64,000 nucleotides of DNA, taken from NCBI GenBank assembly GCA_013360195.1, contig JABWCQ010000002.1, positions 62,932 through 126,931 on the forward strand. Direction: 5' to 3'. This stretch comes from a bacterium (GTDB lineage Bacteria > Electryoneota > RPQS01). Shown piece by piece: positions 1-64,000 of this stretch. Within the stretch, counting starts at the first letter, position 1. Every line of letters begins with the position of its first letter. The notes under the pieces are model-generated. The model worked only from the letters and a program-made list of their open reading frames with translations. It ran no database searches and was not told where the DNA came from. The position numbers and the translations under genes were made by a program.

Positions 1-12
1 GACGGAGACCCA

Positions 13-1341
13 ATGAACGATTTTGCTCCTGTTGAAGGGCGCAGAGTGAAACTGACAACACTTGGCTGCAAGCTGAACCAGTATGATACTGAGATGATAT
101 TGTCTCAGCTGCGTGCAGAAGGTTATCAAGAGACTGTGCGTGCTCAGGAAGCAGAACTGATTGTCATAAATACCTGTGCGGTGACAGAAACGGCAGAGAG
201 AAAGGGCCGCGCGGCAATCCGCGCGGCCTTTCGCTCAAACCCGAGAGCGAAGATAGTTGCGACAGGTTGTCAGGCGGAAAAATCTCCTCAGGCGTTGCTG
301 ACTCAAGGCGCTTCCATGGTGATAGGCAATCGTGAAAAGGAACGATTCTCGTCACTGATCGTTGGCACAGAGTCTGTCGTTGCTGGTGGAATTCGCGATG
401 GAGTAGACTGGCGGGATGGTACCATTGTCTCTGGATTGCGGGGAAGAGTTCGCGCTTTCTTGAAAGTTCAAGACGGCTGCTCGCAGTATTGCACATATTG
501 CATCGTTCCAAAATTGCGGGGATCTGGAAGAAGTTTGCCAGTTCGCGCTGCGGTCCGGCGAGCGGCCGAACTGGTAGACCAGGGTTTTCAGGAAATCGTG
601 CTGACGGGCGTTGCACTTGGTACTTACGGATTCGATTTCGGCCAAGAGGACGCTCTTTGTGGCCTCTTGCTCGAGTTATCAAAAGTACGGGGATTAGAAA
701 GGCTTCGATTAAGCAGTGTGGAGCCTTGGGCGGTGAGTAATCGATTCCTCGAAATTGTTGGTTTTTCGGAAGTGATATGCCCTCATCTTCATTTGCCTTT
801 TCAAAGTGGATCAAACGAAATCCTTCGCCGCATGAATAGACGCTATAGTGTCGATGACATTCGAAAATCGTTGGATTTCGCGTTTAGCTTAAGAGAGGAC
901 TGGGGAATTGGCGCCGACATAATCGTTGGTTTTCCAGGCGAGACATCCAGCCACTTCAACGAAACCCTATCTTTAGTAAAGGATACACGCATCGCATATT
1001 TGCATGTGTTTCCATTCAGTTCTCGACCGGGTACCCCTGCAACGAAGCTTGGTGCACCAGTGTCGTCAGATGAGATCATGGAACGTGCGAACGTACTAAG
1101 AGAACTTTCAAGGACATCGCGTACTGAATTTCACAATAGATTAGTTGGTACAGAAGTGGAAGTAATTCCCGAAAATCGTGGGAGTCAGAACTACGTTTTC
1201 GGGCATGCGCGGAACTATGCGGATGTTGCATTGCCAAGAGGCCTCGCCGAGACAGGCAAAATCGCAAGATTCATCGTAGAACGCGCGGACTCAGAGTTTG
1301 TGTATTGCAGGAAACACCCAAAGAACTATGAAGCTGCCTAA
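13..1341 (+). CDS. mtaB: tRNA methylthiotransferase, MiaB/MtaB family (radical SAM + TRAM)
   Basis: N-terminal MTTase domain 'KLTTLGCKLNQYDTEMI...VINTCAVTE', radical-SAM CxxxCxxC 'CSQYCTYCIVP', C-terminal TRAM-like region; closely resembles the B. subtilis YqeV/MtaB N-terminus. Confidence 0.75.
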   Translation: MNDFAPVEGRRVKLTTLGCKLNQYDTEMILSQLRAEGYQETVRAQEAELIVINTCAVTETAERKGRAAIRAAFRSNPRAKIVATGCQAEKSPQALLTQGASMVIGNREKERFSSLIVGTESVVAGGIRDGVDWRDGTIVSGLRGRVRAFLKVQDGCSQYCTYCIVPKLRGSGRSLPVRAAVRRAAELVDQGFQEIVLTGVALGTYGFDFGQEDALCGLLLELSKVRGLERLRLSSVEPWAVSNRFLEIVGFSEVICPHLHLPFQSGSNEILRRMNRRYSVDDIRKSLDFAFSLREDWGIGADIIVGFPGETSSHFNETLSLVKDTRIAYLHVFPFSSRPGTPATKLGAPVSSDEIMERANVLRELSRTSRTEFHNRLVGTEVEVIPENRGSQNYVFGHARNYADVALPRGLAETGKIARFIVERADSEFVYCRKHPKNYEAA

Positions 1342-2494
1342 TGTAAACCGGGATCGGATGGTCGATCTCTTCTGTAAATTGGTATCGATTGACAGTCCGT
1401 CGAAGCAGGAAGCCAAGGTCGCGGACTTCATTGAAGACTACTTATCGCCGCTTGGACTCAAGATGTGGCGGGACGACGCTGGAATAAAGATTGGCGGGAA
1501 TTGCGGTAATCTGCATGTGAGGGTACCGGCACGGGGCTCAAAGGCTCCTGCCGTCCTTTTCTCATCGCATATGGACACAGTAATGCCTGGCCTCGGCATC
1601 AAGCCGAGAATAGATGGAGACTTCATTAGGTCGGACGGGACAACAGTCCTCGGGGCTGACGACAAAGCGGGAGTCACGGCGATCCTGGAAATGCTAAAGT
1701 GTGTGCATGAAAGTGACATGCCGCACGGCCCGATTGAGGTAATTTTCGATGTTGCCGAGGAGATTGGCCTGATGGGTGCGTTTGAAGTGGACCTCGCCCA
1801 AGTGCAGGCCAAATACGCGATTGTCCTTGACGGTGAGGACATGGATCAGATAATCTACAAATCTCCAAGTGCGAATCGAATGCTTTACGAGATTGAAGGA
1901 ATTGCGGCACATGCGGGAATGTGTCCTGAACGCGGCATATCGGCAATTGAGGTGTTTGCCGAGGCAGTGTCTAATATGAAGCTTGGCAGATTGGATGACG
2001 AAACCACGGCGAATATCGGAACAGTAGAAGCGGGGCGTGCAACGAACATCGTCTGTGATCGTCTGGTCTCGCGGGCGGAAGTCCGCAGCCATTCAATTCA
2101 GAAGCTCGAAGCCCAGACCCAGGCGATGACCGCCGCGATCCAGAATGCGATAGCGAAATATGAACGTGTAATTGATGGTCAATCACGCAAAGCTAACTTA
2201 AAGGAAACGATAAAGCGTGAATTCACAGCAATGGACATTCCACACAATTCATTGCCTTACCGCGTAGTGTTTGAAGCTGGAACATTTGTCGGCTTGCAAA
2301 TGAAACCGGCGGCAATTGGTGGCGGAACAAACGCAAATGTCTATAATGCAAAGGGACTCCCTGCAGTCGTAATAGGTTGCGGAATGCGACAGGAACACAC
2401 GACTAATGAGCATCTTGCAATTAACGACCTCGAGTTGGCTGCCCGCCTCTGCTTAGCGATTCTATTCAAGAATCACGAGGCATCTGTTGCCTGA
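1298..2494 (+). CDS. M20-family metallopeptidase, peptidase T-like
   Basis: Motifs 'FSSHMDTV', 'GADDKAGVTAILEMLK', 'DVAEEIGLMGA' typical of M20B/PepT; the true start is probably the downstream M (MKLPNV, ~1328) because the ORF overlaps mtaB by 44 nt. Confidence 0.7.
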   Translation: MCIAGNTQRTMKLPNVNRDRMVDLFCKLVSIDSPSKQEAKVADFIEDYLSPLGLKMWRDDAGIKIGGNCGNLHVRVPARGSKAPAVLFSSHMDTVMPGLGIKPRIDGDFIRSDGTTVLGADDKAGVTAILEMLKCVHESDMPHGPIEVIFDVAEEIGLMGAFEVDLAQVQAKYAIVLDGEDMDQIIYKSPSANRMLYEIEGIAAHAGMCPERGISAIEVFAEAVSNMKLGRLDDETTANIGTVEAGRATNIVCDRLVSRAEVRSHSIQKLEAQTQAMTAAIQNAIAKYERVIDGQSRKANLKETIKREFTAMDIPHNSLPYRVVFEAGTFVGLQMKPAAIGGGTNANVYNAKGLPAVVIGCGMRQEHTTNEHLAINDLELAARLCLAILFKNHEASVA

Positions 2495-2605
2495 CGTCTG
2501 TCCTATGCAGTTTCTAAATCGGAGCGACTGCGCTTCAATGTCCTCTGCTGGTTGTCAGGCAGAGGACTTTCATATAGTTCTTAAAGATCTGGAGATATTC
2601 TACTG

Positions 2606-4087
2606 ATGAAGACGCATTTCCCGCGAATTCTAGGCATAGGCCTGACATACGATGATGTATTGCTTATACCGGCGGCATCAAACATGTTGCCGTCAGAAGT
2701 GTCGATTTCGAGCAGGTTGACGACCGGTATTAACCTGAACATTCCTCTAGTATCTGCTGCCATGGACACAGTATCCGAGGCCGAACTTTGCATCGCGCTT
2801 GCAAGGCAGGGGGGAATCGGTGTAATCCACAAGAATATGACTGCCGAAGAACAGGCTGCCGAAGTTGACAGAGTTAAACGAAGTGAATCTGCAGTAATTT
2901 ATGAACCATATACGTTGCCTCCGACTGCCAAATTGGCTGATGCATTACGATTGAAACGTTCAAAAGGTGTCAGCGGTATCCCAATTATCGACGAAAACGG
3001 ACAGTTGGTGGGTATAGTAACGGACCGGGATGTTCGATTCGAAAGAGATTTGGAAACACCCGTTACATCTTTAATGACACCGCGAGAGAAACTTGTGACG
3101 GCGCCAATTGACACGGAGCTGAGCGAGGCCGAGCAGATCCTGCAAAAGCACCGGATTGAGAAGCTACTATTGGTGAACGAAAGAGGGGAGCTTGCAGGAC
3201 TGGTAACGGTGAAAGACATACAGAAACGAACCCAGTTCCCAAATGCATGTAAAGATAAAGAGGGAAGATTGAGAGTTGCGGCAGCGGTCGGGATAGGTCT
3301 CGATGCAGCTCATCGAGCAGAGTTGCTTGTCAACGCCGATGTGGACGCACTGGTCGTTGACTCTGCCCACGGTCATTCGGCAAATGTGCTCAAAGCTGTA
3401 GAGTCCTTGAAGAACAAATACCCGGATGTCGATATCATCGCAGGAAACGTGGTTACGGCAGAAGGCGCTTTGGCGCTGGCATCGTCAGGAGCAAATGCAG
3501 TAAAAGTAGGGGTGGGTCCGGGTTCCATTTGCACAACACGCGTCGTCGCTGGCGTTGGAGTGCCTCAAATCACAGCAGTCATGTGGGTAGTGGAGGCACT
3601 GGAAAAGCACGGAGTACCAGTGATTGCAGATGGTGGCATAAGGTACTCAGGCGATATCGCCAAGGCAATTGCGGCAGGTGCTTCATCTGTCATGATTGGA
3701 AGCTTGTTTGCGGGAACTGAAGAAGCGCCAGGTGAAACCGTATTAGTTGACGGTCGCAGCTATAAGCTCTTCCGAGGAATGGGGTCCATAGGAGCCATGA
3801 AAAAAGGATCGGCGGACCGGTATTTCCAGTCCGCCGTTGAAGCAAGCGGTAAATTTGTCCCTGAAGGAATTGAGGGTAAAGTTCCGTATAAAGGTAAGTT
3901 ATCAGATACTGTCTTCCAACTTACCGGAGGGCTTAGAGCTTCTATGGGCTATTGCGGTGCTTCAAACATACGTGAAATGCAAACAAAGACACGATTTGTT
4001 GAGGCCACTGCCGCTGGTTACACCGAAAGCCACCCGCATGATGTCTCGATTGTCCAGGAAGCACCTAACTACTCGCGACCCAAATAG
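2606..4087 (+). CDS. guaB: IMP dehydrogenase
   Basis: '[10 protein letters not shown]' N-terminus, tandem CBS region, catalytic-loop '[11 protein letters not shown]', '[12 protein letters not shown]', '[11 protein letters not shown]'. Confidence 0.95.
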
Positions 4088-4107
4088 CGTTACCAATTGG
4101 ACAAAAA

Positions 4108-4164
4108 AGAGCCGGTGAAATTGCTGTGGCCGGAGGGGGACGATGGCCACGAGCTCACCGGCTC
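4108..4164. terminator. convergent hairpin between guaB(+) and rpsT(-)
   Basis: Inverted repeat GAGCCGGTGA ... TCACCGGCTC enclosing an inner TGGCC..GGCCA palindrome, placed between two convergent stop codons. Confidence 0.35.
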
Positions 4165-4182
4165 GGCGGGGGAACTTAAAAT

Positions 4183-4440
4183 CTAAGAATTCAAGGAGTT
4201 GGCATGTCTTGCCAAGCGTGCCTTTCGACGTGCTGCGGTCCTTGGATGTAAAATCCCTTTTGAAGCCATTCTGTCAAGAGTAGTATACGCAGAACTGAGC
4301 TTGTCAATAACCTGGGTTGCATCGGTTTGTTGCGTCACACGCTTTTCCGCAGTTCGGCACCGCGCACGATCCCGGCGATTCCTCTCCCGGGCTTTTGCGG
4401 CAGTTTTCATCCGCTTTTCACAAGATTTATGTTGTGGCAT
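4183..4440 (-). CDS. rpsT: 30S ribosomal protein S20
   Basis: 85 aa, highly basic, 'MPQHKSCEKRMKTAAKARERNRRDRA...' matches the S20 'AN.KSA.KR...E.RR..N' pattern; the only minus-strand gene in the first 58 kb. Confidence 0.8.
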   Translation of the reverse strand: MPQHKSCEKRMKTAAKARERNRRDRARCRTAEKRVTQQTDATQVIDKLSSAYTTLDRMASKGILHPRTAARRKARLARHANSLNS

Positions 4441-4522
4441 TCTGTGGGAAAAAACCTTATCTTCTTGAAATTGTTACGACAAACGATCCAGCTCCCTGAT
4501 ACTGTGATAAGGGTCGCAGGAA

Positions 4523-5311
4523 GTGACGCAATATAAACAAGACTCAAATCAAAGTCAAGTGAATAATTTCACGCTTCCGTTGCAGGTAGCGGATATCCTC
4601 AAGGAAACCCATCGCATTACGGTACTTACCGGTGCCGGCATATCTGCGGAGTCGGGCTTGGAAACGTTTCGAGGCAAATCCGGCATCTGGAACCAAATGA
4701 AGCCTGAAGAACTTGCGAGTATGGACGGCTTCATGGCAAACCCAGGACTGGTTTGGGAGTGGTATAGATATAGAAGGACAATCCTGGCGACCGCACAACC
4801 GAATCCAGCTCATCATGCCTTAGCTGAATGGTCAAAACTGTGCAAAGACTTTACTCTTGTAACCCAGAACGTCGATGGTTTACACCAAGTTGCAGGCCAA
4901 AGAGCTGTTTTGGAACTACACGGGAACATCAGACTCAATCGATGTCTCAGATGCGGCAAAGAAGAGGATGCGGAATTGCTTGCTTCGCATGATGGAATTC
5001 CTTATTGTCAATGCGGTGGTCAGTTGCGTCCCAGCGTAGTTTGGTTCGGCGAAGAACTTCCCAGAAAAGTGCTTGACGAAGCGATACGAGCATCAGACTC
5101 GTGCCAGCTGTTTCTTGTAATCGGAACTTCGGCGGAAGTCTATCCAGCCGCACATTTGCCCGAGATTGCCAGAGAACACGGAGCAGCAACTCTGGAAATA
5201 AACGTGGAGCAAACCCGTTTCAGTTCACAAGCAACGGTTTCAATACTCGGCCTAGCGTCCCAGGCAGTGCCAGCAGTCCTTCAAACTTGGAAATCACTGA
5301 ATCTTCAATAG
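4523..5311 (+). CDS. cobB: NAD-dependent protein deacylase (sirtuin, CobB family)
   Basis: Rossmann '[18 protein letters not shown]', 'QNVDGLH', Zn ribbon 'CLRCGKE...CQCGG', 'VVWFGE'. Confidence 0.85.
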
Positions 5312-5318
5312 CCCAAAG

Positions 5319-7595
5319 ATGATAGCAAGAAAGCTCGCGTCCATAGCGATTTGGAGCGCCTTATTGGCCGTATTCGTCCATGGTGGATGTGCGTACTATA
5401 ACACGTTTTACAACATCAAGAAGGACTTTAAGGCCGCGGAAAGGCAGCAACAGAAAGTACTCGCAACTGGCGAAGCAACAATGCCGCCACGCCCCGGGCA
5501 GCCCAATCAGAGTTCTTCATCGGCGCAAGTATACCAGAATATCTTGCAGTCTTGCGCAAAGCTGCTTGAATACTATCCGAACAGCCGGTGGATAGATGAT
5601 GCTTTAATGATCATGGGGATTTGTTACTACAGATCTGACGAGTTCGCGCGCGCCGAACGGAAATTCACTGAACTGCTTACGATTTTTCCAACCAGTAAGC
5701 ACACTGAAGACGCGCTTGTTTGGAAAGCCAGGTCTCTTTTTGCGCAGGAACAACTGGACGTTGCAGAAGAATTTCTTTCGACCGCAGAAGTCAAACTGAA
5801 GTCTCCGGACGCTATTGCAGCAACTTATAGAATACGAGCTCGCATTAGCGAAAAACGAGAGCGTCCAGAAGAAGCTATCTCCTTTTTGGAACGAATTCGT
5901 GACATTTCATATGACCGAAGCGACAAGGCAAGCGACTTCCTTTCTCTTGGCAAATCCTATGAAAAATTGTCACGAAATTCTGAAGCAAAATCCGCGCTTC
6001 TGCGATGTCTGGATCTTACCAGGGATCCGAGCGAAGTCTTTGAAGCAAGGCGACTATTAGCGCAGATGGAGTCGCAGGAGGGGAACTATCAGAAGGCGCG
6101 TGCACTATTGAGACCTCTTCAAACAGATCGAAGGTTTCTCGAACGGGCGGGAGATGTCCAAGTAGAATTAGCAAGAGTTGAAGCAGTTAGCGGTTCCCCG
6201 GATTTATGTATCCAGATGCTGGAGCTTTATTGTTCCACTGCTCCGCAAGGAGAGTCAAAAGCAAGAGCCTATTACCTTCAAGGCGAAGTCGCGCGGGACA
6301 GACTAGGTCACTATGAAATCGCACAAGCGAAATTTGACAGCGTGGCAGGGGCGGGTGCTTCACGGTCATTGCAGGATTCAGCGCGGATCATGTCAAGACA
6401 GCTTCAACAAGGACTAACCGCTCTTTCTGTAATCCCCGAGCTTGAGAATAATCTGAGATCGTTGCTTCAAGAACCGCAAGAAGCTAAAACCTCCGATTCT
6501 GCAGAGGCACGTGACTCGAATGCGAGCGCCGGTCTAAACGAGACCAAAACTTCCGATACCGAAGTATTGAATCGGGGAGCCGAGCAAGTATCGACAGCCG
6601 ATACGATGGTCAGCATTTCAAGTGCAGACACGAATTCTCAAAGTCGTGAGGTAACAACAAACGATTCCACGGACTCACTCCGCCCGGACACCGAGTTCAT
6701 ACCCGAATCAAGGATCGACTCGAACTTGAGTCCAGCCGAGCTGGTAACGGATTCAATCATGAGAGCCTTGTCACAAAACGACTCGCTGCGGAGGAGTTTG
6801 ACAGAGGAAATAAAGGACGACTCCGTCCCGAAAGCCGAGCAGGAGAAAGCAGATTCGAATGACACTAATGTTTTGAGGGAAAGAATTGCGTCAATCAGTG
6901 TCCAACTCGTGGCCGCACATCTTGACGCTGCTTCTTTCTACGAATTGGTTGTGAACCAGCCTGACAGTGCACTTGAGCATACAAAAAGAGCGGTTGCAGT
7001 TCCCGATTCATCTTACGAACATTGGCGCGCAAGCATGCAACTTGGACTTGAACTTGAGAGGCGAGATCCGAGTGATCAAGGCGCGCTTGTTCAGTTTCAG
7101 CGGATTGCTGCCGCCGAAGCTGCGCCAACATCAATTAGAAACGCAGCAAGGGCAAGACTAGGCCTTCCTGAATTAGCGGTTGAAAAGAGTGATCAGGAAC
7201 TCGCTTTGGAATTGGCAGAAAAGAAGTTTTTGACCGATTCAGTCGACTCGAACGAGCTTCTCATGTTGTACAGGGCGGCGCTAGCATATGATTCAACAAG
7301 CGCATCAGGGATCAAATCACTTCAGGCAATCGCCTACATCCAGGAGTACCTTCAAGCTGAGTATGATTCAGCTCTGCACACGCATCTAGCAATCGGGCGG
7401 TTGTTCCCCGATTCGACTTTCTCCGAAGTTTCAATTCTGAAAGCACAGGAACCGGATTCGAATTCGATTTTCATGATGACCGATGAGGACTTGCAGGCGA
7501 CTCTCGCACCGGTAATTGATGTCTTGAGTACTTCATCAGATTCGACTGGTTGGCCACCAGAGGAGTCATCACTTCGTGGCCGGCGATTCCATTGA
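5319..7595 (+). CDS. TPR-repeat lipoprotein with a long Ser/Asp/Thr/Glu-rich low-complexity linker
   Basis: Lipobox-like N-terminus 'LLAVFVHGGCAYY'; TPR-like helices at residues ~80-330 and ~560-700; acidic S/T/D-rich disordered segment at residues ~380-520. Confidence 0.5.
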   Translation: MIARKLASIAIWSALLAVFVHGGCAYYNTFYNIKKDFKAAERQQQKVLATGEATMPPRPGQPNQSSSSAQVYQNILQSCAKLLEYYPNSRWIDDALMIMGICYYRSDEFARAERKFTELLTIFPTSKHTEDALVWKARSLFAQEQLDVAEEFLSTAEVKLKSPDAIAATYRIRARISEKRERPEEAISFLERIRDISYDRSDKASDFLSLGKSYEKLSRNSEAKSALLRCLDLTRDPSEVFEARRLLAQMESQEGNYQKARALLRPLQTDRRFLERAGDVQVELARVEAVSGSPDLCIQMLELYCSTAPQGESKARAYYLQGEVARDRLGHYEIAQAKFDSVAGAGASRSLQDSARIMSRQLQQGLTALSVIPELENNLRSLLQEPQEAKTSDSAEARDSNASAGLNETKTSDTEVLNRGAEQVSTADTMVSISSADTNSQSREVTTNDSTDSLRPDTEFIPESRIDSNLSPAELVTDSIMRALSQNDSLRRSLTEEIKDDSVPKAEQEKADSNDTNVLRERIASISVQLVAAHLDAASFYELVVNQPDSALEHTKRAVAVPDSSYEHWRASMQLGLELERRDPSDQGALVQFQRIAAAEAAPTSIRNAARARLGLPELAVEKSDQELALELAEKKFLTDSVDSNELLMLYRAALAYDSTSASGIKSLQAIAYIQEYLQAEYDSALHTHLAIGRLFPDSTFSEVSILKAQEPDSNSIFMMTDEDLQATLAPVIDVLSTSSDSTGWPPEESSLRGRRFH

Positions 7596-8407
7596 TGTCC
7601 AATCTAGCCATTCGCATTGCTGCAACCATTGTTGGAATTCCAATTCTACTGACCGCGGCGATGGTCGGAGGGAGTTGGCTAATCCTGTTGATTGTAATGA
7701 TTCAGCTGGCCATCTTGCTTGAATGGCGTAAGTTTGCACATGCTGCTGGTGTTCCTCTTTGGTCACCGGCCGTGGGAATAGCCGTCGCAGGATTGGATTT
7801 GTTTGTTTTCGGGACGCACAGCAATTTGATGAATGGTGAATCTATTGCTGCTATCTACTTTTGGGTACTGTTGGTAGTTTTCAGCCGCTCAAGAAAGCCG
7901 TTGCTTCAATTGGGATATGGCGCACTGTTTCTTGTGTACGTGGCTTTGCCATTGTCGCTTTGGTTCAGTATCACCCAAAGTGGAAATGATGAACGATTTG
8001 GACGGATTGGTGCACTAGGTGTTTTATTTTTGTCGACATGGCTCTGTGATTCCGCTGCATATTTTGGAGGCCGGACATTCGGCAGAACAAAACTCTACCC
8101 GATGGCAAGTCCCAACAAGACCGTAGAAGGAGCGGTATCAGGATTTCTGGGAAGCTCAACTTTATTACCGGTAATGTCGTCTGTTGGCGCCGCAATACCA
8201 AACACTTCAGATTTCGTTGCAATCCCAATAATAACCGGCATTGCAGGTCAAATCGGCGATCTTATTGAATCGCTAATGAAGCGTGAAGCGGGAATGAAAG
8301 ATAGCTCGAGGATGATTCCCGGACATGGTGGATTTCTGGACCGATTCGATTCACTTCTGCTTTCCTCGCCTCTTTTTCTTGCCTACCTATATTTTACAAC
8401 AACGTAG
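7595..8407 (+). CDS. cdsA: phosphatidate cytidylyltransferase
   Basis: Polytopic membrane protein with the CTP-transferase signature 'GRTFGRTKLYPMASPNKTVEGAVSGF...GDLIESLMKREAGMKDSS..IPGHGGFLDRFDS'; start chosen at ATG 7595, overlapping the upstream TGA (ATGA). Confidence 0.85.
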   Translation: MSNLAIRIAATIVGIPILLTAAMVGGSWLILLIVMIQLAILLEWRKFAHAAGVPLWSPAVGIAVAGLDLFVFGTHSNLMNGESIAAIYFWVLLVVFSRSRKPLLQLGYGALFLVYVALPLSLWFSITQSGNDERFGRIGALGVLFLSTWLCDSAAYFGGRTFGRTKLYPMASPNKTVEGAVSGFLGSSTLLPVMSSVGAAIPNTSDFVAIPIITGIAGQIGDLIESLMKREAGMKDSSRMIPGHGGFLDRFDSLLLSSPLFLAYLYFTTT

Positions 8408-8421
8408 CAAAGTTATAAAAG

Positions 8422-9138
8422 TTGATGCGGATTAGAACCGAAACCAGTCAAGCTTCGCCCGAGGTCGTGAGAATGTTCGATCGCATATCGAGTTCATACG
8501 ACCGTCTAAATAGGTTCTTCTCGATGGGGATCGACGTAGTATGGCGCAGTCATGCTGTCAAAGACTTGAAGTTGACTCCAGGAATGTCAATCCTTGATTG
8601 CAGTGCAGGTACCGGTGACATGTCATTGGAAGCGCATCGGCAATGCAGCGATATCCATACAATTCTATATGATCCCGCAGAAAGCATGCTTCAGATTGCA
8701 GGCCAAAAGGCAAGCAGGCGCGGCATACGCAGCTTTGAGTTGAAGTGCGGTGCTGCAGAGCAAATCGACTATCCGGACTGCTACTTTGACCGTTTCATGG
8801 TTGCATTTGGCATTCGCAATTTCCAGCATCTTGAAAAAGGATTAGGTGAACTTCATCGTGTTCTGAAACCAGGGGGTAGCGGAGTGATTTTGGAGTTTAC
8901 GCCTGATAGATCCAAGATTATAGACTTCCTGTTCAAGTGGTATATGTGGTGGGTCATGAGACCGATCGGAGGTGCCGTATCAAGAGACAAGGACGCCTAC
9001 CGATACCTTGCCGAGACCATTCAGAAGTTTCCAAGTTCGGAAAAACTTGTGGACATGTATCGAAGCGTCGGCTTTAGCCATGTTGAGGCAAAGCGATTAT
9101 CTCTCGGAATCGCTACCAGGTTTCTCTTGACTAAATAG
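8422..9138 (+). CDS. ubiE: demethylmenaquinone/ubiquinone C-methyltransferase
   Basis: 'MFDRISSSYDRLNRFFSMGIDVVWR', SAM motif 'ILDCSAGTGD', 'FGIRNF', 'LKPGG'. Confidence 0.85.
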   Translation: MMRIRTETSQASPEVVRMFDRISSSYDRLNRFFSMGIDVVWRSHAVKDLKLTPGMSILDCSAGTGDMSLEAHRQCSDIHTILYDPAESMLQIAGQKASRRGIRSFELKCGAAEQIDYPDCYFDRFMVAFGIRNFQHLEKGLGELHRVLKPGGSGVILEFTPDRSKIIDFLFKWYMWWVMRPIGGAVSRDKDAYRYLAETIQKFPSSEKLVDMYRSVGFSHVEAKRLSLGIATRFLLTK

Positions 9139-9143
9139 AGCGA

Positions 9144-11387
9144 ATGAACTTGCGGCGTGACGTTTCCCGTAATGACATTCCGTCGCTAGGCATCTTCATA
9201 TGCTCCCTTCTCGGAGCAGTATTGTCACTGTTCATTTGCGTCAGCATAGTAAAGTTGCTTGTACTGACGTCCGTGCTCGCGGTTTGCGGCTTATTGGGCT
9301 TAGTGTTCATTTCGTCAAGCAATGTCAGTCGATTTCTGGTCTATACGGCGATCGTTTTGACTGTAGTGTTGCGAGGTGTATCCTCACTTTCCAGAGACGA
9401 AAGGACACATTTTAGTGAATCTATTTCTGACACCGCGACAGTCTCTTGTCGCGGTGTTGTGGCTTGGAAGGATGAATCATTTGGGGAATCATCTCATGGC
9501 AGAGTGTGGCTTGAATATGTGCAAATACGCACAGATACTGTATGCCTGAACCTGCAAAACACTCGCATTCGACTTCGAATACCAGAGCTTAATTCAGCGA
9601 CCATATCTGTTGGCGATGTAGTTGCTTTTCAAGGAATCCTGGAATCCGCCGCTTCAATTCAAAGTCGATCCGTGAAAGAGCTTTGCTGGTCATTAAGAGA
9701 AAAGCACATTGCGGAGGCAAGACTTAGCGATACGTTGTCACTTGTGGTTCTCCAGAGCAGCGGCGGCCTGCGTAGAATCGTGCATTCAGCGAGAGAGAAG
9801 ATCATTGACACACTTGAGCGCTTCCTGAAACCCGATGCGAGGGTAGTAGCCGGTGCATTATTGCTGGGATCCCGCGGCAGCTTCACACCAGAGTTTCGGC
9901 ACGACCTTCAAATGACCGGTCTCGCTCACCTATTCGCATTGAGCGGACTTAATACAGGACTCCTTGTGTCCTTACTTTGGCTTGTACTTTCATGTCTAAG
10001 AATTCCAAGCAAACCAAGGTATCTGCTACTCCTCGGGATCTTAGCCTTCTATTGTATGCTCGGCCTGGGCGTGCCATCACTATTTCGATCCTCTTTGATG
10101 GCGGGCTTGGTAATTATTGCTCGTCTCCTTGCGAAGCCTAGTCATCCCATAAACCTCCTTTTATTCGCGGCAGCAGTTGAGCTGTTTGTGTGGCCACTGC
10201 ACGTTCTTGATGCCGGTTTTCATCTAAGCTATCTTTCTATGGCAGGCATACTTGCGGCGTACAGCAAGCTGAAAATCCCGTTGCAGAACTTGCTTAGATC
10301 CGAATCAAGCTCAATTCGCCGAAGAATCTCTGATATCTTAGCGGGAACTTTTGGGGCACAGTTTGCGACGGCACCTGTTGCGGCACTTTTTTTTCAGCAG
10401 GTCCCGGCGATCGCCGTGCTCGCAAATGTAGTCGCAATACCACTCTTTTCATTGCTAATAGTATTAACAATTACGCTACTATTATTCGCAAGTATAATTC
10501 CCTACCTCGCCATTGTCCTGGCTAGAACGATCGAGCTTTTGGTGGACTTTCTAGGGATACTGGTCACTTCATCCGCAGAGCTTGTTGGTTCGAGCATATC
10601 AGTCATCTTGCCGACTTATACACACTTTCTTGCAGTTATTTTAGTAATTGCTGCGGTGTCATTCGCTCTGGCAGGGAGGACATACTGGACATTGGTGCTT
10701 GGCCTACTGACATTGAATCTGTTTCAATGGGCACCATTGCTTGAAACTAACGACGAAACAAAAGTGATTTCTTACGGTGACCGCTACAGCAATCTCTTGT
10801 TCGTTCAATCCGCGGGCAGCACGTGCTTGATCGGGTGCGGAAGTCAGTGGTCAGAGTCGAGGACAAGGGATTTTATCACAAATGAGCTTCGAAAGTGCGA
10901 AAGGAACAGTTTAGATATTTTGATTATTCCAACTAGATTTAGTAAAGATATCGGTGGTTCTGAAATTGTTATAGACGAATTTCGCCCTGGAGTCTTAGTA
11001 GATCTTGGTCATCCTGTCGAATCAAATAGTTCAGATGAACTTGATGCGGTTATTAGTTTGTCCAAAATACCATACAAGAGGGGAGAAACTGGTGATCAGT
11101 GGTCTACTGGCGATGTCAATTGTTTGGTAAATTACGTCGACAGGTCAGCAAAAGGCACCACATGGGAAATTAGCATAAGTGGCGGAAAAGCCAGTTTAAG
11201 AGTGTCAAATGACACAATAGCAGTTCGTGATTTAGAGAAGACACTTGACGACACTTCCGCGCTTGTGATCGGGTTTCCACCAGCAAAATCGATGCATGGT
11301 ATCTGGCATTTTACAGAAGCTGGATGGCAAAGGCGTGATTCCCGTTCTTATGCCTTGATGAACGCATTTCATTTACCTTTGACCTGA
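9144..11387 (+). CDS. comEC: DNA internalization competence protein ComEC/Rec2 (C-terminal metallo-beta-lactamase (MBL) domain appears degenerate)
   Basis: Competence-domain signature 'DLQMTGLAHLFALSGLNTGLL' and many TM helices; the C-terminal ~200 aa lack the HxHxDH motif. Confidence 0.8.
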   Translation: MNLRRDVSRNDIPSLGIFICSLLGAVLSLFICVSIVKLLVLTSVLAVCGLLGLVFISSSNVSRFLVYTAIVLTVVLRGVSSLSRDERTHFSESISDTATVSCRGVVAWKDESFGESSHGRVWLEYVQIRTDTVCLNLQNTRIRLRIPELNSATISVGDVVAFQGILESAASIQSRSVKELCWSLREKHIAEARLSDTLSLVVLQSSGGLRRIVHSAREKIIDTLERFLKPDARVVAGALLLGSRGSFTPEFRHDLQMTGLAHLFALSGLNTGLLVSLLWLVLSCLRIPSKPRYLLLLGILAFYCMLGLGVPSLFRSSLMAGLVIIARLLAKPSHPINLLLFAAAVELFVWPLHVLDAGFHLSYLSMAGILAAYSKLKIPLQNLLRSESSSIRRRISDILAGTFGAQFATAPVAALFFQQVPAIAVLANVVAIPLFSLLIVLTITLLLFASIIPYLAIVLARTIELLVDFLGILVTSSAELVGSSISVILPTYTHFLAVILVIAAVSFALAGRTYWTLVLGLLTLNLFQWAPLLETNDETKVISYGDRYSNLLFVQSAGSTCLIGCGSQWSESRTRDFITNELRKCERNSLDILIIPTRFSKDIGGSEIVIDEFRPGVLVDLGHPVESNSSDELDAVISLSKIPYKRGETGDQWSTGDVNCLVNYVDRSAKGTTWEISISGGKASLRVSNDTIAVRDLEKTLDDTSALVIGFPPAKSMHGIWHFTEAGWQRRDSRSYALMNAFHLPLT

Positions 11388-11388
11388 A

Positions 11389-12015
11389 ATGCAAGGCCAG
11401 AATCAAATCATGCTCTATTCTAAATGTGCCGTTGAGTTTGAATACATCAAGTCCGGGCATTTTACAATCATAGGCTGCGATGAAGCGGGTCGCGGCCCTT
11501 TGGCCGGGCCAGTTGTCGCAGCTGCGGTTGTATTCTCCGACTGTTCGACAATATGGAAATGCAGGGATTCCAAGTCGGTTTCACAGGCACGCAGAGAAGA
11601 AACCTATGAGGAGATAATCACGAATCTTTGTTACTCTTTCTCAATTGTCTCTTCAGCGGAGATTGATAACCTAAATATTAGAGTCGCATCACTTAAAGCG
11701 ATGTCAGATGCAGTTCGCAAGTTGGATGTGATACCGGATGCAATTCTAATAGATGGCAGAGATACGCTACCCGAATTTATTCAAAGCCATGCAATCGTAA
11801 AGGGTGATTCGAAAGTGTCGACGATTTCAGCTGCATCTATTGTTGCGAAGGTTATCCGGGATCGTTTGATGCTTGAGTATGATCGACAGTTTCCCGAATA
11901 TGGATTCGGGAGGCACTTCGGATATCCTACAGAGTTTCATAGAAAGGCGCTAATTAAGCATGGGCCGTGTCCGATTCACAGAAAGACTTTTAAAGGCGTT
12001 AAAGAGCTACTTTAA
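11389..12015 (+). CDS. rnhB: ribonuclease HII
   Basis: 'IGCDEAGRGPLAGPVVAAAVV', 'DSK', 'IVKGDSKVSTISAASIVAKV'. Confidence 0.9.
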   Translation: MQGQNQIMLYSKCAVEFEYIKSGHFTIIGCDEAGRGPLAGPVVAAAVVFSDCSTIWKCRDSKSVSQARREETYEEIITNLCYSFSIVSSAEIDNLNIRVASLKAMSDAVRKLDVIPDAILIDGRDTLPEFIQSHAIVKGDSKVSTISAASIVAKVIRDRLMLEYDRQFPEYGFGRHFGYPTEFHRKALIKHGPCPIHRKTFKGVKELL

Positions 12016-12391
12016 TCTTTCGCCAAGTAACGGCTCCGCACCAGACGTTGCGAAGCGCGGTCAATGCGGAGAAAACGCTGCGGTCCAGATGCTTCGTGGC
12101 AAAGGCTACAAAATACTGCATAGAAACTGGCGTTGTCGTGTCGGTGAATTGGATATTATCGCCACTTTCAAGGGCGAACTGGTAATTGTCGAAGTAAAAT
12201 CAGCAGGAAAGGAATCAGAGTTTAAGCCTGAGTTTCGCGTTGGATTCAATAAGCAAAAGAGAATCAAGCGGCTTACCGGTATGTACATGCGATCTGAGCA
12301 CATCGACCTTCCCGTTCGATATGATATTGTGTCCGTCGTGTGGACAAAGGAAAGGATTCAAGTTGAGCACTTTGAGAATGCTTATCGTTAA
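11960..12391 (+). CDS. yraN: YraN-family endonuclease (UPF0102)
   Basis: 'GENAAVQMLRGKGYKILHRNWRCRVGELDIIA...LVIVEVK' PD-(D/E)xK-like YraN pattern; the true start is probably downstream of the 11960 ATG because it overlaps rnhB. Confidence 0.7.
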   Translation: MGRVRFTERLLKALKSYFNLSPSNGSAPDVAKRGQCGENAAVQMLRGKGYKILHRNWRCRVGELDIIATFKGELVIVEVKSAGKESEFKPEFRVGFNKQKRIKRLTGMYMRSEHIDLPVRYDIVSVVWTKERIQVEHFENAYR

Positions 12392-14081
12392 TTTCGCCTT
12401 CATATTTTTAACGGCAGCTCCGCCCGTTGCACTGTGCGGCCTGACAATTTCCGAAGTGATGTTTGATCCGCAAGGTGACGAATCTACTGACGAGTTCATA
12501 GAACTCTATAATGACAGCGCGCTTCCCGTAGACTTACGAGGATGGACAATCTCCGACGGCAGCGGGACTGACACACTTGCGGATGTCGGGCACGGATTAT
12601 TCGCAGGTCCTCGACAATTCGTCCTGGTTATAGACCCTGACTACATTACAGAAGGTAGCTTAACGTACGACGATTTAATCGATGAGTCTGCACTTGTCGT
12701 TTCATTAAGCGGATCAACATTTGGAAACAGAGGACTGTCAAACAGCAGTTCAGAAACGCTATCTTTGTATACGAATCTGGGCGTTCTCGAATCTTCGTAC
12801 GCATACACAATTGGAAATGTACCTGGTCACTCCGATGAGAAGATTCGGTTATCGGGTCCCAATGACTCTACTAACTGGGGCGATGGTGTTTCTCTTCACG
12901 GTACGCCAAGCAGGCGTAATAGTTTAACACCAGTGGATTTTGACTTGCAAGTGGGTTCGATCGAATCGATACCTGATTTTCCTGAGCCGCAATCTATATG
13001 CAGTGTTAATGTAGAGATCTTGAACTCAGGTCTATACCCGCTTTCAGGTGTTCTTTCGATACAAGTCGACACAGTACTGGAAGGCAGCTTTTTCACAATT
13101 CACGATTCCGAAACCGGAACAATTCAGCAGGCGGAAACCCTGTTAGTCCAAAGCAGGTTTATCATGCCTCTGTCAGGTCTGGCAATTGTCATGGCAGCTT
13201 TAGACCAGGAGGACGACAACGAAGCCAACAACTTTCTACTATCGACCGTGTCAAGCGAGTTCGTTGCGAATGGACTTTTATTCAGCGAACTTCAGGTATC
13301 ACCTTTACCCGGACGTGCGGAGTGGATTGAGCTCGTTGCAGCAGGTCCAATTGCTATTTCTACACGCGGTATGTCAATTGGAGACGGAGCTGCCTTTGCC
13401 GACGTGGACGAACGCATTGCCTTGCCTGAGTGGATCTTGGAATCGGGAAGTTTCGCAATAGTTAGCAACGACAGTTCTATTTTTCTGGAAAATATCCCGG
13501 TTGACGTTTCAGTTTTGGTAACCTCCGACGGAAACTTGACTCTTAACAACACGGGCGACTCGCTTGCGCTTTTTTCTCCATCTGGCAGTGTATCCGAAAG
13601 AGTAGACTATCGACAGAGTTGGCTTAGCAGTACATCCGGTGTGTCAATTGAGCGAATCTCAACAGCAGTCGACGCGAACTTGGCGTCAAACTGGTCGAAT
13701 TGTGTTGACGCTGCTGGCTCGACTCCTGGAAGAGAGAATTCACAGAGCTTACAAGTTGGCGAAAGCGGAACGACTTTTTCGATCGCACCTATTATTTTTA
13801 CACCAAATGGGGACGGAATCGACGATGTTGTACTGTTTCGGTACGAGACTGATCCATTCACGTCAGAATGTGAGGCACGGATTTTCGACGCGCGAGGACG
13901 GGAAATCAACCGGGTCAAGTTACAGAACAATGGGTCGGAACTCACAGCTATTTGGGATGGCCGACGTGAGAACGGTGAAACAGCGAATACTGGGCGGTAC
14001 ATAGTGCTTCTTGAGGCGAGCGACGGAAAAGGAGGCACACGCCGCGAACGCCTTACTGGAATTCTTGCTAGACCAAGATGA
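12378..14081 (+). CDS. secreted lamin-tail-domain (LTD) protein with a C-terminal T9SS-type sorting domain
   Basis: Signal peptide 'MLIVNFAFIFLTAAPPVALC'; LTD signature 'ISEVMFDPQGDESTDEFIELYN' and a second LTD-like copy 'LLFSELQVSPLPGRAEWIELV'; C-terminal ~90 aa 'FTPNGDGIDD...GRYIVLLEASDGKG' resembles a CTD/FlgD-Ig sorting domain. Confidence 0.55.
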   Translation: MLIVNFAFIFLTAAPPVALCGLTISEVMFDPQGDESTDEFIELYNDSALPVDLRGWTISDGSGTDTLADVGHGLFAGPRQFVLVIDPDYITEGSLTYDDLIDESALVVSLSGSTFGNRGLSNSSSETLSLYTNLGVLESSYAYTIGNVPGHSDEKIRLSGPNDSTNWGDGVSLHGTPSRRNSLTPVDFDLQVGSIESIPDFPEPQSICSVNVEILNSGLYPLSGVLSIQVDTVLEGSFFTIHDSETGTIQQAETLLVQSRFIMPLSGLAIVMAALDQEDDNEANNFLLSTVSSEFVANGLLFSELQVSPLPGRAEWIELVAAGPIAISTRGMSIGDGAAFADVDERIALPEWILESGSFAIVSNDSSIFLENIPVDVSVLVTSDGNLTLNNTGDSLALFSPSGSVSERVDYRQSWLSSTSGVSIERISTAVDANLASNWSNCVDAAGSTPGRENSQSLQVGESGTTFSIAPIIFTPNGDGIDDVVLFRYETDPFTSECEARIFDARGREINRVKLQNNGSELTAIWDGRRENGETANTGRYIVLLEASDGKGGTRRERLTGILARPR

Positions 14082-16075
14082 GACTCATACAGCTTCAAGG
14101 CGTCGGTGTATTTTTCCCCGGCAGAACGCTTTTCGCAGATATTGACTGGGCGATTTTCCGCAAGCAGCGTGTCGGCTTGGTAGGCGTGAACGGTGCAGGA
14201 AAGAGCACATTGCTGCGAATCATAGCTAACGAGTATACTCCTTCAACAGGGAGAGTTCAGATCACACGTGACACGTCTGCCGCGTACCTTCCGCAAAGCG
14301 GAGTCGCATTCAAGGACAGAACGTTGTTTAACGAGGCTTGGCTTGGAATGCCGGATATCCCACAACTGCAATTGAGCTTGAATGAGTGCCGACAAAGACT
14401 ATCAGAGTGTCCTGAAGACCATGATTTACTTGAACAAGTGGGGGTGTTGGAGCATCGATTTCACATGCTCGAAGGGTATCGTGCCGATTCCAAAGTTGCG
14501 TCGGTATTAACTGGACTTGGGTTTAGGGAATGTGATTTCGGCCGAAGAACTGAAGAATTCTCAGGTGGTTGGCAAATGCGAATCGCGCTTGCCAAGATTC
14601 TTCTTCAGGATCCTGATATCCTATTGCTTGACGAACCGACGAACCACCTAGATCTCGAAACTGTTATATGGCTCGAAACGTATTTGCGAAGTTTTGAGGG
14701 TGCCGTTGTCCTGGTTAGTCATGATCGCGCTTTTCTTGACGGAATGGTTACCGAGATTGCAGAGCTTCAAGCCGGCAAACTGACCGTTTACCAAGGGAAT
14801 TACACCGAGTATGAAGCGGGGCGCTTGGAGCGTGAAGAGCAGATTTCAAAGGAGCAGGATAAGATTGACTCCGAGCGCAAGCACCTAGAGAAATTTGTTG
14901 AGAGATTCAGGTACAAGGCGAGCAAGGCTACGCAGGCACAAAGCAGACTAAAGCGACTGGAAAAACTGGAAGACATTGAAGGGCTTTCCAAGTCAAAGAG
15001 AATCAGCTTCAGGTTTCCCGAAGCAACACGTTCAGGGAACCGGGTACTTGAGTTAAAGAATGTCTGTAAATCGTACGGCGACTTGCGTGTCTTTGTAGAC
15101 GTCTCGTTAAGCGTGCGACGTGGAGAGCGGATTGCTCTCGTAGGCAATAATGGCACGGGAAAGTCAACTCTTTGTCGTCTAATCGCCGAGTTGGAATCGC
15201 CTACAAGCGGGGAAATACGTCTTGGCCACAATGTTTCTGTCGAGTTTTTTGCGCAGGAGGCGGAGTCTCGGCTCAATCGCGATTCCACAGTACTAGAGGA
15301 AGCCGAGGCAGACAACAGGACATTAACACAGCCGGAGCTGCGGGGCTTACTTGGGGCCTTCTTGTTTCAAGGCGATGACGTTTACAAGCGTGTGGGAGTC
15401 CTTTCCGGCGGCGAAAAGTCGCGGCTCGCTCTTGCTAAGCTTTTGCTTCGTCCTGCGAACTTCATAATACTCGATGAACCAACAAATCATCTTGACATGG
15501 CGTCTCAAGACGTGCTTCTCGATGCGCTTTCAAACTACGGTGGAACGCTTATCGTTGTCAGTCACGATCGTCACTTCTTGGACAAACTGGTGGATCGCGT
15601 AGTGGAACTTGAGGACGGTGCTGCAAAGGACTGGCCAGGCACCTTCAGTGAATTCATGGCAAGAAAAGGTCATTTAACGGATGCGAGCAGTGTTCAGCAG
15701 TATGAAGGCAAGGAGCAGACGCAGCACCTCGAGATCACGGCCAATGCACGGGCAAAGGACATAAGGCGAGCAGAGGCTGAGATTCGCAACAGATATTCAG
15801 CAAAGATAAATGCTGTCAGAGAAATCTGCCGCAGTTCGGAATCCAGAATAATTGAGCTGGAATCTCGTCAGAAGTGCATTGAAGAAATGCTTAGTGACAA
15901 GTCGTTTTATGAAGCACCCTCTTCCTCGGGAAGTGTGTTAGCCGAGTATAAGTCTTTGAGGGAAGAGCTCCAGATGCAGTTCGAGCGCTGGCAGGAGGCA
16001 GAGCAAGAGCTTGCTGCGCTCGAAGATTATAAAAATCAAGAGCTTAAAAATGTGCGTGGGACTTGTGAGACTTGA
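14078..16075 (+). CDS. ABC-F family ATPase (Uup/YheS-like, two ABC domains and a C-terminal coiled coil)
   Basis: Two Walker A sites 'GVNGAGKST' and 'GNNGTGKST', two signature motifs 'FSGGWQMR' and 'LSGGEKSR', no TM domain, charged coiled-coil tail. Confidence 0.85.
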   Translation: MRLIQLQGVGVFFPGRTLFADIDWAIFRKQRVGLVGVNGAGKSTLLRIIANEYTPSTGRVQITRDTSAAYLPQSGVAFKDRTLFNEAWLGMPDIPQLQLSLNECRQRLSECPEDHDLLEQVGVLEHRFHMLEGYRADSKVASVLTGLGFRECDFGRRTEEFSGGWQMRIALAKILLQDPDILLLDEPTNHLDLETVIWLETYLRSFEGAVVLVSHDRAFLDGMVTEIAELQAGKLTVYQGNYTEYEAGRLEREEQISKEQDKIDSERKHLEKFVERFRYKASKATQAQSRLKRLEKLEDIEGLSKSKRISFRFPEATRSGNRVLELKNVCKSYGDLRVFVDVSLSVRRGERIALVGNNGTGKSTLCRLIAELESPTSGEIRLGHNVSVEFFAQEAESRLNRDSTVLEEAEADNRTLTQPELRGLLGAFLFQGDDVYKRVGVLSGGEKSRLALAKLLLRPANFIILDEPTNHLDMASQDVLLDALSNYGGTLIVVSHDRHFLDKLVDRVVELEDGAAKDWPGTFSEFMARKGHLTDASSVQQYEGKEQTQHLEITANARAKDIRRAEAEIRNRYSAKINAVREICRSSESRIIELESRQKCIEEMLSDKSFYEAPSSSGSVLAEYKSLREELQMQFERWQEAEQELAALEDYKNQELKNVRGTCET

Positions 16076-16129
16076 CAATGCCCGAGAACGGTGCTATATT
16101 AAATATTTACCACAACTAAAGCCGGTAGC

Positions 16130-17089
16130 ATGGCAAGAGCGGAAGAATCACGGATAGCCGTCGTTGCGTTGGGCGGAAATGCAATCTCGTCGCCCGACGA
16201 AGAAGATACAATTGCAAATCAATTCAGACATTCAAGGAGCGCTCTCAAAGGGGTTGCCGAATTGCTCCACAGAGGATACCGCTTGGCCGTGACTCATGGA
16301 AACGGACCGCAAGTGGGTAACGCATTGTTAAGAGTTGAGTTGTCTGCCGGGCGGGCTCCTGAACTTCCTCTCGGGGTGATTGTAGCAGATACAGAGGGTG
16401 GAATGGGGTACATGATTGAGCAGTGCCTTCAAAACGTATTCCTCCGCTGCGGATATGGTCAAATTGAGGTTGTTACGATTGTCTCTCAAGTATTAGTTGA
16501 CCCCTCAGATCCAGCTTTGGCGAATCCAACCAAGTTTGTAGGACAATTTTATTCTGAAGAAGAAGCAAATTTGAAAACAAGCCAAGGTTGGATTGTGAAG
16601 AAATCCGGGCAAAGGGGTTACCGCCGAGTAGTGGGCAGTCCAATGCCACTTGAAATTCTAAATCGAAACGTAATTCGTGAACTGGTCCACAGCGGTAAGG
16701 TCGTAATTGCCGCTGGCGGCGGCGGTATTCCTGTTTATCGCGAGCCGGATGGGTGGCTTGAGGGAGTTGACGCAGTTATCGACAAGGATCGTGCATCCGC
16801 AGTTCTGGCCCGGGATATTCAGGCGCAGGACCTTTTTATTGTTACCGCTGCTGAGTACGTTTCGCTCAATTACGGTAGTACAGAGCAGCAAGACTTGACG
16901 CAGCTTACTGCAGATGAAGCACAGCGATATTACAATGAGGGACACTTCCCGGACGGCAGCATGGGGCCGAAAGTAGAAGCCGCGATAAAGTTTCTGCGCG
17001 AGGGCGGCGAACGAGTACTGATTTGTGACTTGGACAAATTTGTTGAAAGTCTAGATGGGAAATCCGGCACTTGGATCTATCCCAATTGA
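16130..17089 (+). CDS. arcC: carbamate kinase
   Basis: 'RIAVVALGGNAI', 'VTHGNGPQVG', 'IAAGGGGIPV' amino-acid-kinase-fold motifs; ~319 aa. Confidence 0.8.
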   Translation: MARAEESRIAVVALGGNAISSPDEEDTIANQFRHSRSALKGVAELLHRGYRLAVTHGNGPQVGNALLRVELSAGRAPELPLGVIVADTEGGMGYMIEQCLQNVFLRCGYGQIEVVTIVSQVLVDPSDPALANPTKFVGQFYSEEEANLKTSQGWIVKKSGQRGYRRVVGSPMPLEILNRNVIRELVHSGKVVIAAGGGGIPVYREPDGWLEGVDAVIDKDRASAVLARDIQAQDLFIVTAAEYVSLNYGSTEQQDLTQLTADEAQRYYNEGHFPDGSMGPKVEAAIKFLREGGERVLICDLDKFVESLDGKSGTWIYPN

Positions 17090-17110
17090 AATACAAACTG
17101 ATATTAGCTA

Positions 17111-18274
17111 ATGAAGATTCACGAGTATCAAGCGAAGAAGATCCTTTCGAGCTACGGTGTGCCTGTGCCTCAAGGATTTCCGGCATTTACAGTCGATGAG
17201 GCACAGAAAGCAGGGCTCTCTCTTGGGAGTTTTCCAGTAGTAGTAAAAGCACAAATTCATGCTGGCGGAAGAGGCAAAGGCGGTGGTGTTAAGCTTGCGA
17301 AAAGTCCGGAGGAATTGAGGAACTATGCCGCCCAGATTCTCGGCATGCAACTCGTAACACATCAAACAGGTCCCAAGGGGCAAAAGGTTCAGAGACTGCT
17401 TATTGAGCAAGGCATGAAGATTGACCGAGAGTTCTATGCAGGAATTCTCCTCGATCGTGCACAGTCCAAGGATGTGTTCATGGTGTCTACTGAAGGTGGG
17501 ATGGACATTGAAGAGGTGGCGGCAAGGGCGCCTGATAAAATTGTCAAGGTCACTATTGATCCAGTCTCTGGTTTTCAACCTTTCCATGCGCGACGGCTTG
17601 CGTTTGCCCTGGGCTTAAGTGGCGCGGCGATGAAGGCCGCAATCTCATGTTTTGAAAAGTTATACAAGGCTTATTGTTCGGCAGATTGCAGTTTAGTGGA
17701 GATTAATCCGCTTATACTATCAGGTGACCAGATCGTTGCGCTGGACGCAAAGGTAACGTTTGATGATAACGCTCTTGACCGCCATCCTGAGTATGCGGAG
17801 TTAAGGGACTTAGCCGAGGAAGATCCCGCTGAAATAGAGGCTTCAAAGTCCAACTTGAATTTCATCAAACTGGACGGAAACATTGGGTGCATGGTCAATG
17901 GCGCAGGTCTCGCGATGGCGACCATGGATATCATAAAATTGCACGGCGGAGAACCTGCAAATTTCCTTGATGTAGGCGGCGGCGCAAACGCCCAATCAGT
18001 ATCCGCGGCGTTCAAAATAATTCTAACTGACAAGAATGTCAAAGCCATCCTCATAAACATTTTCGGTGGAATCGTTCGTTGTGACCGGGTTGCGGCAGGA
18101 GTCATTGAGGCAACCAAATCGGAGCATGTTCACGTGCCAGTTGTAGTGAGGCTTGAAGGCAACAACTCAGATGTCGCTCAGAAAATGTTGTCGGAGTCAG
18201 GACTAAACTTGCTGGCCGCAAAGGACTTGACCGATGCAGCAATGAAAGCCTGCTCGGCGGTGAAAGGTATATAG
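17111..18274 (+). CDS. sucC: succinate--CoA ligase beta subunit
   Basis: '[20 protein letters not shown]', ATP-grasp, '[22 protein letters not shown]'. Confidence 0.95.
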
Positions 18275-18275
18275 A

Positions 18276-19151
18276 ATGAGCATTTTATTGAACAAGAATA
18301 CACGTGTGGTTGTGCAAGGAGTTACAGGTTCTGAAGGCTCCTTCCACACACAGCAAATGCTGGAATACAGTACATCGATCGTAGCAGGAGTGACTCCGGG
18401 CAAAGGCGGAACTGTTGTTAACGAACAAATTCCAGTGTATAATACGGTTCGAGAAGCGGTCGAAAGGGAGGGTGCAAATGCCTCCGTAATTTTTGTTCCT
18501 CCGTTGTTTGCAGCGGATGCGATTCTGGAGGCGATAGATGCTGGGCTTGGACTCGTGGTGGCAATCACTGAAGGAGTGCCGGTGCGCGATATGGTTACAG
18601 TGAAGCGTGCTCTGCATGGATCAAATACCAGACTCATAGGACCAAACTGCCCGGGAATCATAACGCCCGGCGTTGGGAAAATGGGGATAATGCCGGCATT
18701 TATTCATAAGGAAGGGAAATGCGGTCTGATATCACGAAGCGGTACCCTGACGTATGAGGCAGTTAAGCAGTTGAGTGACAGAAACATTGGTCAGTCAACG
18801 TGTGTGGGCATTGGCGGTGACCCCGTGCCTGGTACTAATTTCCTCGATGTACTTAAACTTTTCAATGCTGATTCGGAAACCAATGCTGTCGTAATGATCG
18901 GAGAGATTGGCGGTTCGGCGGAGGAAGAAGCAGCAGAATACATTAAGAGCGAGTTCAAGAAGCCAGTAGTAGGCTTCATTGCAGGGCAAACTGCTCCTCC
19001 CGGCCGCCGCATGGGTCATGCAGGTGCGATCATCGCTGGTGGCAAAGGCACAGCGAAAGAAAAGATCACGGCAATGGAGAGAGCCGGAATTCACATGTCT
19101 AGTTCACCAGCCGATATCGGCGCAACAATGGAAAAAGTACTTGGAAGGTAG
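18276..19151 (+). CDS. sucD: succinate--CoA ligase alpha subunit
   Basis: '[17 protein letters not shown]', '[10 protein letters not shown]', '[10 protein letters not shown]', catalytic His 'MGHAGAII'. Confidence 0.95.
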
Positions 19152-19160
19152 TCTCTTCAA

Positions 19161-19562
19161 ATGATGGAACGTACGTTGATGATTATTAAGCCGGACGCTG
19201 TAGCGGCAAGGCATATTGGTGACATCGTTGCTCGGGTTGAGAAGGAAGGTTTTCAAATCACCGGTTTAAGGTATGTTCAGCTTACTGCGGACCAAGCCCA
19301 GGAGTTTTATGCAATTCACAAGGAGCGGCCGTTCTTCGCCGACCTGGTACGTTATATGACAAGCGGTCCTGTCGTGGTAGGCAGACTCGAACGTATTGAT
19401 GCTGTAAATCACTGGCGTACGGTCATAGGATCTACTGATCCGCAAAAAGCCGCTGATGGCACGATTAGAAAATTGTACGGAACAAGTATAGAGGCAAACG
19501 CTGTCCATGGTTCAGATTCACCGGAAAATGGAGTGCGTGAAACCGACTTCTTTTTCTTGTAA
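19161..19562 (+). CDS. ndk: nucleoside diphosphate kinase
   Basis: 'RTLMIIKPDAV', 'NAVHGSDS' active-site His. Confidence 0.9.
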   Translation: MMERTLMIIKPDAVAARHIGDIVARVEKEGFQITGLRYVQLTADQAQEFYAIHKERPFFADLVRYMTSGPVVVGRLERIDAVNHWRTVIGSTDPQKAADGTIRKLYGTSIEANAVHGSDSPENGVRETDFFFL

Positions 19563-19580
19563 TTATCTCTAACTTAGTCA

Positions 19581-20339
19581 TTGCAAAGAGTAGGATCGAT
19601 AGCCTGTAAGGCCAGGCTCACACCTTGCGTTTTGCTGGTTTGTACTACTGCATTCTTTGTGAGTGCAACTGCGAGCAACTCATGGGAAGACTTGGCCGTT
19701 TTAGTAATTGTTTGCAGTCTATCTTACATCTGCCTGGGTGTTAGCGCAAATCGATTGGCTAAGGGATTGCGAGCAGCGTGGACTCTTCTATTGTTGGCAA
19801 CTGGATTCCACTTAGGATTCAGAATCATAAACGATCTCGTCATTGCTCGCACAGAGTTGGATTTAGGTACGGCATCAACTGAAACAACCTTCTTTCTGCT
19901 TCGAATTTTGTTGCTTATTGCAATGTCGGTGCTTGTGCTTTCCAAGCATTCACCTGCCGTTTATGCAGAATCAGTGCTGCGACGTTTGAGACCCATTCTT
20001 GGACCACAACTGGCAAACAGCACAAGTCATGTGACGCTGATTTCACTCGCGCTTCTCCCACAGATACAGGAACATGCACGGCTTCGTCAATTGGCCAGGG
20101 AAATTCGCGGTATCAATAGTGGGCGAGTTTCCGCATTTCGTGTCAACGCGTTCAGGCAGGAGTTGATAGCCATGCTGCGCTTCGCGATTGATTTTGCAGC
20201 AACTGTGGCCATTGTTTTGTGGTCAAGAGGTTTTACACCCGCCGCTAGATTTCCCACAAGACAATTGGATTCGAATGGTACAGGGATCTTTGCGGCAATT
20301 TTCTTTTGCGCATCGTGCCTATACACCCTATTGAACTAG
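19581..20339 (+). CDS. polytopic membrane protein, possible ECF-transporter T component (CbiQ/EcfT-like)
   Basis: ~5-6 predicted TM helices and an Arg-rich cytoplasmic loop; lies immediately upstream of truA as ecfT does in many Firmicutes; weak motif evidence only. Confidence 0.3.
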   Translation: MQRVGSIACKARLTPCVLLVCTTAFFVSATASNSWEDLAVLVIVCSLSYICLGVSANRLAKGLRAAWTLLLLATGFHLGFRIINDLVIARTELDLGTASTETTFFLLRILLLIAMSVLVLSKHSPAVYAESVLRRLRPILGPQLANSTSHVTLISLALLPQIQEHARLRQLAREIRGINSGRVSAFRVNAFRQELIAMLRFAIDFAATVAIVLWSRGFTPAARFPTRQLDSNGTGIFAAIFFCASCLYTLLN

Positions 20340-21115
20340 CCGACAAATTGGTCAGGAGCGGTGACAAGTACCGCTACCGGCTTGATTTACAGTATGATGG
20401 AACTGAGTTCAGCGGAATGCAGTGGCAGCCGCGCAAAAGGACAGTTCAAAAATGCCTAGAGGATGCACTGGAAATTCTTTTTTGCTCGAAAGTGAGAGTT
20501 ATCACTTCGAGTAGAACCGATGCCGGTGTCCATGCGGAAAGGCAAGTTGTGCATTTTGATTCAGCCAAATGGCGAAAGCCAAGCTCTATTGTCAGAGCTT
20601 GCAATGTGACTCTCCCTCCTGATATTCGTATTGTTCACGCGGAGGAGGTCGACGCAGGATTTCACGCACGTTTTTCAGCAAAGTGGCGTGCTTACCGCTA
20701 TCAAATTGCGCAAGTTCCCGTAGCCATTGGGCGGCAGTTTGTATGGCAGTATTTCAAGCAGGTTGACACTCCACGTCTTTGTAGTCTTGCCGGAGTGATC
20801 ATTGGGAATCACAATTTTACGGCATTTGCACACGAGAGTCCTACCGAGAAGCATAATTATGAGTGCACTGTCTATCGGTCGGAGTGGCGTCAAGTGGGGG
20901 ATCTTCTTCAGTACGAAATCGATGCCTCCCGTTATGTCCACGGCATGGTGCGTATGCTTGTTGGGACTATGATTGACATTGCTTCTGGCCGCGAGAATAT
21001 GTTGGATTTTGATAAGATCATGAAATCCATGGACAACAGATTCGCCGGTACCAAAGCCCCCCCAAGCGGTCTTACTCTTTCAAGGATTGCATACCGTGAG
21101 TGGCCCGATTTCTAA
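20306..21115 (+). CDS. truA: tRNA pseudouridine(38-40) synthase
   Basis: 'YRYRLDLQYDGTEFSGMQWQ', catalytic 'SSRTDAGVHAERQVVHFD'; the true start is probably a non-ATG codon near 20360-20380, since the 20306 ATG overlaps the upstream ORF. Confidence 0.8.
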   Translation: MRIVPIHPIELADKLVRSGDKYRYRLDLQYDGTEFSGMQWQPRKRTVQKCLEDALEILFCSKVRVITSSRTDAGVHAERQVVHFDSAKWRKPSSIVRACNVTLPPDIRIVHAEEVDAGFHARFSAKWRAYRYQIAQVPVAIGRQFVWQYFKQVDTPRLCSLAGVIIGNHNFTAFAHESPTEKHNYECTVYRSEWRQVGDLLQYEIDASRYVHGMVRMLVGTMIDIASGRENMLDFDKIMKSMDNRFAGTKAPPSGLTLSRIAYREWPDF

Positions 21116-22388
21116 ACAACGGACCAATTTGAATAAGTTCATTCAGTTTTTCGTCGTTGGGCTGATTGCCGGTGCAGTTGTATTGTGGGTTGTTCAACGT
21201 GATTTGGAACACAAGAGCGCTATCACTGAGCTGTCACTGAAGTTGGACAGTCTTCAGTGGCTTCTATCAGTCGAGTCCGGCATGGGAACTGTACGTAGTG
21301 GCGACGTTATGGACAGTCCACCTGACATTCAAGAGAGAATATTCAACTCTCGGGAAAACGCACTAACACGAGCGATAGCGCGTACATCGGACGCAGTTGT
21401 AGGAATCAGTGTCGATCAAGTGACAGAGGTGCAAAATCCGTTTGTACCAAGAGATCCTTTGTTTCGAATGTTTCTGGATGAGCGATACTGGCCGCGGACA
21501 GTTCGCAAACAAGCGTCCGGTCTTGGTTCAGGATTTATTGTATCGCCAGATGGCTTTATTGTAACAAATGAGCATGTCGTGAAGAACGCCACTTCTGTGA
21601 CCGTAACGACAACGGCAGGAAACAAATACACGGCAAAGATTGTTGGTACTGACGAGCTTCTGGATATGGCGCTGCTCAAGATTGAGGACACGAATCTCCC
21701 ATTCATAGAATGGGCAAACAGCGATGAGGCGATTGTCGGCGAATGGGTCGTGGCGATTGGAAATCCATATGGATTGTTTGATGTGAATGATCAGCCTTCA
21801 GTAGCAGTTGGCGTAATCTCAGCTCTTAATAGAGACTTTGAACGCGACTCGGATGGTCGGCTGTATACAGACATGATTCAGACAGATGCCGCGATCAATC
21901 GCGGAAACTCTGGTGGACCGCTAATTGATGCGGAAGGCCGAGCCATTGGAATGAACTCCCTGATTTTCACCGAAACTGGTGGATCAGTAGGAATTGGTTT
22001 TGCGATTCCGTCTAATCGCATTGTGAACGCGATCGAAGATCTGGTTAAGGGTGGTGTGGACAGAAACTATTGGCTTGGAATTCGAGCTAATGATCTTCGC
22101 GGAGTCATGTGGAAAATGCTGAATCTAGCCGAGAATCGGGGAGCTGTTGTTACCGGAGTTGATCCCGGAAGTCCGGCTGACCGCGCAGACATAAAGGTCG
22201 AAGACGTGATATTGTCAATTAACAATCGCGAAATCCGCAATTCGCAGGACGCTAAGGACTTTATGAATAATACGGACTTGCGCGTTGGTGATAAATTGAC
22301 CTTTCAAGTGAGCCGACGGGGAAAGATCATGACCAAGGAAGTTGAGTTGATTCCTATTCCAAAGATAAGAACTTATATACCAGGATGA
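21087..22388 (+). CDS. htrA: HtrA/DegP-family serine endoprotease with a PDZ domain
   Basis: N-terminal TM anchor, catalytic triad context 'VTNEHVV', 'DMALLKI', 'GNSGGPL', C-terminal PDZ 'GAVVTGVDPGSPADRADIKVEDVIL'. Confidence 0.85.
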   Translation: MHTVSGPISKQRTNLNKFIQFFVVGLIAGAVVLWVVQRDLEHKSAITELSLKLDSLQWLLSVESGMGTVRSGDVMDSPPDIQERIFNSRENALTRAIARTSDAVVGISVDQVTEVQNPFVPRDPLFRMFLDERYWPRTVRKQASGLGSGFIVSPDGFIVTNEHVVKNATSVTVTTTAGNKYTAKIVGTDELLDMALLKIEDTNLPFIEWANSDEAIVGEWVVAIGNPYGLFDVNDQPSVAVGVISALNRDFERDSDGRLYTDMIQTDAAINRGNSGGPLIDAEGRAIGMNSLIFTETGGSVGIGFAIPSNRIVNAIEDLVKGGVDRNYWLGIRANDLRGVMWKMLNLAENRGAVVTGVDPGSPADRADIKVEDVILSINNREIRNSQDAKDFMNNTDLRVGDKLTFQVSRRGKIMTKEVELIPIPKIRTYIPG

Positions 22389-23683
22389 TAACGCGATATT
22401 CTCGAGAGCCGATGGCATCAATTTGGACAGAGAACGCAAGATACGAGAGTTGGCTGCGAGTTGAGCTTGCTGCGCTGCAGGTTCGTGCAGAGAGAGGGGA
22501 AGTTGACGCTGAAATCGTAAGCCAGATTGCGGAGTCTGCGCGTTACACCCTTGAAGAAATTCACGAAGTAGAGTCCGAAGTTCATCATGATGTCATTGCT
22601 TTTCTTACCGTAGTTGCCAGATATGTTGGAGACAATTCGCGATTCATTCACCTTGGTCTTACATCTTCAGATATAGTTGACACCGCGTTCGCTCTGCAAA
22701 TCAAGAGTGCTGGCATCCTTCTTCTCGAGGACATAGTTGCCTTGCAAATAGTCCTCCGGCGGCGCGCACTGGAATTCAGACGAACGCCTACCGTGGGCAG
22801 AACTCATGGGATACACGCGGAACCGACGGTGTTCGGGCTCAAGTTTGCGCTCTGGGCGGATGAGTTCTCACGGCATGAAACAAGATTGCGTGAGACCATG
22901 GCCAGAGTTGTTGTTGGAAAGCTATCAGGTGCTGTAGGAAACTACGGCCATACGGATCCGCAGATGGAAGAGCGGGTCATGGAAGTACTGGGAATTTCGG
23001 CAGCACCGATTTCTACTCAAGTTGTAAGTCGCGACTTGCACGCAGAATTTCTAGGTCTTTGCGCACTTATTGGTGGTACGATTGAAAAAGTAGCGGTTGA
23101 GATTCGACACCTTCAGCGCACGGAAGTCAGTGAAGCTTTTGAGCCGTTTGGGGCAAATCAAAAAGGCTCGTCTGCAATGCCGCATAAACGGAATCCAATA
23201 TTGAGCGAGCGTCTTACAGGAATGGCAAGGATGTTGCGCGGGTATGCAATTGTCGGATTGGAGAACATCGCATTGTGGCATGAACGGGACATTTCCCATT
23301 CTTCAACTGAACGAGTTGTTTTTCCTGACGCATGTATAGTGCTTGATTATATGCTACATCTCCTACTTAAAGTGATCGATGGACTGGAAGTGGATGTTGA
23401 ACAACTCGCAAGGACACTGGATGCGACACACGGTGCACTTGCATCCGAGAAGGTATTACATGCGCTGATTGAGAAAGGCTGGCTTCGTGAAGACGCATAC
23501 GCCGTTGTGCAGCGCTCAGCGCAAGCTTCGATCACGCAGAAACGGCCAATGCACGAGGTTCTCTGTAAAGTCAATTCTGTGGTGAACGCATTAGGCACCG
23601 AGACCATAGAAAAATTGGTACAGCTGGAACCTAACTACGACATGGCGGATCGCATTTTGAAGCGACTAGGTATCGCGGAATAG
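22385..23683 (+). CDS. purB: adenylosuccinate lyase
   Basis: 'RYSREPMASIWTE', fumarate-lyase signature 'GSSAMPHKRNP'. Confidence 0.9.
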   Translation: MITRYSREPMASIWTENARYESWLRVELAALQVRAERGEVDAEIVSQIAESARYTLEEIHEVESEVHHDVIAFLTVVARYVGDNSRFIHLGLTSSDIVDTAFALQIKSAGILLLEDIVALQIVLRRRALEFRRTPTVGRTHGIHAEPTVFGLKFALWADEFSRHETRLRETMARVVVGKLSGAVGNYGHTDPQMEERVMEVLGISAAPISTQVVSRDLHAEFLGLCALIGGTIEKVAVEIRHLQRTEVSEAFEPFGANQKGSSAMPHKRNPILSERLTGMARMLRGYAIVGLENIALWHERDISHSSTERVVFPDACIVLDYMLHLLLKVIDGLEVDVEQLARTLDATHGALASEKVLHALIEKGWLREDAYAVVQRSAQASITQKRPMHEVLCKVNSVVNALGTETIEKLVQLEPNYDMADRILKRLGIAE

Positions 23684-23694
23684 CAGAGGCTTAG

Positions 23695-24411
23695 ATGAAC
23701 CTTGAAAAACTTGAACTTTTGGTTCAGGGCACGTCCAAAAAGCTGTTCGCCACGAATCGGCCAAGTTATGCGATTCTGGAGTTCACAGACGAAGCGGGAA
23801 ATCCTAGAGACACACGCAAGACATCGTTCGCCGGTAAGGGTGAGATCAATTGTGGTGTATCTAGCTTTCTTTTTCAATACTTAGAGAATTATCATGTCCC
23901 GACACACTTTGTCGAACGCCAATCCTCCACAGACATGGCCGTGCGTCGAGTTGAGATGTTTGACATCAAGGCAATAGTATATAATGTTGCTACGGGTGAG
24001 TTTGCACGGAGATTTCGACTTGATGACGGTCGTCCACTTGACTACCCAGTTGTTGAGTACTTTCTGAAGGATCCCGCGCTTAATAACCCGATGGTCAACG
24101 AAAGTCATGCCGTCGCGCTTGGATATGGCCGCTCCGATGATTTGAGAACTATGCAGCGAATTGCAACTAAAACCAACGCTGTTCTGAAATCTCTGTTTGA
24201 AAGGCGCGGACTTCTTCTGGTCGAGTTTGAACTTGAGTTTGGCGACGCCGGTGATCATTTGTGCATAGGCGATGAATTGACGGCTGACACTATTCGGGTC
24301 TGGGATAGGAAAACGAATCGAAAGCTTGATCGTGATCGCGCTCTGCAGGACCAGGCCGGAGTTGAACGCGCATACAGAGAACTACTAGAACGGCTGACAA
24401 GCGCAACTTAA
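23695..24411 (+). CDS. purC: phosphoribosylaminoimidazole-succinocarboxamide synthase
   Basis: 238 aa, 'LLVQGTSKKLFAT', SAICAR-synthase fold pattern, position in the pur cluster. Confidence 0.75.
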   Translation: MNLEKLELLVQGTSKKLFATNRPSYAILEFTDEAGNPRDTRKTSFAGKGEINCGVSSFLFQYLENYHVPTHFVERQSSTDMAVRRVEMFDIKAIVYNVATGEFARRFRLDDGRPLDYPVVEYFLKDPALNNPMVNESHAVALGYGRSDDLRTMQRIATKTNAVLKSLFERRGLLLVEFELEFGDAGDHLCIGDELTADTIRVWDRKTNRKLDRDRALQDQAGVERAYRELLERLTSAT

Positions 24412-24413
24412 CA

Positions 24414-25046
24414 ATGAAGTTTGCACGCGAAGCATGGCCGATTGTAATACCGGTAGCCATTATCGGTTCGGCATTGATCGCCTTGAATGCGGTGACTCAA
24501 GGCACTTTGCTAGGTGTCATTGGTTTTTCCGCGATCGTACTTGCGGTTGGTGTTCTACTTTTTTTTCGCGATCCGGAGCGGTATCCACCTGTAAATGACA
24601 ACTCAGTTGTATCTCCTGCTGACGGAGTTGTGGTTGATGCACAAGTCTTAATGGATGGTCAACGGTTGATTGCTGTGTTTCTCTCCGTTTTCGACGTGCA
24701 CGTAAATAGGTCACCTTATGCAGGAGTTGTGAAGGACGTAAAGAGGACTCCGGGCACCTATCTGCATGCGAATTCCGCCGCCGGAATCAAAGGAAATGAG
24801 CGAGTCGAAGTCTTGCTGGAAACTGCTCACGGTTTGGTGAGTTTTACCCAACTTTCCGGGCTTGTCGCCCGGAAGATAAGCTGCAGGATTACCAAAGGCG
24901 ATGTGCTAAAGACAGGTGACAGGTATGGACTCATATATTTTGGATCCAGAATGGAACTCATACTACCTGCAACTGCGAAGATCTGCGTCCGGAATGGAGA
25001 CCGAGTCAAGGCTGGCGAAACAGTTGTGGCATTGTTCGAAAGTTAA
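24414..25046 (+). CDS. psd: phosphatidylserine decarboxylase proenzyme (short archaeal-type)
   Basis: Membrane N-terminus, C-terminal 'IYFGSRMELILP' containing the GS(T) self-cleavage site; adjacent to pssA. Confidence 0.7.
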   Translation: MKFAREAWPIVIPVAIIGSALIALNAVTQGTLLGVIGFSAIVLAVGVLLFFRDPERYPPVNDNSVVSPADGVVVDAQVLMDGQRLIAVFLSVFDVHVNRSPYAGVVKDVKRTPGTYLHANSAAGIKGNERVEVLLETAHGLVSFTQLSGLVARKISCRITKGDVLKTGDRYGLIYFGSRMELILPATAKICVRNGDRVKAGETVVALFES

Positions 25047-25067
25047 CCAGATTCATTAGGAGAATTC

Positions 25068-25811
25068 TTGCGGCATCTCGCAAACATATTAACTTCGCTG
25101 AATCTTGTATTCGGTTTCACGTCAATGATGCTTTCTGTCGATGGTCACATTGTCGGAGCAGCATGGCTTATTGCGCTTGCCGTTGTAATGGACGCGTTTG
25201 ATGGAAAAGCAGCAAGATTCTTTGGAGCGTCATCACCACTTGGGCTTCAGTTTGATTCTTTGGCAGACGTAGTGTCAATGGGAGTAGCCCCATCACTACT
25301 TTGTTATTCTGCTGCATTTCGAGACCAATCGGAATATGGCATGATTGTCTGCACAATTCCTGTACTTGCTGCGGCCTACAGATTAGCTAGATTCAATGTT
25401 CGTGCGGCGTCGCGATCACCGGGTTACGAAGGACTAACGTCTCCTTTGCATGCGTGCTTAGTCTCCACGTACATATTGATGAATTATGCAATTTGGGACG
25501 AGGTAATGTATGTGCAAGTCCTGACTAGCTTATTGATTCTCACATCTGTCTTAATGATTAGTAAACTGCCCTTTGCAGGTCTGCCGCGATTTTCACTACG
25601 CGAGCAGGGCAAGAACACGGCAAAGCTGGTCGTACTTGCTGGCTCAATTGCTGTTGGCGTCATTAATCCGCCACTATTCGCATTTCCCGTCGTGGTCCTC
25701 TTGTGCCTCCTATCTCTGACATTTGGATTCTTGCACATAAGACGACACATTCATGTCTTGGAGGATGATGAGGCAACAGAATCGCTAAATACAGGATGGA
25801 AAAAGCCGTGA
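25068..25811 (+). CDS. pssA: CDP-diacylglycerol--serine O-phosphatidyltransferase
   Basis: CDP-alcohol phosphatidyltransferase motif 'DAFDGKAARFFGASSPLGLQFDSLADVVSMGVAP' (D-G-x2-A-R...G-x3-D-x3-D). Confidence 0.8.
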   Translation: MRHLANILTSLNLVFGFTSMMLSVDGHIVGAAWLIALAVVMDAFDGKAARFFGASSPLGLQFDSLADVVSMGVAPSLLCYSAAFRDQSEYGMIVCTIPVLAAAYRLARFNVRAASRSPGYEGLTSPLHACLVSTYILMNYAIWDEVMYVQVLTSLLILTSVLMISKLPFAGLPRFSLREQGKNTAKLVVLAGSIAVGVINPPLFAFPVVVLLCLLSLTFGFLHIRRHIHVLEDDEATESLNTGWKKP

Positions 25812-26047
25812 ACGCGAAAGTATATGTCAAACTTAGGGAGGATGTCCTTGATCCGCAGGGTCAGGCGATTCATCAGTTACTGGAGCAACGTGGTTACTCC
25901 CAAATAAGTAACGTAAGAGTTGGCAAGGTAATTGAGTTTGAGCTTGGCGAGGTAGCTCATGATGAAGGTGTACGTATGCTCACAGAGATCTCAGACAAAT
26001 TGTTGTCAAATCCTGTCATTGAATCATATGAGATAGAGATAAAGTGA
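25796..26047 (+). CDS. purS: phosphoribosylformylglycinamidine synthase subunit PurS
   Basis: 83 aa, 'KVYVKLREDVLDPQGQAIHQLLEQRGY'. Confidence 0.85.
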   Translation: MEKAVNAKVYVKLREDVLDPQGQAIHQLLEQRGYSQISNVRVGKVIEFELGEVAHDEGVRMLTEISDKLLSNPVIESYEIEIK

Positions 26048-26754
26048 GTATTGCCGTCATTACTTTCCCCGGCTCCAACTGCGATCGGGACTGCCTGCAC
26101 GTTTTGCGCAACATTGTTGGGTCGCCTGCGGAATTGGTATTTCACAAAGAAACTAGTCTTGACGGGTTCACCGGAGTATTAATCCCTGGCGGTTTCTCTT
26201 ACGGGGACTATTTACGCGCGGGTGCATTAGCGAAAATCTCGCCCATAATGACTGCGATACGCCGCTTCGCCGAGGAGGGAGGGCCTGTTCTTGGCATATG
26301 CAACGGATTTCAAATACTTTGCGAGGCCGGACTATTGCCCGGCGCTTTGATGTTAAATAGAAATCTTAGATTCATCTCAAGATGGGTTGAGATGAAAGTG
26401 GAAAACTCTGATTCGATTTTTACGCGAAGTTACTGGACAGGTCAAATCGTACGAATGCCGATTGCACATGCCGAAGGGAATTTCACTGCAGAATCAAGCA
26501 CAATTGAGCGATTGTTATCGGATAAACGGATTGTTTTCACGTATTGTGGTCCTGCGAGAAGCGATTCTCCTGACGGAAATCCCAATGGAAGTCTGCGGAG
26601 CATTGCTGGAATAGTGAATGACTCTGGAAATGTACTCGGAATGATGCCCCATCCAGATCGCGCTTCGGAAGCTATTCTCGGTTCCACGGACGGCTTGCCA
26701 TTGCTCAGATCTCTTGCCGAAGCCGCGGTTGGCAACTCTTTGATTAGACTGTGA
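26044..26754 (+). CDS. purQ: phosphoribosylformylglycinamidine synthase subunit PurQ (glutaminase)
   Basis: 'IAVITFPGSNCDRD', 'GICNGFQIL' catalytic Cys, 'MPHPDR'. Confidence 0.9.
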   Translation: MSIAVITFPGSNCDRDCLHVLRNIVGSPAELVFHKETSLDGFTGVLIPGGFSYGDYLRAGALAKISPIMTAIRRFAEEGGPVLGICNGFQILCEAGLLPGALMLNRNLRFISRWVEMKVENSDSIFTRSYWTGQIVRMPIAHAEGNFTAESSTIERLLSDKRIVFTYCGPARSDSPDGNPNGSLRSIAGIVNDSGNVLGMMPHPDRASEAILGSTDGLPLLRSLAEAAVGNSLIRL

Positions 26755-26760
26755 TGAAAA

Positions 26761-27030
26761 ATGGGACTGGGAGCTAGTGAATTACTTCTCGTGCTGCTCG
26801 TTGTCCTGCTTCTTTTCGGGGGCAAACGATTACCGGACACTGCACGACAGCTGGGACGAGGCATCTCTGAGTTAAGGCGATCGTATATTGAGATTAAGCG
26901 AGAAGTTACCGGTCCAGCCAAGTTCAATGATGCTGGCAAGACACCAATAAAAGACAAGAATGCTTCAACGGCTTCCCAGTCCCTCGGAGATTCGTCAGAA
27001 TCCCCGCCGATTGCCAAACATAGTCAGTAA
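26761..27030 (+). CDS. tatA: twin-arginine translocase subunit TatA/E
   Basis: '[40 protein letters not shown]' TM helix + amphipathic helix. Confidence 0.8.
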
Positions 27031-28384
27031 GTCACTTGCGACCGCGCGGGAGCTGGGTACCTTAGGTGCCTTCCTGACATTGCTTGACGAGCGCGCTCTT
27101 CAATCTTCCGTTGAAGTGTCCGAGAAGTTGGCCAATGGTGAGCATCTTCCGCTCGGCGGGTTCATTGTTGCCGTGAAAGACAACATTTCGGTCAAGGGTG
27201 TTCCGTTAACGTGCGGTTCTAGAATACTTGGCAAGCATCTTTCTACTTTTTCAGCAACGGCAATAGAAAGACTCGAAGCGGCGGGTGCCGTGGTGCTTGC
27301 CAAAACAAACCTTGACGAATTTGCAATGGGTTCCTCGAATGAGAACTCTGCATTTGGTCCAGTATCGAATCCATTCGATCCATCCAGGGTTCCCGGAGGT
27401 TCGTCAGGAGGAAGTGCGGTCGCTGTCTCAGCCGGGATATGTCATGTCTCACTTGGCAGCGAAACCGGCGGAAGCGTTCGCCAACCAGCCTCGTTCTGCG
27501 GCATCTGCGGATTGAAACCAACATACGGGAGAGTGTCAAGATACGGATTAGTAGCGTTTGGCTCAAGTCTCGACCAGATTTCTCCTTTTGCAAGAAATTG
27601 CAGCGACTTGTACGATGTCTTTCGCGTGATTGCCGGAGCTGACCCGCGAGATGCAACCACCAAGAATACTGACGTACCGATAACCAAGGAATTAAGTGAG
27701 ACAAAACGCAAACTTAGGATTGGGGTGATTCGTGATTTTGTTGAACATGATGCATTGGAATTGGAGGTAGTATCTTCCCTAAGGGATTGCATTTCTCGTC
27801 TAACTGCCAATGGACATGAAATTATTGAACTTCAGCTTCCTAGCCTTGGATACTCAATCCCAGTGTACTATATAGTCGCGCCGGCCGAAGCAAGCTCAAA
27901 TTTGGCAAGATTTGATGGCGTTCGTTACGGCTACAGGCACCCTGAAGCAACAGATTTAGCTTCTGTCTATGACTTAACGCGCGAGTGTGGGTTTGGCGCC
28001 GAAGTCAGGCGCCGTATCATGTTAGGAACGTACGTGTTGTCTTCTGGTTTCTACGATTCCTACTATATGACGGCATTGCGAGTTCGAGCCAAAATTGCCA
28101 AAGAGTTGTCACATGCACTTCAAAGCGTCGATGTACTTTTAACTCCCACAACCCCTACAACGGCGTTCTATCAAGGAGAAAAGCTTGATGACCCGCTGTC
28201 TATGTACTTGTCTGACATTTTCACAGTCCCCGCTAGTTTAGCAGGTATTCCCGCTGTCTCGGTTCCATGGTCTAAGGACGGCAAGGGACTTCCAATTGGC
28301 ATTCAGCTGATGGCAAACTACTTTTGCGAGGAACTCCTTCTTTCCACGGGCAAACTCATCGAGAGCATTCGGCCCAAGCAATGA
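26960..28384 (+). CDS. gatA: Glu-tRNA(Gln)/Asp-tRNA(Asn) amidotransferase subunit A
   Basis: Amidase signature '[14 protein letters not shown]', '[21 protein letters not shown]'; the start is uncertain because the 26960 ATG overlaps tatA by 71 nt. Confidence 0.9.
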
Positions 28385-29814
28385 GTCATTACGAGATAGT
28401 TGCCGGACTGGAGGTTCATGCCCAGCTAAATACAAGGACGAAGGCATTTTGCCGTTGCTTAAACCGCTACGGCGCTCCGCCCAATACTCTTGTGTGCCCT
28501 GTTTGCCTTGGTGCACCCGGTGCGTTACCCGTGCTATCCAGGGATGCAGTCGAAAAAGCAGTAAAGCTCGCCAAAGCCATTGGTGCGACCGTTCATTTCC
28601 GGTCACGGTTTGATCGAAAGAACTACTTTTATCCTGATCTTCCAAAAGGCTATCAGATATCGCAATTTGAATTTCCGATAGCAACTGGTGGATTTGTAGA
28701 GATTGCACTTGCAAGCGGATCAAAAAGGATAAACATCACTAGAGCGCACCTTGAAGAGGACGCAGGCAAGTCAATGCACCTGGATGATGGTTCTTCGATA
28801 GTAGACCTTAATCGATGCGGTGTTCCACTTGTTGAAATTGTCACAGAACCTGACTTTTGTTCTGCATCCGAAGCAGGAGCATACTTGTCGACTCTGCGCG
28901 AACTTCTTCGATTCATTGACGTGTGTGATGGAAACATGGATGAGGGGTCGTTGCGCTGTGATGCAAATGTCTCCGTTCGACGCATCGGCGAAAAGAATCT
29001 GCGCGAGCGTTGCGAGATGAAAAATCTGAATTCAATTCGTGGTGTCGAGAAGGCTATCGAGGCAGAAGCTCGGCGTCAGATTGAAATCTATGAAAGCGGT
29101 GGCAGAGTGCACCGTCAGACTTTGCACTGGAATGAACAAGAGGAAAAGCTCTATCCAATGCGAACGAAAGAGGGTGCTGACGATTACCGCTATTTCCCGG
29201 AGTCAGATTTGCCTGAGTTAGTGCTTGATGAAAGCCAATTGCAAAGAATTTACTCGGAGATGCCAGTATTGCCGGGAGCTTTGAGAAAGAAGTACCGCGA
29301 ATGGGGATTAAATGACGAAGCTGTTTATCTAATTGCATCAGATAGGGGATTGAACAGGTACTTCGAATCGTTGCTTGAGAATGGAAGATCTGCAATTAAT
29401 GTCGCATCATGGGTGCAGGGCGATGTACAACGGATTCTGAAGGAAAGGAATATCTCCATCTCTGAGTTTCCAATAACACCGCAAAGATTGGGAAGTTTGA
29501 TCGATGCTGTTGAGTCGGGTCGAATAAATCGGTCGACAGGAAAGGACTTACTCAGAAGAATGCTTGAGGACGAGTCATCAGTAGAAATGCTGATCGAAAA
29601 CCTTGGTGTCACGAGAATTAGTGACAGCAATGAATTGTCAAGTATTGTTCGACAAATTGTCGATCAACACCCCATTGAGCTTCAAAAATATCGCCAGGGA
29701 AAAACAAAGATGATTGGCTTCTTTATGGGCCAGATAATGCAAGAAACTCATGGTCAGGCAGATCCTGTCATAGCCAAGGCCACCTTAATGTCCGTCCTTG
29801 AATTAACGGAATAG
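28381..29814 (+). CDS. gatB: Asp/Glu-tRNA amidotransferase subunit B
   Basis: '[18 protein letters not shown]', 'CPVCLGAPGALP', C-terminal YqeY-like tail; start set at ATG 28381 (ATGA overlap with gatA). Confidence 0.9.
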   Translation: MSHYEIVAGLEVHAQLNTRTKAFCRCLNRYGAPPNTLVCPVCLGAPGALPVLSRDAVEKAVKLAKAIGATVHFRSRFDRKNYFYPDLPKGYQISQFEFPIATGGFVEIALASGSKRINITRAHLEEDAGKSMHLDDGSSIVDLNRCGVPLVEIVTEPDFCSASEAGAYLSTLRELLRFIDVCDGNMDEGSLRCDANVSVRRIGEKNLRERCEMKNLNSIRGVEKAIEAEARRQIEIYESGGRVHRQTLHWNEQEEKLYPMRTKEGADDYRYFPESDLPELVLDESQLQRIYSEMPVLPGALRKKYREWGLNDEAVYLIASDRGLNRYFESLLENGRSAINVASWVQGDVQRILKERNISISEFPITPQRLGSLIDAVESGRINRSTGKDLLRRMLEDESSVEMLIENLGVTRISDSNELSSIVRQIVDQHPIELQKYRQGKTKMIGFFMGQIMQETHGQADPVIAKATLMSVLELTE

Positions 29815-29821
29815 TTCCTCA

Positions 29822-32800
29822 ATGCAATTGATTTCCCTTCAGATTTCTGGCTTCAAGTCATTCGCGAATGAGACAAAAATCCAGTTCGCACCCGGAGTAA
29901 CTGGCGTCGTCGGGCCGAATGGCTGTGGCAAGTCAAATGTAGTTGATTCACTTCGATGGGTACTTGGGGAACAACGATCTTCCGTGCTCAGAGGTGACCG
30001 CATGGAGAGCGTCATTTTCAATGGTACAGCCAAGCGTAAAGCCCTGAACCTTGCAGAGGTTAAAGTCAAGTTTGACAATTCATCAGCTAGAATCAATCTT
30101 CCTTATAGCGAAATCGAGATTGCACGTCGACTCCATCGCGACGGAACAAGTGAGTACCTAATAAATGGGAATTCATGCCGGCTACGAGACATTACTGACA
30201 TGCTTCAGGACAGTGGTCTCGGACCGAATGCGTACACGATTCTCGAACTTAAGATGATCGAAGATATACTTCGTGATGATGGTGAGGGACGTCGACAATT
30301 ATTTGAAGAAGCGTCAGGGATCGCGAAGTATAAGTTGAGACGGCGCCAGGCGCTTGCAAAACTTGCTCAAACCGATGAAGATCTACTTCGACTTGCCGAC
30401 ATCATCTCCGAAGTTGAAAGGCAAGTGGCATCACTGAAGAGGCAGGTTGGTAAGGCTCGGCGATACCAGGAGCTTTCTGCCGAATTGAAGAAGGTAGAAA
30501 TCGCGTTTTCCGTTCATGAGTTTGATCGATTGCAACGTGAAGTGGAGCCACTGCGGCATGCTCTTACAGATGCCCTTGGTCACGCGGAAGGCAGCACGTC
30601 GCATTTGCGTCAGTTCGAGGCAAAGGTCGAATCGCTTAGACTTCAGCACATGGAAGGCGATCAGCGATTGGCAGAGTTGAGAAGTGAACTGCAAGAAACA
30701 GTTAGTCTCATATCCGCCTTGGAAGCCGAGAAGGCGGGAGCAGAAGCACGGCTGTTCGCGGCAAAGGAAGCTCTGGATCGGGCACAGCGTCAAATCGTAC
30801 TTGCCAATGACCGGTTACAGTCTCTTGCTTCCCGCAAGGATTCGCTAACATTAGATAAAGATCAGACAGAAAAAGAGTTGCGCGAGGCAAAATCAAGGCT
30901 GGAGGCTTCCGAAGGAGATTTCCAGAAATCGCAAGCTGAAATGAAGCGGCTGGAAACTGCTTACCGAGAGGCTGATGCGCAACTTGCCACTTTGAACCGG
31001 ACACAAGCAAGCCTCGAGGGAGAACGCGCTCGCCTACTAGAAGGAATCGCTCGACAGAAAGGCCGTAGAGAATCTGCCCATATGACCCGCGACCAACTAT
31101 CGAAGGAAAAGGTCGACTTAGAGTCCAGAATATCTATTGCAAGCAATCAGGCTCGAGAATTGGCTTGCGATGTTGATCGCTCCGTTAGCGAACTTAATGA
31201 ATGTGAAGCTCAAGGCGAGGATTTGAGGAAGCGTCAAAAAGCACTTGCCAGCAGACTTGACGAGGCTGACCGTCTCTTACACGCAACGCAATCCCACATC
31301 AAGCTCCTTGAGACACTGGACCAGCGCGGCCCGCGAGGAACAGCTCAAATAAGGCTCCTGCGCGACAGATACGACAAGTATCAACTCATCGCGGATCGAA
31401 TTGTAGTAGAAAGCAAGTATAGCATGGCGATTCACGCTGCACTTGGAGGTGCGGCGTACCATCTATTAGTAAATAGCGAGAATGAGCTGCACGAAGCTGT
31501 CAGACTCCTGGTTGATCAGGAAGCAGGCAAATGTGGCTTCATGCTCCCATGGGTGGTGTCACAGCATACCGAAGTAGAACTTCCTGCTGGTGTAATCGGG
31601 TGGGCGTCTGGCCTCGTTAGCCTGTCTGAAGATGACCAAGGACTTCTAAACTTGATCACCGGGTGCATTGTAGTCTCTACGTTCAAAGAGGCGCTTCTCC
31701 TCAGGGATTATTTGGCCAAACACAGATTTCGTGCCGTCACACTCGAGGGAGATTGGGTAGATTGGACGGGAGCATGTTTTGCAGGTAGCGTGCAGATAGA
31801 CGCGCCAACGGATCTCGGGCTCAAGCAACATCTTGAAAGCTTGCAGATGAGCTTTGAAGATGCGCATAGGGATAAGGAGCAAGTGCTTGAACAATCTGGC
31901 TTGCTTGCAAGTGAATTCGAAGTCTGGAATTCTAGCCGAAGCGAAATCGCCGGTGTATTAGAAACCAGGAAGGCAGCACTCGGAGGTATAGAATCTGAGG
32001 TGCTTAGGCTGAACACTCTGCTGCATGCACTTGAGGAACGGGACAAGGCGGCACTCCAGCTGATATCCGAAAGCGAGGAGGCTGAACAAGTTCTGAGGAT
32101 GGACGTTGAAAAGCACCTCACTGCAATCAACGAAAGCAGGAGTGCGATTGAGAGCGCACAGAAGCTGATTGAAAAACTGTCGGAAGATGTTTGGCAGGCG
32201 AGACAAGCGAATGACAATTCAAGAGATTCATTCCATGAGCATGCGCGCCATGTTGAATCGATAATTCACAGAGTTCAACTATTAGCTGCAGAGGAGGATA
32301 GACTCTTGAGCAGTGAGAGTGAGCTTGTTGAATCAATCGCGTCAAGCCGTAATCAAGCAGAGGCTGCGGCAAATGTTATTTCTTCGACAGAAGTTAGATT
32401 AAAAGATATCACAGCAGAGCTCCGAACATTATTCTTAACTCGTGATGCGAGATTGCGCGTTGTTGAAGACGCACAGAGACAGAGGGATTCATCTACGTCT
32501 GAAGTGCGTCAATTGGAGGATCAGTTGAAGCGACTGCGAACAAGTCGTGAAGCGGCGCTTGATGATCAGCGAAAGATAGAGGTTTCAATTGCAAAGATGG
32601 AGGGTGAGATCGAGTCCTTACTGACGAGCGCAAGAAATCAGCACGGGATAGATCTTGCAGCGGATTTTGAGAATGCAAAGCTCTCAGAGTATCGCGGTGT
32701 TGAGTCTTCAGCCGACCTTATCGCAGAGCTTCGGGGAAAAATCGAGAGTTTAGGTACGGTCAATCTTCTTGCTGTTGAGGAGTACGACAAAGAGACTGCG

Positions 32801-33385
32801 AGACTTGAAGGCATTCTCGCGAATCGTGCAGATCTGCTGGCCGCAAAGGCCACACTAGAAGAGACCATTGGCAAGATTAACGAGACTGCAGAGGCGAAGT
32901 TTCTTCACACATTTGAAGCTGTTCGCGCGAACTTCCAGTCGCTTTTTACCGAGTTTTTCCCGGCCGGAGAGGCTGATTTGATACTTAGTGGAAAGGATTT
33001 ACTGGAAGCTGATATTACCATGTGGGCAAATCCTTCCGGAAAGAGACTGAAGTCTTTGACATTAATGTCTGGTGGTGAAAAGACAATGACGGCGATCGCT
33101 TTGCTTTTTTCGCTGTATCAGGTCAAACCTTCTCCATTTTGTGTTCTTGACGAGGTGGATGCGCCATTGGACGATGCAAATATTGACCGTTTCACTAGAA
33201 TGATTCATCGTCATAGCGACCATACCCAGTTCATCATGATAACCCATAACAAGCGCACCATGGAAATTGCTGACAACTTGTATGGTGTCACGATGCAAGA
33301 GGAAGGCGTTTCGAAAACTGTTTCAGTTAGGCTAATGAAACCTGAACCCGCAATTCCAGCGGAGGCACGAGTGGCCGCAACCTGA
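29822..33385 (+). CDS. smc: chromosome segregation protein SMC
   Basis: Walker A 'GPNGCGKSN', long coiled coils, hinge, C-terminal 'LSGGEKTMTAIALLFSLYQ...VLDEVDAPLDD'. Confidence 0.9.
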   Translation: MQLISLQISGFKSFANETKIQFAPGVTGVVGPNGCGKSNVVDSLRWVLGEQRSSVLRGDRMESVIFNGTAKRKALNLAEVKVKFDNSSARINLPYSEIEIARRLHRDGTSEYLINGNSCRLRDITDMLQDSGLGPNAYTILELKMIEDILRDDGEGRRQLFEEASGIAKYKLRRRQALAKLAQTDEDLLRLADIISEVERQVASLKRQVGKARRYQELSAELKKVEIAFSVHEFDRLQREVEPLRHALTDALGHAEGSTSHLRQFEAKVESLRLQHMEGDQRLAELRSELQETVSLISALEAEKAGAEARLFAAKEALDRAQRQIVLANDRLQSLASRKDSLTLDKDQTEKELREAKSRLEASEGDFQKSQAEMKRLETAYREADAQLATLNRTQASLEGERARLLEGIARQKGRRESAHMTRDQLSKEKVDLESRISIASNQARELACDVDRSVSELNECEAQGEDLRKRQKALASRLDEADRLLHATQSHIKLLETLDQRGPRGTAQIRLLRDRYDKYQLIADRIVVESKYSMAIHAALGGAAYHLLVNSENELHEAVRLLVDQEAGKCGFMLPWVVSQHTEVELPAGVIGWASGLVSLSEDDQGLLNLITGCIVVSTFKEALLLRDYLAKHRFRAVTLEGDWVDWTGACFAGSVQIDAPTDLGLKQHLESLQMSFEDAHRDKEQVLEQSGLLASEFEVWNSSRSEIAGVLETRKAALGGIESEVLRLNTLLHALEERDKAALQLISESEEAEQVLRMDVEKHLTAINESRSAIESAQKLIEKLSEDVWQARQANDNSRDSFHEHARHVESIIHRVQLLAAEEDRLLSSESELVESIASSRNQAEAAANVISSTEVRLKDITAELRTLFLTRDARLRVVEDAQRQRDSSTSEVRQLEDQLKRLRTSREAALDDQRKIEVSIAKMEGEIESLLTSARNQHGIDLAADFENAKLSEYRGVESSADLIAELRGKIESLGTVNLLAVEEYDKETARLEGILANRADLLAAKATLEETIGKINETAEAKFLHTFEAVRANFQSLFTEFFPAGEADLILSGKDLLEADITMWANPSGKRLKSLTLMSGGEKTMTAIALLFSLYQVKPSPFCVLDEVDAPLDDANIDRFTRMIHRHSDHTQFIMITHNKRTMEIADNLYGVTMQEEGVSKTVSVRLMKPEPAIPAEARVAAT

Positions 33386-33403
33386 TCCCGAAGGAGAAGC
33401 CAA

Positions 33404-34813
33404 ATGACACGCAAAATGCTTTGTTGGCTGTTCACACTAGCAGTCGGCATCAGTTCCCATGGTTTATGCGGGGGGATTGATGTCGATTTTGTTTATTTTC
33501 TTGGTGAAGATAGTCTCACATACTGTGAGGTCTACACAGGAGTTCAACGCAGTGAACTTGTCTATATAGCGACACAAGAGGATAGTTCATACGCGCAATT
33601 TTCATTAATCACTACAATAGGAAGAAGTGACTCGATTCTCATTTCGGACACGCTTGACACGATTGACAAGACAAGTCGCACCGAATCTCATTCGGGCGGA
33701 GCATATTTCCCATACATTTCTCGGTACCTTCTGTTTCCAGGCAGCTATGACCTTACGATTGAATTGGTACAAGATAGTGCCGACAACTATGACTGGACGG
33801 AGATAGGACTTGAAGTTCCGTATGTGTCAGCGCAGGCTAGCTTATCTGGAATCGCGCTTGGCGCTGAATTGGCATTCGCAGCTGGTCCATCGGCGTTCAC
33901 AAGAAACGGGCTGCGCTTTGTCCCGAACCCATCAGGATTCTACGGCGCGGAGCTGCCTATGCTCTATTATTACCTTGAATGTTATGGACTGGATACTTTA
34001 GGTCCGGTCGAAGACTCGATAATGGTTCAGCGGCGTGTGATAGACGGCGAAACTGGCCAAGACGCAAAGCAGCCCTCCTTGCGGAAATATGCTCGTCCCG
34101 GTGAGTCACTCGTGATTGCAGACGGATTTCCCGCGTACACTTTGAGGACTGGCACATACATACTGTCTATTCAAGTTGAAGTTCCAAATCAAGCTGCCAG
34201 AGAAGCGATGAAGAAGTTCTACGTGTATCGCAGGGAAGATACCGACTTCTTATCCGCTGACGTAGGAAATAGAGCTTCAAGCATGATCAATTACAATTCT
34301 GAGGGTGGCATCCTGGAGACGATTGATCCAGATAGTGCGCTGGAATTGTTGCACTACCTCTTGACGAGACAGGAGATGAGGCGTGCAAGGGACATGGACT
34401 CAGAAGGAAAGCGGAAGTTCATTGCAGACTTCTGGAAGCGACGCGGTCCAGAAGAGGCTGACGCTGCCAATGTCCATTATTCGCGAGTTGCAGAAGCGAA
34501 TAGGCGCTACAGTTTTCTTAACCGAGAAGGTTGGAGAACTGACCGTGGACGTGTCTTCATTTTGTACGGTGAACCTGATTTTGTCGACCGCCGATATGCC
34601 GATGCTGCAGGACTAGACCACGAGATTTGGCACTATGACAAGATAGAAGGAGGAGTTCTCTTTATTTTCGTTGACCAAGCCGGCTTTGGCGACTTAACCC
34701 TTGTGCACTCGACAAAGCGTGGAGAGATTTACAATCCCAACGCACTAATTGTGAAGCAGAACCAGAACCCGGCTTCAAAACTCATCGAACAGGGGAGAGG
34801 TCTTCGTGAATGA
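33404..34813 (+). CDS. secreted GWxTD-domain protein
   Basis: Signal peptide 'MTRKMLCWLFTLAVGISSHG'; C-terminal 'REGWRTDRGRVFILYGEPDFVD...HEIWHYD' matches the GWxTD motif family. Confidence 0.55.
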   Translation: MTRKMLCWLFTLAVGISSHGLCGGIDVDFVYFLGEDSLTYCEVYTGVQRSELVYIATQEDSSYAQFSLITTIGRSDSILISDTLDTIDKTSRTESHSGGAYFPYISRYLLFPGSYDLTIELVQDSADNYDWTEIGLEVPYVSAQASLSGIALGAELAFAAGPSAFTRNGLRFVPNPSGFYGAELPMLYYYLECYGLDTLGPVEDSIMVQRRVIDGETGQDAKQPSLRKYARPGESLVIADGFPAYTLRTGTYILSIQVEVPNQAAREAMKKFYVYRREDTDFLSADVGNRASSMINYNSEGGILETIDPDSALELLHYLLTRQEMRRARDMDSEGKRKFIADFWKRRGPEEADAANVHYSRVAEANRRYSFLNREGWRTDRGRVFILYGEPDFVDRRYADAAGLDHEIWHYDKIEGGVLFIFVDQAGFGDLTLVHSTKRGEIYNPNALIVKQNQNPASKLIEQGRGLRE

Positions 34814-35570
34814 AGTTGCAGTTCACGCCCAGAATCTTGGTAAAACCTATCGTAATACGGTAGGCAGCAATGTAATTGGTTGTCAGAATGTTGAGTTTCA
34901 GGCGCACTTTGGGTCAATCTTTGGAATACTTGGCACGAACGGGGCAGGCAAAACTACAACACTTCGAATGCTGGCCACGATGCTGCAACCAACGCAAGGA
35001 ACTGCTACTGTCGCAGGTCATGACTTACGCCGCAGTCCGCAGGAAGTGCGAAGGCAAATTGGCTTTCTATCCGCATCTACCGGGGTGTATGGACGGTTAA
35101 CCGCGCGTGAAATGCTTTCTTATTTTGCAGCTCTGCATGGGTTCGAGAGAAGAGCGTCAGAGGCTCGAATAGCCGAGATTGCTGATCTATTAGACCTGCA
35201 CGAATTCTTAGACAGAAGGTGTGAGAAACTCTCGACTGGACAGCGTCAGCGCGTAAGTATTGGAAGAACAATTTTGCACGACCCTCCGGTTCTGATTTTT
35301 GATGAGCCAACGAGTGGACTGGACATTCTTGCCGCTTCACAAATCGTGAATTTCATGCGCGTAAGCAAAGAAAGGGGGAAATGTGTGCTTCTTTCAACTC
35401 ATGTGATGAGAGAGGCAGAACTCTTATGTGATGAAATGATATTGATCCACCAAGGTCTGGTAAAAGATAGGGGAAGTGTTGCGGACCTGCAGCGTCGCCA
35501 TGAAAGCGTGCAGCTGGAAGTCGTGTTTCTGCGTGCAATAGGCGAGGATTCGTCGGCATTTCACAACTGA
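34806..35570 (+). CDS. ABC transporter ATP-binding protein (ABC-2/GldA-like), no cognate permease adjacent
   Basis: Walker A 'GTNGAGKTT', signature 'LSTGQRQRV', Walker B 'LIFDEPTSGLD'; start overlaps the GWxTD gene stop by 8 nt. Confidence 0.85.
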   Translation: MNEVAVHAQNLGKTYRNTVGSNVIGCQNVEFQAHFGSIFGILGTNGAGKTTTLRMLATMLQPTQGTATVAGHDLRRSPQEVRRQIGFLSASTGVYGRLTAREMLSYFAALHGFERRASEARIAEIADLLDLHEFLDRRCEKLSTGQRQRVSIGRTILHDPPVLIFDEPTSGLDILAASQIVNFMRVSKERGKCVLLSTHVMREAELLCDEMILIHQGLVKDRGSVADLQRRHESVQLEVVFLRAIGEDSSAFHN

Positions 35571-35572
35571 AT

Positions 35573-36310
35573 GTGGCACCAGCTTTGCGCAATCTCCGAA
35601 TCATGCGCAAACTCGATAAGATTCAAGTTTTTCAAGTATCTACAGGTTTCTTTGGCGCCTTTGATTGTGCTGCAGTCCAGACACTTCTGCTCGCGCTGAA
35701 GTGTCGAGACGTGAATACGTACTTTCATAGTATGCGTGTTTCTGGTCTGGCATCCGAAATGGGCAGCATTCTTGGCTTAAGTGCAAGAAGTCTCGAGGAG
35801 TTGGCAATCGCCGGACTTTTGCATGACATCGGCAAGATCGGATTGCCAGACAGTGTGCTCCAGAAGAGCGGCAGGCTATCAAAGACCGAGAGGGGAGTCG
35901 TGACTCAGCATCCGGAATTGAGCGCAAGTATTATTGCACCATTGCCTGGATTTGAGCGAGTAAGAGAAATTATTGTCCAGCATCACGAGCGATTCGATGG
36001 ATCAGGTTACCCGGGTATTCGAAAAAGTGACGGGATCATGATGGAAGCTCGGGTTCTGACAATTGCCGACGCATTCGATGCAATGGTGTCGGAACGCCCC
36101 TATCGCGATCCTCTTTCGAGTCGCGAAGCATTGGCACAGATTGAACGTGAAGTGGGTACTCAGTTCTGCCCGGTTGGCTTTCAAGCTTTGCTCGAAGTCT
36201 TTAGGGAAGGACAACGACTGGAACCAGGCCGCCAAAGGGAAATCCGGACCGGGATTGACTCCCTGGTCACAACTCTTGGAACCCCCAAATCATTAACGTT
36301 ATGTTTATAA
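35573..36310 (+). CDS. HD-GYP domain phosphohydrolase (putative c-di-GMP phosphodiesterase), no receiver or sensor domain
   Basis: 'HSMRVS', 'LLHDIGKIGLPD', 'HHERFDGSGYPGIRK' HD and GYP motifs; starts 2 nt after the ABC gene stop. Confidence 0.8.
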   Translation: MAPALRNLRIMRKLDKIQVFQVSTGFFGAFDCAAVQTLLLALKCRDVNTYFHSMRVSGLASEMGSILGLSARSLEELAIAGLLHDIGKIGLPDSVLQKSGRLSKTERGVVTQHPELSASIIAPLPGFERVREIIVQHHERFDGSGYPGIRKSDGIMMEARVLTIADAFDAMVSERPYRDPLSSREALAQIEREVGTQFCPVGFQALLEVFREGQRLEPGRQREIRTGIDSLVTTLGTPKSLTLCL

Positions 36311-36578
36311 TAAATTTAAGATTCGAGTTTTGAATCGGATTTTTTTCGATTTCCAGTGAGCAGTGTTGCGCAAGCCATTGCGATTTATTATATTTATCAA
36401 TTGTTGGAAAGTGAATTTAGGAGTTCAATGTCCCTTCGTTAGAGGTTTTCGAGGCTCTGCCTTATTTTACGTTTTTGTATTGTAAACGACACCTCTAACA
36501 CGGCGTGCATTTGCTCCGGTTCGTTGCTTCTATGGCCGAATGGACAATCCGCTCCGTTCGGTTTTTTCATTTCACCTA
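36311..36578 (+). promoter_or_regulatory. long AT-rich structured leader/promoter region upstream of the porU-like gene
   Basis: 268-nt non-coding region, the largest in the window; contains inverted repeat GTTAGAGGT(36438-36446)...ACCTCTAAC, a T7 run and TATTATATTTAT. Confidence 0.3.
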
Positions 36579-39500
36579 ATGTTGAAAACTAACTCGCTCA
36601 GAATACGCGCTATAGTGTTGGTTTGCGCAGTGTTTGCTTGCCATGTCTCATCTGCAAGTGAAGTACGAGTTGTTTCTTCGGACGATTCGGGTGTTGAGTT
36701 TGTCTGGTCGTCGGGAATTCAATCCGCGAAACTGCACGGCACGAGTGATCTTCGGGCGGTATTGAGATCTGCGGATTGGATTACCCAATCTGGTGCTTTG
36801 ATTCCCGTCATTAAGTTGCTTGTCGCTTGTCCGACGGGGTCGACACCGCGACTGGAGGTTCAGAGGGTTGAAACGCGTTTGTTAAACATGGACCTTCCTC
36901 CAGCTGAGGAGCTGCCCGAAGTGTCCAGTGCAGTGAACACCGATGTTCGGATTTCTGGTGTTGAACAATGGCGCGGCTTCACGATTGCCCATATCGAAAT
37001 TAGGGCGGCCAGTCCATCTTCGCAGGGGACATCCGTACTTGAAACAGTGCATGCGACCGTGCGTTTTGTTGGCGGTTTGGATCAAAAGGGTCCGTTCGCC
37101 CGCGAAGAAAAGCTGCTGAAAGACTTGGTTATAAACGGTCGGGAAGCGACCCACTGGTGGACTCCTAGTTCCCGGATTTTGCAGAGTTTGGATGCTTCGA
37201 ACGAAGCTTGGCCCGACATTCAGCTTCACAAACTGGCCGTCACAGAGACAGGCTTCCACGTGATGACCGCCGAATGGCTTCAAGTTCAGGGGATTCAAGT
37301 CGTCGGTGTAGCATCGGACCGGATTCGAATGTTTGGGAACGGGGGGAGGCTTCTGCCTGCCGGTCTCATAAGCGTCCCCGATTCAGTGTTAAAGGAAATT
37401 TCGATTCTCATTGAAGATGGGAATGACGGGAGTATTGACCAAGGAGACCGAATCATCTTTTATGGCGAAGGTCTAAAGGGTTTTGATTACTGTGACGGGA
37501 GTCTGCTGAACGACCATGGCCATGCAAGTCCCTATTCAATGGAGAACATCTATTGGATTGGGATTGGGGGGGCTGACGACCAGGGACTTCGTATGGACAC
37601 AATTCAGAGTCTCAGTCAAACAGTACCAGTCGATACAGTTCTGGGCCAAGTCTATTTGGATCAGGAACAATTCATCTATGCGGTTTCCGGCTTGCAGTCA
37701 AATTCCGGTGTTGTTTGGTATATGGCAACGCTTGATGCTTCTAGCACACGTACCATCTCAGTCAATTTGGATGCAGTAAGTTCTGGCAGAGGTTCACTTA
37801 GAATTCGCATGGATTCGATATCGGGAAGCGGTAATAACTTCAACGTTTATGTCAACGACACACCGGTCAGCATAGGCGCCTATACAACACCGCTTACTAT
37901 TCAGATTCCTGAAGGAGTATTTCGGACAGGTAGCAATACAGTAAGATTCGAGAATAATACGACCAGGCAGGTCTTGTTGAATTACATAGAAGTTGAGTAT
38001 GACAAGACCTTGCAGTCAGCCACAGGTGTTATTGAGTTTCCGGCGCCGCGTAATCAAACCGGTGCTTTTAGATACGAAACTGGTTTGAATCAGGATGCAT
38101 ACTTGGCAGAAATATCTAATCCCTTGAGTCCGCGCATCGCGAGAGGGTCTATAGTAACAGACTCAAGTTTTGCTACAGGACAACGAAGATACTTTGGCGC
38201 TAATCAAGGGGGCAGCAGATTTCGTACACCGGTATACAGGGGCAGGAAGTCTTTTGACGCAAGCGACTACCAGATGCTTCGTGACCAAGCGAATGAGGCC
38301 GGTATAGTGATAATCACATACGATGACTGGTACGACGAACTTGAGCCGCTCATTGCCATGCATGCCCAGTATGAAGAAGAGCCTCTTAAGGCTGTTAGAG
38401 TTAAAATCTCGCATATTTATGATGAGTTCTCTTGGGGTGTGAAGGATCCGACAGCAATACGAAATTTCTTACGCTATGCACACGAGAATTGGCGTGGCCC
38501 TGCAGGAAACGCTGAGTCTCCAAGGTACGTGTTGTTCGTCGGCGATGGAGATTATGACTACAGAAATCTCACTTCAAGTTCTGACGATAATTGGATTCCG
38601 CCGTGGGAGAGTCTCGGCACGTGCACAGACGACTACTATGTGGACTTTGATGACTCGGAGTCTTTGCTTGACATGATGTCGGGTAGATGGCCAGTGCAAT
38701 CAGCCTCGGAAGTCGAAGCAATCGTTGAAAAGACCGTAAACTATGCGTTAACGCCTCTTTATGGACCCTGGAAGAACACCGCGACTTTTGTGGCTGATGA
38801 TGAATGGAAAAGTGGATTCTGCAGTGAAGATTTTCACACCGAGGATTCCGAAGACTTGATTAACGACGTATTGCCGGAGTACTTTACGTTCAGAAAACTG
38901 TACCAGATTCTCTATCCTTTTCGTCAATCGACCTCGACCTCACTTAAACCTGACGGTACTAGGGACCTGATTGAAACAATTAATTCCGGCACTCTCCTTG
39001 TCAATTATGTTGGTCACGGGAATGAACGAGTGTGGACAGATGAGCAACTGTTCGTGATGGATAGAGATTTCCCGCTGATTGACAACCATCGACTTTGGCC
39101 GGTAATTGTTGCCGGAACATGTACGTGGGGAGGTTTTGACCGACCCAACGAAAGATGCTTCCCTGAACTTCTTCTTGGTGCCGATGATATCGGATCTATT
39201 GCTTGCATTGCCGCGACGAGATTCACATTCGTTTCGCAGAATCAGCTTCTGACAGAAGAGTTTTATCGTGAGATATTTCGACAAGGGATCGAAATGCGGC
39301 GGAGTCTGGGCGAGGCTCTGCTTCTTGTCAAGCCGCTTCGGGCTGACAATAAGCTTTATCATACGCTTGGGAATCCAGTCTTGCGGTTGGCAACTCCAGA
39401 GTATTTCGCTCACGTGGATCAGAGGGACGACTCCTTGCAGGCAGGTGGGCTTTTTCAGCTGAGCGGGTTTGTCTCACGCACAGATGACTCAAATGAGTCA

Positions 39501-40532
39501 CACCAGTCTCCTCAGCGTCGGAACATCGATGAGGACGTGTGGGCGGACTTTCAGGGCATCGTTGAGGCACGAGTATTTGACTCCGAAGACTCAGCAGCTT
39601 ACTATTTCCCAAATCCTGCGAATTGCAGTGTTCCCTTGCAAACACCATTTTATTATGGGCTGCCTGGCAATGCAATTTTCCGCGGCAGGTCTTCAATCGT
39701 AAATGGAAGATTTAACGTTGTGTTTCGCGTGCCACGCGATATTCAGTATGGTGGCGAGAATGCAAAAGTCAGTCTCTACTTTTTTGGAAAATCAGAGAGT
39801 GAAAGTGACTCGGCGGATGGGATTGGCATCGAACAGCCACTTAGGATTGCAAGCGCAGCAGCGGCTGTTACTGATACAGTACCTCCCGTAATCGGTGCCT
39901 GGCTCGAAAATACGTCCTTTCGGTCCGGTGACCAAGTCAGCCGCTCACCGCGCTTAATAGTTCGATTAAGTGACGAATCGGGCCTCAATCTGTCAGGCGA
40001 AGTCGGTCACAAGATAACAGCCCGAATCGATGAAGCCCAAGCAGAGGACATAACGCAGTTTTTCAATTATGACGTAGATAGCTACACAGATGGTGAGCTA
40101 GTTCGAACCATTGGTCCGCTTTCTGAAGGTTTTCATCGCTTGACCGTCGAAGCTTGGGATTCCTTTAACAATCTGAACTTACAGACCTTGGATTTTGTCG
40201 TGGGTCAGCAGGCCGAAGAGGGATTTGCAATAAACGACGTCTTAAACTGGCCGAACCCGATGTCATCTGAAACTTATTTCACGTATTCTTTAACGCAGGA
40301 AGGGACGAGAGACGTCAGGATACGTGTTTTCACAATCAGCGGAAAGCTGGTGGCTGAATTAGACGGCCTTGGGACCAGGCAGCTTTACAACAGTAATAGT
40401 GATCGGCCGTGGCTCGGCCGAGATGATGAAGGATATGAGTTGGCGAACGGAGTTTACTTCTACAAGGTGATTGCCACACATGAGAGAGGATACTCAGCCG
40501 AGGCGACCGGTAAGCTCGTTATTTTGCGATAA
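36579..40532 (+). CDS. porU: C25-family (gingipain-like) cysteine peptidase with T9SS C-terminal domain, PorU-like sortase candidate
   Basis: Signal peptide 'MLKTNSLRIRAIVLVCAVFACHVSSA' (start set at ATG 36579, in frame with the 36540 ORF); C25 His/Cys dyad context 'VNYVGHGNERVW' and 'VIVAGTCTWGGF'; 'YVLFVGDGDYDYR'; C-terminal 'WPNPMSSETYF...NGVYFYKVIATHERG...KLVILR' sorting domain; immediately followed by a porV-like gene, as in P. gingivalis and F. johnsoniae. Confidence 0.6.
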   Translation: MLKTNSLRIRAIVLVCAVFACHVSSASEVRVVSSDDSGVEFVWSSGIQSAKLHGTSDLRAVLRSADWITQSGALIPVIKLLVACPTGSTPRLEVQRVETRLLNMDLPPAEELPEVSSAVNTDVRISGVEQWRGFTIAHIEIRAASPSSQGTSVLETVHATVRFVGGLDQKGPFAREEKLLKDLVINGREATHWWTPSSRILQSLDASNEAWPDIQLHKLAVTETGFHVMTAEWLQVQGIQVVGVASDRIRMFGNGGRLLPAGLISVPDSVLKEISILIEDGNDGSIDQGDRIIFYGEGLKGFDYCDGSLLNDHGHASPYSMENIYWIGIGGADDQGLRMDTIQSLSQTVPVDTVLGQVYLDQEQFIYAVSGLQSNSGVVWYMATLDASSTRTISVNLDAVSSGRGSLRIRMDSISGSGNNFNVYVNDTPVSIGAYTTPLTIQIPEGVFRTGSNTVRFENNTTRQVLLNYIEVEYDKTLQSATGVIEFPAPRNQTGAFRYETGLNQDAYLAEISNPLSPRIARGSIVTDSSFATGQRRYFGANQGGSRFRTPVYRGRKSFDASDYQMLRDQANEAGIVIITYDDWYDELEPLIAMHAQYEEEPLKAVRVKISHIYDEFSWGVKDPTAIRNFLRYAHENWRGPAGNAESPRYVLFVGDGDYDYRNLTSSSDDNWIPPWESLGTCTDDYYVDFDDSESLLDMMSGRWPVQSASEVEAIVEKTVNYALTPLYGPWKNTATFVADDEWKSGFCSEDFHTEDSEDLINDVLPEYFTFRKLYQILYPFRQSTSTSLKPDGTRDLIETINSGTLLVNYVGHGNERVWTDEQLFVMDRDFPLIDNHRLWPVIVAGTCTWGGFDRPNERCFPELLLGADDIGSIACIAATRFTFVSQNQLLTEEFYREIFRQGIEMRRSLGEALLLVKPLRADNKLYHTLGNPVLRLATPEYFAHVDQRDDSLQAGGLFQLSGFVSRTDDSNESHQSPQRRNIDEDVWADFQGIVEARVFDSEDSAAYYFPNPANCSVPLQTPFYYGLPGNAIFRGRSSIVNGRFNVVFRVPRDIQYGGENAKVSLYFFGKSESESDSADGIGIEQPLRIASAAAAVTDTVPPVIGAWLENTSFRSGDQVSRSPRLIVRLSDESGLNLSGEVGHKITARIDEAQAEDITQFFNYDVDSYTDGELVRTIGPLSEGFHRLTVEAWDSFNNLNLQTLDFVVGQQAEEGFAINDVLNWPNPMSSETYFTYSLTQEGTRDVRIRVFTISGKLVAELDGLGTRQLYNSNSDRPWLGRDDEGYELANGVYFYKVIATHERGYSAEATGKLVILR

Positions 40533-40563
40533 CAAGAACTGAACATAGAATGCAGGAGAACAA

Positions 40564-41610
40564 ATGAAGAAGCGGATTTTTGCAATCTGCCTGACTTTGC
40601 TGGGAGTTTTCACCCATCAAGTGTATGCTGCGAGTGTAAGTCAAGCAACATTGCTCTTCCTCAAAATTGCACCTGGCGCGAGACCAGCCGGAATGGGCGA
40701 GACCTTTGTCGCCCTGGCAGATGACGCTACTGCGACGTGGTGGAATCCTGCCGGGCTGGCATTTCAGCGCGGTAATGAAGTGACAATGATGTATTCACGT
40801 TGGCTGCCCCAGTTCAATCTTTCAGACCTTTATTACGCGTTTCTGAGCGGCACTTACGAAGTACCTGAATGGGGCACATTTGGAGCGAACATCGTGTTCC
40901 TAAATCTTGGTGAGACACAGCGAACCGGCCCGTCAGGCGAGGCCCTTGGTACGTTCTCATCCTATGAAATGGCGGTGACAGGTACATACGGTGCACTCAT
41001 TGACGAGAACACTTCAATGGGTGTCGGCCTCAAGCTTGCATATAGTAATCTTTCACCTGTCGGTGCAGGTGCTGAGCAAGGCAAAGGAACTGCAACTGCA
41101 ATCGCCGCGGACATTGGCTTGTTGCACAAAGCCACTTTCATGCCTGGCCTCTCGCTCGGAGCAAATTTGTCAAACATGGGACCCAAGGTGTCCTATATCG
41201 ACCGTGCGCAAGCCGATCCTTTGCCAACAACATTGAAATTTGGAATTGCGTACAAGATTCTTGACCAGGAGTATAACAAACTGACCATCGCATCTGACGT
41301 TGACAAGGAACTTGTCAAGCGTGACGAATTCGGTAAGTCAGATGAGTTCTATGAGGCACTTTTCTCGGCCTGGGGTGACGGAGATCTTGTGAAGTCACTG
41401 ATTTGGCACGTGGGTGCCGAGTATTGGTATTCAACTCTCGTTGGTCTTCGCGGTGGTTACTACAATGACCATTTGGGACGGGTATTTCCGTACACGTTTG
41501 GCGTATCTTTGAAATACAGTACGTACCGATTTGATTTCAGTTATCTGACCGCCGGTGAGAATCACCCGTTGACAGACACGATGCGCTATTCACTCTCGGT
41601 GGATTTCTAA
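40564..41610 (+). CDS. porV: PorV/LptO-family outer-membrane beta-barrel
   Basis: Signal peptide 'MKKRIFAICLTLLGVFTHQVYA'; hallmark N-terminal 'FLKIAPGARPAGMGETFVALADDATATWWNPAGLAF'; alternating beta-strand pattern; C-terminal '...YSLSVDF'. Confidence 0.55.
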   Translation: MKKRIFAICLTLLGVFTHQVYAASVSQATLLFLKIAPGARPAGMGETFVALADDATATWWNPAGLAFQRGNEVTMMYSRWLPQFNLSDLYYAFLSGTYEVPEWGTFGANIVFLNLGETQRTGPSGEALGTFSSYEMAVTGTYGALIDENTSMGVGLKLAYSNLSPVGAGAEQGKGTATAIAADIGLLHKATFMPGLSLGANLSNMGPKVSYIDRAQADPLPTTLKFGIAYKILDQEYNKLTIASDVDKELVKRDEFGKSDEFYEALFSAWGDGDLVKSLIWHVGAEYWYSTLVGLRGGYYNDHLGRVFPYTFGVSLKYSTYRFDFSYLTAGENHPLTDTMRYSLSVDF

Positions 41611-41701
41611 ACTGAAAACTCTTGCCTTAATCGGACTTATCGCTGCCTGCCTTTCTGGTTGGTCAGCGCCCGTTTCACATTTCCCGAGCAATCGAGTTCA
41701 T

Positions 41702-44566
41702 GTGAGATCTCTTGACGAGCCTTGGCCGGCCGGTCAGCCTATACGCTTATGTGCTATACGAGTCGAATTTCTGGAGGATAACCTTACCGGAACAACCGGT
41801 ACAGGAAAGTTCAATAGCGGCTTTCCAGATACCCTTACAATTGACCCATTGCCCCACAATCGCCAGTATTTCGAAGACCATCTTGCGTTCATGCAAGACT
41901 ACTTCAATACAGTTTCTAAAGGCATGGTCACCTTTGAACGGCTTGACGTGTATCCGCTCGCACATGACAGTGCCTACACTCTGTCATTCCCTATGTGGCA
42001 CTATAACCATAATTCTGATACGGCTTTGTTGAATCGCCGGCTTGTTGAACTTTTTGCACAATCCACGACCCTGGCTTCATCGGACATCAATTTTGAATCG
42101 TACGATGCAATTCTCGTCTTCCATGCCGGAGTCGGGAAGGACTTCAATATTGGCTTCGACAATACGCCATTTGACATTCCATCCGCCTACATTTCAGAAA
42201 GTGACCTTCGCCGATACAATCTTAACTTACCTTCAGGTGTAACGCGTGGCCTGATCCTTCCTGAAGGTCAGAATCAAGACGAAACCCTCCAACTTGGCGT
42301 CGAACTATCGTTGAATGGTGTCATGATCAAGCTTTTTGGCAACTGGCTCGGCATGCCTGACCTCTACAATACAGAGACAGGCGCGAGTGGCATCGGAAGG
42401 TGGGGTATGATGGATCAGGGATCGGGCAATGTTAATGCAATGGTACCTGCGTATCCCGATGCTTGGTCCAGGGTGTTCATGGGGTGGTCAACTGCAAACA
42501 CAGTGCTTCCTGGCGGAGCCGTGGACACAATCTCCTTGGCACGTCCCGGTAGCGATTCCATTCCAGATATAGTGAAGATTCCAATTTCCGCGAACGAGTA
42601 TTATCTGCTTGAAAACAGGAATGCAGATGCAGATTCGGTGGGTCATGTCGCACTTTATGATCGCGACGGGCGACTAATGACCGTTGACCTCCTCGGCAAT
42701 GTGTATGTTGAGACTGACTTCAAGATACCAGTGCGTGCATCACACTATGATTTTGGAATTCCAGGAAGCGGCATCCTCATATGGCATATCAATGACAGTG
42801 TAGTATCAGCGAATTATTCAACAAATCGAATAAATGCGAACCCGCAATACAGAGGTGTCGATCTGGTTGAGGCCGATGGGTCACAAGATATTGGCCGTGA
42901 ATACGGGTTTGCGACCGCGGGATCCGGCACAGAGTTAGGAGTGCAGGAAGATTGCTGGTACCGCGACAACCGAACGCATAGAAACGCTAACGGAGGCACG
43001 GCATTCGTCAGGTTCAACAACAATACTCGTCCGGCAGCCGTGACTAACGATCAAAGAAAGTCGTACTTGTCGATCGAGAATTTCAGTGATATAGACTCAG
43101 TAATGTCGGCTATGGTGTCGAATTCGATAGCAATGGACGGTTTTCCTGTTCAGCTTGGCACGAATTCTCCGCACAATTGGTCACTTGCCGATATTGATCT
43201 AGACGGCAAACAGGACGTATGCTTTCAGAAAGATAATGAAATTCGTGGAATAGGTAGTGATTCCGGCTTGACCGTACTGAAACGATTTGAAGCGAATGTC
43301 GAGTTCGACTTGCGAGCAAGCCGTTATCCAATAGATGTGAACGATAACGGACACAATGAGATATGGTATGTCGCTGGAAATGACTCATTGGGATTCGTGG
43401 AAGTTACAAATGTTGGTACAATTCAGCGAAATGCTGCTTTGCCAGTAAGTTCGTTTTCAATTGCTAGATTAGAATTCTTGGATACCGATCCAAATTTGGT
43501 AGTGCTCTTTCAAGGGAATGGGACCATGGATTTTCCGAGAAGAGTCACTATTTTCAATTCAAGCCTGAACCTTATTCTTCAGCAGGAAGTCGATTGGGGC
43601 GGATTTCACGGGTTGTCAAATCTGACGTCAGTAGCAGCAGGCAATGTCCTTTTCTGGAGCTCAGACAGGGCACTGCTCTTGGACATTTCAGATTCCGCTC
43701 GCGTTGTTTGGAATGTTGTGTTACACAATTCAAATCAACCCACGATAATCTCTGGACCGGAATCATCGGAGATCTATTTCCCAAATAACGGCTATGTCAA
43801 CTTCGATTCTGGGGCGTTGATTTGTCCAGCTTCAGAATGCCTAGAACCTATAGCCGACTGGGATCAGGACGGTGTAATTGATGGTGGCGGTTCGCGCGGC
43901 GCAGATCACACGCCACGAGAGGACTTTCCTTTCCAAAGTTTGAACATGGATGAGCTGTTTGACCTGAATTTTGATGGTTTTCCAGATCTCTTGCGAGTTA
44001 CCAATGAAAGCAGCAGTTTAACCGATCTCGAAAGCTCGACTGTTCATGCTTTTGATCATCGAGGAGCGCGATACTCCGATTTTCCACTTGTAACATTAGG
44101 AAGACCAACGATCGTCACCCTGGACACTACTGAGCGCAGGTACTATGCGATAACTGAATACCGCAGCGGCAGTCACCACGTAATTGGTCTGCTTCGGCTT
44201 CCAATAGTGCCTGAAGGTCAATCAGCCAAGTCCTATGCAGACGTCGAGAACAGGATAATTTTCCTCGGTCCGTTGCAGAATGAAGTGCACAGCAGGGAAG
44301 AATTCGTATATGTTTGGCCAAATCCGACAAACGCAATTGCTAACTTTAGGATTACATTGCCTTATGCCGCTTCAGTCGAAGCAAAAGTGTTTGATCTTGC
44401 GGGCCGATGCGTGGCAAACTTAAGTACGGAATCAAGCTACGCAGGAACTTTTGACCTTCAGTGGGATACAGTTACAGTTGAGAGTGGAGTGTACTTGGGA
44501 AAAGTATTAGTACATGGTGGTGGTCAATCCCGCGAGAGCACCATCAAGATTGCTGTAGTGAAATGA
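41702..44566 (+). CDS. large exported protein: M6-(InhA)-like domain with substituted zinc-site residues + FG-GAP/VCBS-like repeats + T9SS C-terminal domain
   Basis: 'IKLFGNWLGMPDLYNTETG' aligns to the M6 'HEFGHxLGLPDEYD' zinc site, but H/E/H are K/L/N; FG-GAP-like 'DIDLDGKQDV', 'DWDQDGVIDGGG', 'NFDGFPDLL'; C-terminal 'FVYVWPNPTNAIANFRITL...GVYLGKVLVHGGG' sorting domain; the ORF-track GTG start gives no signal peptide, but the in-frame upstream extension encodes one. Confidence 0.5.
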   Translation: MRSLDEPWPAGQPIRLCAIRVEFLEDNLTGTTGTGKFNSGFPDTLTIDPLPHNRQYFEDHLAFMQDYFNTVSKGMVTFERLDVYPLAHDSAYTLSFPMWHYNHNSDTALLNRRLVELFAQSTTLASSDINFESYDAILVFHAGVGKDFNIGFDNTPFDIPSAYISESDLRRYNLNLPSGVTRGLILPEGQNQDETLQLGVELSLNGVMIKLFGNWLGMPDLYNTETGASGIGRWGMMDQGSGNVNAMVPAYPDAWSRVFMGWSTANTVLPGGAVDTISLARPGSDSIPDIVKIPISANEYYLLENRNADADSVGHVALYDRDGRLMTVDLLGNVYVETDFKIPVRASHYDFGIPGSGILIWHINDSVVSANYSTNRINANPQYRGVDLVEADGSQDIGREYGFATAGSGTELGVQEDCWYRDNRTHRNANGGTAFVRFNNNTRPAAVTNDQRKSYLSIENFSDIDSVMSAMVSNSIAMDGFPVQLGTNSPHNWSLADIDLDGKQDVCFQKDNEIRGIGSDSGLTVLKRFEANVEFDLRASRYPIDVNDNGHNEIWYVAGNDSLGFVEVTNVGTIQRNAALPVSSFSIARLEFLDTDPNLVVLFQGNGTMDFPRRVTIFNSSLNLILQQEVDWGGFHGLSNLTSVAAGNVLFWSSDRALLLDISDSARVVWNVVLHNSNQPTIISGPESSEIYFPNNGYVNFDSGALICPASECLEPIADWDQDGVIDGGGSRGADHTPREDFPFQSLNMDELFDLNFDGFPDLLRVTNESSSLTDLESSTVHAFDHRGARYSDFPLVTLGRPTIVTLDTTERRYYAITEYRSGSHHVIGLLRLPIVPEGQSAKSYADVENRIIFLGPLQNEVHSREEFVYVWPNPTNAIANFRITLPYAASVEAKVFDLAGRCVANLSTESSYAGTFDLQWDTVTVESGVYLGKVLVHGGGQSRESTIKIAVVK

Positions 44567-47500
44567 GAGCAATTTTGCTGTATCTACTTGTTGTCGCGAC
44601 ATTCTCGTCGATTGCCGTTGCGCAAACTGCAGAGTTTAACAGGCCACATTTGGAGTGGATGTCGTTTGAGACGGAGCATTTCATAGTACATTACACGAGT
44701 GGTTTGGAAGATGTTGCCAACATGGCAGCGGATATTGCGGAAAGAATTCATGATCCGCTCTGTCAGGTATACGACTACTATCCCGACACGAAAGTGTCCC
44801 TCATTTTCTCCGACGTTGACGATATTGCCAATGCCGGTTCTTACTTTCAATCAAACAAGATTAAGTTCTACGCAACCTCGATGGCTTGGGACTTTCGTGG
44901 TACACATAATTGGCTGCGAAACGTTGTTACACACGAGTATACGCACATGATCCAGCTTGGCGCAACAAGAAAGTGGTCACGGCGCTTCCCAGCTTTCTAT
45001 GTGCAGGCCTTAGGTTACGAACCCGAACGGCGACCCGACGTTCTATATGGCTACCCGAATACACTTATAAGCTGGCCACTTCCGTCTGTTACAATCCCAG
45101 CTTGGTTTGCTGAAGGAACTGCGCAGTACCAATTTGACGGTGCAGGTTACGATTATTGGGACAGTCACCGCGACATGTTACTTAGGCAGTCAGTCCTTTC
45201 AGATCGTCTTTTGACCTTGGAGGACATGGGTTTTTTTGGAAAAACGAGCCTGGAATCCGAGGGTGTGTACAATCAAGGATTCTCTCTTGTAAAGTATATT
45301 GCAGATAGAAGCAACGGAGTAGAGACTCTTGGCCAGATTTCACGAAAGATGTCGTCGCTTTTACCAGTTACGTTGAATAAGGCTATTGAAAGTGTAACAG
45401 GAAAATCCGGCACGGATTGGTACAACGAGTGGAGTGCTGAACTTCGCACAAAGTATGGTGAAACTAAGAGCATGCTTCTACCATACCTTTCCACATTTGA
45501 TACTCTCGAGAAGTCGGGATTCGTCGGTGCTTATCCTGAATTCTCGACCGATGGTAATAGCCTCCTGTTTATATCAAACTCCGGTCGAGAGTACTTTGGA
45601 CAATCATCTCTGTACTGCTACAATCGACAACTTGATTCCATTTCACTGATTGCACCATCCGTCCAAGGCAATGCATGCTGGGTGCGTGGGGATAGTTCGG
45701 TAGTTTTTACAAGAAGAACGTCAGACAATCCGCATGGTGCGCTGATTTATGATATTTATGCATACGACGTAAACAATAAGCGCGAAGCGCGACTTAGTCG
45801 AGGATTGCGAGCGGAGCATATTGATGTGTCACCTGATGGGAAATACCTGGCATTCACGATTAACGAAGCTGGCCGAAGAGAAATTGCAATTGCCAAGATG
45901 CCTGAACTTGGCAAGTCAATGACCCCATTCGGCAAGGAATCAATACTGTATCGTTTGCCCACATTGCCTCATGAGCAGTACTATTTGCCAAAGTGGTCGC
46001 CGGACGGGCGCAGAATTGCTGCAGCACATCATCTTGATAAGGGACGCAACATACGTGTCTTCCTGTTTGATTCAACATCCGTAGAATTGACTCTGGATTT
46101 GGAAGTGAGCGGAAAAGGAGCCGAGCTTAGAGATCCATCTTGGGCTGCTGATAACAGACATTTATATGTCTCTTATGATGAGAGCGGCATTCAAAACATC
46201 TATAAGCTGTCACTGGAGAATGAGTCTCTTGAAAGGTTGACCGTGGTACTCGGCGGCGCTCATTACCCTGACGAGAACAACGGCAGTTTAGCTTTTGCAG
46301 AGTTTTGTAATGACGGTTTCCGGATTTGCGTAATGGATTCAATCACTCCTGTACGACTTCCACGGAATTCACTTGACTTGGCTGTTTCAAATTATATGGC
46401 AGGTATACCGCGCAATGAGGATATTCCAAGCCCCGTCATTCGAAATGCCTCGCCCTATCGTCCACGATTTGAATCGCTGTATTGGTTTCCGCGAATTGCT
46501 TTTGACTACAATACTTTCAAGCCAGGCACTTATCTCGTTTTGAATGATGTCCTAGACAAGATGACATTTATTGGCGGCGCTGCGCTTAATCAAAAGCGTG
46601 AATATGACATATATGGTCTCGTGGAGTACAAACAGTTTTATCCCACAATATTTGCAGAATACTTTAACATACAGAGAAGACTCACTTCATTTTTCGCCGA
46701 CTCCTCGCGAATTATTGGTGAGGTTGAAGGACCTGATGGCATCAATCCGATATATGATGAGTATAGAATCAGGTATAGATACAATTTAAATGAAGTAAGT
46801 GTCGGACTTGGCGTCCCCCTCAGTTCTGGAACGAACATTAAGTCACGGGCAACATATGATCAGTATGTTGCACACAACCGATTCGACGATGAATCGAGTG
46901 TCAGCCTTACCTATTTCAGAGGGTGGTCATGGAAGACAGGTGTATATACGGATTCCCGCCGCCCAGGTTTGTACACGGAAATTAGTCCAAACAGTGGCTA
47001 TCGAGGCTATTTTGAATACACGAGAGCAAACCATGACTTTATCAGCGATATAGAGATTGGTGGTGATGCCATTGGACTGCGCGAGATATACGACCCCAAT
47101 AACTATGGGCTCTTTGAACTTGGCCTTGAAAAATATTTCAAGTCTCCTATCCACGACCATACAGCTGAAGTTCGCCTTAAGGCTGGATACATGGATGAGA
47201 ACGTAGATCCATTTTTCTATCAATATGCCGGGGGCTTGCCGGGGATGCGGGGCTACTCGTTCTATAGCCTTGGCGGGACTCGAACCGCGGTTGCGACACT
47301 AACGTATCGCTTTCCGCTCATCAGCAGAGCGGCTTTGGGATTGTGGCCGCTTTCGCTCAACAGGGTTTTTGGATCGCTATTTGTTGATGCTGGAGATGCA
47401 TGGGTGGGTGACTACACGGACCGCACGATAAAGAAGGACATCGGTGCAGGTATTCGGGCTCAACTTCATTCCTTCTATTCTTATCCAACTGCAGTTTCTA

Positions 47501-47673
47501 TTGATGTTGCTTATGGCCTGGATGAATTCGATGTAATTGAAGGTGATGTCCTGACCAGTTACGGCGACGAATTGCGCTACTACCTGACCGTTCTGTTTGA
47601 CTTCTACACCCCGATAATTCCACCTGCCAGACATCCGTCAAGCTGCCTCTGTTCGAATTGTACACACAATTAG
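44563..47673 (+). CDS. exported fusion protein: zincin (HExxH) domain + TolB-like beta-propeller + C-terminal Omp85-like beta-barrel
   Basis: Signal peptide 'MRAILLYLLVVATFSSIAVAQ'; 'VVTHEYTHMIQ' HExxH; propeller blades 'EFSTDGNSLLFISN', 'DVSPDGKYLAFT', 'WSPDGRRIAAA', 'SWAADNRHLYVSYD'; C-terminal ~350 aa beta-rich with 'GGLPGMRGYSFYSLGG' (Omp85 loop-6 VRGF/Y-like) and '...YYLTVLFDF' beta-signal-like ending, followed by a 22-aa tail. Confidence 0.45.
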   Translation: MRAILLYLLVVATFSSIAVAQTAEFNRPHLEWMSFETEHFIVHYTSGLEDVANMAADIAERIHDPLCQVYDYYPDTKVSLIFSDVDDIANAGSYFQSNKIKFYATSMAWDFRGTHNWLRNVVTHEYTHMIQLGATRKWSRRFPAFYVQALGYEPERRPDVLYGYPNTLISWPLPSVTIPAWFAEGTAQYQFDGAGYDYWDSHRDMLLRQSVLSDRLLTLEDMGFFGKTSLESEGVYNQGFSLVKYIADRSNGVETLGQISRKMSSLLPVTLNKAIESVTGKSGTDWYNEWSAELRTKYGETKSMLLPYLSTFDTLEKSGFVGAYPEFSTDGNSLLFISNSGREYFGQSSLYCYNRQLDSISLIAPSVQGNACWVRGDSSVVFTRRTSDNPHGALIYDIYAYDVNNKREARLSRGLRAEHIDVSPDGKYLAFTINEAGRREIAIAKMPELGKSMTPFGKESILYRLPTLPHEQYYLPKWSPDGRRIAAAHHLDKGRNIRVFLFDSTSVELTLDLEVSGKGAELRDPSWAADNRHLYVSYDESGIQNIYKLSLENESLERLTVVLGGAHYPDENNGSLAFAEFCNDGFRICVMDSITPVRLPRNSLDLAVSNYMAGIPRNEDIPSPVIRNASPYRPRFESLYWFPRIAFDYNTFKPGTYLVLNDVLDKMTFIGGAALNQKREYDIYGLVEYKQFYPTIFAEYFNIQRRLTSFFADSSRIIGEVEGPDGINPIYDEYRIRYRYNLNEVSVGLGVPLSSGTNIKSRATYDQYVAHNRFDDESSVSLTYFRGWSWKTGVYTDSRRPGLYTEISPNSGYRGYFEYTRANHDFISDIEIGGDAIGLREIYDPNNYGLFELGLEKYFKSPIHDHTAEVRLKAGYMDENVDPFFYQYAGGLPGMRGYSFYSLGGTRTAVATLTYRFPLISRAALGLWPLSLNRVFGSLFVDAGDAWVGDYTDRTIKKDIGAGIRAQLHSFYSYPTAVSIDVAYGLDEFDVIEGDVLTSYGDELRYYLTVLFDFYTPIIPPARHPSSCLCSNCTHN

Positions 47674-47686
47674 CAAGAAATAATAT

Positions 47687-48670
47687 ATGGAGTATAAAAT
47701 GCGCTCCCCACACGTTTATCGTATCATCGTCGCACTGACAGTCCTGTCTATGATTCCCATTACCGGGTTTGCCGGGGATTTCGGTGTGTCACCACATCGT
47801 GCGCAATTCGCAGCGCCGGATTTCGGACAAGCTCCTGCTGAAGAGACATCACCACCAGACTTAGGTGGGAAGAAGAACGTCGGGCGCGCAGTCATGTTCA
47901 GCTTGATTGTGCCGGGTACCGGCCAACTTTATTCGGGATCTTGGCTTAGGGCACTTCCTTGGTTTGCCGTTGAAATTGCCGGTTGGGCATTATTCTCCCA
48001 GTACCACGCCAAGGGAACTGACAAGACGGATGAGTTTGAAGCTTTTGCAGGACCGTGGAAGAATAACGATCCATCAAACGGTAATTTCAATTATGACGCC
48101 TATATGGTGCGTGAGTACCAAGTAGCCTCCAATGAGACGTTTGCGCCAGTTCAATATGAAGGCAGTTTCGAAGATTGGTTGACCCTTGAGTGGGAAGATA
48201 GATCATCGCACCTTCCAGCGCCTTACACACACGATATTCAAACTGGAGATCGACAGCAGTATTATGAGATGATTGGCAAGTACTTCGAGCAATTTGGATT
48301 CGGATGGATTGACACGTATGACCGATCAGTTCCACTAAATGGCTCTACTCCTGAAAATATTTGGAGTGTTGGCGGCGACGACATTGCTACGGTCAAGTAT
48401 GATGGACAGAGTCAACTCTTTTTCACATACCGAGATATGCGAGGTGAGGCGAATGACCTTCTCGAAAAGGGCAATACTATGATGGAACTTGTCTTGGTTA
48501 ATCATGTGTTGTCAGCCCTCGATGCTGCGTTTGCAGCACGAAGCTACAATCGCAAGCAGGAATCCGCTGGACTGGGTTCAATGGACTTGAACTACCGAAT
48601 CAGAGCAGATAGGGAAGGCGATCTGACCAGAAGCCTCACTCTTAGCATGCCGCTTCCCAGGCTGAACTAA
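47687..48670 (+). CDS. secreted DUF5683-like protein
   Basis: Signal peptide 'MRSPHVYRIIVALTVLSMIPITGFA'; 'MFSLIVPGTGQLYSGSWLRALPWFAVEIAGW' motif, as in the Bacteroidetes DUF5683 '..LPGxGQxYN...' family. Confidence 0.4.
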   Translation: MEYKMRSPHVYRIIVALTVLSMIPITGFAGDFGVSPHRAQFAAPDFGQAPAEETSPPDLGGKKNVGRAVMFSLIVPGTGQLYSGSWLRALPWFAVEIAGWALFSQYHAKGTDKTDEFEAFAGPWKNNDPSNGNFNYDAYMVREYQVASNETFAPVQYEGSFEDWLTLEWEDRSSHLPAPYTHDIQTGDRQQYYEMIGKYFEQFGFGWIDTYDRSVPLNGSTPENIWSVGGDDIATVKYDGQSQLFFTYRDMRGEANDLLEKGNTMMELVLVNHVLSALDAAFAARSYNRKQESAGLGSMDLNYRIRADREGDLTRSLTLSMPLPRLN

Positions 48671-48701
48671 GAGTCTACTTCCACACCAAGAGGATAAGCA
48701 G

Positions 48702-49316
48702 ATGTATCGTACCATGGCCACTGTGCTATGCCTGTGCTCCGTTGCATTCGCGCGAGAGCCGGGGCAAGCGCTTTTTCTCAAGTCTCTGCTGATTCCGGGT
48801 TGGGGGCAATATGAAGCTGGAAGGACGGATCATGCGTTAGCATTCTTGGGTGTAGACTTGCTACTGATTGGTTCTGCACTGAGTCTCCATCATCATGGAA
48901 GTCAGCTCCGCGATGATTATAAAGCGTTTGCATCGACACACGCAAGAGTCCGTGGAGATCACAATCGCGAGTTCTACATAGACGTTGCAAATTGGATGAG
49001 CGTGTACGATTATAATGACCAACGAATGTCGGAACGCAACTTTGGTGCGGTTTATGACACTGATTCGCAATATTGGATGTGGGACTCGGAAGCGAGTAGA
49101 TCGTATATGGATGAACTTAGGCTCACGTCGGATCGCTCCCTGAATCGCGTGATCTATGCAGTTGCACTAATCGGAGTCAATCACATTGTGAGCGCATTTC
49201 ACGCCGGTCGCCTCCAGTCCAACGCTGCGAAATCTGAGACAGGTCATTTCGGATGGAACGCACACCCTGTGACGACGTCTGACGGAGGCAAGCTCCAGTT
49301 CCTACTTTGGTGGTAA
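48702..49316 (+). CDS. secreted DUF5683-like protein (paralog of the previous gene)
   Basis: Signal peptide 'MYRTMATVLCLCSVAFA'; 'FLKSLLIPGWGQYEAGRTDHALAFLGVDLLLIG' shares the PGxGQ(L/Y) + TM motif with the upstream gene. Confidence 0.4.
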   Translation: MYRTMATVLCLCSVAFAREPGQALFLKSLLIPGWGQYEAGRTDHALAFLGVDLLLIGSALSLHHHGSQLRDDYKAFASTHARVRGDHNREFYIDVANWMSVYDYNDQRMSERNFGAVYDTDSQYWMWDSEASRSYMDELRLTSDRSLNRVIYAVALIGVNHIVSAFHAGRLQSNAAKSETGHFGWNAHPVTTSDGGKLQFLLWW

Positions 49317-49325
49317 TTAATAGTT

Positions 49326-50231
49326 GTGCCTGAGCGAACTCTCATTACAGGTGCGTCAGGTCTGCTTGGATTCGCCCTTGCAACACATCTTGTCCATCGA
49401 GATTTCGATATTCTAGGTGTTTCGAGAACGCAATCATGTGTCGGTCACTTCCCGAATGTAAGACTAGATCTCACGCAATTTGACAAACTGCGTGATTTGG
49501 TTCATAACTTACGTCCAACTGTAATTGTGCATGCTGCGGCACTCTCAACGGTAATACCGTGCGAGAGGTCACCGGATGAAGCGTGGTTGCAGAATTACTC
49601 GGTCACGAAGCATTTAGCTGATGCCGCAAATCATGTCAGTGCACACCTCGTATTTATTTCGACCGACCAGGTTTTTGATGGACAGCAAGGATTGTACAAT
49701 GAGACTGCTCTGCCCCGGCCTACAAACGTCTACGGCAAGACAAAGCGTGCAGCTGAGGAAGCACTTTCTTCAATCTGTAAGCGATTTCTTATAATTCGCA
49801 GCAATAATATCGTTGGCAGAAACTTCGGCATGGGTTTGTCATTCACAGATAAGCTACTTGAAGTACTCCTGAGTGGCCGGCCTGTCACATTGTTTACGGA
49901 CCAGATCAGAAGTCCGATTCATCTAAGAGAGTGCGTGCACGCGATTGAGTGTTGCCTGCGAAACAGGGTGGAGGGCTACATTAATCTTGGGGGACATGAA
50001 GTCCAGAGTCGGTATGAAACCGGACTCGCGCTAGCACAAGCTTACAACATATCACAGGATCTGATACTACCCTGCACGATGAGCTCTCATCCAGACCGTG
50101 ATTTTTTGCACAGGGATGGTTCGTTTAACACGACTAAACTACGTTCACTATTTCCCAGTATTGCGGGTGAAACAGTTGTAGCTGGCTTCAGAAGAGACTT
50201 TATTGCAGACAGGAAGTTGAATCATGCATGA
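49326..50231 (+). CDS. NAD(P)-dependent sugar-nucleotide reductase, dTDP-4-dehydrorhamnose reductase (RmlD)-like
   Basis: 'LITGASGLLG' Rossmann, 'NVYGKTKRAAEE' YxxxK catalytic motif typical of RmlD. Confidence 0.65.
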   Translation: MPERTLITGASGLLGFALATHLVHRDFDILGVSRTQSCVGHFPNVRLDLTQFDKLRDLVHNLRPTVIVHAAALSTVIPCERSPDEAWLQNYSVTKHLADAANHVSAHLVFISTDQVFDGQQGLYNETALPRPTNVYGKTKRAAEEALSSICKRFLIIRSNNIVGRNFGMGLSFTDKLLEVLLSGRPVTLFTDQIRSPIHLRECVHAIECCLRNRVEGYINLGGHEVQSRYETGLALAQAYNISQDLILPCTMSSHPDRDFLHRDGSFNTTKLRSLFPSIAGETVVAGFRRDFIADRKLNHA

Positions 50232-50628
50232 ACCTTTGCTTACTGTGTTTGCCAAGGATACGTTAATACCTGATGGTCTAATTGACATTGCTCGCGAGAG
50301 AAAGTGGGAATCTGCTGTTTGCAGTGGGATTGGCGGGGTATGCGAAGTTGAATTGGCCTACTTTGATAGCATAACAAAGGAGTATCAAAGTTTTTGGATA
50401 CCAGAGATAGTTGAACTTGTTAGTCTTAATGGCAATCTAACATGGTTGGAAGACAAACCCTTCTGGCATCTGCATGCATTGGTAGCAGACAGGGAAGGGA
50501 AGACAAGTGGCGGTCATGTTCTCAAATGCAAAGTTGCCTTGACACTTGAATTGGCGATTTGGCCACTTTCTTCAAGATTCGAAAGGAAACATGACGAAAT
50601 TTCCGGATTGAATTTGATTCATGCGTGA
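50224..50628 (+). CDS. PPC/DUF296-domain protein
   Basis: 134 aa; 'SGIGGVCEVELAYFD...FWHLHALVADREGKTSGGHVLKCKVALTLE' matches the PPC (plants and prokaryotes conserved) domain; ATGA-type overlaps on both sides. Confidence 0.55.
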   Translation: MHEPLLTVFAKDTLIPDGLIDIARERKWESAVCSGIGGVCEVELAYFDSITKEYQSFWIPEIVELVSLNGNLTWLEDKPFWHLHALVADREGKTSGGHVLKCKVALTLELAIWPLSSRFERKHDEISGLNLIHA

Positions 50629-51271
50629 CGATATCTATAATCGACGTTACTTCATTGCTATCGCCGGCAACATAGGTGCAGGAAAGACCACGCTGGCACA
50701 GAAGCTCGCTCTGCAACTTGGTTGGAAATGCTACCTTGAGCCAGTAATTGATAATCCATACCTTCCGGATTTCTATGCAGATATGAGCAAGTGGTCGTTT
50801 CATCTCCAGGTGTATTTCCTTAGCAAGCGCTTTCAGAATCAGCTTGAAATCGAAAGAGATGAGCGCTCATGCGTTCAGGACAGGACAATCTACGAGGATG
50901 CCAGGATCTTTGCAAATACGTTGCATCGACGTGGATTAATGAGCCGAAGGGATTGGGAAAACTATCAATCCCTTTTTTCCTCTATGGTAAGCAACTTGAA
51001 GAAACCTGATTTGGTGATTTACCTTCATTCAGATATTGAAAACCTAATGCAGAGGATTCATCAACGTGCTCGATACTTTGAAAAGTCAATAGATATCGAG
51101 TATCTTACTGAATTGAATCAGGCCTATACATTGTGGAAGGACGAGCCACAGGACCATTTACTGATACGCACGATTGACACTTCCAATGGTATCTCTGAGA
51201 ACGAGGTCCTTGCGATTGCACTACAATTGTTGAGGCAGAACTTACAAATTGAGTTACCCTTTCCATGTTGA
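50621..51271 (+). CDS. deoxynucleoside kinase (dAK/dGK/dCK family)
   Basis: P-loop 'IAGNIGAGKTTLAQ', 'YLEPVIDNPYLPDFY', 'FHLQVYFLSKRF', 'ERSCVQDRTIYED' (DRS/ERS motif). Confidence 0.85.
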   Translation: MRDDIYNRRYFIAIAGNIGAGKTTLAQKLALQLGWKCYLEPVIDNPYLPDFYADMSKWSFHLQVYFLSKRFQNQLEIERDERSCVQDRTIYEDARIFANTLHRRGLMSRRDWENYQSLFSSMVSNLKKPDLVIYLHSDIENLMQRIHQRARYFEKSIDIEYLTELNQAYTLWKDEPQDHLLIRTIDTSNGISENEVLAIALQLLRQNLQIELPFPC

Positions 51272-52089
51272 ATATTGGTTCATTTTTGTCAGAGACTCGG
51301 CCACCCGTTACAGAAGCGACTGTAGTCGCAGCAGTCCTTGCCGTTCCAATCATCACGCTACTGCACGGTATTCCAGCTTTGAAAAGCGTCAGTACGCTGA
51401 CTCTTGGATTGTCAATGGTTGCCTGGGCTTCGGCTTTTGTTGGTTGGAGGCTGACTCTAACGCGGGAACAGAGTAATAGTAATCGCGCGATCGTGCTCTG
51501 GTCGATCTCTATACTCTCTGCAATAGTAGTATTGGCCTACTCAAGCAAACTAAGTCCTCTTAGTGCAGCAGGTGTTGCATTATTACCTCTTTTGCTATTT
51601 GTGCGCAAGCGGCTAGTCGCCATGTCACATACTGCCAGGCAGATACTGATTCCTCTGACGTTCGGATCTGCTTTCATATACGCATCAGCTTCTCTTGGTG
51701 TAATTCAAGTAGGCGCATTCCCTGCAGTTATCGGAGCTTTGTTCGTGGCAGTTTTGCGATCTACATTGGACATTGAAGAAGACATTTTTGAGAATCACGC
51801 GTCAGCCAATGAAATCGAAGTAGAGCACCACTACCGACACAAGTTGGCGCTTACTGCATTGATTCTCTTTCTTTTTGGAACTGTTAGCTTGTGGCCATGG
51901 CTGGGAGAACTCTATGGCAAGGCATACTTCTGGATACTAATACTTGGAGTATTGATACCGCTGGCCTTCTTTTGGGGACGAATCAGGCAGCCAAAGATGG
52001 AGGGCGCCCGCGTTGCCCTTATAAGATTCAATCGTATAGCGCCAGTACTTGGCCTGATACATGTCTTGGCATTTCTAACAGCCCATTAG
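51265..52089 (+). CDS. polytopic membrane protein, weak UbiA-prenyltransferase-like features
   Basis: ~8 TM helices; a single Asp/Glu-rich loop 'DIEEDIFEN' reminiscent of the second UbiA motif; the first NDxxDxxxD motif was not found. Confidence 0.3.
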   Translation: MLNIGSFLSETRPPVTEATVVAAVLAVPIITLLHGIPALKSVSTLTLGLSMVAWASAFVGWRLTLTREQSNSNRAIVLWSISILSAIVVLAYSSKLSPLSAAGVALLPLLLFVRKRLVAMSHTARQILIPLTFGSAFIYASASLGVIQVGAFPAVIGALFVAVLRSTLDIEEDIFENHASANEIEVEHHYRHKLALTALILFLFGTVSLWPWLGELYGKAYFWILILGVLIPLAFFWGRIRQPKMEGARVALIRFNRIAPVLGLIHVLAFLTAH

Positions 52090-52090
52090 A

Positions 52091-52688
52091 TTTGATCGTC
52101 AGGCTCACGCTAGTTTCATCATCTCCCCGCCGCATTTCCCTGCTCAAACGACTGGAGATTCCTTTCGATGTCGCTCCCGTACAAGTGCATGAGCGGTGGG
52201 ACGCGACCTCGACCGTAATACTCGCGCAACAGAATGCGATGCGAAAAGTTCATGCATCCGAGCACTTTGGTGCAAGTCGGCGAATGCTGTTGGGTGCGGA
52301 CACGGTCATTCATCACGATGGAGTCGTACTTGGCAAACCAGCCGGTCGTGAAAGTGCCAGACGCATGCTAAGTAGACTTTCTGGAAATTGTCACGAAGTT
52401 GTCACCGGATACTGCATCATGACCTTCAGTGAAGATGGGGCGATAAAAGACACGTGCGTCGATGCATCAAGTAGCTACGTAACGTTCGACCGCCTCTCAA
52501 AATCAGTGTTGACAGAGTATTTGGATTCGAATGAGTGGGTTGGCAAGGCCGGAGCTTATGCGATACAAGGGAAGGCCGGCGCGTTTGTAACTACTCTTAA
52601 AGGCGACTTTGACAACGTCGTCGGATTACCAGTGGAATCAATTCGTAATAAGTTTGGAACAGTCTTCTCAAATTATCAGTTTCTGTGA
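52091..52688 (+). CDS. maf: Maf-like nucleoside triphosphate pyrophosphatase
   Basis: 'LTLVSSSPRRISLLKRL', 'GADTVI', 'GKP', 'VGKAGAYAIQG'; start set at TTG 52091 just after the upstream stop (the ORF-track extension 51891 lies inside the previous gene). Confidence 0.8.
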
Positions 52689-53517
52689 AGAGCTAAGAAA
52701 GGCCAGGGAATTCCAGGGCCTTTCGCTGGCCGATGTTGCGAATGAGACTCGAATTCCTCTCGAGTATTTGTCTGCACTTGAGTCTGGTCAACTCAGCATA
52801 ATACCTGAACCCATACAGCGGGGCGTGATCTCCGCTTATGCCAAGTCCGCTCGGATGAACTCCGAGAAAGTTCTGCATTCGCTTGACGTGTTGAAAGGTG
52901 GGAAGTCTGTTTCGGACGCACGATTATCTGCATCCGACAGGCTATCTGATGAGTCGCTCACAGTCGGAATGACTAGGGCACAGATTCAAACTGCATGGTT
53001 TGCCTCAATTGCGGAAAACCGGCTCCTTCACTGGGTTCTCACTCTTTTGTTGCTTATTGTAGGAGTATGGATGACGGCGCAATGGCGTACTGACAGTAGT
53101 GGTTCTGCAACCGATCCGGTTACGGGCTTGTCCTCCAGTTTGCCAGTGTCCTCTTTTCGACCGACTCCAGTCCGAGAGATTCGAGAAATGATGCCTGATT
53201 CAATCAGGTTCATTGTGAGCTTTCCATTACAGGTGAGCGAGTTTAGCGCACTTGACACGGCTCAATTCCAACTCTGGTGGGGTATCCAGGAGGATAGTTC
53301 ATACTTCATGTATCCACATGATAAAATAGAATTTATGCATTATAGCGGGTTGCGCATAAGTTCAAACAGTGGTGCCAAAGGTCTGATGGTCAGTGGTGAA
53401 GACACTTTTACAACACATTTTGGCAAGGATTCCCTGAACACATGGCTACAATTCCCGGATAGGACTGCCGCTGACGACGCACTTCTGGCGGAACCCGGAG
53501 ATTCGATTACAGGTTGA
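52609..53517 (+). CDS. HTH (XRE-like) + single-TM protein, RodZ-like
   Basis: 'EELRKAREFQGLSLADVANETRIPLEYLSALESG' helix-turn-helix; TM segment 'LLHWVLTLLLLIVGVWMTAQW'; Ser/Pro-rich periplasmic tail; downstream of maf; start uncertain, since the ATG overlaps maf by 80 nt. Confidence 0.45.
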   Translation: MTTSSDYQWNQFVISLEQSSQIISFCEELRKAREFQGLSLADVANETRIPLEYLSALESGQLSIIPEPIQRGVISAYAKSARMNSEKVLHSLDVLKGGKSVSDARLSASDRLSDESLTVGMTRAQIQTAWFASIAENRLLHWVLTLLLLIVGVWMTAQWRTDSSGSATDPVTGLSSSLPVSSFRPTPVREIREMMPDSIRFIVSFPLQVSEFSALDTAQFQLWWGIQEDSSYFMYPHDKIEFMHYSGLRISSNSGAKGLMVSGEDTFTTHFGKDSLNTWLQFPDRTAADDALLAEPGDSITG

Positions 53518-53596
53518 CAACTCCCGAACTCATTGTTATATTATGTTTTTGCCCCTTCCCCAAAAGGACCTGAGCTGATAAGTTTGTTTCGCACCA

Positions 53597-54790
53597 ATGG
53601 TCTTCCTCATCTTCGCGTTTGTCACCCTTCTTTTCTACGCCTACTTTGAGTACTCAAGTCATCGAAGCAGGGCCAGGCGTATTCCCATCAGAATCCATGT
53701 AAATGGCACTCGAGGTAAGTCATCTGTCACTCGATTGATCGCAGCTGGTCTGCGAGCCGGGGGAATTCGCACGATGGCCAAGACCACCGGTACGCTTCCT
53801 CGAATAATCGACGTTGACGGACTTGAAATCCCAATCAAGCGCAAAGCCGGCGCAAACATAATTGAACAGACAAAGGTATTCAAGTACTTCGCGACAAGAG
53901 ACCCCGAGGCCATTGTGATCGAATGCATGGCAGTTAACCCCGAGTACCAATGGATTTGCGAGCACAAGTTTGTTAACGCGACAGTCGGAGTCATCACGAA
54001 TACAAGACTTGATCATATTCTTGAAATGGGGCCAACACTTGAAAACGTGACCCGGTCCCTGTGTAACACATTGCCTCATGATGGGGTGGCGTTTACGGCG
54101 GAGCAGAATATGTTCTGGATGATGCGGAAAGAAGCCGAGCAGGTAGGCTGCAAACTGCTTCGAGTTAATGCGGACAGCGTTTCTTATCTTGAACTTGGCC
54201 AATTCACTTACATTGAGCATGCGGATAATGTTGCGCTTGCGCTGGCTGTTTGTGAACATTATCAAGTCCCAAGAGAAGTCGCGTTAGAAGGAATGTACAG
54301 TGCCTTTCCGGATCCAGGAGCTTTACGAGTCATCGAAGCTGAGGAGAATGGCAGAGTTGCACAATTCATTAATGCCTTGGCGGCAAATGATCCAATGTCA
54401 ACACTTGCGATTTGGCAGAAAGTGAAAACGCTGTCAACAGATCTAGGGGTAGTCTGCTTTCTTCTAAACACGCGAGCAGATAGGTACGATCGTACAATAC
54501 AATTGCTCGAAATGGTTCGCGACAATCTGACATCAGAGTTCAACTACTTCTTTCTCAACGGAGAAAACTTGGAGAGAGTTTATAATAGCCTGCCCGAATA
54601 TGGTATCGATCAATCACGAGCAGTGAAGATTGGTATGGCCGCTCCAAAGGCAACCTATGATGCAATCTTTGAGCGGATCCCAGACATAGGGACAGTATTT
54701 GCGATGGGTAATGTTGGAAAAGGCGGACTTGACATTGCAACTTTCTTTGGACAACGCAGAAGAGTTCGCAAAGGTGTAGTTGCAGCCTGA
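53597..54790 (+). CDS. pgsB: poly-gamma-glutamate synthase, ligase subunit PgsB/CapB
   Basis: N-terminal TM; 'IRIHVNGTRGKSSVTRL', 'VIECMAVNPEYQ', 'DHILEMGPTLE', 'DPGALRV' closely match B. subtilis PgsB. Confidence 0.9.
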   Translation: MVFLIFAFVTLLFYAYFEYSSHRSRARRIPIRIHVNGTRGKSSVTRLIAAGLRAGGIRTMAKTTGTLPRIIDVDGLEIPIKRKAGANIIEQTKVFKYFATRDPEAIVIECMAVNPEYQWICEHKFVNATVGVITNTRLDHILEMGPTLENVTRSLCNTLPHDGVAFTAEQNMFWMMRKEAEQVGCKLLRVNADSVSYLELGQFTYIEHADNVALALAVCEHYQVPREVALEGMYSAFPDPGALRVIEAEENGRVAQFINALAANDPMSTLAIWQKVKTLSTDLGVVCFLLNTRADRYDRTIQLLEMVRDNLTSEFNYFFLNGENLERVYNSLPEYGIDQSRAVKIGMAAPKATYDAIFERIPDIGTVFAMGNVGKGGLDIATFFGQRRRVRKGVVAA

Positions 54791-54819
54791 TTTAGAAAGC
54801 TCAGTGTACACAGATACAA

Positions 54820-55275
54820 ATGATTGAACTGACTATTGGACTTGGGGTACTCGTAAGCCTCTTGTTTCACGAAATTGTTGGCGCAGCAGCCGGTGGGATC
54901 GTGGTTCCTGGCTACCTTGCGATGCACCTGAACAGTCCCGCAAAACTCATCGGCACATTTGCAGTGGCTTTCATTGCATACTTGTGTATAAGAGTTGTTT
55001 CACGCTTCATGTTTGTATATGGTCGCCGACGTATGGTTTTGGCCATCATGTTTGGCTTTATTTTCGGCTACATTAGCCGGAACTTGATTATGAGCGATAT
55101 GTGGATATCTGACCTGCGACTGGAGGCAATAGGTTTTATCATTCCCGGCCTGATAGCAAATTGGTTTGAGCGTCAAGGCGTGATCAAGACGCTCGCAACA
55201 ATGTTGATTGCCGCGCCACTTGTAAAGTTACTTGTCATGGTAATCACGGGAGGTGAGATCTATCATGGCATTTAG
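54820..55275 (+). CDS. pgsC: poly-gamma-glutamate synthase membrane subunit PgsC/CapC
   Basis: 151 aa; 'GIVVPGYLAMHL', 'YGRRRMVLAIMFGF', 'GFIIPGLIANWFERQG' match PgsC. Confidence 0.9.
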   Translation: MIELTIGLGVLVSLLFHEIVGAAAGGIVVPGYLAMHLNSPAKLIGTFAVAFIAYLCIRVVSRFMFVYGRRRMVLAIMFGFIFGYISRNLIMSDMWISDLRLEAIGFIIPGLIANWFERQGVIKTLATMLIAAPLVKLLVMVITGGEIYHGI

Positions 55276-56386
55276 ACCCAGCCTTCGTTCAATTTGGACG
55301 CTTGTCGCAATGTCCGTTGTGTGTTATGGCTTGTATCTTTGGGCCGAGTACAGCAGGATTGAAGTCAAACGTGCAAACCATGAGTTAAAACTTGTTGCGG
55401 CGAATAGAATGAGTAACGCTCTTCGTGAACTTGCTAGTCGCCAGTTTAGTGGAAGCGAAAGTCTCGAGTCGTACGGTGATCCCCGTGTTGATGCATTGAT
55501 AGGACAGCAATTCTCGACTATCACCTCAGATATAGGTAGCTTTGAGGAAAAGCTGTATGGCGCAAACCCCAACTTGGCCGCGGCTGTTATTGAGCTCCTG
55601 CTTGATGCCGGGCTGAAATCCGGGGACAAAGTAGCCATCGCACTCTCAGGCTCTACACCGGGTGCTAACATCAGCGTCCTGTGTGCTTGCAATGCCTTAG
55701 GCGTGGATGCATATACTTTATCTTCGCTTAGTTCGACATGGTGGGGCGCAACGGATCCCCGCAATACATGGGCAGATATGCAGTCCTTTCTTATAGATAA
55801 GGGAATAGTGAATTGCACAGTAGTTGGGTATTCTCTCGGTGGAATCGACGATAATGCACTTGGAATGTCGAGCCTTGGCCGCACTGAGTTAATTGAGGCA
55901 GTGGGCCGAAACAAGGCGAGGCTGATTGAAGCCACATCACTTAGTGAGTCTTCAAGAGAATGGTGGAAAGCGTTTAGGGCTTCACTTAACGGTCAAGTTC
56001 CTTCCGCCTATATTAACGTTGGTGACGGTTTAGCTAGCTTAGGGCACAAAGAGAATGGACAGTTACTCGGCAATGGAGTACACCGTCGATTGCCCGCTCG
56101 AAATTGGCCTGGAAATGGAGTCGTTCACATTGCAGCAAAAGAAAATGTGCCAATCATTAATTTCTACTCTTCGACAGAGCTGTCAAAGGAATATGGCTTG
56201 GGATCCCCACGACTTCCTTTGACCGAGCCTGGAATTGGCGATGTGTTCGTGACCATAAAGTATGATCTGCGAGTTGCGATTGCCGCTCTTGTGATTACGC
56301 TGGCAGCACTCTTCACTCTTGTTTGGTTTGATTCTAAGTACTTCCGGCTTGCCGATGCCGGTGTTGACCCGGAAACACTCTTATAA
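55253..56386 (+). CDS. membrane-anchored poly-gamma-glutamate (PGA)-locus protein replacing canonical PgsA/CapA (possible 'poly-gamma-glutamate system protein' family)
   Basis: N-terminal TM 'IWTLVAMSVVCYGLYLW', C-terminal TM 'VAIAALVITLAALFTLVW'; no CapA metallophosphatase GDxM/H motifs; sits in the PgsA slot directly after pgsC with 23-nt overlap. Confidence 0.4.
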   Translation: MRSIMAFRPSLRSIWTLVAMSVVCYGLYLWAEYSRIEVKRANHELKLVAANRMSNALRELASRQFSGSESLESYGDPRVDALIGQQFSTITSDIGSFEEKLYGANPNLAAAVIELLLDAGLKSGDKVAIALSGSTPGANISVLCACNALGVDAYTLSSLSSTWWGATDPRNTWADMQSFLIDKGIVNCTVVGYSLGGIDDNALGMSSLGRTELIEAVGRNKARLIEATSLSESSREWWKAFRASLNGQVPSAYINVGDGLASLGHKENGQLLGNGVHRRLPARNWPGNGVVHIAAKENVPIINFYSSTELSKEYGLGSPRLPLTEPGIGDVFVTIKYDLRVAIAALVITLAALFTLVWFDSKYFRLADAGVDPETLL

Positions 56387-56409
56387 TTCGCGCATCAGTA
56401 AAATCAATC

Positions 56410-57315
56410 ATGACTAGAACTACCTACCTTATACTTCTTTTGACGTGTTTCGCTGCTTCGCATATTGCGTTTGCCGAGGACGGGTTTGTGTATCTCAAAC
56501 CATCCACTTTTGACCAAAGTACAAAACTTACAGTTGCGGGTAAGTCACGAACCTACTTTGTCATTGAACGCGATGCGCAAGTTAGCGCAATTGTTGAGGG
56601 GCCGTCACAGTTAAAAGTCATGTCTCGCCTTGAGTTGCCGAATCCCACTGCACAGCCGGACTATACACTCGAAGTTCAGATTGAAGGAAGCAAAAGGCCG
56701 CGCACAATTCATCACACAAGTAAAATTTCCGAAAAAGCCGAGAGTGGTGCTTCTTTTGTAGGCGTGTTGCGTTCAAAGGTAATTGATATACCTGCGGGAA
56801 AACACAATGTAATTATCAAGCTTCCCGAAGGATCTTCAGACAAGGTCTACATCAGATTGTCCCTCAAGACTAATGAATTCACGGGCGGAACCGCCGTTGT
56901 TGCAATGACTCCCTTTGAGTATACAAGTGAAGTAGAGCTTGTCTCAGATGAGGTAATATACCCTTACTACAGAATAGGGTCAAACGATCGCGCCGTGCTG
57001 AAGCTGGTAGGGCCTGCAACTCTGAAGGTTCTAAGTAGAATTGAGTTCAGTCCGGAAATGAAAGGAAGCCAAAAATGGAAAGTTCAAGTTCTTGAAGATG
57101 GGAGGGTGAAGAAGAACTACAGCATGACAGCCGGGTCTTCGGACGTTATTCAATACAAGAATCCTTCGCCCTTCTTGCCGAGCCGGGCTGAGACATTCTT
57201 CGTCGAAATACCAGACGGAGAGCATATTTACGAGTTTAGGATGGTCGACGATCGTCGGACTTCGATTCTCCGTTTCTTGTTACCGAAAACAGAACTTGAA
57301 GGCGAACCACGGTAG
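56410..57315 (+). CDS. secreted protein with an internally duplicated ~140-aa domain
   Basis: Signal peptide 'MTRTTYLILLLTCFAASHIAFA'; internal repeat 'AQVSAIVEGPSQLKVMSRLELP' vs 'AVLKLVGPATLKVLSRIEFSP'. Confidence 0.4.
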   Translation: MTRTTYLILLLTCFAASHIAFAEDGFVYLKPSTFDQSTKLTVAGKSRTYFVIERDAQVSAIVEGPSQLKVMSRLELPNPTAQPDYTLEVQIEGSKRPRTIHHTSKISEKAESGASFVGVLRSKVIDIPAGKHNVIIKLPEGSSDKVYIRLSLKTNEFTGGTAVVAMTPFEYTSEVELVSDEVIYPYYRIGSNDRAVLKLVGPATLKVLSRIEFSPEMKGSQKWKVQVLEDGRVKKNYSMTAGSSDVIQYKNPSPFLPSRAETFFVEIPDGEHIYEFRMVDDRRTSILRFLLPKTELEGEPR

Positions 57316-58421
57316 TGCGAAAATACTTTACGTTTGTAATATTGATTTCAGTTCTTCTTGTGTCCCAGGAAGTTGAGGCGCGTCGTCAATCTCGACTGCC
57401 AACCTTCGAGTGGGGGTTAAAGGTCGGAATTGCGGGAATTTACAATGACAATGTTTTACGATTGTCAGAGACGGATCAGGATGCCTTTCGTCGATCAAGT
57501 AGTACTTTTAGAACCCCACTAGAAACTATAGACGATGGAGAGACTGAATTTTCGATTGCTCCGGCTATTCAATGGCGCGCGCCTGCGAACCTTATGGCGA
57601 TCGGTGCATACAGATTCAAGACCGTGCAGAGACTGAATAACGAGTTCTCCAGTTACCAAACACATAGTTTTAGTGCAACCTTGCGGCCGCGTACAAAGGG
57701 CTACCGGTGGTCAGCAAAATTATCGGTCTTTGCGATACCTGACTTTTACTTAAGAGTATATCGCGATCGGGACTTCGGGACCTATCATGATACACGGTTC
57801 AAGAATTTTGAATACAGCGGTGAATTCTCGATTAGACCTCTTCCTCAGGTTTGGCTGGCAGGTCAGAGTGGCTTCGGTTCAATATATTACGACAAGAGGT
57901 TTACCGAGTTTGACAGTGAATTCTACGAAATTGGTGGAGAGGTTCGCTATTCGGCACCATGGGCATCAACAGTTTCACTTCGTTACACTCGACGAAATAG
58001 CGATAACATTGGGAAGAGCCAACAGTTTCTATACTACCCCTCCTTCGAGAGCGATGTAGTACTCGAAGATAACGAATATGGAGATGCCGACAATACGGAA
58101 GATGAGTTGCGGTTAGTCTTAAAATCACCGCTAAGACTCGCTCAAGAACTCTCACTCGACGCATCTATAACCACGCGTATTCGTCGTCGAGTCTATTCTA
58201 CCATGAATAGTCTGGAGTCCGATCCTTTTCATCGCGGACGGTTAGACAACAGATGGGAAGTAACTCCGTCTTTATCCTTCCCGGTTAATTCGGCCATTGA
58301 CATCGAGGTCTTCTACACTCACGAGGAACGTAAGTCAGAATCCGACGTAGAAGGAGTACCGCGTGTTAAAGATTTTGATAGGAATGAAATCGGCATCGGT
58401 GCCACGTATTCGCTAAGATAA
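57315..58421 (+). CDS. secreted beta-rich protein, candidate outer-membrane barrel
   Basis: Signal peptide 'MRKYFTFVILISVLLVSQEVEA'; alternating hydrophobic/polar strands with many Y/R/F/W; start overlaps the previous stop. Confidence 0.35.
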   Translation: MRKYFTFVILISVLLVSQEVEARRQSRLPTFEWGLKVGIAGIYNDNVLRLSETDQDAFRRSSSTFRTPLETIDDGETEFSIAPAIQWRAPANLMAIGAYRFKTVQRLNNEFSSYQTHSFSATLRPRTKGYRWSAKLSVFAIPDFYLRVYRDRDFGTYHDTRFKNFEYSGEFSIRPLPQVWLAGQSGFGSIYYDKRFTEFDSEFYEIGGEVRYSAPWASTVSLRYTRRNSDNIGKSQQFLYYPSFESDVVLEDNEYGDADNTEDELRLVLKSPLRLAQELSLDASITTRIRRRVYSTMNSLESDPFHRGRLDNRWEVTPSLSFPVNSAIDIEVFYTHEERKSESDVEGVPRVKDFDRNEIGIGATYSLR

Positions 58422-58456
58422 CAGTTAGAAGATAGCCTTGATCGGCATAGAAACTA

Positions 58457-58492
58457 AAAGGGTCACATCGAGTGGGGTGACCCTTTACTTTT
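58457..58492. terminator. bidirectional intrinsic terminator hairpin
   Basis: Perfect 10-bp stem AAAGGGTCAC/GTGACCCTTT with a 10-nt loop, flanked by T-rich tracts on both strands, between convergent operons. Confidence 0.6.
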
Positions 58493-58515
58493 CAGTACTC
58501 TATCTGGACCTAAGA

Positions 58516-59628
58516 TTACGCCAATCTGCGGTCTTTCCAAGTTATTGCAGGTCGCCGGAAAATTGACAGCACAAGTCGCCAACCATATGCAAGAGCATAA
58601 AGCGGGTAAACATACATATACATGTACAGTCCTCGCCTGTTCAATCTTGTTAGAACTGAGGAAATGACCAGCCAATCACCAAGCATAACAGCAAACCCTG
58701 CAGCGCCACCAATCTTTCCCGAAAACAGCAATAGAATCGGCCAAAGCAAATGAGTGGCAAGTCCAAACCCAAATAGGAGTTTGCCCCTGACGCTTATCGC
58801 CCGAAATCCCTCCATCCACCTGTAGCGCTGATTCACAAGATCTGTCGTGCTTCCGACAGGCAAAGTTACGACGCACGCGCCTTGCGTTACGGCAAACGCA
58901 ATCCCCCATTTTTTTGAATCGGCCACTGCCCTGAAGAGGGCAATGTCATCAATACGATTATGACTTATCCCTCGGAAAGTTCCGACATCTTCGTAGCACT
59001 TCTTCCTCACCGCATAATTATTGCCGATTAGCGCTAGCGGACTTCCTAATCGGCACATTCCGGCGCAGACGCCTAATAGCAGAGACCAGTCTACGGATTC
59101 GAAGCGAGTTTCTAACTTGCGCGTGTTTTCATAGTCAGGCAAAGTAATTCCGCAGACAAGTCCAACGTCTTGCTCAAAATGCCGAACAATATCTAATACC
59201 CAATCTTGGGGAACCTCGCAATCGCCATCCGTCATTAGAATTATCTCCCCTTTGGCCTCGTCGATTCCCTGCGCTAATGGAAGTGTCTTGGTCGGTGGCA
59301 AACTCTCCGTTTGCCCATGACTCGCATTGAAGATCCGAACTCTGAACGGAAGCTTCCTGCTGAGCTCGTGCGCAACCGCGCAAGTTTGGTCAGTCGAATC
59401 ATCATTGACAAGAACTAACTCCAATTTCGCATATTCATATCGCAATGACTCCAATGATTTAAATAGCCTTGGCAAGTTTGCAGCTTCATTTCGTGCAGGA
59501 ACCACAATCGACACAAGTGGCAATTCAATGTCCTGTGCAGGACCTTTTTTTAACAAGGCTGCAGCTACCAGCGAACCTATTGTCAGATGCAATGCTCCAG
59601 CGCTCACGGCCAATGTATCGAGAATCAT
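58516..59628 (-). CDS. family-2 glycosyltransferase, processive (QxxRW) type with a C-terminal membrane domain
   Basis: 'IVVPARNEAANLP', 'VLVNDDSTDQT', 'DGDCEV' DxD, 'QRYRWMEG' QxxRW, C-terminal TM helices. Confidence 0.8.
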   Translation of the reverse strand: MILDTLAVSAGALHLTIGSLVAAALLKKGPAQDIELPLVSIVVPARNEAANLPRLFKSLESLRYEYAKLELVLVNDDSTDQTCAVAHELSRKLPFRVRIFNASHGQTESLPPTKTLPLAQGIDEAKGEIILMTDGDCEVPQDWVLDIVRHFEQDVGLVCGITLPDYENTRKLETRFESVDWSLLLGVCAGMCRLGSPLALIGNNYAVRKKCYEDVGTFRGISHNRIDDIALFRAVADSKKWGIAFAVTQGACVVTLPVGSTTDLVNQRYRWMEGFRAISVRGKLLFGFGLATHLLWPILLLFSGKIGGAAGFAVMLGDWLVISSVLTRLNRRGLYMYMYVYPLYALAYGWRLVLSIFRRPAITWKDRRLA

Positions 59629-60332
59629 GCAACAATCCGGATAGCATTCTCACACTTCAGCGCGACAGACTTCAAGCCCATTGACTCAATGCGGTCGCGC
59701 AAAAACCACAGTTGCGATATAACTTGCGGAGTAGTCACATGTCCATCATGCATCAAAAGTATCATGCGGTCATGTACCGCCGCTGACATTCTTGTCAACA
59801 ATGCACTATCTTCTTGTGGTTTCCAGTCGCGGACATGCGCAGACCAAAGAACTGGGACTGCACCAATTTCAGTGACCCGTTTATGAAGGCGCCAGTCTAT
59901 TGCTCCATAAGGTGGTCTGAAGAGCAATTCCATTTTAACTCCAAAATCCTGCAGTATGTATAAAGACTGTCTAACACTTGCCTGAACAAAGGACGGTTCT
60001 CTGAACCAGTGCTTTTCATGTGAGTATCCATGGCAGGCGATGGAGTGACCTTGTGCGGCGATCTCTTGCAGAAGCGATCTATTTCCCTTACACTTCTGTC
60101 CCACAACAAACATAGTTGCTTTCAAGCCCAGGTCGTCCAATGTCTTGAGTAGCATTGGTGTGGTCTTTGGATCCGGACCATCATCGAAAGTTATTGCGGC
60201 CTCACCTGCATTCTTACAGTGCGTTTGCCATCCACGGGCGAGCAGAGGTGCTATTTGCGAGATTGGACGTATCACTCTACCAGGCTCCGTTTCTTCTGCC
60301 GTTTGCCAAACTTCACTGTACCACCCAGCCAT
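59625..60332 (-). CDS. polysaccharide deacetylase (NodB/CE4 family)
   Basis: 'ITFDDGPDP', 'HGYSHEKHWF', 'LLMHDG' CE4 motifs; overlaps both neighbours. Confidence 0.8.
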   Translation of the reverse strand: MAGWYSEVWQTAEETEPGRVIRPISQIAPLLARGWQTHCKNAGEAAITFDDGPDPKTTPMLLKTLDDLGLKATMFVVGQKCKGNRSLLQEIAAQGHSIACHGYSHEKHWFREPSFVQASVRQSLYILQDFGVKMELLFRPPYGAIDWRLHKRVTEIGAVPVLWSAHVRDWKPQEDSALLTRMSAAVHDRMILLMHDGHVTTPQVISQLWFLRDRIESMGLKSVALKCENAIRIVA

Positions 60333-61525
60333 TTATCAGATACACCGAGCGGAAGTTTGGCAGTGCGATACCAATCACCCTTCCAGTTGTACGGGAACAA
60401 AAGACCACAAAATCCGAAAAAGGGTGTAGCAACAATGTGAACAATTTCGTAAATCCAGAAATAAGGGAGCAATCGTGTTTGGTTGAATACTTTGGCTCCG
60501 ACGTACACTGTTATTGAGTCGCATAGCAATTTTGTTGCTACGATCAAAGCTCCAAGCAGGTACGGAAGCGACGAATAAAACGTCACCAGAGGCAGAAAGA
60601 TCAGCGCAGAATAGTAGGTGTACACGAGGAATAGGAACACAAGCATGCTGCCCCTGTACTTCAGGCCTTTTGAAGCCCATCGCAATCGTTGATGGATTAG
60701 TTCGGAAAGCGACTGCACCGGAACGGAGCGAACAATGGATTCCGTAGCGGTCGAAAAAGCCATTCTCCAGCTTGTCATTGAAGCAACCCGTTGCGCAAAC
60801 AGGACATCGTCACCTGATACAATTGCAGCAGACTCTCCATATCCTGCGATTTCGTCATATACTTGTCTGCGAAAACACAAATTGCTGCCGTTACAACTTG
60901 CCGCATGGTTCCATCCAAGCGCACCTGCTGCCAGGAAATTCTGAACGAAGAAATCAAGCCATTGAACTTTTTGCCATACCGGCACTGACTTGTAATTCGG
61001 GAGGTCAAAGATCGTAAGTCCTGCTACCACCCCTACATCATCGGTAAGATAGCTCACCATACTTCGAATCCAACCGGAGTGATATTGGCAATCAGCGTCA
61101 GTAGTGAAGACTATGTCGCTTTCTGTGGCCGAAATTCCTATGGCCAACGCGGCCTTCTTGGGCGAGGTCTCGGGTTCCTTGACAACCCGGATTGCCCTAA
61201 GGTTGCCATACTGAGCACAAAGCTTCGCCAGAACTGCAGGTGTTTCATCCTCACTTCGGTCATCAACCACTATTAGCTCCCAATTACCGGGATAATCCTG
61301 TTTCATCAGTGAAGAGATTGTCCAAGGTAGTATTCCAGCCTCGTTTCGTGCTGGCATGACTACACTTACGGTCGGCCATTTGCTATGATTCGCCACTCTT
61401 TTCTTCGTCAATCTCGCAATTCCTACGGCAAACCAAAGCATTGCAATCCCAAACACAACCGTCAGGAAACACAAAATCGAGAGGATAGCATTAGGGAATG
61501 TGCTAAACACGGTCTTGCCATCCAT
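60272..61525 (-). CDS. family-2 glycosyltransferase, processive (QxxRW) type
   Basis: 'VVMPARNEAGILP', 'IVVDDRSEDETP', 'TDADCQY', 'HQRLRWASKG', N- and C-terminal TM segments. Confidence 0.8.
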   Translation of the reverse strand: MDGKTVFSTFPNAILSILCFLTVVFGIAMLWFAVGIARLTKKRVANHSKWPTVSVVMPARNEAGILPWTISSLMKQDYPGNWELIVVDDRSEDETPAVLAKLCAQYGNLRAIRVVKEPETSPKKAALAIGISATESDIVFTTDADCQYHSGWIRSMVSYLTDDVGVVAGLTIFDLPNYKSVPVWQKVQWLDFFVQNFLAAGALGWNHAASCNGSNLCFRRQVYDEIAGYGESAAIVSGDDVLFAQRVASMTSWRMAFSTATESIVRSVPVQSLSELIHQRLRWASKGLKYRGSMLVFLFLVYTYYSALIFLPLVTFYSSLPYLLGALIVATKLLCDSITVYVGAKVFNQTRLLPYFWIYEIVHIVATPFFGFCGLLFPYNWKGDWYRTAKLPLGVSDKWLGGTVKFGKRQKKRSLVE

Positions 61526-62594
61526 GATGGATCGTGAAGATGCGTTTTATGAACCGGACGCCGACGAGGGCAGGTATGGCCACGTTTAGACTAAATAGCG
61601 CTAATGACGCGGCGACAGAAATGGTATCTGGCACACCAAGTCCACGCAGGCAGATAAGTGCAGTCCATTCACCTACTCCCAGATTTCCAAGCGTAAGCGG
61701 TATATTTCCTTTGAGAAAGAAATTCAATTGAATCGCCAAAAGGCTGGCTATAAAAGGTAGCTCCACACCGAACGCTCTGAGAATCAAATAAAACTGAACT
61801 AACGAAACCAGTAACGAAAGTGACGCAAGTCCCAAGAATACGAAGGAAGTTCTAAACGAGATTAAATTAAGCTGCTGAAGCGAGTTCGCAACTTTCGTTA
61901 GCTGAAACATCGTGCCAAGCGTTTTTCCAATAAAACCAAGAATCGCGCCAGGAACAAGGCCAGCTGCAAGTACCAGTCCGCCGACAATAGTCAGTCCAAA
62001 AGAAACACTAGGACTTAATGGTGCCCAACTAACGCTCCATCCAAGTTGGGGAAGTAGTCCAAGCGCAATAAGACCAAATCCGTTAACAGTCACCGCACTG
62101 TAACTTCTCTCAAGTAAGGTCAAGGCAGTTGCTTCCAGTACATTGACATTGCGCAGAAACAGACCTCGGCCGTAAGCACCGATTCGTCCAGGTGTTATGA
62201 ATCCCAGAGTGTGACCTAGCCAATAGCTTGCCTTGATATCGGAAGAATACGGTTTCGTCGCACCTGAATTAGCAATGAGCTTCCATCTTAAGTACTGCAG
62301 GTATTGGTTGGGTATCCACAGCGCGATCGCCCCCGATAGTCCAATCAGGCTTGCATTCTTTAATGCGTTTAAGACGTCTTGCCATTGAATCTGCCAAGTC
62401 AACAGTGCAAGCACAACAAAAGTACTGAGCAACTTTATCCATTGAGGAAAGGTACGGCTCTGAGACTCTTTGATTGGGACAGTATTAACTACTGTATTCG
62501 TTTCGTAAGATTGATTCAACGTTCTAGCGGCCTGTCGCAGCAATTTTACGGTCACGCCATGAGTAAGACTTGCCAAAGATGCTTGCCAAAGCAC
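61503..62594 (-). CDS. UPF0104/lysylphosphatidylglycerol-synthase-TM-like membrane protein (flippase-like)
   Basis: ~8 TM helices, no soluble domain, embedded between GT2 genes as UPF0104 members typically are; weak, pattern-level call. Confidence 0.4.
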   Translation of the reverse strand: MLWQASLASLTHGVTVKLLRQAARTLNQSYETNTVVNTVPIKESQSRTFPQWIKLLSTFVVLALLTWQIQWQDVLNALKNASLIGLSGAIALWIPNQYLQYLRWKLIANSGATKPYSSDIKASYWLGHTLGFITPGRIGAYGRGLFLRNVNVLEATALTLLERSYSAVTVNGFGLIALGLLPQLGWSVSWAPLSPSVSFGLTIVGGLVLAAGLVPGAILGFIGKTLGTMFQLTKVANSLQQLNLISFRTSFVFLGLASLSLLVSLVQFYLILRAFGVELPFIASLLAIQLNFFLKGNIPLTLGNLGVGEWTALICLRGLGVPDTISVAASLALFSLNVAIPALVGVRFIKRIFTIHHGWQDRV

Positions 62595-63630
62595 GCCAAA
62601 TCATCCAAAAGGGGAGGAGGAGCGAAGCAAGCAGAATTTCCAGATTCGAAATATCGAGTTTCAATTTCCGTTTAACGAAGATTCCTGAAAACGTGTCTAA
62701 GAGTATTTTTGCAGCCGCAAAGGACACCGGAATTAATATTTGTCCGAAAGCCGGAAGTGCAACGAGAGAGGCAGGGACAACTACTCCGGACACGACTGAC
62801 ATGAGAAAGACAACTTGCCAGTGTAACGGGTAGAGTTTCGTGACACTTTGATGGCGGACTGCTTGAGACCATCTGGATCCACGGACTCCCCCTAAGTCGT
62901 GAACAACACTCTCGCTATCTGGACAGAACACGACGCGAAAACCAGCTCTGGCAATCGCCTGCACAGTCAAATCATCATCTCCTGAAGTCAAATCACGTCG
63001 GACTGGTGCTTCAACCACATTCAAAGCTTCCCGACGGTATAGAATATTGTGGCCGCAGGCTGAAGCAGGACTTCCCCAACCACACGCCGAAGCCATACTT
63101 ACATTGGCTATCAGTCTTTCCCATCGATAAATTCTGCTGAGAATACCCTTATCGTTGCTTGGCCACGATGCACCAATGACTGCACCAATCTTAGAGTCAG
63201 AGTACTTGGCCATTGATTCCAGCCACTTGTTGGGCACTACACAATCCGCGTCCGTGAGAGCGACAAGTTCGGTGTCGATATTCGCGAACGCAAGCGCTAG
63301 ACCTGTCTTTTTGGGACTCCTGCCTGCTTTAGAAGTAAAGGTGACCATACGCAACTTGCCGTATTTCTTCGCAAGGTTTCGCACAATTTCAGGCGATTGA
63401 TCGTCGGAACTATCGTCCATCAGAATCACCTCCTGTGGGCCAATACACTGCTCACAAATCGAGATCAGGCAATCAGATATCGTGCGTTCTTCATTACGAG
63501 CAACGACCACAACAGCGATGCTCTGTGTCTGCTCTGCCTGCGAACCCTTTCGTTTCGCCCCAAGCCAACGGACAACACCGATTAGCCAGAAAAGGGACGG
63601 GAGCAGAAGAGTTGCATATAGCCAAATCAC
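62524..63630 (-). CDS. family-2 glycosyltransferase with membrane anchors
   Basis: 'IAVVVVARNEERTISDC', 'VILMDDSSDDQSPEI', 'TDADCVV', 'SRIYRWERL' (QxxRW-like), TM helices at both ends. Confidence 0.75.
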   Translation of the reverse strand: MIWLYATLLLPSLFWLIGVVRWLGAKRKGSQAEQTQSIAVVVVARNEERTISDCLISICEQCIGPQEVILMDDSSDDQSPEIVRNLAKKYGKLRMVTFTSKAGRSPKKTGLALAFANIDTELVALTDADCVVPNKWLESMAKYSDSKIGAVIGASWPSNDKGILSRIYRWERLIANVSMASACGWGSPASACGHNILYRREALNVVEAPVRRDLTSGDDDLTVQAIARAGFRVVFCPDSESVVHDLGGVRGSRWSQAVRHQSVTKLYPLHWQVVFLMSVVSGVVVPASLVALPAFGQILIPVSFAAAKILLDTFSGIFVKRKLKLDISNLEILLASLLLPFWMIWRALASIFGKSYSWRDRKIAATGR

Positions 63631-63836
63631 CCGGCAAACACCACATTGATATCCTTCATTTTGCTAAAATATAAGAATATAACCCTTTAGTCGCAACGAC
63701 TTCCATGGAAGCAGAATTTCAATGACATGGAACAGACTAACTGAGGCGCCGGGATAGTTGCCATTTTGCAGGAATTTTAGTATTTTTCTAACCTTTCACC
63801 CGAATTCTCCTTACTTTTTGACCAATTCCCGGCAAA

Positions 63837-64000
63837 ATGGCAGCACCACGGCAAGAAATTGAGGCCCTGAGAAGGGAAATTGCCCGACATGACAAGCTCT
63901 ATTATGCCGATGGCAACCCGGAGATTAGTGACGAGGAATACGACAAGCTCTTTGACAGACTTCGGGTTCTAGAGGCAGCACACCCGCACCTTGTAACCCC
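63837..64000 (+). CDS. ligA: NAD-dependent DNA ligase, N-terminal fragment (continues beyond the window)
   Basis: 'MAAPRQEIEALRREIARHDKLYYADGNPEISDEEYDKLFDRLRVLEAAHPHLVTP' is the canonical LigA Ia-domain opening. Confidence 0.85.
   Translation, partial: MAAPRQEIEALRREIARHDKLYYADGNPEISDEEYDKLFDRLRVLEAAHPHLVT

Follow-up and report, generated by a model that had tools for sequence, protein, structure and literature searches.

A probable T9SS sorting locus of the FCB group: porU and porV heading a six-gene module behind a conserved structured leader

Does a C25 peptidase gene followed by a gene for an outer-membrane barrel, in a genome suspected to lie outside the Bacteroidetes, mark the sorting end of a T9SS, and how much of the surrounding DNA belongs to it? 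Such a pair is present in the window, that is, in the whole 64-kb stretch of DNA that was analysed. The locus very probably encodes the part of a T9SS that sorts and attaches cargo, with porU–porV heading a six-gene module behind a structured leader (Table 1). The nearest genomes, all MAGs, include ones that carry the label Calditrichaeota (isolate HK-STAS-AABM5-4) or AABM5, which makes a taxon outside the Bacteroidetes, as the earlier note supposed, plausible. AABM5-125-24 and Ca. Electryoneota are two names of one phylum within FCB (PMC10439189), and the host is probably an uncultured FCB-group bacterium of this lineage.

Table 1. Features of the porU locus, in positions of the window.
Feature	Position	Strand	Characteristics and basis
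Conserved 5′ leader of porU	36412..36578	+	~170 nt; helix, terminator-like hairpin, covariance model
porU, T9SS C-terminal signal peptidase/sortase	36579..40532	+	1317 aa; NF033707, C25, PDB 6ZA2
porV, PorV/LptO-type outer-membrane barrel	40564..41610	+	348 aa; NF033709, Pfam PorV, PDB 6H3I_F
T9SS-dependent inactivated M6-like metalloprotease (M6i)	41612..44566	+	M6-like domain, FG-GAP-type beta-propeller, type A sorting domain; probable start
Peptidase/propeller/Omp85-barrel outer-membrane protein	44563..47673	+	1036 aa; signal peptide; Pfam, AF2, Foldseek
DUF5683-like membrane protein	47687..48670	+	327 aa (gene callers: 323 aa); motif SLIVPGTGQLY
Second DUF5683-like paralog	48702..49316	+	204 aa, shorter; motif SLLIPGWGQY in translation and homolog alignment

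The module reads porU, porV, M6i, the 1036-aa Omp85-type gene and two DUF5683-like genes. The adjacency of porU and porV, which the earlier note likened to that in Porphyromonas and Flavobacterium, is documented for P. gingivalis, where 75 bp separate PG0026 from PG0027 and PorU is anchored by PorV (PMC5445135). In 56 of 74 loci, porV comes directly after porU. The M6-like gene comes next after the pair in 50 of 51 loci, and further along the porU–porV series the Omp85/propeller gene is next in 35 of 41 and a DUF5683-like gene in 33 of 37. A five-gene core is present in a further ~35–50 more distant species. The module is found in Ignavibacteria-type MAGs, Latescibacterota, LCP-89 and Ca. Electryonea; in the last two the six-gene block is kept and the flanking genes are unrelated. 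In four loci (L001, L002, L004 and L012) a longer series, SMC–GWxTD–ABC–HD–porU–porV–M6i–Omp85–DUF5683×2–RmlD, is collinear. The claim of an island of about 13 kb is thereby borne out as conserved synteny of six genes across many species.

Spacing within the module is tight. The 31 nt that had been counted between porU and porV separate the TAA at 40530–40532 from the ATG at 40564; the porV–M6i spacer is 1 nt if the CTG start at 41612 is right, the M6i stop and the Omp85-type start overlap as ATGA, and the gaps ahead of the two DUF5683-like genes are 13 and 31 nt. All genes from 13 to 58421 of the window lie on the + strand, so shared direction alone says little about operon limits; the module genes are presumed to be co-transcribed.

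Upstream of porU lies what is apparently an undescribed conserved structured RNA. Its outer pairing joins GGAG (36420–36423) with GCTCC (36513–36517), and its conserved helix has the 5′ arm CTTCGTTAGAGGTTT (36434–36448) and the 3′ arm ACACCTCTAACACGG (36489–36503). A terminator-like hairpin, GGCCGAATGG...CCGTTCGGTT (36534–36563), follows with a U-tract and ends ~10 nt 5′ of the ATG at 36579. At least 30 species, among them the cultured Ignavibacterium album, carry the leader ahead of porU, and its sequence blocks are common to relatives whose proteins are only ~65% identical. The helix motif is located upstream of porU in 22 sources. A regular expression for the hairpin matches directly upstream of porU in 15 loci, with variants in addition, and at only two other places in 1.6 Mb; 31 of the 33 covariance-model matches lie immediately before porU, in the same orientation. 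A search of Rfam with the leader matched no family, and scans for promoter and terminator consensus sequences performed no better than chance. An apparent four-codon ORF in the leader is missing from the Ignavibacteria.

Support for the pairing comes from several measures. Paired cells amount to 87%, compared with 77% in shuffles and 33–49% in slid controls, a percentage that is inflated by the choice of the 3′ arm of the helix, in each sequence, as the best complement. Double changes occur in 15 of 26 leader pairs, which none of 500 shuffles reached. The fold of the leader in the window has z = −2.9, and only 9 of 21 leader sequences are individually significant. The helix arms are 17–79 nt apart, and in the minimal form of the leader the terminator loop contains AAAGGTC(T), a complement of the 3′ arm of the preceding helix. 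By its position, its structure with compensatory changes and its non-coding character, the leader fits the description of a structured cis-regulatory RNA, and a regulatory switch is predicted. The hairpin directly before the porU start suggests conditional read-through, by attenuation or antitermination.

The upstream element could instead be a small, independent sRNA gene complete with a terminator, or could act at the DNA level, as a promoter region or a site for protein binding. Ignavibacteria loci show a −35/−10-like pair before the element and a strong hairpin with a U-tract after it, as in a self-contained unit, and the stem sequences are conserved beyond the needs of pairing. However, with only ~5–25 nt between the U-tract and the start codon of porU, a promoter for porU alone would have no space there; RNA is favoured over a DNA site by the compensatory changes in both helices, and the variable arm spacing is unlike that of a dimeric operator. 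Both forms of this explanation are, taken together, unlikely, and a cis-acting leader of the porU operon is preferred.

A second question is whether the sorting genes still serve a functional translocon. Chlorobiota are reported to lack SprA (PMC12611786), T9SS is unmentioned in the published descriptions of Ca. Electryoneota, and no SprA/Sov, PorK/L/M/N (GldKLMN) or PorP/T gene was found in the 64-kb window, so that the locus might be an evolutionary remnant of the same kind. This is improbable on several grounds. The catalytic dyad of PorU is intact, the operon architecture and the leader are conserved, and PorV is very strongly conserved, being 88–92% identical in relatives where PorU is only 65–69% and SMC 61–67% identical. 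Several proteins with sorting domains are also encoded within the 64 kb. One is the LTD protein (12240/12378..14081; LTD, 65 bits), which the earlier note placed at 12378 and counted among the CTD-bearing proteins; a CHU_C-type C-terminal domain is indeed present (28.3 bits, cutoff 27). The only other candidate T9SS component in the 64 kb is a possible PorW/SprE-like lipoprotein, a weak match (98.8 bits, cutoff 250) that begins with a lipobox followed by CAYYNTFYN. A sorting locus in use is the favoured reading, while the working T9SS that the earlier note took these proteins to show is a putative one. The first two products of the locus can be considered in turn.

The first ORF has the extent and strand previously assigned to it, and counted from ATG 36579 its product has 1317 aa (1330 aa if the alternative ATG, at 36540, is used); both His/Cys dyad motifs, NYVGHGNERVW and VAGTCTWGGFD, are found in its translation. 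The protein has a signal peptide and a C25 domain at residues 577–937 (Pfam Peptidase_C25, 261.7 bits); H813 and C848 are intact and are invariant across 14 homologs. C25 is also the gingipain family, a weak match to gingipain R is obtained (E 1.5e-5) and the C-terminal domain appears to be of the sorting type borne by cargo, while the neighbouring barrel falls under the PorV equivalog cutoff; the pair might accordingly be viewed as a secreted gingipain-like cargo protease with a generic FadL/PorQ-like porin adjacent by chance. That is most improbable, given that the PorU model NF033707, the check suggested beforehand, is matched end to end (residues 216–1316 to profile positions 7–1095 of 1095) with 633 bits (cutoff 420), that the alignment to P. 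gingivalis PorU (PDB 6ZA2, E 2.9e-58) pairs the His and Cys residues and extends through the C-terminus to the last residue, that Propeptide_C25 (Pfam) is absent from the window protein, that the barrel scores only 86.7 bits on the PorQ equivalog NF033711 (cutoff 220), and that the two genes are neighbours in 56 of the 74 loci.

The C25 protein is thus confirmed, by the curated HMM and the match to a solved structure, as the T9SS sortase PorU, and its cleavage and attachment activity is predicted. As to the sorting domain attributed to it, the region aligns to the CTD of 6ZA2 up to residue 1154/1156, but its TIGR04183 score, 21.5 bits, lies just under the cutoff of 23. Homologs are 54–74% identical and already carry the NCBI name PorU; the porU/porV pair is of a known type.

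PorV has a signal peptide, its ATG is preceded by AGGAG, and the motif reported for it, GMGETFVALADDATATWWNPAGLA, is found in the translation of 40564..41610. It scores 284.1 bits on the PorV/PorQ family model NF033709 (cutoff 90) and 78.7 bits on Pfam PorV (PF19572; cutoff 27), and it matches F. johnsoniae PorV (PDB 6H3I_F) with E 1.5e-25. The proposed HMM check was passed in these two models but not in the strict PorV equivalog NF033710, which has its cutoff at 250 bits and gives 202.3. Ignavibacteria orthologs at the same gene position reach 265 and 292 bits on that model, and their loci also pass the equivalog cutoffs for PorU (987 and 896 bits) and M6i (812 and 781 bits). The assignment of the 348-aa barrel to the PorV family is confirmed on the basis of these profile and structure matches. 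A paralogous PorU2/PorV2 sorting system, modelled apart in NCBIfam, has a very slim chance of being what the pair represents, since its matches to NF052324 (PorU2, 110.1 bits, cutoff 450) and NF052325 (PorV2, 40.3 bits, cutoff 325) are weak in comparison with the canonical PorU score and, although the accession of the M6i model adjoins theirs (NF052323-5), M6i in Ignavibacteria adjoins proteins above the canonical PorU and PorV cutoffs.

The next gene, M6i, was listed from a GTG at 41702 (954 aa). Because an in-frame signal peptide lies upstream of this position and the CTG at 41612 is conserved, the gene almost certainly begins upstream of 41702, and probably at CTG 41612, giving 984 aa with the signal peptide. 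The sorting domain claimed for this protein stands (TIGR04183, type A, 27.2 bits, cutoff 23), but the start given for it almost certainly lies too far downstream. KLFGN stands in place of HExxH; among more than 50 homologs in syntenic loci, only one has a motif that has not degenerated. The NF052323 equivalog is not reached (415 bits, cutoff 600), the match covering residues 12–473, the N-terminal half, only; FG-GAP/VCBS Pfam domains are present on homologs. The AF2 model of M6i (pLDDT 82) has PorZ (5M11) as its top Foldseek PDB match, with E 4.8e-9 and a TM of only ~0.2.

The 1036-aa protein has a three-domain architecture, consisting of an HExxH clan MA-like peptidase domain (~30–310), a TolB-like beta-propeller (~313–591) and an Omp85/BamA-like barrel (~640–1011). 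Pfam finds PD40, Omp85 (25.5 bits, cutoff 24) and, weakly, Peptidase_MA_2; residues H124, E125, H128 and E184 do not vary among 38 homologs. The AF2 model (pLDDT 82.9, pTM 0.82) matches TolB (E 4e-9) and the BamA barrel 6FSU (E 2.4e-6) in Foldseek. Neither Pfam nor NCBIfam finds a POTRA domain in this protein, and the model shows the peptidase-like domain and the propeller instead. More than 2470 homologs exist, with names absent or generic in all, and we know of no characterised Omp85 protein with a peptidase/TolB-propeller/barrel architecture. The product of 47687..48670 matches Pfam DUF5683 at 20.6 bits, under the cutoff, and the match is faint on the LCP-89 ortholog also. The shorter paralog is found at the same place in LCP-89, in Ca. 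Electryonea and in close relatives.

If it acts as in F. johnsoniae and P. gingivalis, the PorV barrel would bind its cargo by the C-terminal domain at the SprA/Sov translocon, where PorV loops in the SprA pore contact the substrate (PMC10994853), and would then deliver it to PorU. Anchored on PorV and exposed at the surface, the C25 cysteine peptidase PorU would cleave the sorting domain, and the cargo would be released or moved to a lipid or glycan anchor; these biochemical activities are predicted ones. M6i and the 1036-aa Omp85-type protein probably work with PorU–PorV, either as accessory subunits or as a dedicated client, and a PorZ/PorQ-like arrangement is one possibility for the two. 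The roles of all four accessory genes are put forward in the same conditional sense. Transcription of the module would pass through the leader, with the hairpin before the porU start permitting conditional read-through.

A wider proposal is made tentatively, at somewhat less than an even chance. The leader RNA (helix plus CCGAAYG/CRUUCGG terminator hairpin) may act as a riboswitch-like or antitermination control of the porU operon in many non-Bacteroidia FCB lineages (Ignavibacteria-type, Electryoneota-like), and the four downstream genes may encode unrecognised T9SS sorting parts, for example a PorZ/PorQ-like pair of different folds. The porU/porV pair in itself is incremental, adding one more FCB lineage, probably Ca. 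Electryoneota, with T9SS sorting genes. The module nominates four uncharacterised proteins as T9SS-associated and as candidates for cargo processing or anchoring outside the well-studied Bacteroidia and Flavobacteriia, and the leader offers a first handle on the regulation of the sorting machinery in these lineages.

PorU and PorV belong to the same HMM families as P. gingivalis PorU (PG0026) and PorV (PG0027, LptO) and F. johnsoniae PorU (Fjoh_1556) and PorV, with the His/Cys dyad in common, and PorU probably retains the sorting-type C-terminal domain. The genes are adjacent and co-oriented as in P. gingivalis, with 31 nt between them here and 75 bp there. In contrast, the window proteins are only ~25–30% identical to those of the two species, PorU has ~215 aa of extra N-terminal region before the PorU profile, PorV falls under the equivalog cutoff and the host lies outside Bacteroidota sensu stricto. 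The pair is also followed by four conserved genes that are not T9SS components in the literature cited. A closer counterpart is the Ignavibacteria-type porU–porV–M6i cluster (Ignavibacterium album IALB_1370 region; NF033707/NF033710/NF052323), which has the same order, including the Omp85/propeller and DUF5683-like genes, and shares the leader motif upstream of porU. The window M6i, however, fits the N-terminal half of NF052323 only (415 versus ~800 bits) and its C-terminal propeller region has diverged, while the window leader has extra outer pairing and a longer insert.

Riboswitch expression platforms and NusG-paralog/LoaP- or UpxY-type antitermination leaders are structured 5′ leaders with an intrinsic-terminator-like hairpin before a long operon. 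The porU leader, ending in a hairpin and a U-tract before the first gene, resembles them in architecture; it differs in having no Rfam match, and its switch is a predicted one. M6i and PorZ of the P. gingivalis attachment complex are alike in that both are non-enzymatic beta-propeller proteins, bear a T9SS sorting domain and are encoded together with a barrel protein of the outer membrane. With the low TM value, this likeness to PorZ/PorQ is an analogy, and homology is not claimed; the M6-like pseudoprotease domain of M6i has no counterpart in PorZ, and the partner barrel of M6i is Omp85-like, unlike PorV/PorQ. The 1036-aa protein shares a C-terminal BamA-like barrel with the Omp85 superfamily (BamA/TamA/TpsB) and an enzyme-like domain N-terminal to the barrel with type Vd autotransporters (PlpD). 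Where Omp85 proteins have POTRA, it shows the HExxH peptidase-like domain and the TolB-like propeller, an unusual architecture for a family that is widespread (>2400 homologs).

Judged by gene order, the interval 36579..49316 (12.7 kb) is a conserved module, because the order of its six genes recurs across loci, also where the flanks differ. The genes are porU, porV, the gene of a T9SS-dependent M6-like inactivated metalloprotease (M6i), that of a 1036-aa Omp85-type protein and two DUF5683-like genes. Synteny was assessed by tblastn of the window proteins against 80 PorU-bearing loci, one genome per species. porV is next after porU in 56 of the 74 loci with enough sequence, and the M6-like gene comes next in 50/51 of the porU–porV loci; the 1036-aa gene then follows in 35/41 and a DUF5683-like gene in 33/37. 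The module occurs in Ignavibacteria-type and other ‘Bacteroidota’-labelled MAGs, in Latescibacterota and in the window's own lineage; porU stands alone in loci retrieved from KSB1-labelled representative genomes, Calditrichia, Marinimicrobia and Cloacimonadota. According to the genomic contexts of homologs of the 1036-aa protein, candidate division LCP-89 and Ca. Electryonea clarkiae also have the six genes together, with wholly different flanks. Collinearity extends over more than 20 kb in a close relative for which NCBI labels the copy of this protein KSB1. The ~13-kb island proposed in the earlier note is borne out by the synteny counts and by the LCP-89 and Ca. Electryonea contexts. The stop codon of the M6-like gene overlaps the start of the 1036-aa gene (ATGA) and the gaps further downstream are 13 and 31 nt, so the module genes look like a single translationally coupled unit. 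A generic sigma-70 promoter and terminator scan of 35.5–50.5 kb gave counts equal to those in shuffles and was uninformative.

Features of the window and copies of the porU leader in other PorU-bearing loci (L numbers, with positions in each locus)
Feature	Position	Strand	Description
TPR lipoprotein	5319..7595	+	758 aa; PorW/SprE match 98.8 bits vs cutoff 250
Lamin-tail-domain (LTD) protein	12240/12378..14081	+	CHU_C/type B-like sorting domain, 28.3 bits vs cutoff 27
porU leader	36412..36578		5' side of porU; helix and terminator-like hairpin
porU	36540/36579..40532	+	1330 aa, or 1317 aa with ATG 36579
porV	40564..41610	+	348 aa; co-oriented with porU
1036-aa protein	44563..47673	+	HExxH peptidase-like domain, TolB-like propeller, Omp85-like barrel
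DUF5683-like genes (two)	47687..48670 and 48702..49316	+	PGxGQxY membrane hairpin in both
Poly-gamma-glutamate synthesis locus	53597..56386	+	PgsB 398 bits, PgsC 128 bits, TIGR04332 system protein 226 bits
Leader copies	L001 9826-10005, L002 9795-9969, L043 9231-9336, L067 9136-9238, L063 (Ignavibacterium album) 9462-9524, others		

Both ORFs of the porU–porV pair lie where the earlier note had placed them, separated by the 31-nt gap it gave (TAA 40530-40532 to ATG 40564, with AGGAG within), and all the peptide motifs it quoted are present in the translations. PorU matches Pfam Peptidase_C25 (261.7 bits, residues 577–937) and, near end-to-end, the NCBIfam PorU sortase model NF033707 (633 bits vs cutoff 420). 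Among solved structures, P. gingivalis PorU ranks first (6ZA2, E 2.9e-58); the window protein aligns with it from residue 598 through to its final residue, with GHGNE opposite GHGGP and GTCTW opposite ATCDF. H813 and C848 are invariant in the PorU alignment (14 homologs, identity down to 23%). The C25 peptidase is, as had been claimed, PorU with an intact His/Cys dyad. As to the sorting domain claimed for it, the C-terminal domain aligns with the PorU CTD in 6ZA2, but its score of 21.5 is just under the type A cutoff of 23. Assignment to the paralogous PorU2 was rejected on score (110 bits vs cutoff 450). The terminator-like hairpin in the leader (36534..36563; region 36534..36573) overlaps ATG 36540, the start chosen by gene callers, which makes that start unlikely; preferable is ATG 36579, which gives a clean signal peptide.

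The porV product is a PorV-family protein and most likely the functional PorV, to judge from the PorV/PorQ family model (284 bits vs cutoff 90), Pfam PorV (78.7 bits), a preference for the PorV model (202 bits) over PorQ (87 bits) and a match to F. johnsoniae PorV of the SprA–PorV complex (6H3I_F, E 1.5e-25), although the strict PorV equivalog cutoff of 250 is missed. The barrel is, then, of the PorV type expected. PorV2 and PorQ assignments were rejected on scores, and no paper on PorU2/PorV2 turned up in the literature. PorV is the region's most conserved protein, with 88–92% identity between the window and three related loci (L001, L002 and L012); in the same genome pairs, identity is 65–69% for PorU, 61–67% for SMC, 74–79% for the ABC ATPase and 50–52% for M6i. 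Since PorV exceeds the other proteins, its conservation suggests that the barrel is under unusually strong constraint.

M6i scores 415 bits, over its N-terminal half only, with the NCBIfam model NF052323, ‘T9SS-dependent M6-like inactivated metalloprotease’ (cutoff 600). Its zinc motif is degenerate, with KLFGN in place of the HExxH of M6 enzymes; of the syntenic homologs, more than 50 in number, a single one keeps HEFGH. FG-GAP/VCBS repeats occur in the homologs, and the AlphaFold model (pLDDT 82) places the sorting domain after a propeller. The top PDB match of this model is PorZ (E 4.8e-9); because the TM score is only ~0.2, the fold match was kept as an architectural analogy and not as evidence of homology. 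The ORF tool, like gene callers, starts M6i at GTG 41702, without a signal peptide. Upstream, its frame stays open as far as the porV stop and encodes (M)KTLALIGLIAACLSGW; in that stretch only CTG 41612, 1 nt after the porV TAA, could serve as a start, and a signal peptide is obtained only with that start (region 41608..41704). TAA-A-CTG-AAR with a signal peptide is also present in L001, L002 and L012, and L003 has a normal ATG. Homologs are 971–988 aa long, which fits the 984 aa counted from CTG 41612. On these sequence features, translation of M6i probably begins at the non-canonical CTG 41612.

The 1036-aa protein is one of a large unnamed family from FCB-group metagenomes; its homologs number more than 2470 and carry the labels ‘PD40 domain-containing’ or ‘hypothetical’. 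The architecture of the protein appears uncharacterised. The AlphaFold model (pLDDT 82.9, pTM 0.82) consists of an N-terminal alpha/beta domain, a propeller (313–591) and a barrel (640–1011); Foldseek matched it to TolB (E 4e-9) and to the BamA barrel 6FSU (E 2.4e-6). None of 38 homologs departs from H124, E125 and H128 of the HExxH motif or from E184 of WFAEG; the peptidase-like domain may thus be active. The protein showed no POTRA domain, and a paper on the BAM complex, checked for any connection with the Omp85-type protein, contained none. By analogy with Omp85 proteins, a periplasmic location would be expected for the N-terminal domains; their export in the manner of type Vd proteins is a possible alternative. 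The last two genes of the module are adjacent paralogs, both kept at its end in several phyla.

The gap 5' of porU (268 nt) is the largest intergenic gap of the region. The leader within it, aligned with relatives whose proteins are only ~65% identical, contains invariant blocks. The region's strongest terminator-like site, the hairpin with its U-tract, ends ~10 nt 5' of ATG 36579. Directly 5' of porU, the window's lineage and many Ignavibacteria-type loci share a hairpin (G)CCGAAYG-loop-CRTTCGG(C) followed by Us; elsewhere in 1.6 Mb the motif has only two occurrences. Upstream of it lies a helix with the consensus TTCGTTAAAGGTT ... ACCTTTGACGAA, and of 51 matches to the 5'-arm motif, 22 are on the coding strand no more than 1.2 kb 5' of porU. 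The helix TTCGTTARAGGTT / ACCTYTRACGAA, together with the hairpin CCGAAYG...CRTTCGG and U-tract, occurs directly 5' of porU in at least 30 species of distant lineages. In the shortest leaders, two hairpins suffice; the terminator loop contains AAAGGTC(T), complementary to the helix 3' arm, which hints at an alternative pairing of the two.

In the window's close relatives, AGGAG followed by ATG-TCC-CTT-CGT-TAG gives the appearance of a conserved 4-codon mini-ORF. A leader peptide was rejected because Ignavibacteria leaders lack the ATG yet keep the pairing partners; as the ORF is not kept there, the leader was treated as an RNA structure. Rfam 15 yielded no match for the window at gathering thresholds and none for 36300-36600 at E<=10; a gathering scan of six Ignavibacteria-type loci returned tRNAs only. 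A literature search gave no T9SS–riboswitch link at porU.

Full-length leaders were misaligned by MAFFT at the 3' arm, with inserts varying from 17 to 79 nt; the inserts were therefore excised and the concatenated arms aligned. For the four arms of 18 species (26 pairs), 87% of cells pair, a percentage inflated by picking the helix 3' arm in each sequence as the best complement, vs 77% in column shuffles and 33–49% with slid partners. This bias does not affect the inner pairs of the terminator, which were assigned by position. Two-sided changes were found in 15/26 pairs, for example, AGAGG/CCTCT, AAAGG/CCTTT and ACAGG/CCTGT, and C:G vs U:A in the terminator stem; 0/500 shuffles reach any of the pairing measures. 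In a per-sequence shuffle test of the helix, only 9/21 sequences were individually significant, and the case for the helix rests on compensatory changes and on the chosen arms being homologous. A covariance model built from the concatenated arms and searched against 1.5 Mb at E<=1 gave 33 matches, of which 31 lie immediately 5' of porU and in its orientation, Ignavibacterium album included. Scores were modest because such a model mostly finds the terminator half in long-insert leaders. The leader is a candidate new cis-regulatory RNA.

Translocon and motor genes are absent from the 64-kb window, so the earlier note's working T9SS, still putative, rests on four points: the intact sortase, the strong conservation of PorV, the sorting-domain proteins and what is known of related phyla. 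Sorting domains of both kinds are present: that of M6i is of type A (27.2 vs cutoff 23) and that of the LTD protein is CHU_C/type B-like; the C-terminal part of the latter reads FTPNGDGIDD... and also matched FlgD_ig. The TPR lipoprotein, with a lipobox VHGGC running on into AYYNTFYN (CAYYNTFYN) and a collinear, sub-threshold PorW/SprE match, is possibly a second T9SS component and the only other candidate beyond the module proteins. The remaining window has ordinary chromosomal content (mtaB, guaB, purB/C/Q, psd/pssA, gatA/B, smc, sucC/D, ndk), a glycosyltransferase cluster and the poly-gamma-glutamate locus, which is collinear in the close relative L085. All genes called in 13..58421 are on the + strand, and 58516..63630 holds five − strand genes (glycosyltransferases, polysaccharide deacetylase, flippase-like protein); GC skew changes sign at ~58 kb, where the gene strand flips.

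Identical copies of the window proteins are present in an NCBI MAG (locus tag HUU59_01715) and in Logan assemblies. In the species-representative genome collection, the best-matching locus belongs to ‘Calditrichaeota bacterium isolate HK-STAS-AABM5-4’; AABM5-125-24 corresponds to Ca. Electryoneota, a phylum of the FCB group close to Zixibacteria and Calditrichota (PMC10439189). Going by such names rather than by a tree, the window probably comes from Ca. Electryoneota. T9SS genes have already been noted in non-Bacteroidota FCB phyla (PMC11285876); two Electryoneota papers, PMC10439189 among them, do not mention T9SS. At NCBI, PorU homologs of 54–74% identity already have the name ‘type IX secretion system sortase PorU’; the MAGs that encode them are labelled ‘bacterium’ or ‘Calditrichaeota bacterium’. 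The porU–porV finding is correct and, as stated, ordinary, close relatives being auto-annotated alike; the six-gene module and the porU leader RNA merit specialist attention.

The porU–porV adjacency is of the known kind that the earlier note had recognised: in P. gingivalis, PG0026 and PG0027 are adjacent, 75 bp apart, and PorU, the surface C-terminal signal peptidase, is anchored by PorV (PMC5445135). In Ignavibacteria loci, the first three genes score above the PorU, PorV and M6i equivalog cutoffs, so the porU–porV–M6i order is implicitly known to NCBI curators; the window contains a divergent version of this arrangement.

Follow-up and report, generated by a model that had tools for sequence, protein, structure and literature searches.

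The locus described here raises the question of how translation begins in a gene that lies directly behind porV and shows no canonical start codon in front of its signal-peptide-like segment, and of what its product does beside the T9SS genes. The gene, referred to here as M6i, lies in a window of 64,000 nucleotides of bacterial DNA (GCA_013360195.1 JABWCQ010000002.1:62932-126931), and related genomes were compared over about 15 kb each. Taken as a whole, the best explanation is that M6i is probably a CTG-started, Sec-exported and T9SS-targeted pseudo-peptidase that may act as a non-catalytic partner of PorU and PorV. The features which enter into the argument are as follows.

36540..40532, + strand: porU (T9SS sortase), which opens the conserved cassette; NF033707 633 bits (cutoff 420), Pfam Peptidase_C25
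40564..41610, + strand: porV, outer-membrane shuttle protein, C-terminus ...MRYSLSVDF before TAA; PorV_fam 284 bits (cutoff 90)
41599..41601, + strand: porV Val346 codon GTG, synonymously frozen; read as TGG in the M6i frame
41603..41605, + strand: ATT, alternative near-cognate initiator, in 5 of 12 clade members; AGT or ACT elsewhere
41608..41610, + strand: porV stop codon TAA, 1 nt 5' of CTG
41612..41614, + strand: CTG, proposed M6i start codon, invariant in 12 distinct loci
41612..41668, + strand: predicted M6i signal peptide MKTLALIGLIAACLSGWS(A), cleavage site inferred; hydrophobic N-terminus in frame in all orthologs
41702..41704, + strand: GTG, first canonical M6i start, used by automatic calls (P0001, 954 aa, without signal peptide)
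41714..43150, + strand: InhA/M6-fold region, catalytic-like domain and the next domain
42329..42361, + strand: degenerate zinc motif KLFGNWLGMPD, counterpart of HExxHxxGxxD when aligned pairwise with a true M6 protein
43151..44272 (approximate limits), + strand: all-beta propeller-like region with four DxDxDG motifs, predicted from AF2 model secondary structure and Foldseek matches
44312..44563, + strand: T9SS type A C-terminal sorting domain, ending KIAVVK; TIGR04183 27.1 bits (cutoff 23)
44564..44566, + strand: stop codon TGA of M6i, sharing bases with the ATG start of the fourth gene (ATGA)
44563..47673, + strand: fourth cassette gene, with signal peptide, intact HEYTH, PD40/TolB-like propeller and Omp85-type barrel

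With CTG as the start codon the M6i coding sequence (41612..44566) comprises 984 amino acids, for which the label of a giant protein, given in an earlier note made from the sequence alone, is not apt. Positions 42326-42430 encode the peptide IKLFGNWLGMPDLYNTETGASGIGRWGMMDQGSGN, and in BLASTP comparison with a Bacillus M6 protein (bona fide by TIGR03296, 211 bits; E = 3e-12) the segment GVMIKLFGNWLGMPDLY of M6i pairs with GIPAHELGHSFGLPDLY, the H, E and H columns of the M6 motif being held by K, L and N (KLFGN versus HELGH). Judged by this alignment, M6i is an M6-derived protein devoid of both zinc-binding histidines and of the catalytic glutamate, which supports the pseudo-peptidase proposed earlier; the description of the zinc site as fully substituted is a slight overstatement, because the third-ligand Asp is retained (D of GMPD opposite D of GLPD) and is invariant in orthologs. 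The KLFGN motif is unchanged across the 62 closest homologs, an HExxH motif at this site was found in none of 120 homologs, and a check for intact His and Glu elsewhere revealed no HExxH anywhere in the M6i protein. The InhA-type fold of peptidase family M6 is recognizable in M6i; the TIGR03296 score stays below the family threshold (69.6 bits, cutoff 110.8, E = 4e-19) and PF05547 (M6) gave no Pfam match at E<=0.01.

At the C-terminus the proposed T9SS-type sorting domain was confirmed by the TIGR04183 score listed above, with Pfam PF18962 (25.7 bits) just short of its cutoff of 27 and with the terminal KIAVV[KR] invariant in orthologs. The FG-GAP/VCBS-like repeats claimed for the region in front of it had no Pfam match in M6i at E<=0.01; what stands of this claim is the four DxDxDG motifs, the presence of PF13517/PF01839 in homologs, and a propeller-like region predicted as all-beta in the AF2 model and matched to beta-propellers by Foldseek. 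The Foldseek matches of the full-length model are mostly beta-propellers too, and PDB sequence searches with the single M6i protein and with a 22-sequence profile gave no match. The C-terminal half of M6i evolves fast.

The genetic neighborhood of M6i is widely maintained. Among the loci that extend that far porU lies 5' of porV in 70, M6i stands between porV and the Omp85-like gene in about 99 loci of very distant FCB lineages, and the fourth gene follows M6i in nearly all loci. The whole cassette (porU, porV, M6i and the HExxH/PD40/Omp85 gene) was found in Calditrichota-like, KSB1, Ignavibacteria, Delongbacteria, Marinimicrobia, and Cloacimonadota MAGs. The stop-to-start distances are +1 nt from porV to M6i and -4 nt from M6i to the fourth gene; in every close locus the ATG or GTG start of the fourth gene has 1 or 4 nt in common with the M6i stop. 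Within the cassette M6i shows the lowest conservation (49–51% identity versus 88–92% for PorV).

In the proposed layout the N-terminal half has the InhA/M6 fold, with HExxH changed to K-L-x-x-N, and behind it come a beta-propeller and the type A sorting domain. Synteny and architecture suggest that such a protein would cleave no peptides and would serve the PorU/PorV sorting complex as a surface partner without catalytic activity, the partnership being inferred from gene order, and the old active-site cleft with its invariant degenerate motif may bind a ligand or a substrate. Alternatively, M6i may be an ordinary T9SS cargo, that is, an adhesin or binding protein of the cell surface whose protease domain is dead; it would then be a passenger of the porUV operon and take no part in secretion or attachment. 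In favor of this less likely reading, the type A sorting domain is shared with hundreds of cargo proteins, M6i is the least conserved member of the cassette with a fast-evolving C-terminal half, and the NCBIfam family name “T9SS-dependent” treats it as cargo; however, its position is preserved across the about 99 distant loci, both of its junctions are tightly coupled, and the degenerate active-site motif is invariant. The low conservation by itself fits an exposed cargo as well as a machinery subunit.

Concerning the start of translation, the coordinates, the sequence, and the claimed lack of a canonical start before GTG 41702 were all reproduced. The M6i frame is open from 41573 (preceding TGA at 41570-72) and up to GTG 41702 contains no ATG, GTG or TTG, the near-cognate codons being ATT at 41603-05 and CTG at 41612-14. 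The lack exceeds chance: the run of 43 codons without a canonical start is the longest among the 49 ORFs of the window, and a canonical start is also absent upstream of the signal peptide in 15 other distinct orthologous loci, 16 with this window. Six distant loci (L023, L027, L037, L066, L068, and L075) were left out of this count as the hydrophobic-core heuristic used to classify their starts had misfired on them, each having ATG, GTG or TTG before the hydrophobic stretch. A non-canonical initiator is thus needed, and the rare start codon, which the earlier note had set against an assembly error, is supported.

Comparison of the orthologous sequences indicates that M6i translation most probably starts at the rare CTG 41612, one base past the porV stop. 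The junction GTG GAN TTC TAR N CTG is common to 12 distinct orthologous loci of about 50–80% amino-acid identity, and CTG is conserved there at the codon level beyond the amino-acid level, with no canonical alternative. CTG makes up only 14–35% of Leu codons in the genes of the clade, 16 other invariant Leu columns use 3–6 codons each versus the single codon at the proposed start, and 2 of 118 columns in M6i are single-codon columns, CTG being one of them. The constraint also reaches into porV, where GTG of Val346, 11 nt 5' of CTG, is the sole single-codon column among 148 invariant 4–6-fold-degenerate columns (12 loci) and provides the leading G of the Shine-Dalgarno-like GGA(N). In this window the element amounts only to GGTGGA and is constrained by porV coding, which weighs against the CTG start.

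Several relatives depart from this junction in an informative way. In L082 and L100 the Val346 position carries GTT, by which a TTG is gained, and CTG is lost in both. Two further subclades have their CTG at another place: in L017/L090 an in-frame stop is followed by GGAGG, 9 nt and CTG with no canonical start, and L006/L096 read ACG-CTG-AAG. Since porV and the fourth gene begin with ATG or GTG throughout these loci, the CTG is peculiar to M6i; porV itself has an ATG with a strong Shine-Dalgarno AGGAG 5–6 nt upstream, the same in all close loci.

In the best reading of these sequences CTG initiation would be weak and coupled to porV termination. With a weak Shine-Dalgarno-like GGA upstream, ribosomes ending the strongly translated porV would reinitiate, or new ones would initiate, at low efficiency at CTG 41612, one nucleotide past the porV stop, and far less M6i than PorV would be produced. 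The +1 nt spacing falls inside the range of -8 to +10 nt between stop and start, a range linked to termination-reinitiation and to genes that encode subunits of complexes (PMC10666635). Against a CTG start weighs the observation that CUG initiation in E. coli reaches 1–2% of AUG (bioRxiv 10.1101/063800). The Caulobacter dnaA CUG, considered as a precedent, turned out to be a negative example, as with its Shine-Dalgarno it gives toeprints in vitro and is unused in vivo (PMC8443254).

The two initiators named in the earlier note fared differently. A start at ATT 41603, within the end of porV, would yield MSKLKTLAL... and bring two more Lys into the n-region, and the near-cognate strength of ATT in E. 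coli is similar to that of CTG. This start is nevertheless improbable, for ATT is found in this window and in L001, L003, L086, and L098, whereas 7 of the 12 clade members have AGT or ACT instead; moreover, it is only the other-frame reading of the porV Asp-Phe codons GAT-TTC and stands directly 3' of GGA with no usable spacer. CTG 41612 remains the conserved candidate, and ATT 41603 may act as an additional initiator in this genome.

A signal-peptide-like segment would be present only with CTG or ATT initiation. The “textbook lipoprotein signal” formerly seen in this segment is not a feature of the family: among the 12 clade members compared the lipobox-like IAAC occurs in this window only, 8 of them lack Cys in the signal peptide, a lipobox [LVI][ASTVI][GAS]C is not conserved among orthologs, and the conserved end of the signal peptide is A-x-W-A/S of the signal-peptidase-I type. 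A start at GTG 41702, giving a cytoplasmic protein without signal peptide, is very improbable even though this codon is the first canonical start and was taken by the public call P0001. A conserved signal-peptide-like segment extends over 30 codons 5' of it, in frame and stop-free in all orthologs, the orthologs with canonical starts initiate upstream of the hydrophobic core, and a T9SS sorting domain would be useless without Sec export.

An error of sequencing or assembly within 41603-41701, masking a canonical start, can be considered still more remote. A single sequence alone would be compatible with it, and the related contig L096 does have indel errors at the junction; however, orthologous contigs checked for an upstream ATG, GTG or TTG show the start-less junction, with the frame intact, in twelve distinct loci from independent assemblies of different projects, because of which the error is regarded as refuted. 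Programmed frameshifting or readthrough at TTC-TAA, giving a PorV-M6i fusion, is practically negligible, for despite the conserved TTC-TAA-N-CTG junction and a database ORF (P0015) continuing from porV into M6i, that ORF is the product of two indels in a long-read contig and was rejected as a real fusion, the porV/M6i frame offset varies among subclades with an in-frame stop between the genes in L017/L090, UUC>UCU allows no slippery re-pairing, a signal peptide behind the C-terminal Phe of the barrel makes no biological sense, and a frameshift or riboswitch element was dropped because the junction has no Rfam match and no stable or unusual RNA structure (z = 0.15).

The CTG start most probably used by M6i has consequences for annotation. 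Because such a start is rare, the public calls would clip the signal peptide: those inspected for the clade (P0001-P0012, P0052-P0054, and others) start inside or past it, except P0010, a TTG-start relative in which the whole signal peptide is retained. Therefore the proteins of the clade look cytoplasmic, and T9SS substrate surveys demanding a signal peptide together with a sorting domain will overlook them. The locus offers a comparative case for a clade-wide CTG initiator with upstream synonymous constraint and a TTG/CTG swap, and would lend itself well to tests of start-codon prediction and to the study of weak coupled initiation; the four-gene cassette suggests candidate sortase-complex partners outside the model Bacteroidia. 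A more far-reaching and rather doubtful proposal is that M6i is a dedicated PorU/PorV attachment subunit with a PorZ-like role in FCB lineages outside the well-studied Bacteroidia, its dosage versus PorV being fixed by a selected, porV-coupled CUG start; if true, it would be a natural case of a near-cognate start and a frozen upstream synonymous site setting subunit stoichiometry.

Among known systems the closest is the NCBIfam family NF052323, “T9SS-dependent M6-like inactivated metalloprotease” (T9SSA_dep_M6i), which resembles M6i in its M6-like N-terminal region devoid of HExxH and in its type A sorting domain, and whose genes likewise stand between porU-porV and a PD40/Omp85 gene. M6i is a divergent ortholog of this family, scoring 417.8 bits (E = 9.6e-125; curated cutoff 600 not reached), and only its N-terminal half (best stretch aa 39-506) matches well, whereas the propeller half has diverged. 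The dead M6-like peptidase is already known from this curated model and the pseudo-peptidase part is not new, so the advance is incremental. The above-cutoff members L059 (808 bits) and L041 (890 bits) have the order porU>porV>M6i>omp with canonical PorU and PorV; as this holds for the present locus too, the PorU2/PorV2 of NCBIfam nomenclature were rejected as a lead, and literature searches on PorU2/PorV2 and on T9SS outside Bacteroidia turned up nothing about M6i. The above-cutoff members checked (Ignavibacteria, Bacteroidota MAGs) start with ATG well downstream of porV, in contrast to the CTG 1 nt past the stop in this clade.

InhA (MEROPS family M6; PDB 4YU5) possesses the two zinc His and the catalytic Glu where M6i has K, N and L, and ends with C-terminal domains of its own, whereas M6i ends with a beta-propeller and a T9SS sorting domain. 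PorZ of Porphyromonas gingivalis (PDB 5M11) is a sorting-domain-bearing subunit of the PorU/V/Z/Q attachment complex, its role being the subject of PMC8545088. Both PorZ and M6i combine a beta-propeller with a sorting domain and have a genetic or physical tie to PorU/PorV, and Foldseek ranks 5M11 first among the PDB matches to the full-length model (E = 3e-11, with a very low TM-score of 0.11–0.14); unlike M6i, PorZ contains two propellers and lacks a protease-like domain, and the NCBIfam scan of M6i gave no match to the PorZ family, with no detectable sequence relationship. A functional analogy between them is hypothetical. Finally, CTG is allowed as a table-11 initiator among near-cognate bacterial starts, and the CTG of M6i differs from other near-cognate starts in its clade-wide conservation and in the frozen synonymous site of the upstream gene.

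In the window the gene designated here as M6i, whose product carries a dead M6-like metallopeptidase site and a T9SS sorting domain, occupies the third place of a four-gene cassette:

Upstream of porV, + strand: porU (NF033707, 633 bits)
40564..41610, + strand: porV (PorV_fam, 284 bits)
41612..44566, + strand: M6i, proposed CDS of 984 aa
44563-47673, + strand: omp, the fourth gene, 1036 aa, with a signal peptide, an HEYTH motif, a PD40/TolB-like propeller, and an Omp85-type barrel

The M6i frame (+ strand, the frame of position 41603) runs without a stop from 41573 up to the TGA codon 44564-44566, and the mechanical ORF list gives the gene from GTG 41702 with 954 aa. PorV ends in ...MRYSLSVDF with the stop TAA at 41608-41610, and ahead of GTG 41702 the M6i frame reads QTRCAIHSRWISKLKTLALIGLIAACLSGWSAPVSHFPSNRVH. 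No ATG, GTG, or TTG is present in this frame between 41573 and GTG 41702, the only near-cognate codons ahead of the latter being ATT 41588, ATT 41603, and CTG 41612, and the 43 codons without a canonical start form the longest such stretch among the 49 ORFs of the window. The earlier note had pointed to this missing start and to a zinc-site-like motif, which is encoded at 42326-42430; this observation is accurate.

In 12 distinct loci of the closest clade (the window, L001-L005, L022, L081/84, L086, L088/89, L097, and L098/99) M6i has no ATG, GTG, or TTG ahead of the hydrophobic core, and the junction GTG GAN TTC TAR N CTG is common to all of them. When read from the CTG, M6i begins in every locus with a standard signal peptide, in which M is followed by K/R/S/N, then by the hydrophobic core, and ...W-A/S stands at the end. 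Of the 17 Leu columns that are invariant in 10 M6i sequences, the proposed start CTG is the sole single-codon column, the rest showing 3-6 codons each, and CTG makes up just 14-35% of Leu codons in these genes. Two of 118 invariant 4-6-fold-degenerate M6i columns (11 sequences) are single-codon, the start CTG being one, and in porV the only one of 148 (12 sequences) is Val346 GTG at 41599-41601, 11 nt 5' of the CTG; porV Phe348 is TTC in 12/12 loci. The last G of Val346 GTG completes a Shine-Dalgarno-like GGA(G/T/C) located 7-9 nt from the CTG, and T in its place would make TTG in the M6i frame. In the related pair L082/L100 Val346 is GTT, a TTG start is gained at -11, and the CTG is gone (AAC and CGA), which was probably one evolutionary event. 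The comparison of loci thus shows a conserved start-less signal-peptide ORF with a frozen CTG and a frozen synonymous site upstream in porV.

Two further subclades are also without a canonical start, and their CTG lies elsewhere: L017/L090 have an in-frame TGA followed by GGAGG, 9 nt, and CTG, and L006/L096 have ACG-CTG-AAG 23 nt past the porV stop. Because porV of the closest-clade loci starts with ATG preceded by AGGAG, and the fourth gene with ATG or GTG in an overlap of 1 or 4 nt with the stop of M6i, these organisms use normal start signals, and the proposed CTG start is, as judged from these loci, specific to M6i. In another subclade the closely related L014 and L018 carry ATG and ATA, respectively, at +9 past the porV stop (KEMKLKAV... 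vs KEIKLKAV...), with TTG two codons later in both, again a drifting M6i start. The L022 M6i ORF (about 6007-6930) is broken after 307 codons, with homology running on to the normal end, by a frameshift, pseudogene formation, or assembly error.

Several alternatives to the CTG start were considered. A PorV-M6i fusion by readthrough or frameshift is rejected by frame offsets that vary among subclades and by the in-frame stop of L017/L090, and the junction gave no Rfam match or stable RNA structure (z = 0.15). The fusion ORF of database protein P0015 arises from two indels of one base each, lying within about 100 nt of each other in a long-read contig (L096 900-1100, ENA contig_141), namely, GGACCATCC, and TTTC vs TTC, which shift porV into the M6i frame and are most likely long-read homopolymer errors. 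Of the two explanations offered earlier, a rare start codon or an assembly error, the latter is excluded by the many independent assemblies sharing the start-less junction. ATT 41603 is an other-frame reading of porV GAT-TTC and is missing in 7/12 closest-clade loci. The lipoprotein signal proposed in the earlier note fails for want of conservation among orthologs.

The top NCBIfam match of M6i is NF052323, "T9SS-dependent M6-like inactivated metalloprotease" (417.8 bits, E = 1e-124; curated cutoff 600 bits). The M6 domain model TIGR03296 gave 69.6 bits (cutoff 110.8), the type A sorting domain TIGR04183 gave 27.1 bits (cutoff 23), and the Pfam scan matched the sorting domain alone. The reference for the zinc-site columns was a genuine M6 protein of a Bacillus plasmid, which scores 211 bits with TIGR03296, and the BLASTP alignment (E = 3e-12) pairs M6i GVMIKLFGNWLGMPDLY with its GIPAHELGHSFGLPDLY. 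According to this alignment K, L, and N sit in place of the His, Glu, and His that bind zinc and perform catalysis in M6, while the Asp of HExxHxxGxxD is retained, so that the claimed full substitution holds for both His and the Glu and not for the Asp. KLFGN is unchanged in the 62 closest database homologs, remoter homologs carry LMFGH, LMFGS, or LMFGF, and HExxH was found at this site in 0/120 database homologs. In the full-length structure model (pLDDT 71.8) the part between about residues 490 and 890 is all-beta, and this half contains four DxDxDG motifs; the model matches beta-propellers, PorZ (5M11) ranking first, yet with a very low TM-score.

The order porU>porV>M6i>omp was found in 61 of 99 related loci taken from genome and metagenome collections, the remaining ones being truncated versions of the same order. 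By record label the carriers are Calditrichaeota, KSB1, Ignavibacteria, Bacteroidota, Delongbacteria, Neomarinimicrobiota, Cloacimonadota, and Kryptonium MAGs; the label "uncultured Alphaproteobacteria bacterium" of L001, L004, L007, L009-L011, and other MAGs (binchicken co-assemblies), in which this T9SS cassette is of the FCB type, is probably a placeholder or error. Since the true NF052323 members L059 (808 bits) and L041 (890 bits) occupy the same cassette beside canonical PorU and PorV, M6i is a divergent ortholog of this curated family and not a new kind of protein. Within the closest clade the identity is 88-92% for PorV, 72-74% for the Omp85-like protein, 64-67% for PorU, and just 49-51% for M6i.

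In nearly all related loci omp comes after M6i, its start overlapping the M6i stop. Its HEYTH is intact at aa 124-128, with weak Peptidase_MA_2 and flagellinolysin-like matches, so that a possibly active metallopeptidase joined to an Omp85 barrel lies beside the dead M6i. Immediately ahead of porU (33404-36310, + strand) are located three genes, of which one encodes a GWxTD-domain protein (87 bits with TIGR04514), another an ABC ATPase with matches including the gliding-motility GldA model (176 bits, under cutoff), and another an HDIG-domain protein; for the two ORFs right after the cassette (47687-48670 and 48702-49316, + strand) NCBIfam gave nothing at E<=1e-5.

Gene callers disallow CTG starts, and therefore database proteins lose the predicted export signal. 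Among the public gene calls inspected for the closest clade, P0001-P0012, P0045, and P0052-P0054 begin inside or past the signal peptide (for example, MVLTQTLVWG..., MATHFSERP..., and MAMAAQAVSERWP...), with the exception of P0010, a TTG-start relative retaining the entire signal peptide. Inactivated M6-like proteins of the T9SS have been catalogued before, and the window contributes a divergent member; in the searchable literature the proposed clade-wide CTG start, the coupling to porV, and the truncated public calls appear to be unreported.

M6i may bind to the PorU/PorV sorting complex as a non-catalytic partner, as is suggested by its degenerate motif, which is invariant, by its fold, which is retained, and by its constant place between porV and the gene of an outer-membrane protein. 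A role as plain T9SS cargo fits equally well, given the fast evolution of the propeller half and the NCBI label "T9SS-dependent".

Translation of M6i would initiate at the CUG, probably with the assistance of ribosomes that come to the stop of porV, a strongly translated message, and a low yield would be expected; in E. coli CUG initiation reaches 1-2% of AUG (10.1101/063800). Caution is advisable for this CUG, because in Caulobacter dnaA a CUG that has a Shine-Dalgarno and gives a toeprint in vitro is yet unused in vivo (PMC8443254). Termination-reinitiation is predicted for gene distances of -8 to +10 nt, and such distances are enriched where the genes encode subunits of one complex (PMC10666635); M6i is spaced +1 nt from the porV stop and -4 nt to the fourth gene.

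Follow-up and report, generated by a model that had tools for sequence, protein, structure and literature searches.

A WD40-Omp85 protein with a gluzincin-type metallopeptidase domain in a conserved type IX secretion gene cluster

Within the Omp85/TpsB superfamily, a subfamily of about 60 sequences named WD40-like or WD40-Omp85 was defined by Heinz and Lithgow (2014; PMC4104836). There, PD40 repeats are listed ahead of a PF01103 barrel that lacks POTRA domains (Table S2), and the Phyre2 matches assign the barrel to BamA/TamA, the propeller to TolB and the N-terminus to aminopeptidase or collagenase folds, namely 1z5h, 4kxd, 4fgm and 4ar1 (Table S3). In the text consulted, the likening to a BamA-BamB fusion is the only functional proposal, the zincin domain is not stressed, and T9SS neighbours are not mentioned. 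In the literature searched, neither a report on the gene context of WD40-Omp85 proteins nor an experiment on any member of the family was found. Regarding proteases at Omp85 barrels, the zinc protease BepA docks on BAM and serves in quality control.

The window, i.e. the whole 64,000-nucleotide stretch of an Electryoneota genome analysed here, encodes a protein of this kind (44563..47673; 1036 aa, 100% identical to NCBI 'hypothetical protein HUU59_01715 [bacterium]'), for which the name OmpZ is used in the following; this gene and all features given below with coordinates lie on the + strand. The preliminary description had read it as a fusion of a zincin, a TolB-like propeller and an Omp85-type barrel of unrecognised architecture. 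HMM matches, comparison of folds and motif conservation uphold the three-part reading and set it beyond chance, but the architecture is not new, since it is already the WD40-Omp85 one, with BamA, TolB and aminopeptidase matches in Table S3 of PMC4104836; OmpZ is a further member of that subfamily. Such proteins are common, occurring in no fewer than 591 species genomes and 2212 protein clusters, and the protease domain is N-terminal in the best-scoring 150 of these 2212 clusters, mostly proteins of ~1000-1200 aa. UniProt H1XQ58, a member listed in 2014, is presumably from Caldithrix abyssi, and a C. abyssi-labelled genome encodes a full-length OmpZ relative, 38% identical, in the same gene cluster as here.

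In the AlphaFold2 model of OmpZ (pLDDT 82), the pTM of 0.81 implies that the three domains are arranged in a defined way. They are preceded by the Sec signal peptide noticed earlier, MRAILLYLLVVATFSSIAVA followed by Q (residues 1-20; 44563..44622), read from the sequence, with an AVA motif, a modelled hydrophobic helix at 2-19 and a putative cleavage site after residue 20. The gluzincin-type metallopeptidase domain (about residues 26-312; 44638..45498) is followed by a TolB/PD40-like β-propeller of six blades (about residues 316-592; 45508..46338) and by a linker (residues 593-639; 46339..46479) devoid of POTRA in Pfam searches, modelled at a lower pLDDT of 52-69 across residues 601-620 and bearing a PRIAxDY motif kept in the family consensus. 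The Omp85-type transmembrane β-barrel (residues 640-1014; 46480..47604) closes with the stretch YYLTVLFDF, which ends, as first described, at residue 1014 and 22 aa short of the stop. Past this conserved ...LFDF, model and alignment give a variable, disordered C-terminal tail (47605..47670; pLDDT below 30) with a CxCxxC motif in OmpZ and a length of 1 to 22 aa across 40 relatives.

Regarding the protease domain, the single HExxH motif noticed near residue 125 is HEYTH at residues 124-128, with H124, E125 and H128 as predicted zinc-binding/catalytic residues (44932..44946). These three residues and E184 of the WFAEG segment (45112..45114) are invariant (40/40 aligned relatives), and the HExxH is kept in 75 of the 76 full-length relatives from the loci; in the model, the motif lies on helix 117-134 and E184 on helix 180-188, and the match to the gluzincin fold makes the latter the probable third zinc ligand. 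The possibility, raised beforehand, that the region would align to a non-peptidase fold was not borne out, as the top 50 Foldseek matches of the N-domain were gluzincins, i.e. catalytic domains of M61, M9 or M1 peptidases, with the TFIID subunit 7edx_B as sole exception. These matches are remote (best E 5.7e-4, probability 0.96-1.00, TM 0.35-0.56, identity 10-17%) and the domain modelled in isolation reaches a pLDDT of just 68. The domain has no sequence relative in the PDB, and OmpZ fits no peptidase family among the Pfam and NCBIfam models tested. The profile searches suggested earlier for the three segments succeeded for PD40 and PF01103 only; Pfam Peptidase_MA_2 scored 17 bits in OmpZ, under its cut-off, and matches 31 of 40 family members. 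Taken as a whole, fold and conserved residues suggest that the N-domain is probably an active zinc endopeptidase of gluzincin type.

The propeller was anticipated from at least four S/T-x-DG blade signatures, which are found at residues 328, 423 and 479 and in AADNRHLYVSYD. Pfam PD40 matches OmpZ (E 7.8e-9), DPPIV_N matches 27 of 40 family members, and the NCBIfam TolB model TIGR02800 matches partially, across propeller positions 240-353 only (53 bits vs. a cut-off of 343, E 2.6e-14), leaving the N-terminal α/β domain of TolB unmatched. With TolB-like PD40/WD40-like repeats N-terminal to an Omp85 barrel, OmpZ has the defining arrangement of the WD40-Omp85 subfamily. The barrel itself is marginally matched by Pfam PF01103 (25.5 bits, E 1.2e-5, the gathering score being 24), a model that recognises just 9 of 40 family members at E<=0.01; its nearest structures by fold comparison are BamA, Sam50 and TamA, and the predicted C-terminal membrane β-barrel is of the BamA/FhaC type that characterises Omp85/TpsB proteins. 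The Omp85 family is marked by a (V/I)RG(F/Y) loop 6 and by an (F/G)xDxG motif on the strand after it. OmpZ carries the former as M-R-G-Y at residues 895-898, within the loop-6-like motif GGLPGMRGYSFYSLGG (residues 890-905; 47230..47277), the segment already singled out by eye, in which G890, G891, G894, G897, Y898, Y901, S902 and G905 are invariant and residue 896 is R/K in 39/40 relatives. The latter is F940-V-D942-A-G944 (47380..47394), with F/Y in 40/40, D/E in 39/40 and G in 40/40 relatives. No POTRA family appears among the Pfam matches of OmpZ or of the 40 relatives, in line with the earlier statement that a protease and a propeller take the place of POTRA domains before the barrel.

The gene context is that of type IX secretion, with PorU, a PorV-family gene and a gene with a T9SS CTD lying 5' of OmpZ, as reported at the outset. 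The cluster opens with the sortase PorU (36540..40532; NCBIfam T9SS_sortase 633 bits vs. 420, Pfam Peptidase_C25 E 1.6e-77), followed by a PorV/PorQ-family outer-membrane barrel (40564..41610; NCBIfam PorV_fam 284 bits vs. 90), for which the PorV equivalog model gives 202 bits where 250 would be needed. NCBIfam and Pfam matches make the product of the next gene (41702..44566, probably starting upstream of 41702) an inactivated, M6-like metalloprotease that bears FG-GAP-like repeats and a sorting domain of T9SS type A (NF052323 415 bits, short of the 600 required; Por_Secre_tail E 2.8e-6). Taken initially for a CTD cargo gene, it does carry the CTD, yet it is not an arbitrary cargo but a conserved inactivated M6-like partner. 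Its stop overlaps the OmpZ start in a 4-base ATGA, and from this overlap OmpZ appears translationally coupled to it. Downstream lie two DUF5683-like genes, a membrane protein with a PGTGQLYSG segment (47687..48670; Pfam DUF5683 E 4.8e-4, under cut-off) and a second paralog recognised from its translation and its motif PGWGQY (48702..49316); the two match each other in related loci, and in a KSB1 locus Pfam DUF5683 matches both downstream genes. Further downstream, beyond the cluster, come the unrelated housekeeping genes RmlD, PCC and dNK.

The same order on one strand, PorU - PorV - M6-like/CTD - OmpZ - two DUF5683 genes, recurs among 80 related loci from many FCB-type phyla, with the labels Calditrichota, KSB1, LCP-89, Ignavibacteriota, Bacteroidota, Kryptonia, Neomarinimicrobiota, Latescibacterota and others. 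Where the flanks reach far enough for the neighbour in question to be seen, the M6-like gene is immediately 5' of OmpZ in 63/64 loci, a PorV-family gene is upstream in 61/62, PorU is immediately 5' of PorV in 34/51 and OmpZ is followed by a DUF5683-like gene in 65/67; the partner lacks HExxH in 61 of its 63 full-length homologs. Such a survey of the fusion beside porU/porV had been proposed at first reading, and the link, kept in nearly every related locus examined, is stronger than one sequence alone could show. In the single exception, locus L073, the OmpZ relative adjoins SprA/Sov, the T9SS translocon. Among more distant relatives, a large upstream gene following a PorV-like gene is kept in two loci, one of them (L081) labelled Raymondbacteria and with a sorting domain present, and in a third locus (L085) the large upstream gene has a FlgD_ig-type match; no T9SS genes were found near the relatives in a Fibrobacter MAG, in a Chitinivibrionales MAG and in L083, and in this last locus a PQQ/BamB-like propeller comes after the OmpZ relative. 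As some distant members have no T9SS neighbours, the T9SS role may be clade-specific rather than ancestral.

From the apparent coupling and the co-location with the M6-like partner, PorV/PorQ, usually PorU, and two DUF5683 proteins, we would give about even chances to OmpZ being an accessory of the T9SS sorting/attachment module, namely an active protease anchored in the outer membrane and facing the periplasm. Once the protein has been exported by Sec, its C-terminal ~375 residues would fold as an outer-membrane barrel of the BamA type, bearing an N-terminal module in which the zinc endopeptidase is packed against the six-bladed TolB-like propeller. This module would be suspended on the periplasmic side of the outer membrane, because the pre-barrel part is periplasmic in every solved Omp85 protein that we know of. 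There, the propeller could offer a substrate-binding or gating platform, and OmpZ, in putative direct contact with T9SS proteins, would most likely process or clear candidate substrates at the outer membrane, i.e. stalled or mis-sorted CTD-bearing proteins or its own pseudo-protease partner. It counts against this reading that the place of action of PorU and the CTD proteins is the cell surface, across the membrane from a periplasm-facing protease. More tentatively, and on balance rather doubtfully, FCB-type phyla beyond the Bacteroidia/Flavobacteriia models could possess a conserved and hitherto unrecognised T9SS sub-complex of a PorV/PorQ-family barrel, the M6-like pseudo-protease, OmpZ and two DUF5683 proteins, in which OmpZ would recycle PorV or dispose of cleaved or stalled CTD substrates. 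If so, an OmpZ-type protein would be the missing protease of the T9SS sorting module in most such phyla.

The features of the barrel bear on another function, in which OmpZ would be an assembly or quality-control factor for outer-membrane proteins, joining a BamA-like insertase barrel, a BamB-like propeller and a BepA-like protease, acting generally or on T9SS barrels such as PorV and Sov, so that the synteny would reflect a client relationship and not cargo sorting. BamA, Sam50 and TamA as nearest structures, the conserved RGY loop 6 and FxDxG of functional Omp85 barrels, the PQQ/BamB-like propeller after the L083 relative and the other distant members without T9SS neighbours are all consistent with it, but OmpZ is without the POTRA domains that receive substrates in BamA and TamA, and the neighbour conserved most tightly is not a barrel protein but a secreted pseudo-protease with a CTD. 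The BamA-BamB fusion analogy (PMC4104836) and the docking of BepA on BAM add to its appeal; the propeller is nonetheless six-bladed and TolB-like, against the eight blades of BamB (PMC11358297), and we regard such a function as unlikely.

Still less probable, in our estimate, is a self-exporting surface protease of the type Vd or two-partner-like kind, whose barrel would move its own protease-propeller module outside, where it would act beside PorU and the M6-like partner, e.g. by degrading cleaved CTD fragments and freeing PorV. The operon partners PorU and CTD protein are indeed surface-located in the P. gingivalis model, and PlpD is a precedent for an Omp85-family protein that brings an enzyme domain, its own N-terminal one, to the surface (PMC4104836). 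As a passenger, a folded zincin plus propeller of ~600 residues would however be large, the high pTM points to a module fixed on its barrel rather than a released one, and nothing in the OmpZ data indicates a cleavage site. PlpD and TpsB proteins carry POTRA, unlike OmpZ. Finally, an ordinary envelope peptidase devoted to peptide scavenging or turnover, whose T9SS adjacency would have no functional meaning, could be imagined from the DPPIV_N matches, given that propeller-gated peptidases are common (DPP IV, prolyl oligopeptidase, tricorn), and from the RmlD, PCC and dNK genes downstream; such housekeeping appears improbable, as synteny in 61-65 of 62-67 loci over many phyla, together with the translational coupling, is conservation to a degree that far exceeds chance, and the rearranged locus L073 still has its OmpZ relative beside SprA.

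Compared with known systems, OmpZ shares with the gluzincins of clan MA(E) (M1, M9, M61) the HExxH, the downstream Glu and the catalytic-domain fold, the similarity being at fold level only; it differs from M1 aminopeptidases in the GxMEN exopeptidase motif, as neither GxMEN nor MEN was found in a scan of the whole protein. With TolB of Tol-Pal, the propeller is the sole matching part, OmpZ being membrane-embedded and protease-bearing. Contrary to BamA, TamA and TpsB proteins, it has no POTRA, its NCBIfam equivalog scores are far under the cut-offs (TamA 12.9 bits vs. 625, BamA 12.1 vs. 297), and its part before the barrel consists of an enzyme plus a propeller. As in BAM-BepA, a zinc protease sits at a barrel of Omp85 type, but in OmpZ both belong to a single polypeptide. 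In the P. gingivalis T9SS literature searched, no Omp85-zincin component was found; the PorQ-PorZ pair of the PorU-PorV-PorQ-PorZ attachment complex resembles the OmpZ cluster in associating a PorV-family barrel with a CTD-bearing, propeller-containing, non-catalytic protein beside PorU, and the M6-like partner showed no homology to PorZ as far as tested. The closest agreement is with the WD40-Omp85 subfamily: the domain order is identical, nothing structural differs, 4fgm and 4ar1 occur both in Table S3 and in the Foldseek matches of OmpZ, and 1z1w, found here, is the F3 protein of 1z5h. To this catalogued but unstudied architecture, the conserved T9SS gene context gives a testable job.

The WD40-Omp85 proteins have been an uncharacterised branch of the Omp85/TpsB superfamily since 2014. 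[quoted passage not shown] In the window, the clade is represented by OmpZ, whose open reading frame at 44563-47673 (+) was confirmed by translation and encodes 1036 residues. The sequence strings quoted in the preliminary description were all recovered in their places, namely a hydrophobic N-terminal signal (MRAILLYLLVVATFSSIAVA), a single HExxH (HEYTH, residues 124-128), propeller blade signatures of the S/T-x-DG type at residues 328, 423 and 479, the motif GGLPGMRGYSFYSLGG at residues 890-905, and YYLTVLFDF, whose last residue is 1014, leaving 22 residues to the stop. The tail that follows LFDF counts 1-22 residues among relatives and is disordered in the AlphaFold2 model; in OmpZ it carries a CxCxxC (CLCSNC) at window 47644-47670 (residues 1028-1036). 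A metagenome-assembled entry at NCBI, 'hypothetical protein HUU59_01715 [bacterium]', is 100% identical to OmpZ, and the names on the source records of its relatives, such as 'PD40 domain-containing protein' or 'Tol biopolymer transport system component', are uninformative.

Profile searches, fold comparison and motifs bear out the three-module reading proposed at the outset. Against Pfam, OmpZ matches PD40 (E 7.8e-9), the Omp85 barrel PF01103 (25.5 bits vs. a gathering score of 24) and, below threshold, Peptidase_MA_2 (17 bits); against NCBIfam, it gives partial TolB matches (E 2.6e-14) and faint BamA and TamA matches far under the cut-offs. TolB, BamA and TamA were rejected as its family since their defining scores are not reached. 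The full-length AlphaFold2 model, built from 40 relatives (mean pLDDT 82, pTM 0.81), comprises an alpha/beta domain (roughly residues 30-308), some 24 strands within residues 322-591, a linker of lower confidence, an all-beta region at residues 640-1011 and a disordered tail thereafter. A separate model of residues 26-315 is less confident (pLDDT 68) than the same region within the full-length model and was consequently used for fold class only; its top 50 Foldseek matches are, but for one TFIID subunit (7edx_B), all gluzincin catalytic domains, namely an M61 aminopeptidase, the peptidase domains of M9 collagenases and M1 aminopeptidases including the tricorn-interacting factor F3. As a profile of this domain found no meaningful match among PDB sequences, it is fold and motifs that carry the peptidase assignment. 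The C-terminus thus forms a barrel of the Omp85 type and the HExxH region adopts a peptidase fold, and it is hardly in doubt that OmpZ is an exported protein combining a gluzincin domain, a six-bladed TolB-like propeller and a BamA-type barrel.

Regarding catalytic status, conservation was scored in an alignment of 40 sequences, 35-76% identical to OmpZ, in which H124, E125, H128 and E184 (in WFAEG) are invariant, and HExxH is kept in 75 of the 76 full-length relatives recovered from genomes. Such strict conservation at the catalytic positions speaks for an active enzyme. No GxMEN motif is present in the OmpZ protein sequence, so the enzyme is not called an aminopeptidase, and the M1 aminopeptidases, which this motif defines, were dismissed as its family. 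Likewise invariant in the barrel are G897 and Y898, from the (R/K)GY motif, G944 of F-x-D-x-G and F1012, with F1014 nearly so; these conserved Omp85 signature motifs argue for a canonical barrel whose interior takes up loop 6.

The genomic setting is that of T9SS sorting. Upstream of OmpZ lie PorU (NCBIfam T9SS sortase, 633 bits vs. a cut-off of 420), then a barrel of the PorV/PorQ family (284 bits vs. 90) and, directly before OmpZ, an M6-like partner of 954 residues (41702-44566, +) bearing a type-A sorting domain and matching the NCBIfam model 'T9SS-dependent M6-like inactivated metalloprotease' with 415 bits, under the cut-off of 600. The stop codon of the partner overlaps the OmpZ start (ATGA), and two DUF5683-like paralogs directly follow OmpZ at 47687-48670 and 48702-49316, with the motifs PGTGQLYSG and PGWGQY; the pair is kept with OmpZ in most related loci. 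Promoter and terminator counts over 35-52 kb of the window did not exceed those in shuffled sequence, making the scan uninformative on operon limits. Just upstream of the partner, whose listed start is GTG at 41702, an in-frame signal-peptide-like stretch at 41612-41701 (KLKTLALIGLIAAC, with a possible lipobox) precedes the first ATG, GTG or TTG, so that the true start probably uses a non-canonical codon or has been mis-called. Further upstream, an HD-domain gene (35573-36310) directly precedes porU, an arrangement also seen in several of the closest loci (L001, L004-L009), and a 469-residue GWxTD-domain protein is encoded a few genes before porU (33404-34813). The window also holds a second kind of T9SS cargo, a 613-residue protein with a Lamin Tail Domain and a CHU_C type-B sorting signal (12240-14081). 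Essentially all open reading frames of at least 200 residues in 1-58400 lie on the + strand, - strand genes starting only at about 58.5 kb.

This setting recurs widely. Among the matches listed, 80 related loci, labelled Calditrichota, KSB1, LCP-89, Ignavibacteriota, Bacteroidota, Kryptonia, Neomarinimicrobiota, Latescibacterota and others, were searched as six-frame open reading frames with the neighbours from the window and then with HMMs built from the matches, neighbours being counted among loci with enough flanking DNA. An M6-like gene lies directly upstream of the OmpZ homolog in 63 of 64 loci, a PorV-family gene upstream in 61 of 62, and a DUF5683-like gene directly downstream in 65 of 67. 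PorU directly precedes PorV in 34/51 loci, a count made under stricter criteria that discard HMM hits on the M6-like protein arising from its sorting domain. One KSB1 locus (L048) lacks PorU and keeps the other five genes intact behind housekeeping genes; the core cassette is therefore the PorV-family, M6-like and OmpZ genes with DUF5683 twice. As 61 of the 63 full-length M6-like homologs are devoid of any HExxH, the partner is consistent with a pseudo-protease. Only one locus, L073, lacks the cassette, and there the OmpZ homolog (9932-13042, +) divergently adjoins a 2198-residue homolog of the translocon SprA/Sov (3156-9752, -). Comparative genomics strongly supports the T9SS connection that the preliminary description had suggested. 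The existence of the NCBIfam models 'PorU2', 'PorV2' and that of the inactivated M6-like metalloprotease shows that related T9SS gene sets have come to the attention of curators.

With one genome scanned per species, OmpZ relatives occur in at least 591 genomes. The zincin domain alone retrieves 2212 clusters at 50% identity, 781 of them at E<=1e-10; in the best 150 of the 2212 it is N-terminal, mostly in proteins of about 1000-1200 residues, on which ground the three-domain architecture looks fixed. Five loci 59-74% identical to OmpZ and syntenic with the window (L001, L003, L004, L008, L020) bear titles such as 'uncultured Alphaproteobacteria bacterium', and L005, at 53% identity, goes under 'Candidatus Puniceispirillum'; such bin labels are apparently mistaken. 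Several metagenome-bin labels being plainly unreliable, phylum statements rest on better-labelled records.

Among distant members, L081 (Raymondbacteria) and L086 (an unlabelled metagenome contig), about 35% identical over the N-terminal domain, have a PorV-like gene and a large gene directly before the OmpZ homolog, the latter with a sorting domain in L081 and no Pfam match in L086. Their PorV-like genes are much longer (L081 4344-6536, L086 1615-4059; 730-814 residues) with faint Reg_prop matches, pointing to a fusion of the PorV barrel with an additional propeller-like domain. A third locus, L085, has the large upstream gene only, with a FlgD_ig-type match and a 4-base overlap with the OmpZ homolog. 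In the loci searched from a Fibrobacter MAG, a Chitinivibrionales MAG and L083, no T9SS genes were found near the OmpZ homologs; the link to T9SS thus holds very firmly within a large clade without extending to every WD40-Omp85 protein. In L083, a 369-residue PQQ/BamB-like propeller gene (12955-14064) immediately follows the homolog, a hint that this lineage may have an association of the BAM type.

The near-obligate co-location with T9SS sorting genes makes a functional link to this system probable. The segment before the barrel is, to our knowledge, periplasmic in all solved Omp85 proteins, for which reason the zincin-propeller module would face the periplasm. The propeller might provide a platform for binding or gating, as known from propeller-gated peptidases, and the enzyme could act at the outer membrane on substrates bearing the C-terminal sorting domain or on the M6-like partner, in processing or clearance. 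This specific topology and substrate are tentative, somewhat short of an even balance, and the statement taken whole, a tethered protease of this topology serving T9SS, is about evenly poised.

Three other roles are conceivable. That OmpZ is an unrelated housekeeping peptidase is very unlikely given the conserved synteny. A self-exported surface protease of the type Vd kind, working beside PorU, we consider quite unlikely. A factor for assembly or quality control in the manner of BAM, possibly acting on T9SS barrels, would agree with the BamA-type barrel and with the analogy to a BamA-BamB fusion, the only suggestion on function made in the 2014 survey (Heinz and Lithgow, 2014; PMC4104836); this role appears unlikely.

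For the preferred reading, a T9SS-serving protease tethered to the outer membrane, an orphan architecture is turned into a concrete hypothesis. It suggests additional components in T9SS sorting machinery beyond the Porphyromonas and Flavobacterium models, and synteny makes the function of this orphan Omp85 subfamily directly testable, e.g. in the cultured carrier Caldithrix abyssi; further candidate carriers, drawn in part from the 2014 list, may be Ignavibacterium, Melioribacter and Rhodothermus.

The architecture itself is not new, contrary to the preliminary description, which had not recognised it: 'WD40-like' or 'WD40-Omp85' is one of ten subfamilies into which the Omp85/TpsB superfamily was split in 2014, defined by PF07676 repeats ahead of a PF01103 barrel (Table S2; Heinz and Lithgow, 2014; PMC4104836). 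The 'Metallo' subfamily of that survey is defined by PF00149, a different domain and not a zincin, and was set aside as a home for OmpZ. A P. gingivalis 'Aim operon' paper deals with the ordinary BamA region and not with WD40-Omp85. Full-text searches of open-access papers returned no functional study of WD40-Omp85, only the 2014 survey and passing citations, no work on an OmpZ-type cassette for T9SS with Omp85, PD40, Ignavibacteria or Calditrichaeota and for DUF5683, and no relevant paper mentioning DUF5683. A 2024 paper characterises these proteins by their 'divergent WD40 and peptidase domains' (PMC11358297). In the survey, Phyre2 assigned the barrel of the members to BamA/TamA and the propeller to TolB, and a 'best aminopeptidase hit' column lists 1z5h, 4kxd, 4fgm and 4ar1 (Heinz and Lithgow, 2014; PMC4104836); these fold families are the very ones recovered independently here for OmpZ.

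Follow-up and report, generated by a model that had tools for sequence, protein, structure and literature searches.

A five-gene cassette comprising pgsB, pgsC, a TIGR04332 gene (gene 3) and two genes of unnamed families (genes 4 and 5) was found in the window (i.e., the whole 64,000-nucleotide stretch of bacterial DNA analyzed here), and in many lineages genes 4 and 5 form an obligate extension of pgsB-pgsC-gene 3, as shown by co-occurrence; the three-gene form is also found, in L024. We interpret the five genes as one operon for an envelope-spanning poly-gamma-glutamate (PGA) machine in a diderm. The gene identities, folds, obligate co-occurrence and fusions reported below are shown; we lean modestly towards the machine itself, for which export, localization, binding, direction of transport and identity of the polymer are inferred. 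PGA is a capsule and virulence polymer as well as an industrial biopolymer, and work on its synthesis has dealt almost exclusively with monoderm Bacillus; how diderms move PGA across the periplasm and outer membrane was not addressed in the literature searched. The PorU, PorV and Omp85 genes in the window indicate that the organism studied here is a diderm.

The cassette and its boundaries consist of the following features:

53514..53542, + strand: sigma-70-like promoter match TTGACA-17-TATATT (11/12, with TG extension), 55 nt 5' of the pgsB ATG
53597..54790, + strand: pgsB, poly-gamma-glutamate synthase (TIGR04012, PF08245, P-loop, hydrophobic N-terminus)
54820..55275, + strand: pgsC, small polytopic inner-membrane partner of PgsB (TIGR04011, PF14102, several hydrophobic segments)
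55253..56386, + strand: gene 3, TIGR04332 "poly-gamma-glutamate system protein", in the PgsA/CapA position (alternative start 55265)
56410..57315, + strand: gene 4, secreted protein of 301 aa with two tandem CBM35/36/6-like beta-sandwich domains; unnamed family, basic pI
57315..58421, + strand: gene 5, secreted protein of 368 aa, 14-strand outer-membrane beta-barrel; unnamed family
58450..58493, no strand assigned: hairpin and short T-run lying between gene 5 (stop at 58421) and a convergent minus-strand glycosyltransferase gene (stop at 58516)

All five open reading frames proposed in an initial sequence-only reading were found (53597-58421, + strand, in the order pgsB, pgsC, gene 3, gene 4, gene 5), with intergenic spacings of 29, -23/-11, 23 and -1 nt. 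The 23-nt overlap between pgsC and gene 3 given in that reading held only in part, as the NCBI start of gene 3, an ATG at 55265 (373 aa, P0083), yields an overlap of 11 nt, and the claim that gene 3 is followed without gaps failed, as genes 3 and 4 are separated by 23 nt and the overlap of genes 4 and 5 is only 1 nt long (TAGTG). The claim of a "strong" terminator also held in part; the hairpin and T-run are real and are of moderate strength (stem of 10-12 bp; RNA fold of -18.2 kcal/mol, z -2.25). This hairpin, which was missed by the automatic terminator scan because of a loop-length limit and was identified from the sequence, is the only one within the cassette, 3' of gene 5, and is likely to represent a bidirectional terminator. 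The promoter is a consensus match only; such matches are no more and no less frequent in the region than expected from shuffled sequence, and the consensus used is sigma-70-like, the promoter type of this lineage being unknown. An Rfam search of the window matched no RNA family. Signal peptides were inferred solely from N-terminal hydrophobic helices, without a dedicated predictor.

The identification of pgsB and pgsC held, as both proteins scored above the respective curated cut-offs. PgsB matched TIGR04012, an equivalog-level model, with 398.5 bits (cut-off 222.7; residues 4-383 of 397), and shows a Mur-ligase middle domain (PF08245, E 6e-9), a Mur-ligase-type P-loop read from the translation (GTRGKSS, residues 37-43) and a hydrophobic N-terminal membrane anchor (residues 1-20). 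By this family assignment PgsB is a Mur-ligase-type ATP-dependent amide ligase; gamma-glutamyl polymerization itself is inferred from homology. PgsC, encoded by a gene that begins 29 nt 3' of pgsB, matched TIGR04011 (127.7 bits; cut-off 96.45) and PF14102 (E 1.8e-34) and contains several hydrophobic segments.

Gene 3, which overlaps the end of pgsC and is located directly after pgsB-pgsC in all related loci as well, matched TIGR04332 with 225.7 bits (cut-off 100; residues 15-317). Its description as a TIGR04332 protein rather than a CapA thus held at the sequence level. PF09587 (PGA_cap) gave no match to gene 3 at E<=0.1 and matched 0/27 members of the TIGR04332/gene-3 family, and hhalign of gene 3 against a real PGA_cap protein (from L023) gave a probability of 0.1%; the candidate identity of gene 3 as CapA, including a divergent one, was therefore rejected on sequence grounds. 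A PDB sequence search with the gene 3 family profile yielded chance-level matches only. Overall, gene 3 is unrelated to PgsA/CapA by sequence and takes their place in the operon, the metallophosphatase fold not having been judged. The transmembrane helices claimed for both ends of the protein were confirmed in part: there is a strong C-terminal helix at 335-361, whereas the hydrophobic segment near the N-terminus, at about 14-33, does not reach a standard hydropathy threshold. A large domain is located between the two.

Gene 4 consists, as claimed, of two copies of a domain of ~140 aa. Similarity between the halves was weak by pairwise BLAST (E 6e-4), and the duplication was decided by profile-profile comparison (hhalign half vs. 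half 99.1%, E 7e-19), which shows that it is real; the AlphaFold2 model (pLDDT 90) likewise consists of two beta-sandwiches. The protein meets the beta-sandwich jelly-roll fold criterion of CBM35, CBM36 and CBM6 and does not meet membership by sequence, as no Pfam, NCBIfam or PDB sequence match was found and a PDB search with the family profile gave chance-level matches only. A cellulose synthase complex chain is among its fold matches. Unlike these CBMs, to which it shows no sequence similarity, gene 4 encodes a stand-alone tandem pair with no attached enzyme, and its presumed ligand is a polypeptide-like polyanion, for which there are no ligand or metal site data. The gene 4 family, which comprises 591 clusters at 50% identity, is strongly basic, with a median pI of 9.3 (9.8 in the broad family, of which 92% lie above 7.5), as expected of a polyanion binder. 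Gene 4 as a lipoprotein (Cys13 in LLTC) was considered and rejected, as the alignment of the family shows no conservation of this Cys.

The beta-rich character claimed for gene 5 held, and barrel prediction gave a 14-strand barrel (pLDDT 86, pTM 0.80). Gene 5 meets the criteria for outer-membrane beta-barrels, i.e., an N-terminal signal sequence (hydrophobic helix 3-22) and an even number of amphipathic antiparallel strands closing the barrel, with strand faces that alternate polar and apolar. All of its top fold matches are outer-membrane barrels, and the barrels of BcsC, PgaA and PelB appear among its fold matches; of the solved structures, CymA of Klebsiella oxytoca and OmpG of E. coli come closest in fold, and a fold match with equal strand number (14) meets the criterion for the CymA/OmpG type. 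Identity to these two proteins in structural alignments is only 9-13%, with no detectable sequence homology, and gene 5 carries conserved charged motifs of its own; motifs shared across phyla are YDDNxLRxS, FYLRxYRDRD, FTEYDS and DPFHxGRxD. The protein ends in GATYSLR and other family members in YKLF, YKFF, RRIY or TYxIN, i.e., with an aromatic residue near the terminus that is not always terminal. Gene 5 had no Pfam or NCBIfam match, and the PDB profile search returned nothing at E<=1, so that neither the gene 4 nor the gene 5 family is represented in Pfam, NCBIfam or PDB by sequence. CymA and OmpG serve in the uptake of sugars and are not known as exporters, and CymA carries an N-terminal plug, the presence of which in gene 5 was not judged. 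Although Arg-rich, the lumen-facing strand residues carry a net charge of only about +2, and with a pI of 5.8 (median of about 7 in the family) mature gene 5 is acidic to neutral; the electropositive pore expected for export is therefore not demonstrated.

A total of 71 metagenome loci (identity 19-59%, GC 0.27-0.61) were retrieved via the gene-5 motif; the gene-4 alignment (111 sequences) was too diverse for pattern-based locus retrieval and the gene-5 cross-phylum alignment was thus used. Among loci with enough upstream DNA, same-strand upstream partners were found in the same order for gene 4 (45/45), gene 3 (31/31), pgsC (26/27; the single miss is untestable) and pgsB (19/19). As it was seeded with gene 5, this sample is uninformative on the fraction of TIGR04332 loci that carry genes 4 and 5. 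The cassette is present in bins labelled Calditrichota/KSB1, Acidobacteriota and Bacteroidota. In close relatives about 15 genes are syntenic around it; in other loci (L016, L017, L018, L021, L022, L023 and L097) the five-gene block alone is kept and the flanks differ, showing that the cassette outlives the surrounding synteny. L024 lacks genes 4 and 5, L020 carries a gene-4 homologue but is devoid of pgs genes over the roughly 9.5 kb preceding and 9.7 kb following it, and L098 has its barrel gene about 5 kb away instead of adjacent. The sequence-only reading would have been refuted by a divergent CapA or by a lack of conservation of the downstream genes beside pgsBC; both were tested and neither was found, the downstream genes being conserved in the same order far beyond close relatives.

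Gene fusions provide a second line of evidence. Genes 3 and 4 are fused in two cases, P0175 and P0238 (TIGR04332 297 and 317 bits), which would place gene 4 in the periplasm, given the inferred inner-membrane location of gene 3. In three further cases (L021, 657 aa; L076; L100) gene-4-like domains are fused N-terminally to the gene-5 barrel, and, being N-terminal to an even-stranded (14) barrel, these domains would also be periplasmic. We take these five independent fusions as support for a functional link among genes 3-5.

Genes for a C25-family peptidase and an LVIVD protein flank the cassette in many loci, and in the lineage of the window a glycosyltransferase/deacetylase cluster is convergent to it; the C25, LVIVD and GT2 neighbors are clade-specific and fall outside the conserved core. 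The C25 peptidase of the window (36540-40532) was rejected as a cassette partner, as it pairs with PorV and shows only weak similarity to the C25 proteins that are linked to the cassette in the other clade.

The PGA-machine reading thus rests on PgsB, PgsC and TIGR04332 matches above curated cut-offs, the operon structure, the persistence of the block amid new flanks, co-occurrence, fusions, the basic gene 4 and the diderm genes. Against it, there is no experimental evidence that the cassette makes PGA or that anything traverses gene 5. The undemonstrated electropositive pore, the uptake role of CymA and OmpG, the deviating loci L024, L020 and L098 and the seeding of the locus sample with gene 5 also speak against it. 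In the proposed mechanism, PgsB and PgsC polymerize glutamate at the inner membrane, as is established for the family. Gene 3 would be an inner-membrane-anchored protein whose large domain faces the periplasm, and would play the accessory role of Bacillus PgsA/CapA. Gene 4 is inferred, from fold, charge and fusions, to be a basic periplasmic protein that binds the anionic polymer, forms a physical bridge between gene 3 and the outer-membrane component, or does both, and gene 5, a monomeric 14-strand wide-pore barrel of the CymA/OmpG type, may be the conduit for the polymer out of the periplasm.

As in Bacillus PgsBCA(E)/CapBCA(DE), PgsB (a Mur-ligase-type amide ligase) and then PgsC lead the operon and the third protein is membrane-anchored with a large extracytoplasmic domain. 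Conversely, the third protein of the cassette is TIGR04332, with no detectable relation to PgsA/CapA (PF09587), and the cassette lacks PgsE, CapD and PgdS and has periplasmic-protein and barrel genes without monoderm counterpart. A Gram-negative three-gene CapB/CapC/"PgsF" layout has been described (preprint 10.1101/2025.11.11.687785), in which we take "PgsF" to be TIGR04332; the first three genes and their order are alike, L024 representing this form, whereas genes 4 and 5 are added in the cassette. For the claim that loci of Fusobacterium, Leptospira and Francisella-like type replace PgsA, we found in the literature only this preprint and PMC5362203, which reports the Francisella capA annotation; F. 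nucleatum is described as a PGA producer (Candela et al. 2009, as cited in PMC3815933). The CapsuleFinder PGA model holds only Bacillus-type components (three to five) and names no outer-membrane or periplasmic part, and its authors state that diderms require at least one extra protein (PMC5542703). Our literature search for an outer-membrane PGA exporter found nothing relevant, and the accessible literature names no outer-membrane or periplasmic component.

By analogy, the cassette may work like synthase-dependent exopolysaccharide secretion (BcsA/B/C for cellulose, Alg8/44/K/X/E for alginate, PgaCD/B/A for PNAG, and Pel), in which an inner-membrane polymerase, a periplasmic jelly-roll/CBM binder or scaffold and an outer-membrane barrel are also encoded in one operon, without being a member of that group. 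Its polymerase is the amide ligase PgsB and the criterion of a processive GT2 synthase is not met (the GT2 genes near the cassette are on the other strand and clade-specific); no TPR scaffold, c-di-GMP module or sequence homology was seen, and the polymer would be a polyamide. The outer-membrane barrel is present and the periplasmic partner is a CBM-like tandem, not a TPR protein, i.e., analogous and not homologous. Barrels of synthase-dependent systems have 16-18 strands, compared to 14 in gene 5.

The main rival explanation, which we consider unlikely, is that genes 4 and 5 hold PGA at the cell surface as a capsule (as lectin or anchor) and that passage through the outer membrane occurs by another route. 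Parallels would be Wzi in group 1 capsules and CapD anchoring in Bacillus anthracis, although the gene 4/5 counterpart of CapD would be non-covalent. Anchoring accounts for the fusions and for the strict association with pgsBC no less than export does. The CBM-like fold and the basic charge of gene 4 mark it as a binder, and the barrel lumen of gene 5 is not clearly electropositive. On the other hand, both types of fusion, to the N-terminus of the 14-strand barrel and to the inner-membrane gene 3, put gene 4 in the periplasm and not at the surface, and no other outer-membrane component is conserved across cassettes.

Alternatively, PgsB and PgsC could make another gamma-glutamyl product or envelope modification, which genes 3-5 deliver to or attach in the outer envelope. 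Homology is the sole basis for the identity of the product, gene 3 has no relation to PgsA, the C25-family peptidase and LVIVD protein flanking many loci hint at extra chemistry, a glycosyltransferase/deacetylase cluster is convergent to the cassette in this lineage, and the Francisella capBCA locus is not known to yield PGA itself. This explanation appears very unlikely, as PgsB scores 398 bits on an equivalog-level model (cut-off 223), PgsC exceeds its own cut-off and the C25, LVIVD and GT2 neighbors are not in the conserved core. We consider it similarly improbable that genes 4 and 5 import glutamate, oligo-gamma-glutamate or PGA fragments for polymer supply or turnover. The closest solved folds of gene 5 (CymA, OmpG) and the resemblance of a binding-type periplasmic protein plus porin to nutrient uptake pairs favor uptake, but the cassette has no conserved PGA hydrolase or inner-membrane importer, and an importer would hardly explain why gene 4 is found fused to gene 3, which is associated with the synthase. 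That genes 4 and 5 are strictly co-oriented and translationally coupled with the synthase genes better fits one machine. Finally, inherited synteny of a single lineage without functional meaning, which could account for gene order in close relatives given their syntenic neighborhood of about 15 genes, is all but excluded by the retention of the block with unrelated flanks in labelled Acidobacteriota, Bacteroidota and Calditrichota/KSB1 bins (GC 0.27-0.61), by the co-occurrence counts and by the five fusions.

Returning to the PGA-machine reading, genes 4 and 5 are supported as candidates for export or anchoring, their actual role and the identity of the polymer remaining inferred, and the two unnamed families are the best candidates yet for how PGA crosses or attaches to the outer membrane. 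A bolder reading, which we regard as just as likely to be wrong as right, is that pgsB-pgsC-TIGR04332-gene 4-gene 5 represents an unrecognized, widespread trans-envelope polyamide secretion system that evolved independently of polysaccharide export machineries and includes two families without name, structure or literature. Genes 4 and 5 (about 300 and about 370 aa) are two small, concrete candidate families that can be cloned with pgsBC into E. coli for direct testing, and the five-gene signature can be used to annotate PGA loci in uncultivated bacteria of the FCB group, Acidobacteriota and others. If the bolder reading is true, the cassette would represent the diderm solution for moving PGA over the periplasm and outer membrane, and these data suggest that PGA production by environmental diderms may be more organized than three-gene annotations imply.

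All five genes of the poly-gamma-glutamate (PGA) cassette are co-directional (5 of 5 in the ORF listing of the window) and are separated, in cassette order, by 29 nt, a 23-nt overlap, 23 nt and a 1-nt overlap (TAGTG, between genes 4 and 5). The cassette and the type IX secretion genes located 5' of it are as follows:

36540-47673, + strand: type IX secretion genes (1,330-aa PorU-like C25 peptidase, PorV, 954-aa Por_Secre_tail protein, 1,036-aa PD40 and Omp85-domain protein)
53597-54790, + strand: pgsB
54820-55275, + strand: pgsC
55253-56386, + strand: gene 3, 'poly-gamma-glutamate system protein' (alternative start ATG 55265)
56410-57315, + strand: gene 4, 301-aa secreted protein
57315-58421, + strand: gene 5, predicted outer-membrane barrel of 368 aa

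If gene 3 in fact starts at the ATG at 55265 that NCBI uses for the identical protein P0083, the overlap with pgsC is 11 nt, not 23 nt. A good sigma-70-type match is found 55 nt 5' of pgsB; this is a consensus match only, and the number of matches in the region equals the shuffle expectation. On the 3' side of gene 5, a hairpin of 10-12 bp (-18.2 kcal/mol, z -2.25) followed by a short T-run lies between the stop codon of gene 5 and that of a convergent glycosyltransferase gene on the minus strand. The sequence-only reading had described this locus as pgsB and pgsC followed by a non-CapA third gene and two secreted proteins, and that observation held with small corrections. The source is an uncultivated diderm, and the presence of PorU-like, PorV, type IX cargo and Omp85-domain genes identifies the host as a diderm of the FCB type; the locus proteins have their closest named relatives in metagenome bins of Calditrichota and KSB1.

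The first three cassette genes are of a known kind. PgsB, in which the Mur-ligase P-loop is present, scored 398.5 bits against TIGR04012 (cut-off 222.7), and PgsC scored 127.7 bits against TIGR04011 (cut-off 96.45). Gene 3, which had been read as lacking CapA motifs and for which a TIGR04332 search had been suggested, scored 225.7 bits against TIGR04332 (cut-off 100) and gave no CapA signal by sequence methods. Profile searches found no match to PF09587 (the PgsA/CapA family) in gene 3 or in any of its relatives (0 of 27 family members), and alignment of its profile with that of a genuine PGA_cap protein (992 aa, related locus L023) gave a probability of 0.1%; a divergent CapA was thus rejected at the sequence level. 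No solved structure related to gene 3 was found by sequence. Hydropathy analysis showed a strong C-terminal membrane helix (residues 335-361) and a weaker hydrophobic segment at the N-terminus. Separately, we observed that a protein of 992 aa carrying a PGA_cap (CapA-like) domain is encoded beside a complete five-gene cassette (L023 3025-6003; L085, another related locus, 13875-16970). CapA-like and TIGR04332 proteins can therefore share one locus, which indicates that TIGR04332 is not simply a CapA replacement.

Within the Calditrichota-like lineage the entire neighborhood of about 15 genes is syntenic, and gene order alone therefore says little there. In more distant genomes the five-gene block alone is retained. 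Gene 4 identity is 33-36% in three related loci (L016, L017 and L018), and pgsB-pgsC-TIGR04332 together with proteins recognized by the gene 4 and gene 5 profiles (157-224 and 50-265 bits, respectively) was found in an Acidobacteriota bin (L021), two Bacteroidota bins (L022 and L025), L023 and a 5.4-Mb contig (L097) in which the cassette has SecA/TopA flanks. A metagenome scan seeded with a gene 5 motif alone yielded 71 loci (gene 5 identity 19-59%, GC 0.27-0.61); among contigs that extend far enough upstream, the genes preceding gene 5 on its strand included gene 4 in 45 of 45, gene 3 in 31 of 31, PgsC in 26 of 27 and PgsB in 19 of 19, the sole PgsC miss being an elongated gene 3 that reaches the contig edge. 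The genes are also joined by fusion. P0175 (693 aa) and P0238 (683 aa) combine TIGR04332 (297 and 317 bits, respectively), a membrane segment and a gene 4 module, with P0238 encoded directly 3' of pgsB-pgsC, and in L021 (657 aa) and two further loci (L076 and L100) the gene 5 barrel carries gene-4-like domains as an N-terminal fusion. These data show that the cassette is a genetic unit.

Exceptions were observed. Locus L024 (GC 0.70) carries only pgsB-pgsC-TIGR04332 followed by unrelated opposite-strand genes, so the first three genes can occur without genes 4 and 5, here in an unknown host of unknown envelope type. In L020, a 321-aa gene 4 homologue (9548-10513; 161 bits against the family profile) is flanked by an aminotransferase gene and an SSB-like gene, and pgs genes are absent from the roughly 9.5 kb of upstream and 9.7 kb of downstream sequence; no other case of a gene 4 homologue lacking nearby pgs genes was seen among the 17 genome loci. 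In L098 the barrel gene is located about 5 kb 5' of pgsB.

Gene 4 matched no Pfam or NCBIfam family. An AlphaFold2 model from a 30-sequence alignment (pLDDT 90.4) predicts a hydrophobic N-terminal helix followed by two all-beta domains. Pairwise BLAST of the two halves gave merely E 6e-4, and comparison of their family profiles gave a probability of 99.1% (E 7e-19, 126 columns), showing that the halves are homologous; the claim of two domain copies held. Family pI is basic (median 9.3 for close members and 9.8 for 111 diverse members; 92% > 7.5). An exhaustive profile search recovered 591 clusters at 50% identity (390 at E<=1e-10), nearly all of 290-320 aa, and the family is thus large, uniform and unnamed. 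Three members (P0170, P0179 and P0195; 429-446 aa) exceed the usual length of about 300 aa by about 130-150 aa and are matched by the family profile in two stretches, mainly the C-terminal 270 or so residues. From length and profile matches, a third beta-sandwich copy is possible, in which case the domain would be a modular repeat.

Gene 5 matched BBP2_2 only faintly, and the generic OMP_b-brl model matched 3 of 23 family members. Its model (pLDDT 86, pTM 0.80) predicts a signal-like helix and 14 long strands; the top Foldseek matches were OmpG and CymA (E about 1e-11, TM 0.5-0.6), with the exopolysaccharide barrels PgaA, BcsC and PelB further down the lists. Motifs YDDNxLRxS, FYLRxYRDRD, FTEYDS and DPFHxGRxD are kept across phyla. 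With faces assigned by hydrophobicity, the modeled lumen presents 17 Arg, 4 Lys, 6 Asp and 13 Glu, and is therefore predicted to be water-filled and Arg-rich with a net charge of only about +2; this charge leaves the passage of a polyanion neither supported nor ruled out.

Several neighbors of the cassette are clade-specific. A membrane-associated HTH_25 (RodZ-like) protein (52609-53517, + strand) is encoded immediately 5' of pgsB; homologous ORFs occur in 16 of the related loci, directly 5' of pgsB wherever pgsB was also mapped, and none was found in the loci of other phyla. The protein may be a regulator specific to the lineage, or a mere neighbor. A convergent cluster (58516-63630, - strand) encodes three GT2 glycosyltransferases, a polysaccharide deacetylase and a membrane protein of the LPG_synthase_TM type; it shares synteny with the cassette in Calditrichota-like relatives only, and possibly makes a second surface polymer or glycolipid. 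In a low-GC clade typified by L022, a peptidase of the C25 family (about 1,260 aa; Propeptide_C25, Peptidase_C25 and FlgD_ig domains) adjoins the cassette, usually immediately 5' of pgsB on the same strand (upstream in L022, L025, L041, L045, L046, L051, L054, L059, L060, L062, L068, L070 and L077; downstream in L085 and L018). By analogy with CapD or PgdS, it could conceivably process or anchor the polymer, a function that is inferred. In the same clade, the gene 5 homologue is followed directly by the gene for an LVIVD-repeat protein (about 334 aa) in about 35 metagenome loci, among them L022 (11433-12437), L040, L041, L051 and L059, which brings the cluster to seven genes; the window has no such gene, and its gene 5 is followed by a terminator.

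The most economical reading of the cassette would be one envelope-spanning machine. PgsB and PgsC are known as a family to polymerize at the inner membrane, and would do so here. Gene 3 would offer a periplasmic domain in the place held by PgsA in Bacillus. Gene 4 would be periplasmic, given its signal sequence and its fusions to inner-membrane gene 3 and, at the periplasmic side, to a barrel with an even number of strands, and its basic CBM-like domains may bind the polyanionic chain, bridge both membranes, or both. Gene 5 would be the conduit in the outer membrane. The analysis establishes the genetic unit and the folds, and localization, binding, transport direction and polymer identity are all inferred; we modestly favor this export model. 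The proposal that genes 4 and 5 serve export or anchoring was supported as far as computation reaches, and neither outcome set beforehand as refuting it (gene 3 a divergent CapA; downstream genes unlinked to pgsBC) was borne out when tested.

Among the alternatives, surface anchoring, in which genes 4 and 5 would hold the polymer rather than export it, appears unlikely. A product other than PGA is considerably less probable, with PgsB and PgsC scoring above their family cut-offs. Uptake or recycling, which would reverse the inferred transport direction, ranks lower still. Chance synteny is all but excluded by the metagenome counts and fusions.

The export model shares the logic of synthase-dependent exopolysaccharide secretion, with unrelated parts. 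The layout in the accessible literature for Bacillus is the PgsBCA(E)/CapBCADE set, whereas the Gram-negative layout described is a three-gene CapB/CapC/'PgsF' (10.1101/2025.11.11.687785); F. nucleatum is cited as the first Gram-negative PGA producer (Candela et al. 2009, in PMC3815933). The CapsuleFinder PGA model uses Bacillus anthracis components only, and its authors point out that in diderms a further protein is required for the outer membrane (PMC5542703). No outer-membrane or periplasmic PGA component was found in the literature searched, but most subscription journals were outside its coverage and absence is unproven. To our knowledge, the extension of pgsB-pgsC-TIGR04332 by these two families has not been described previously, and this obligate, fusion-linked extension by two unnamed families represents the new part of the system.
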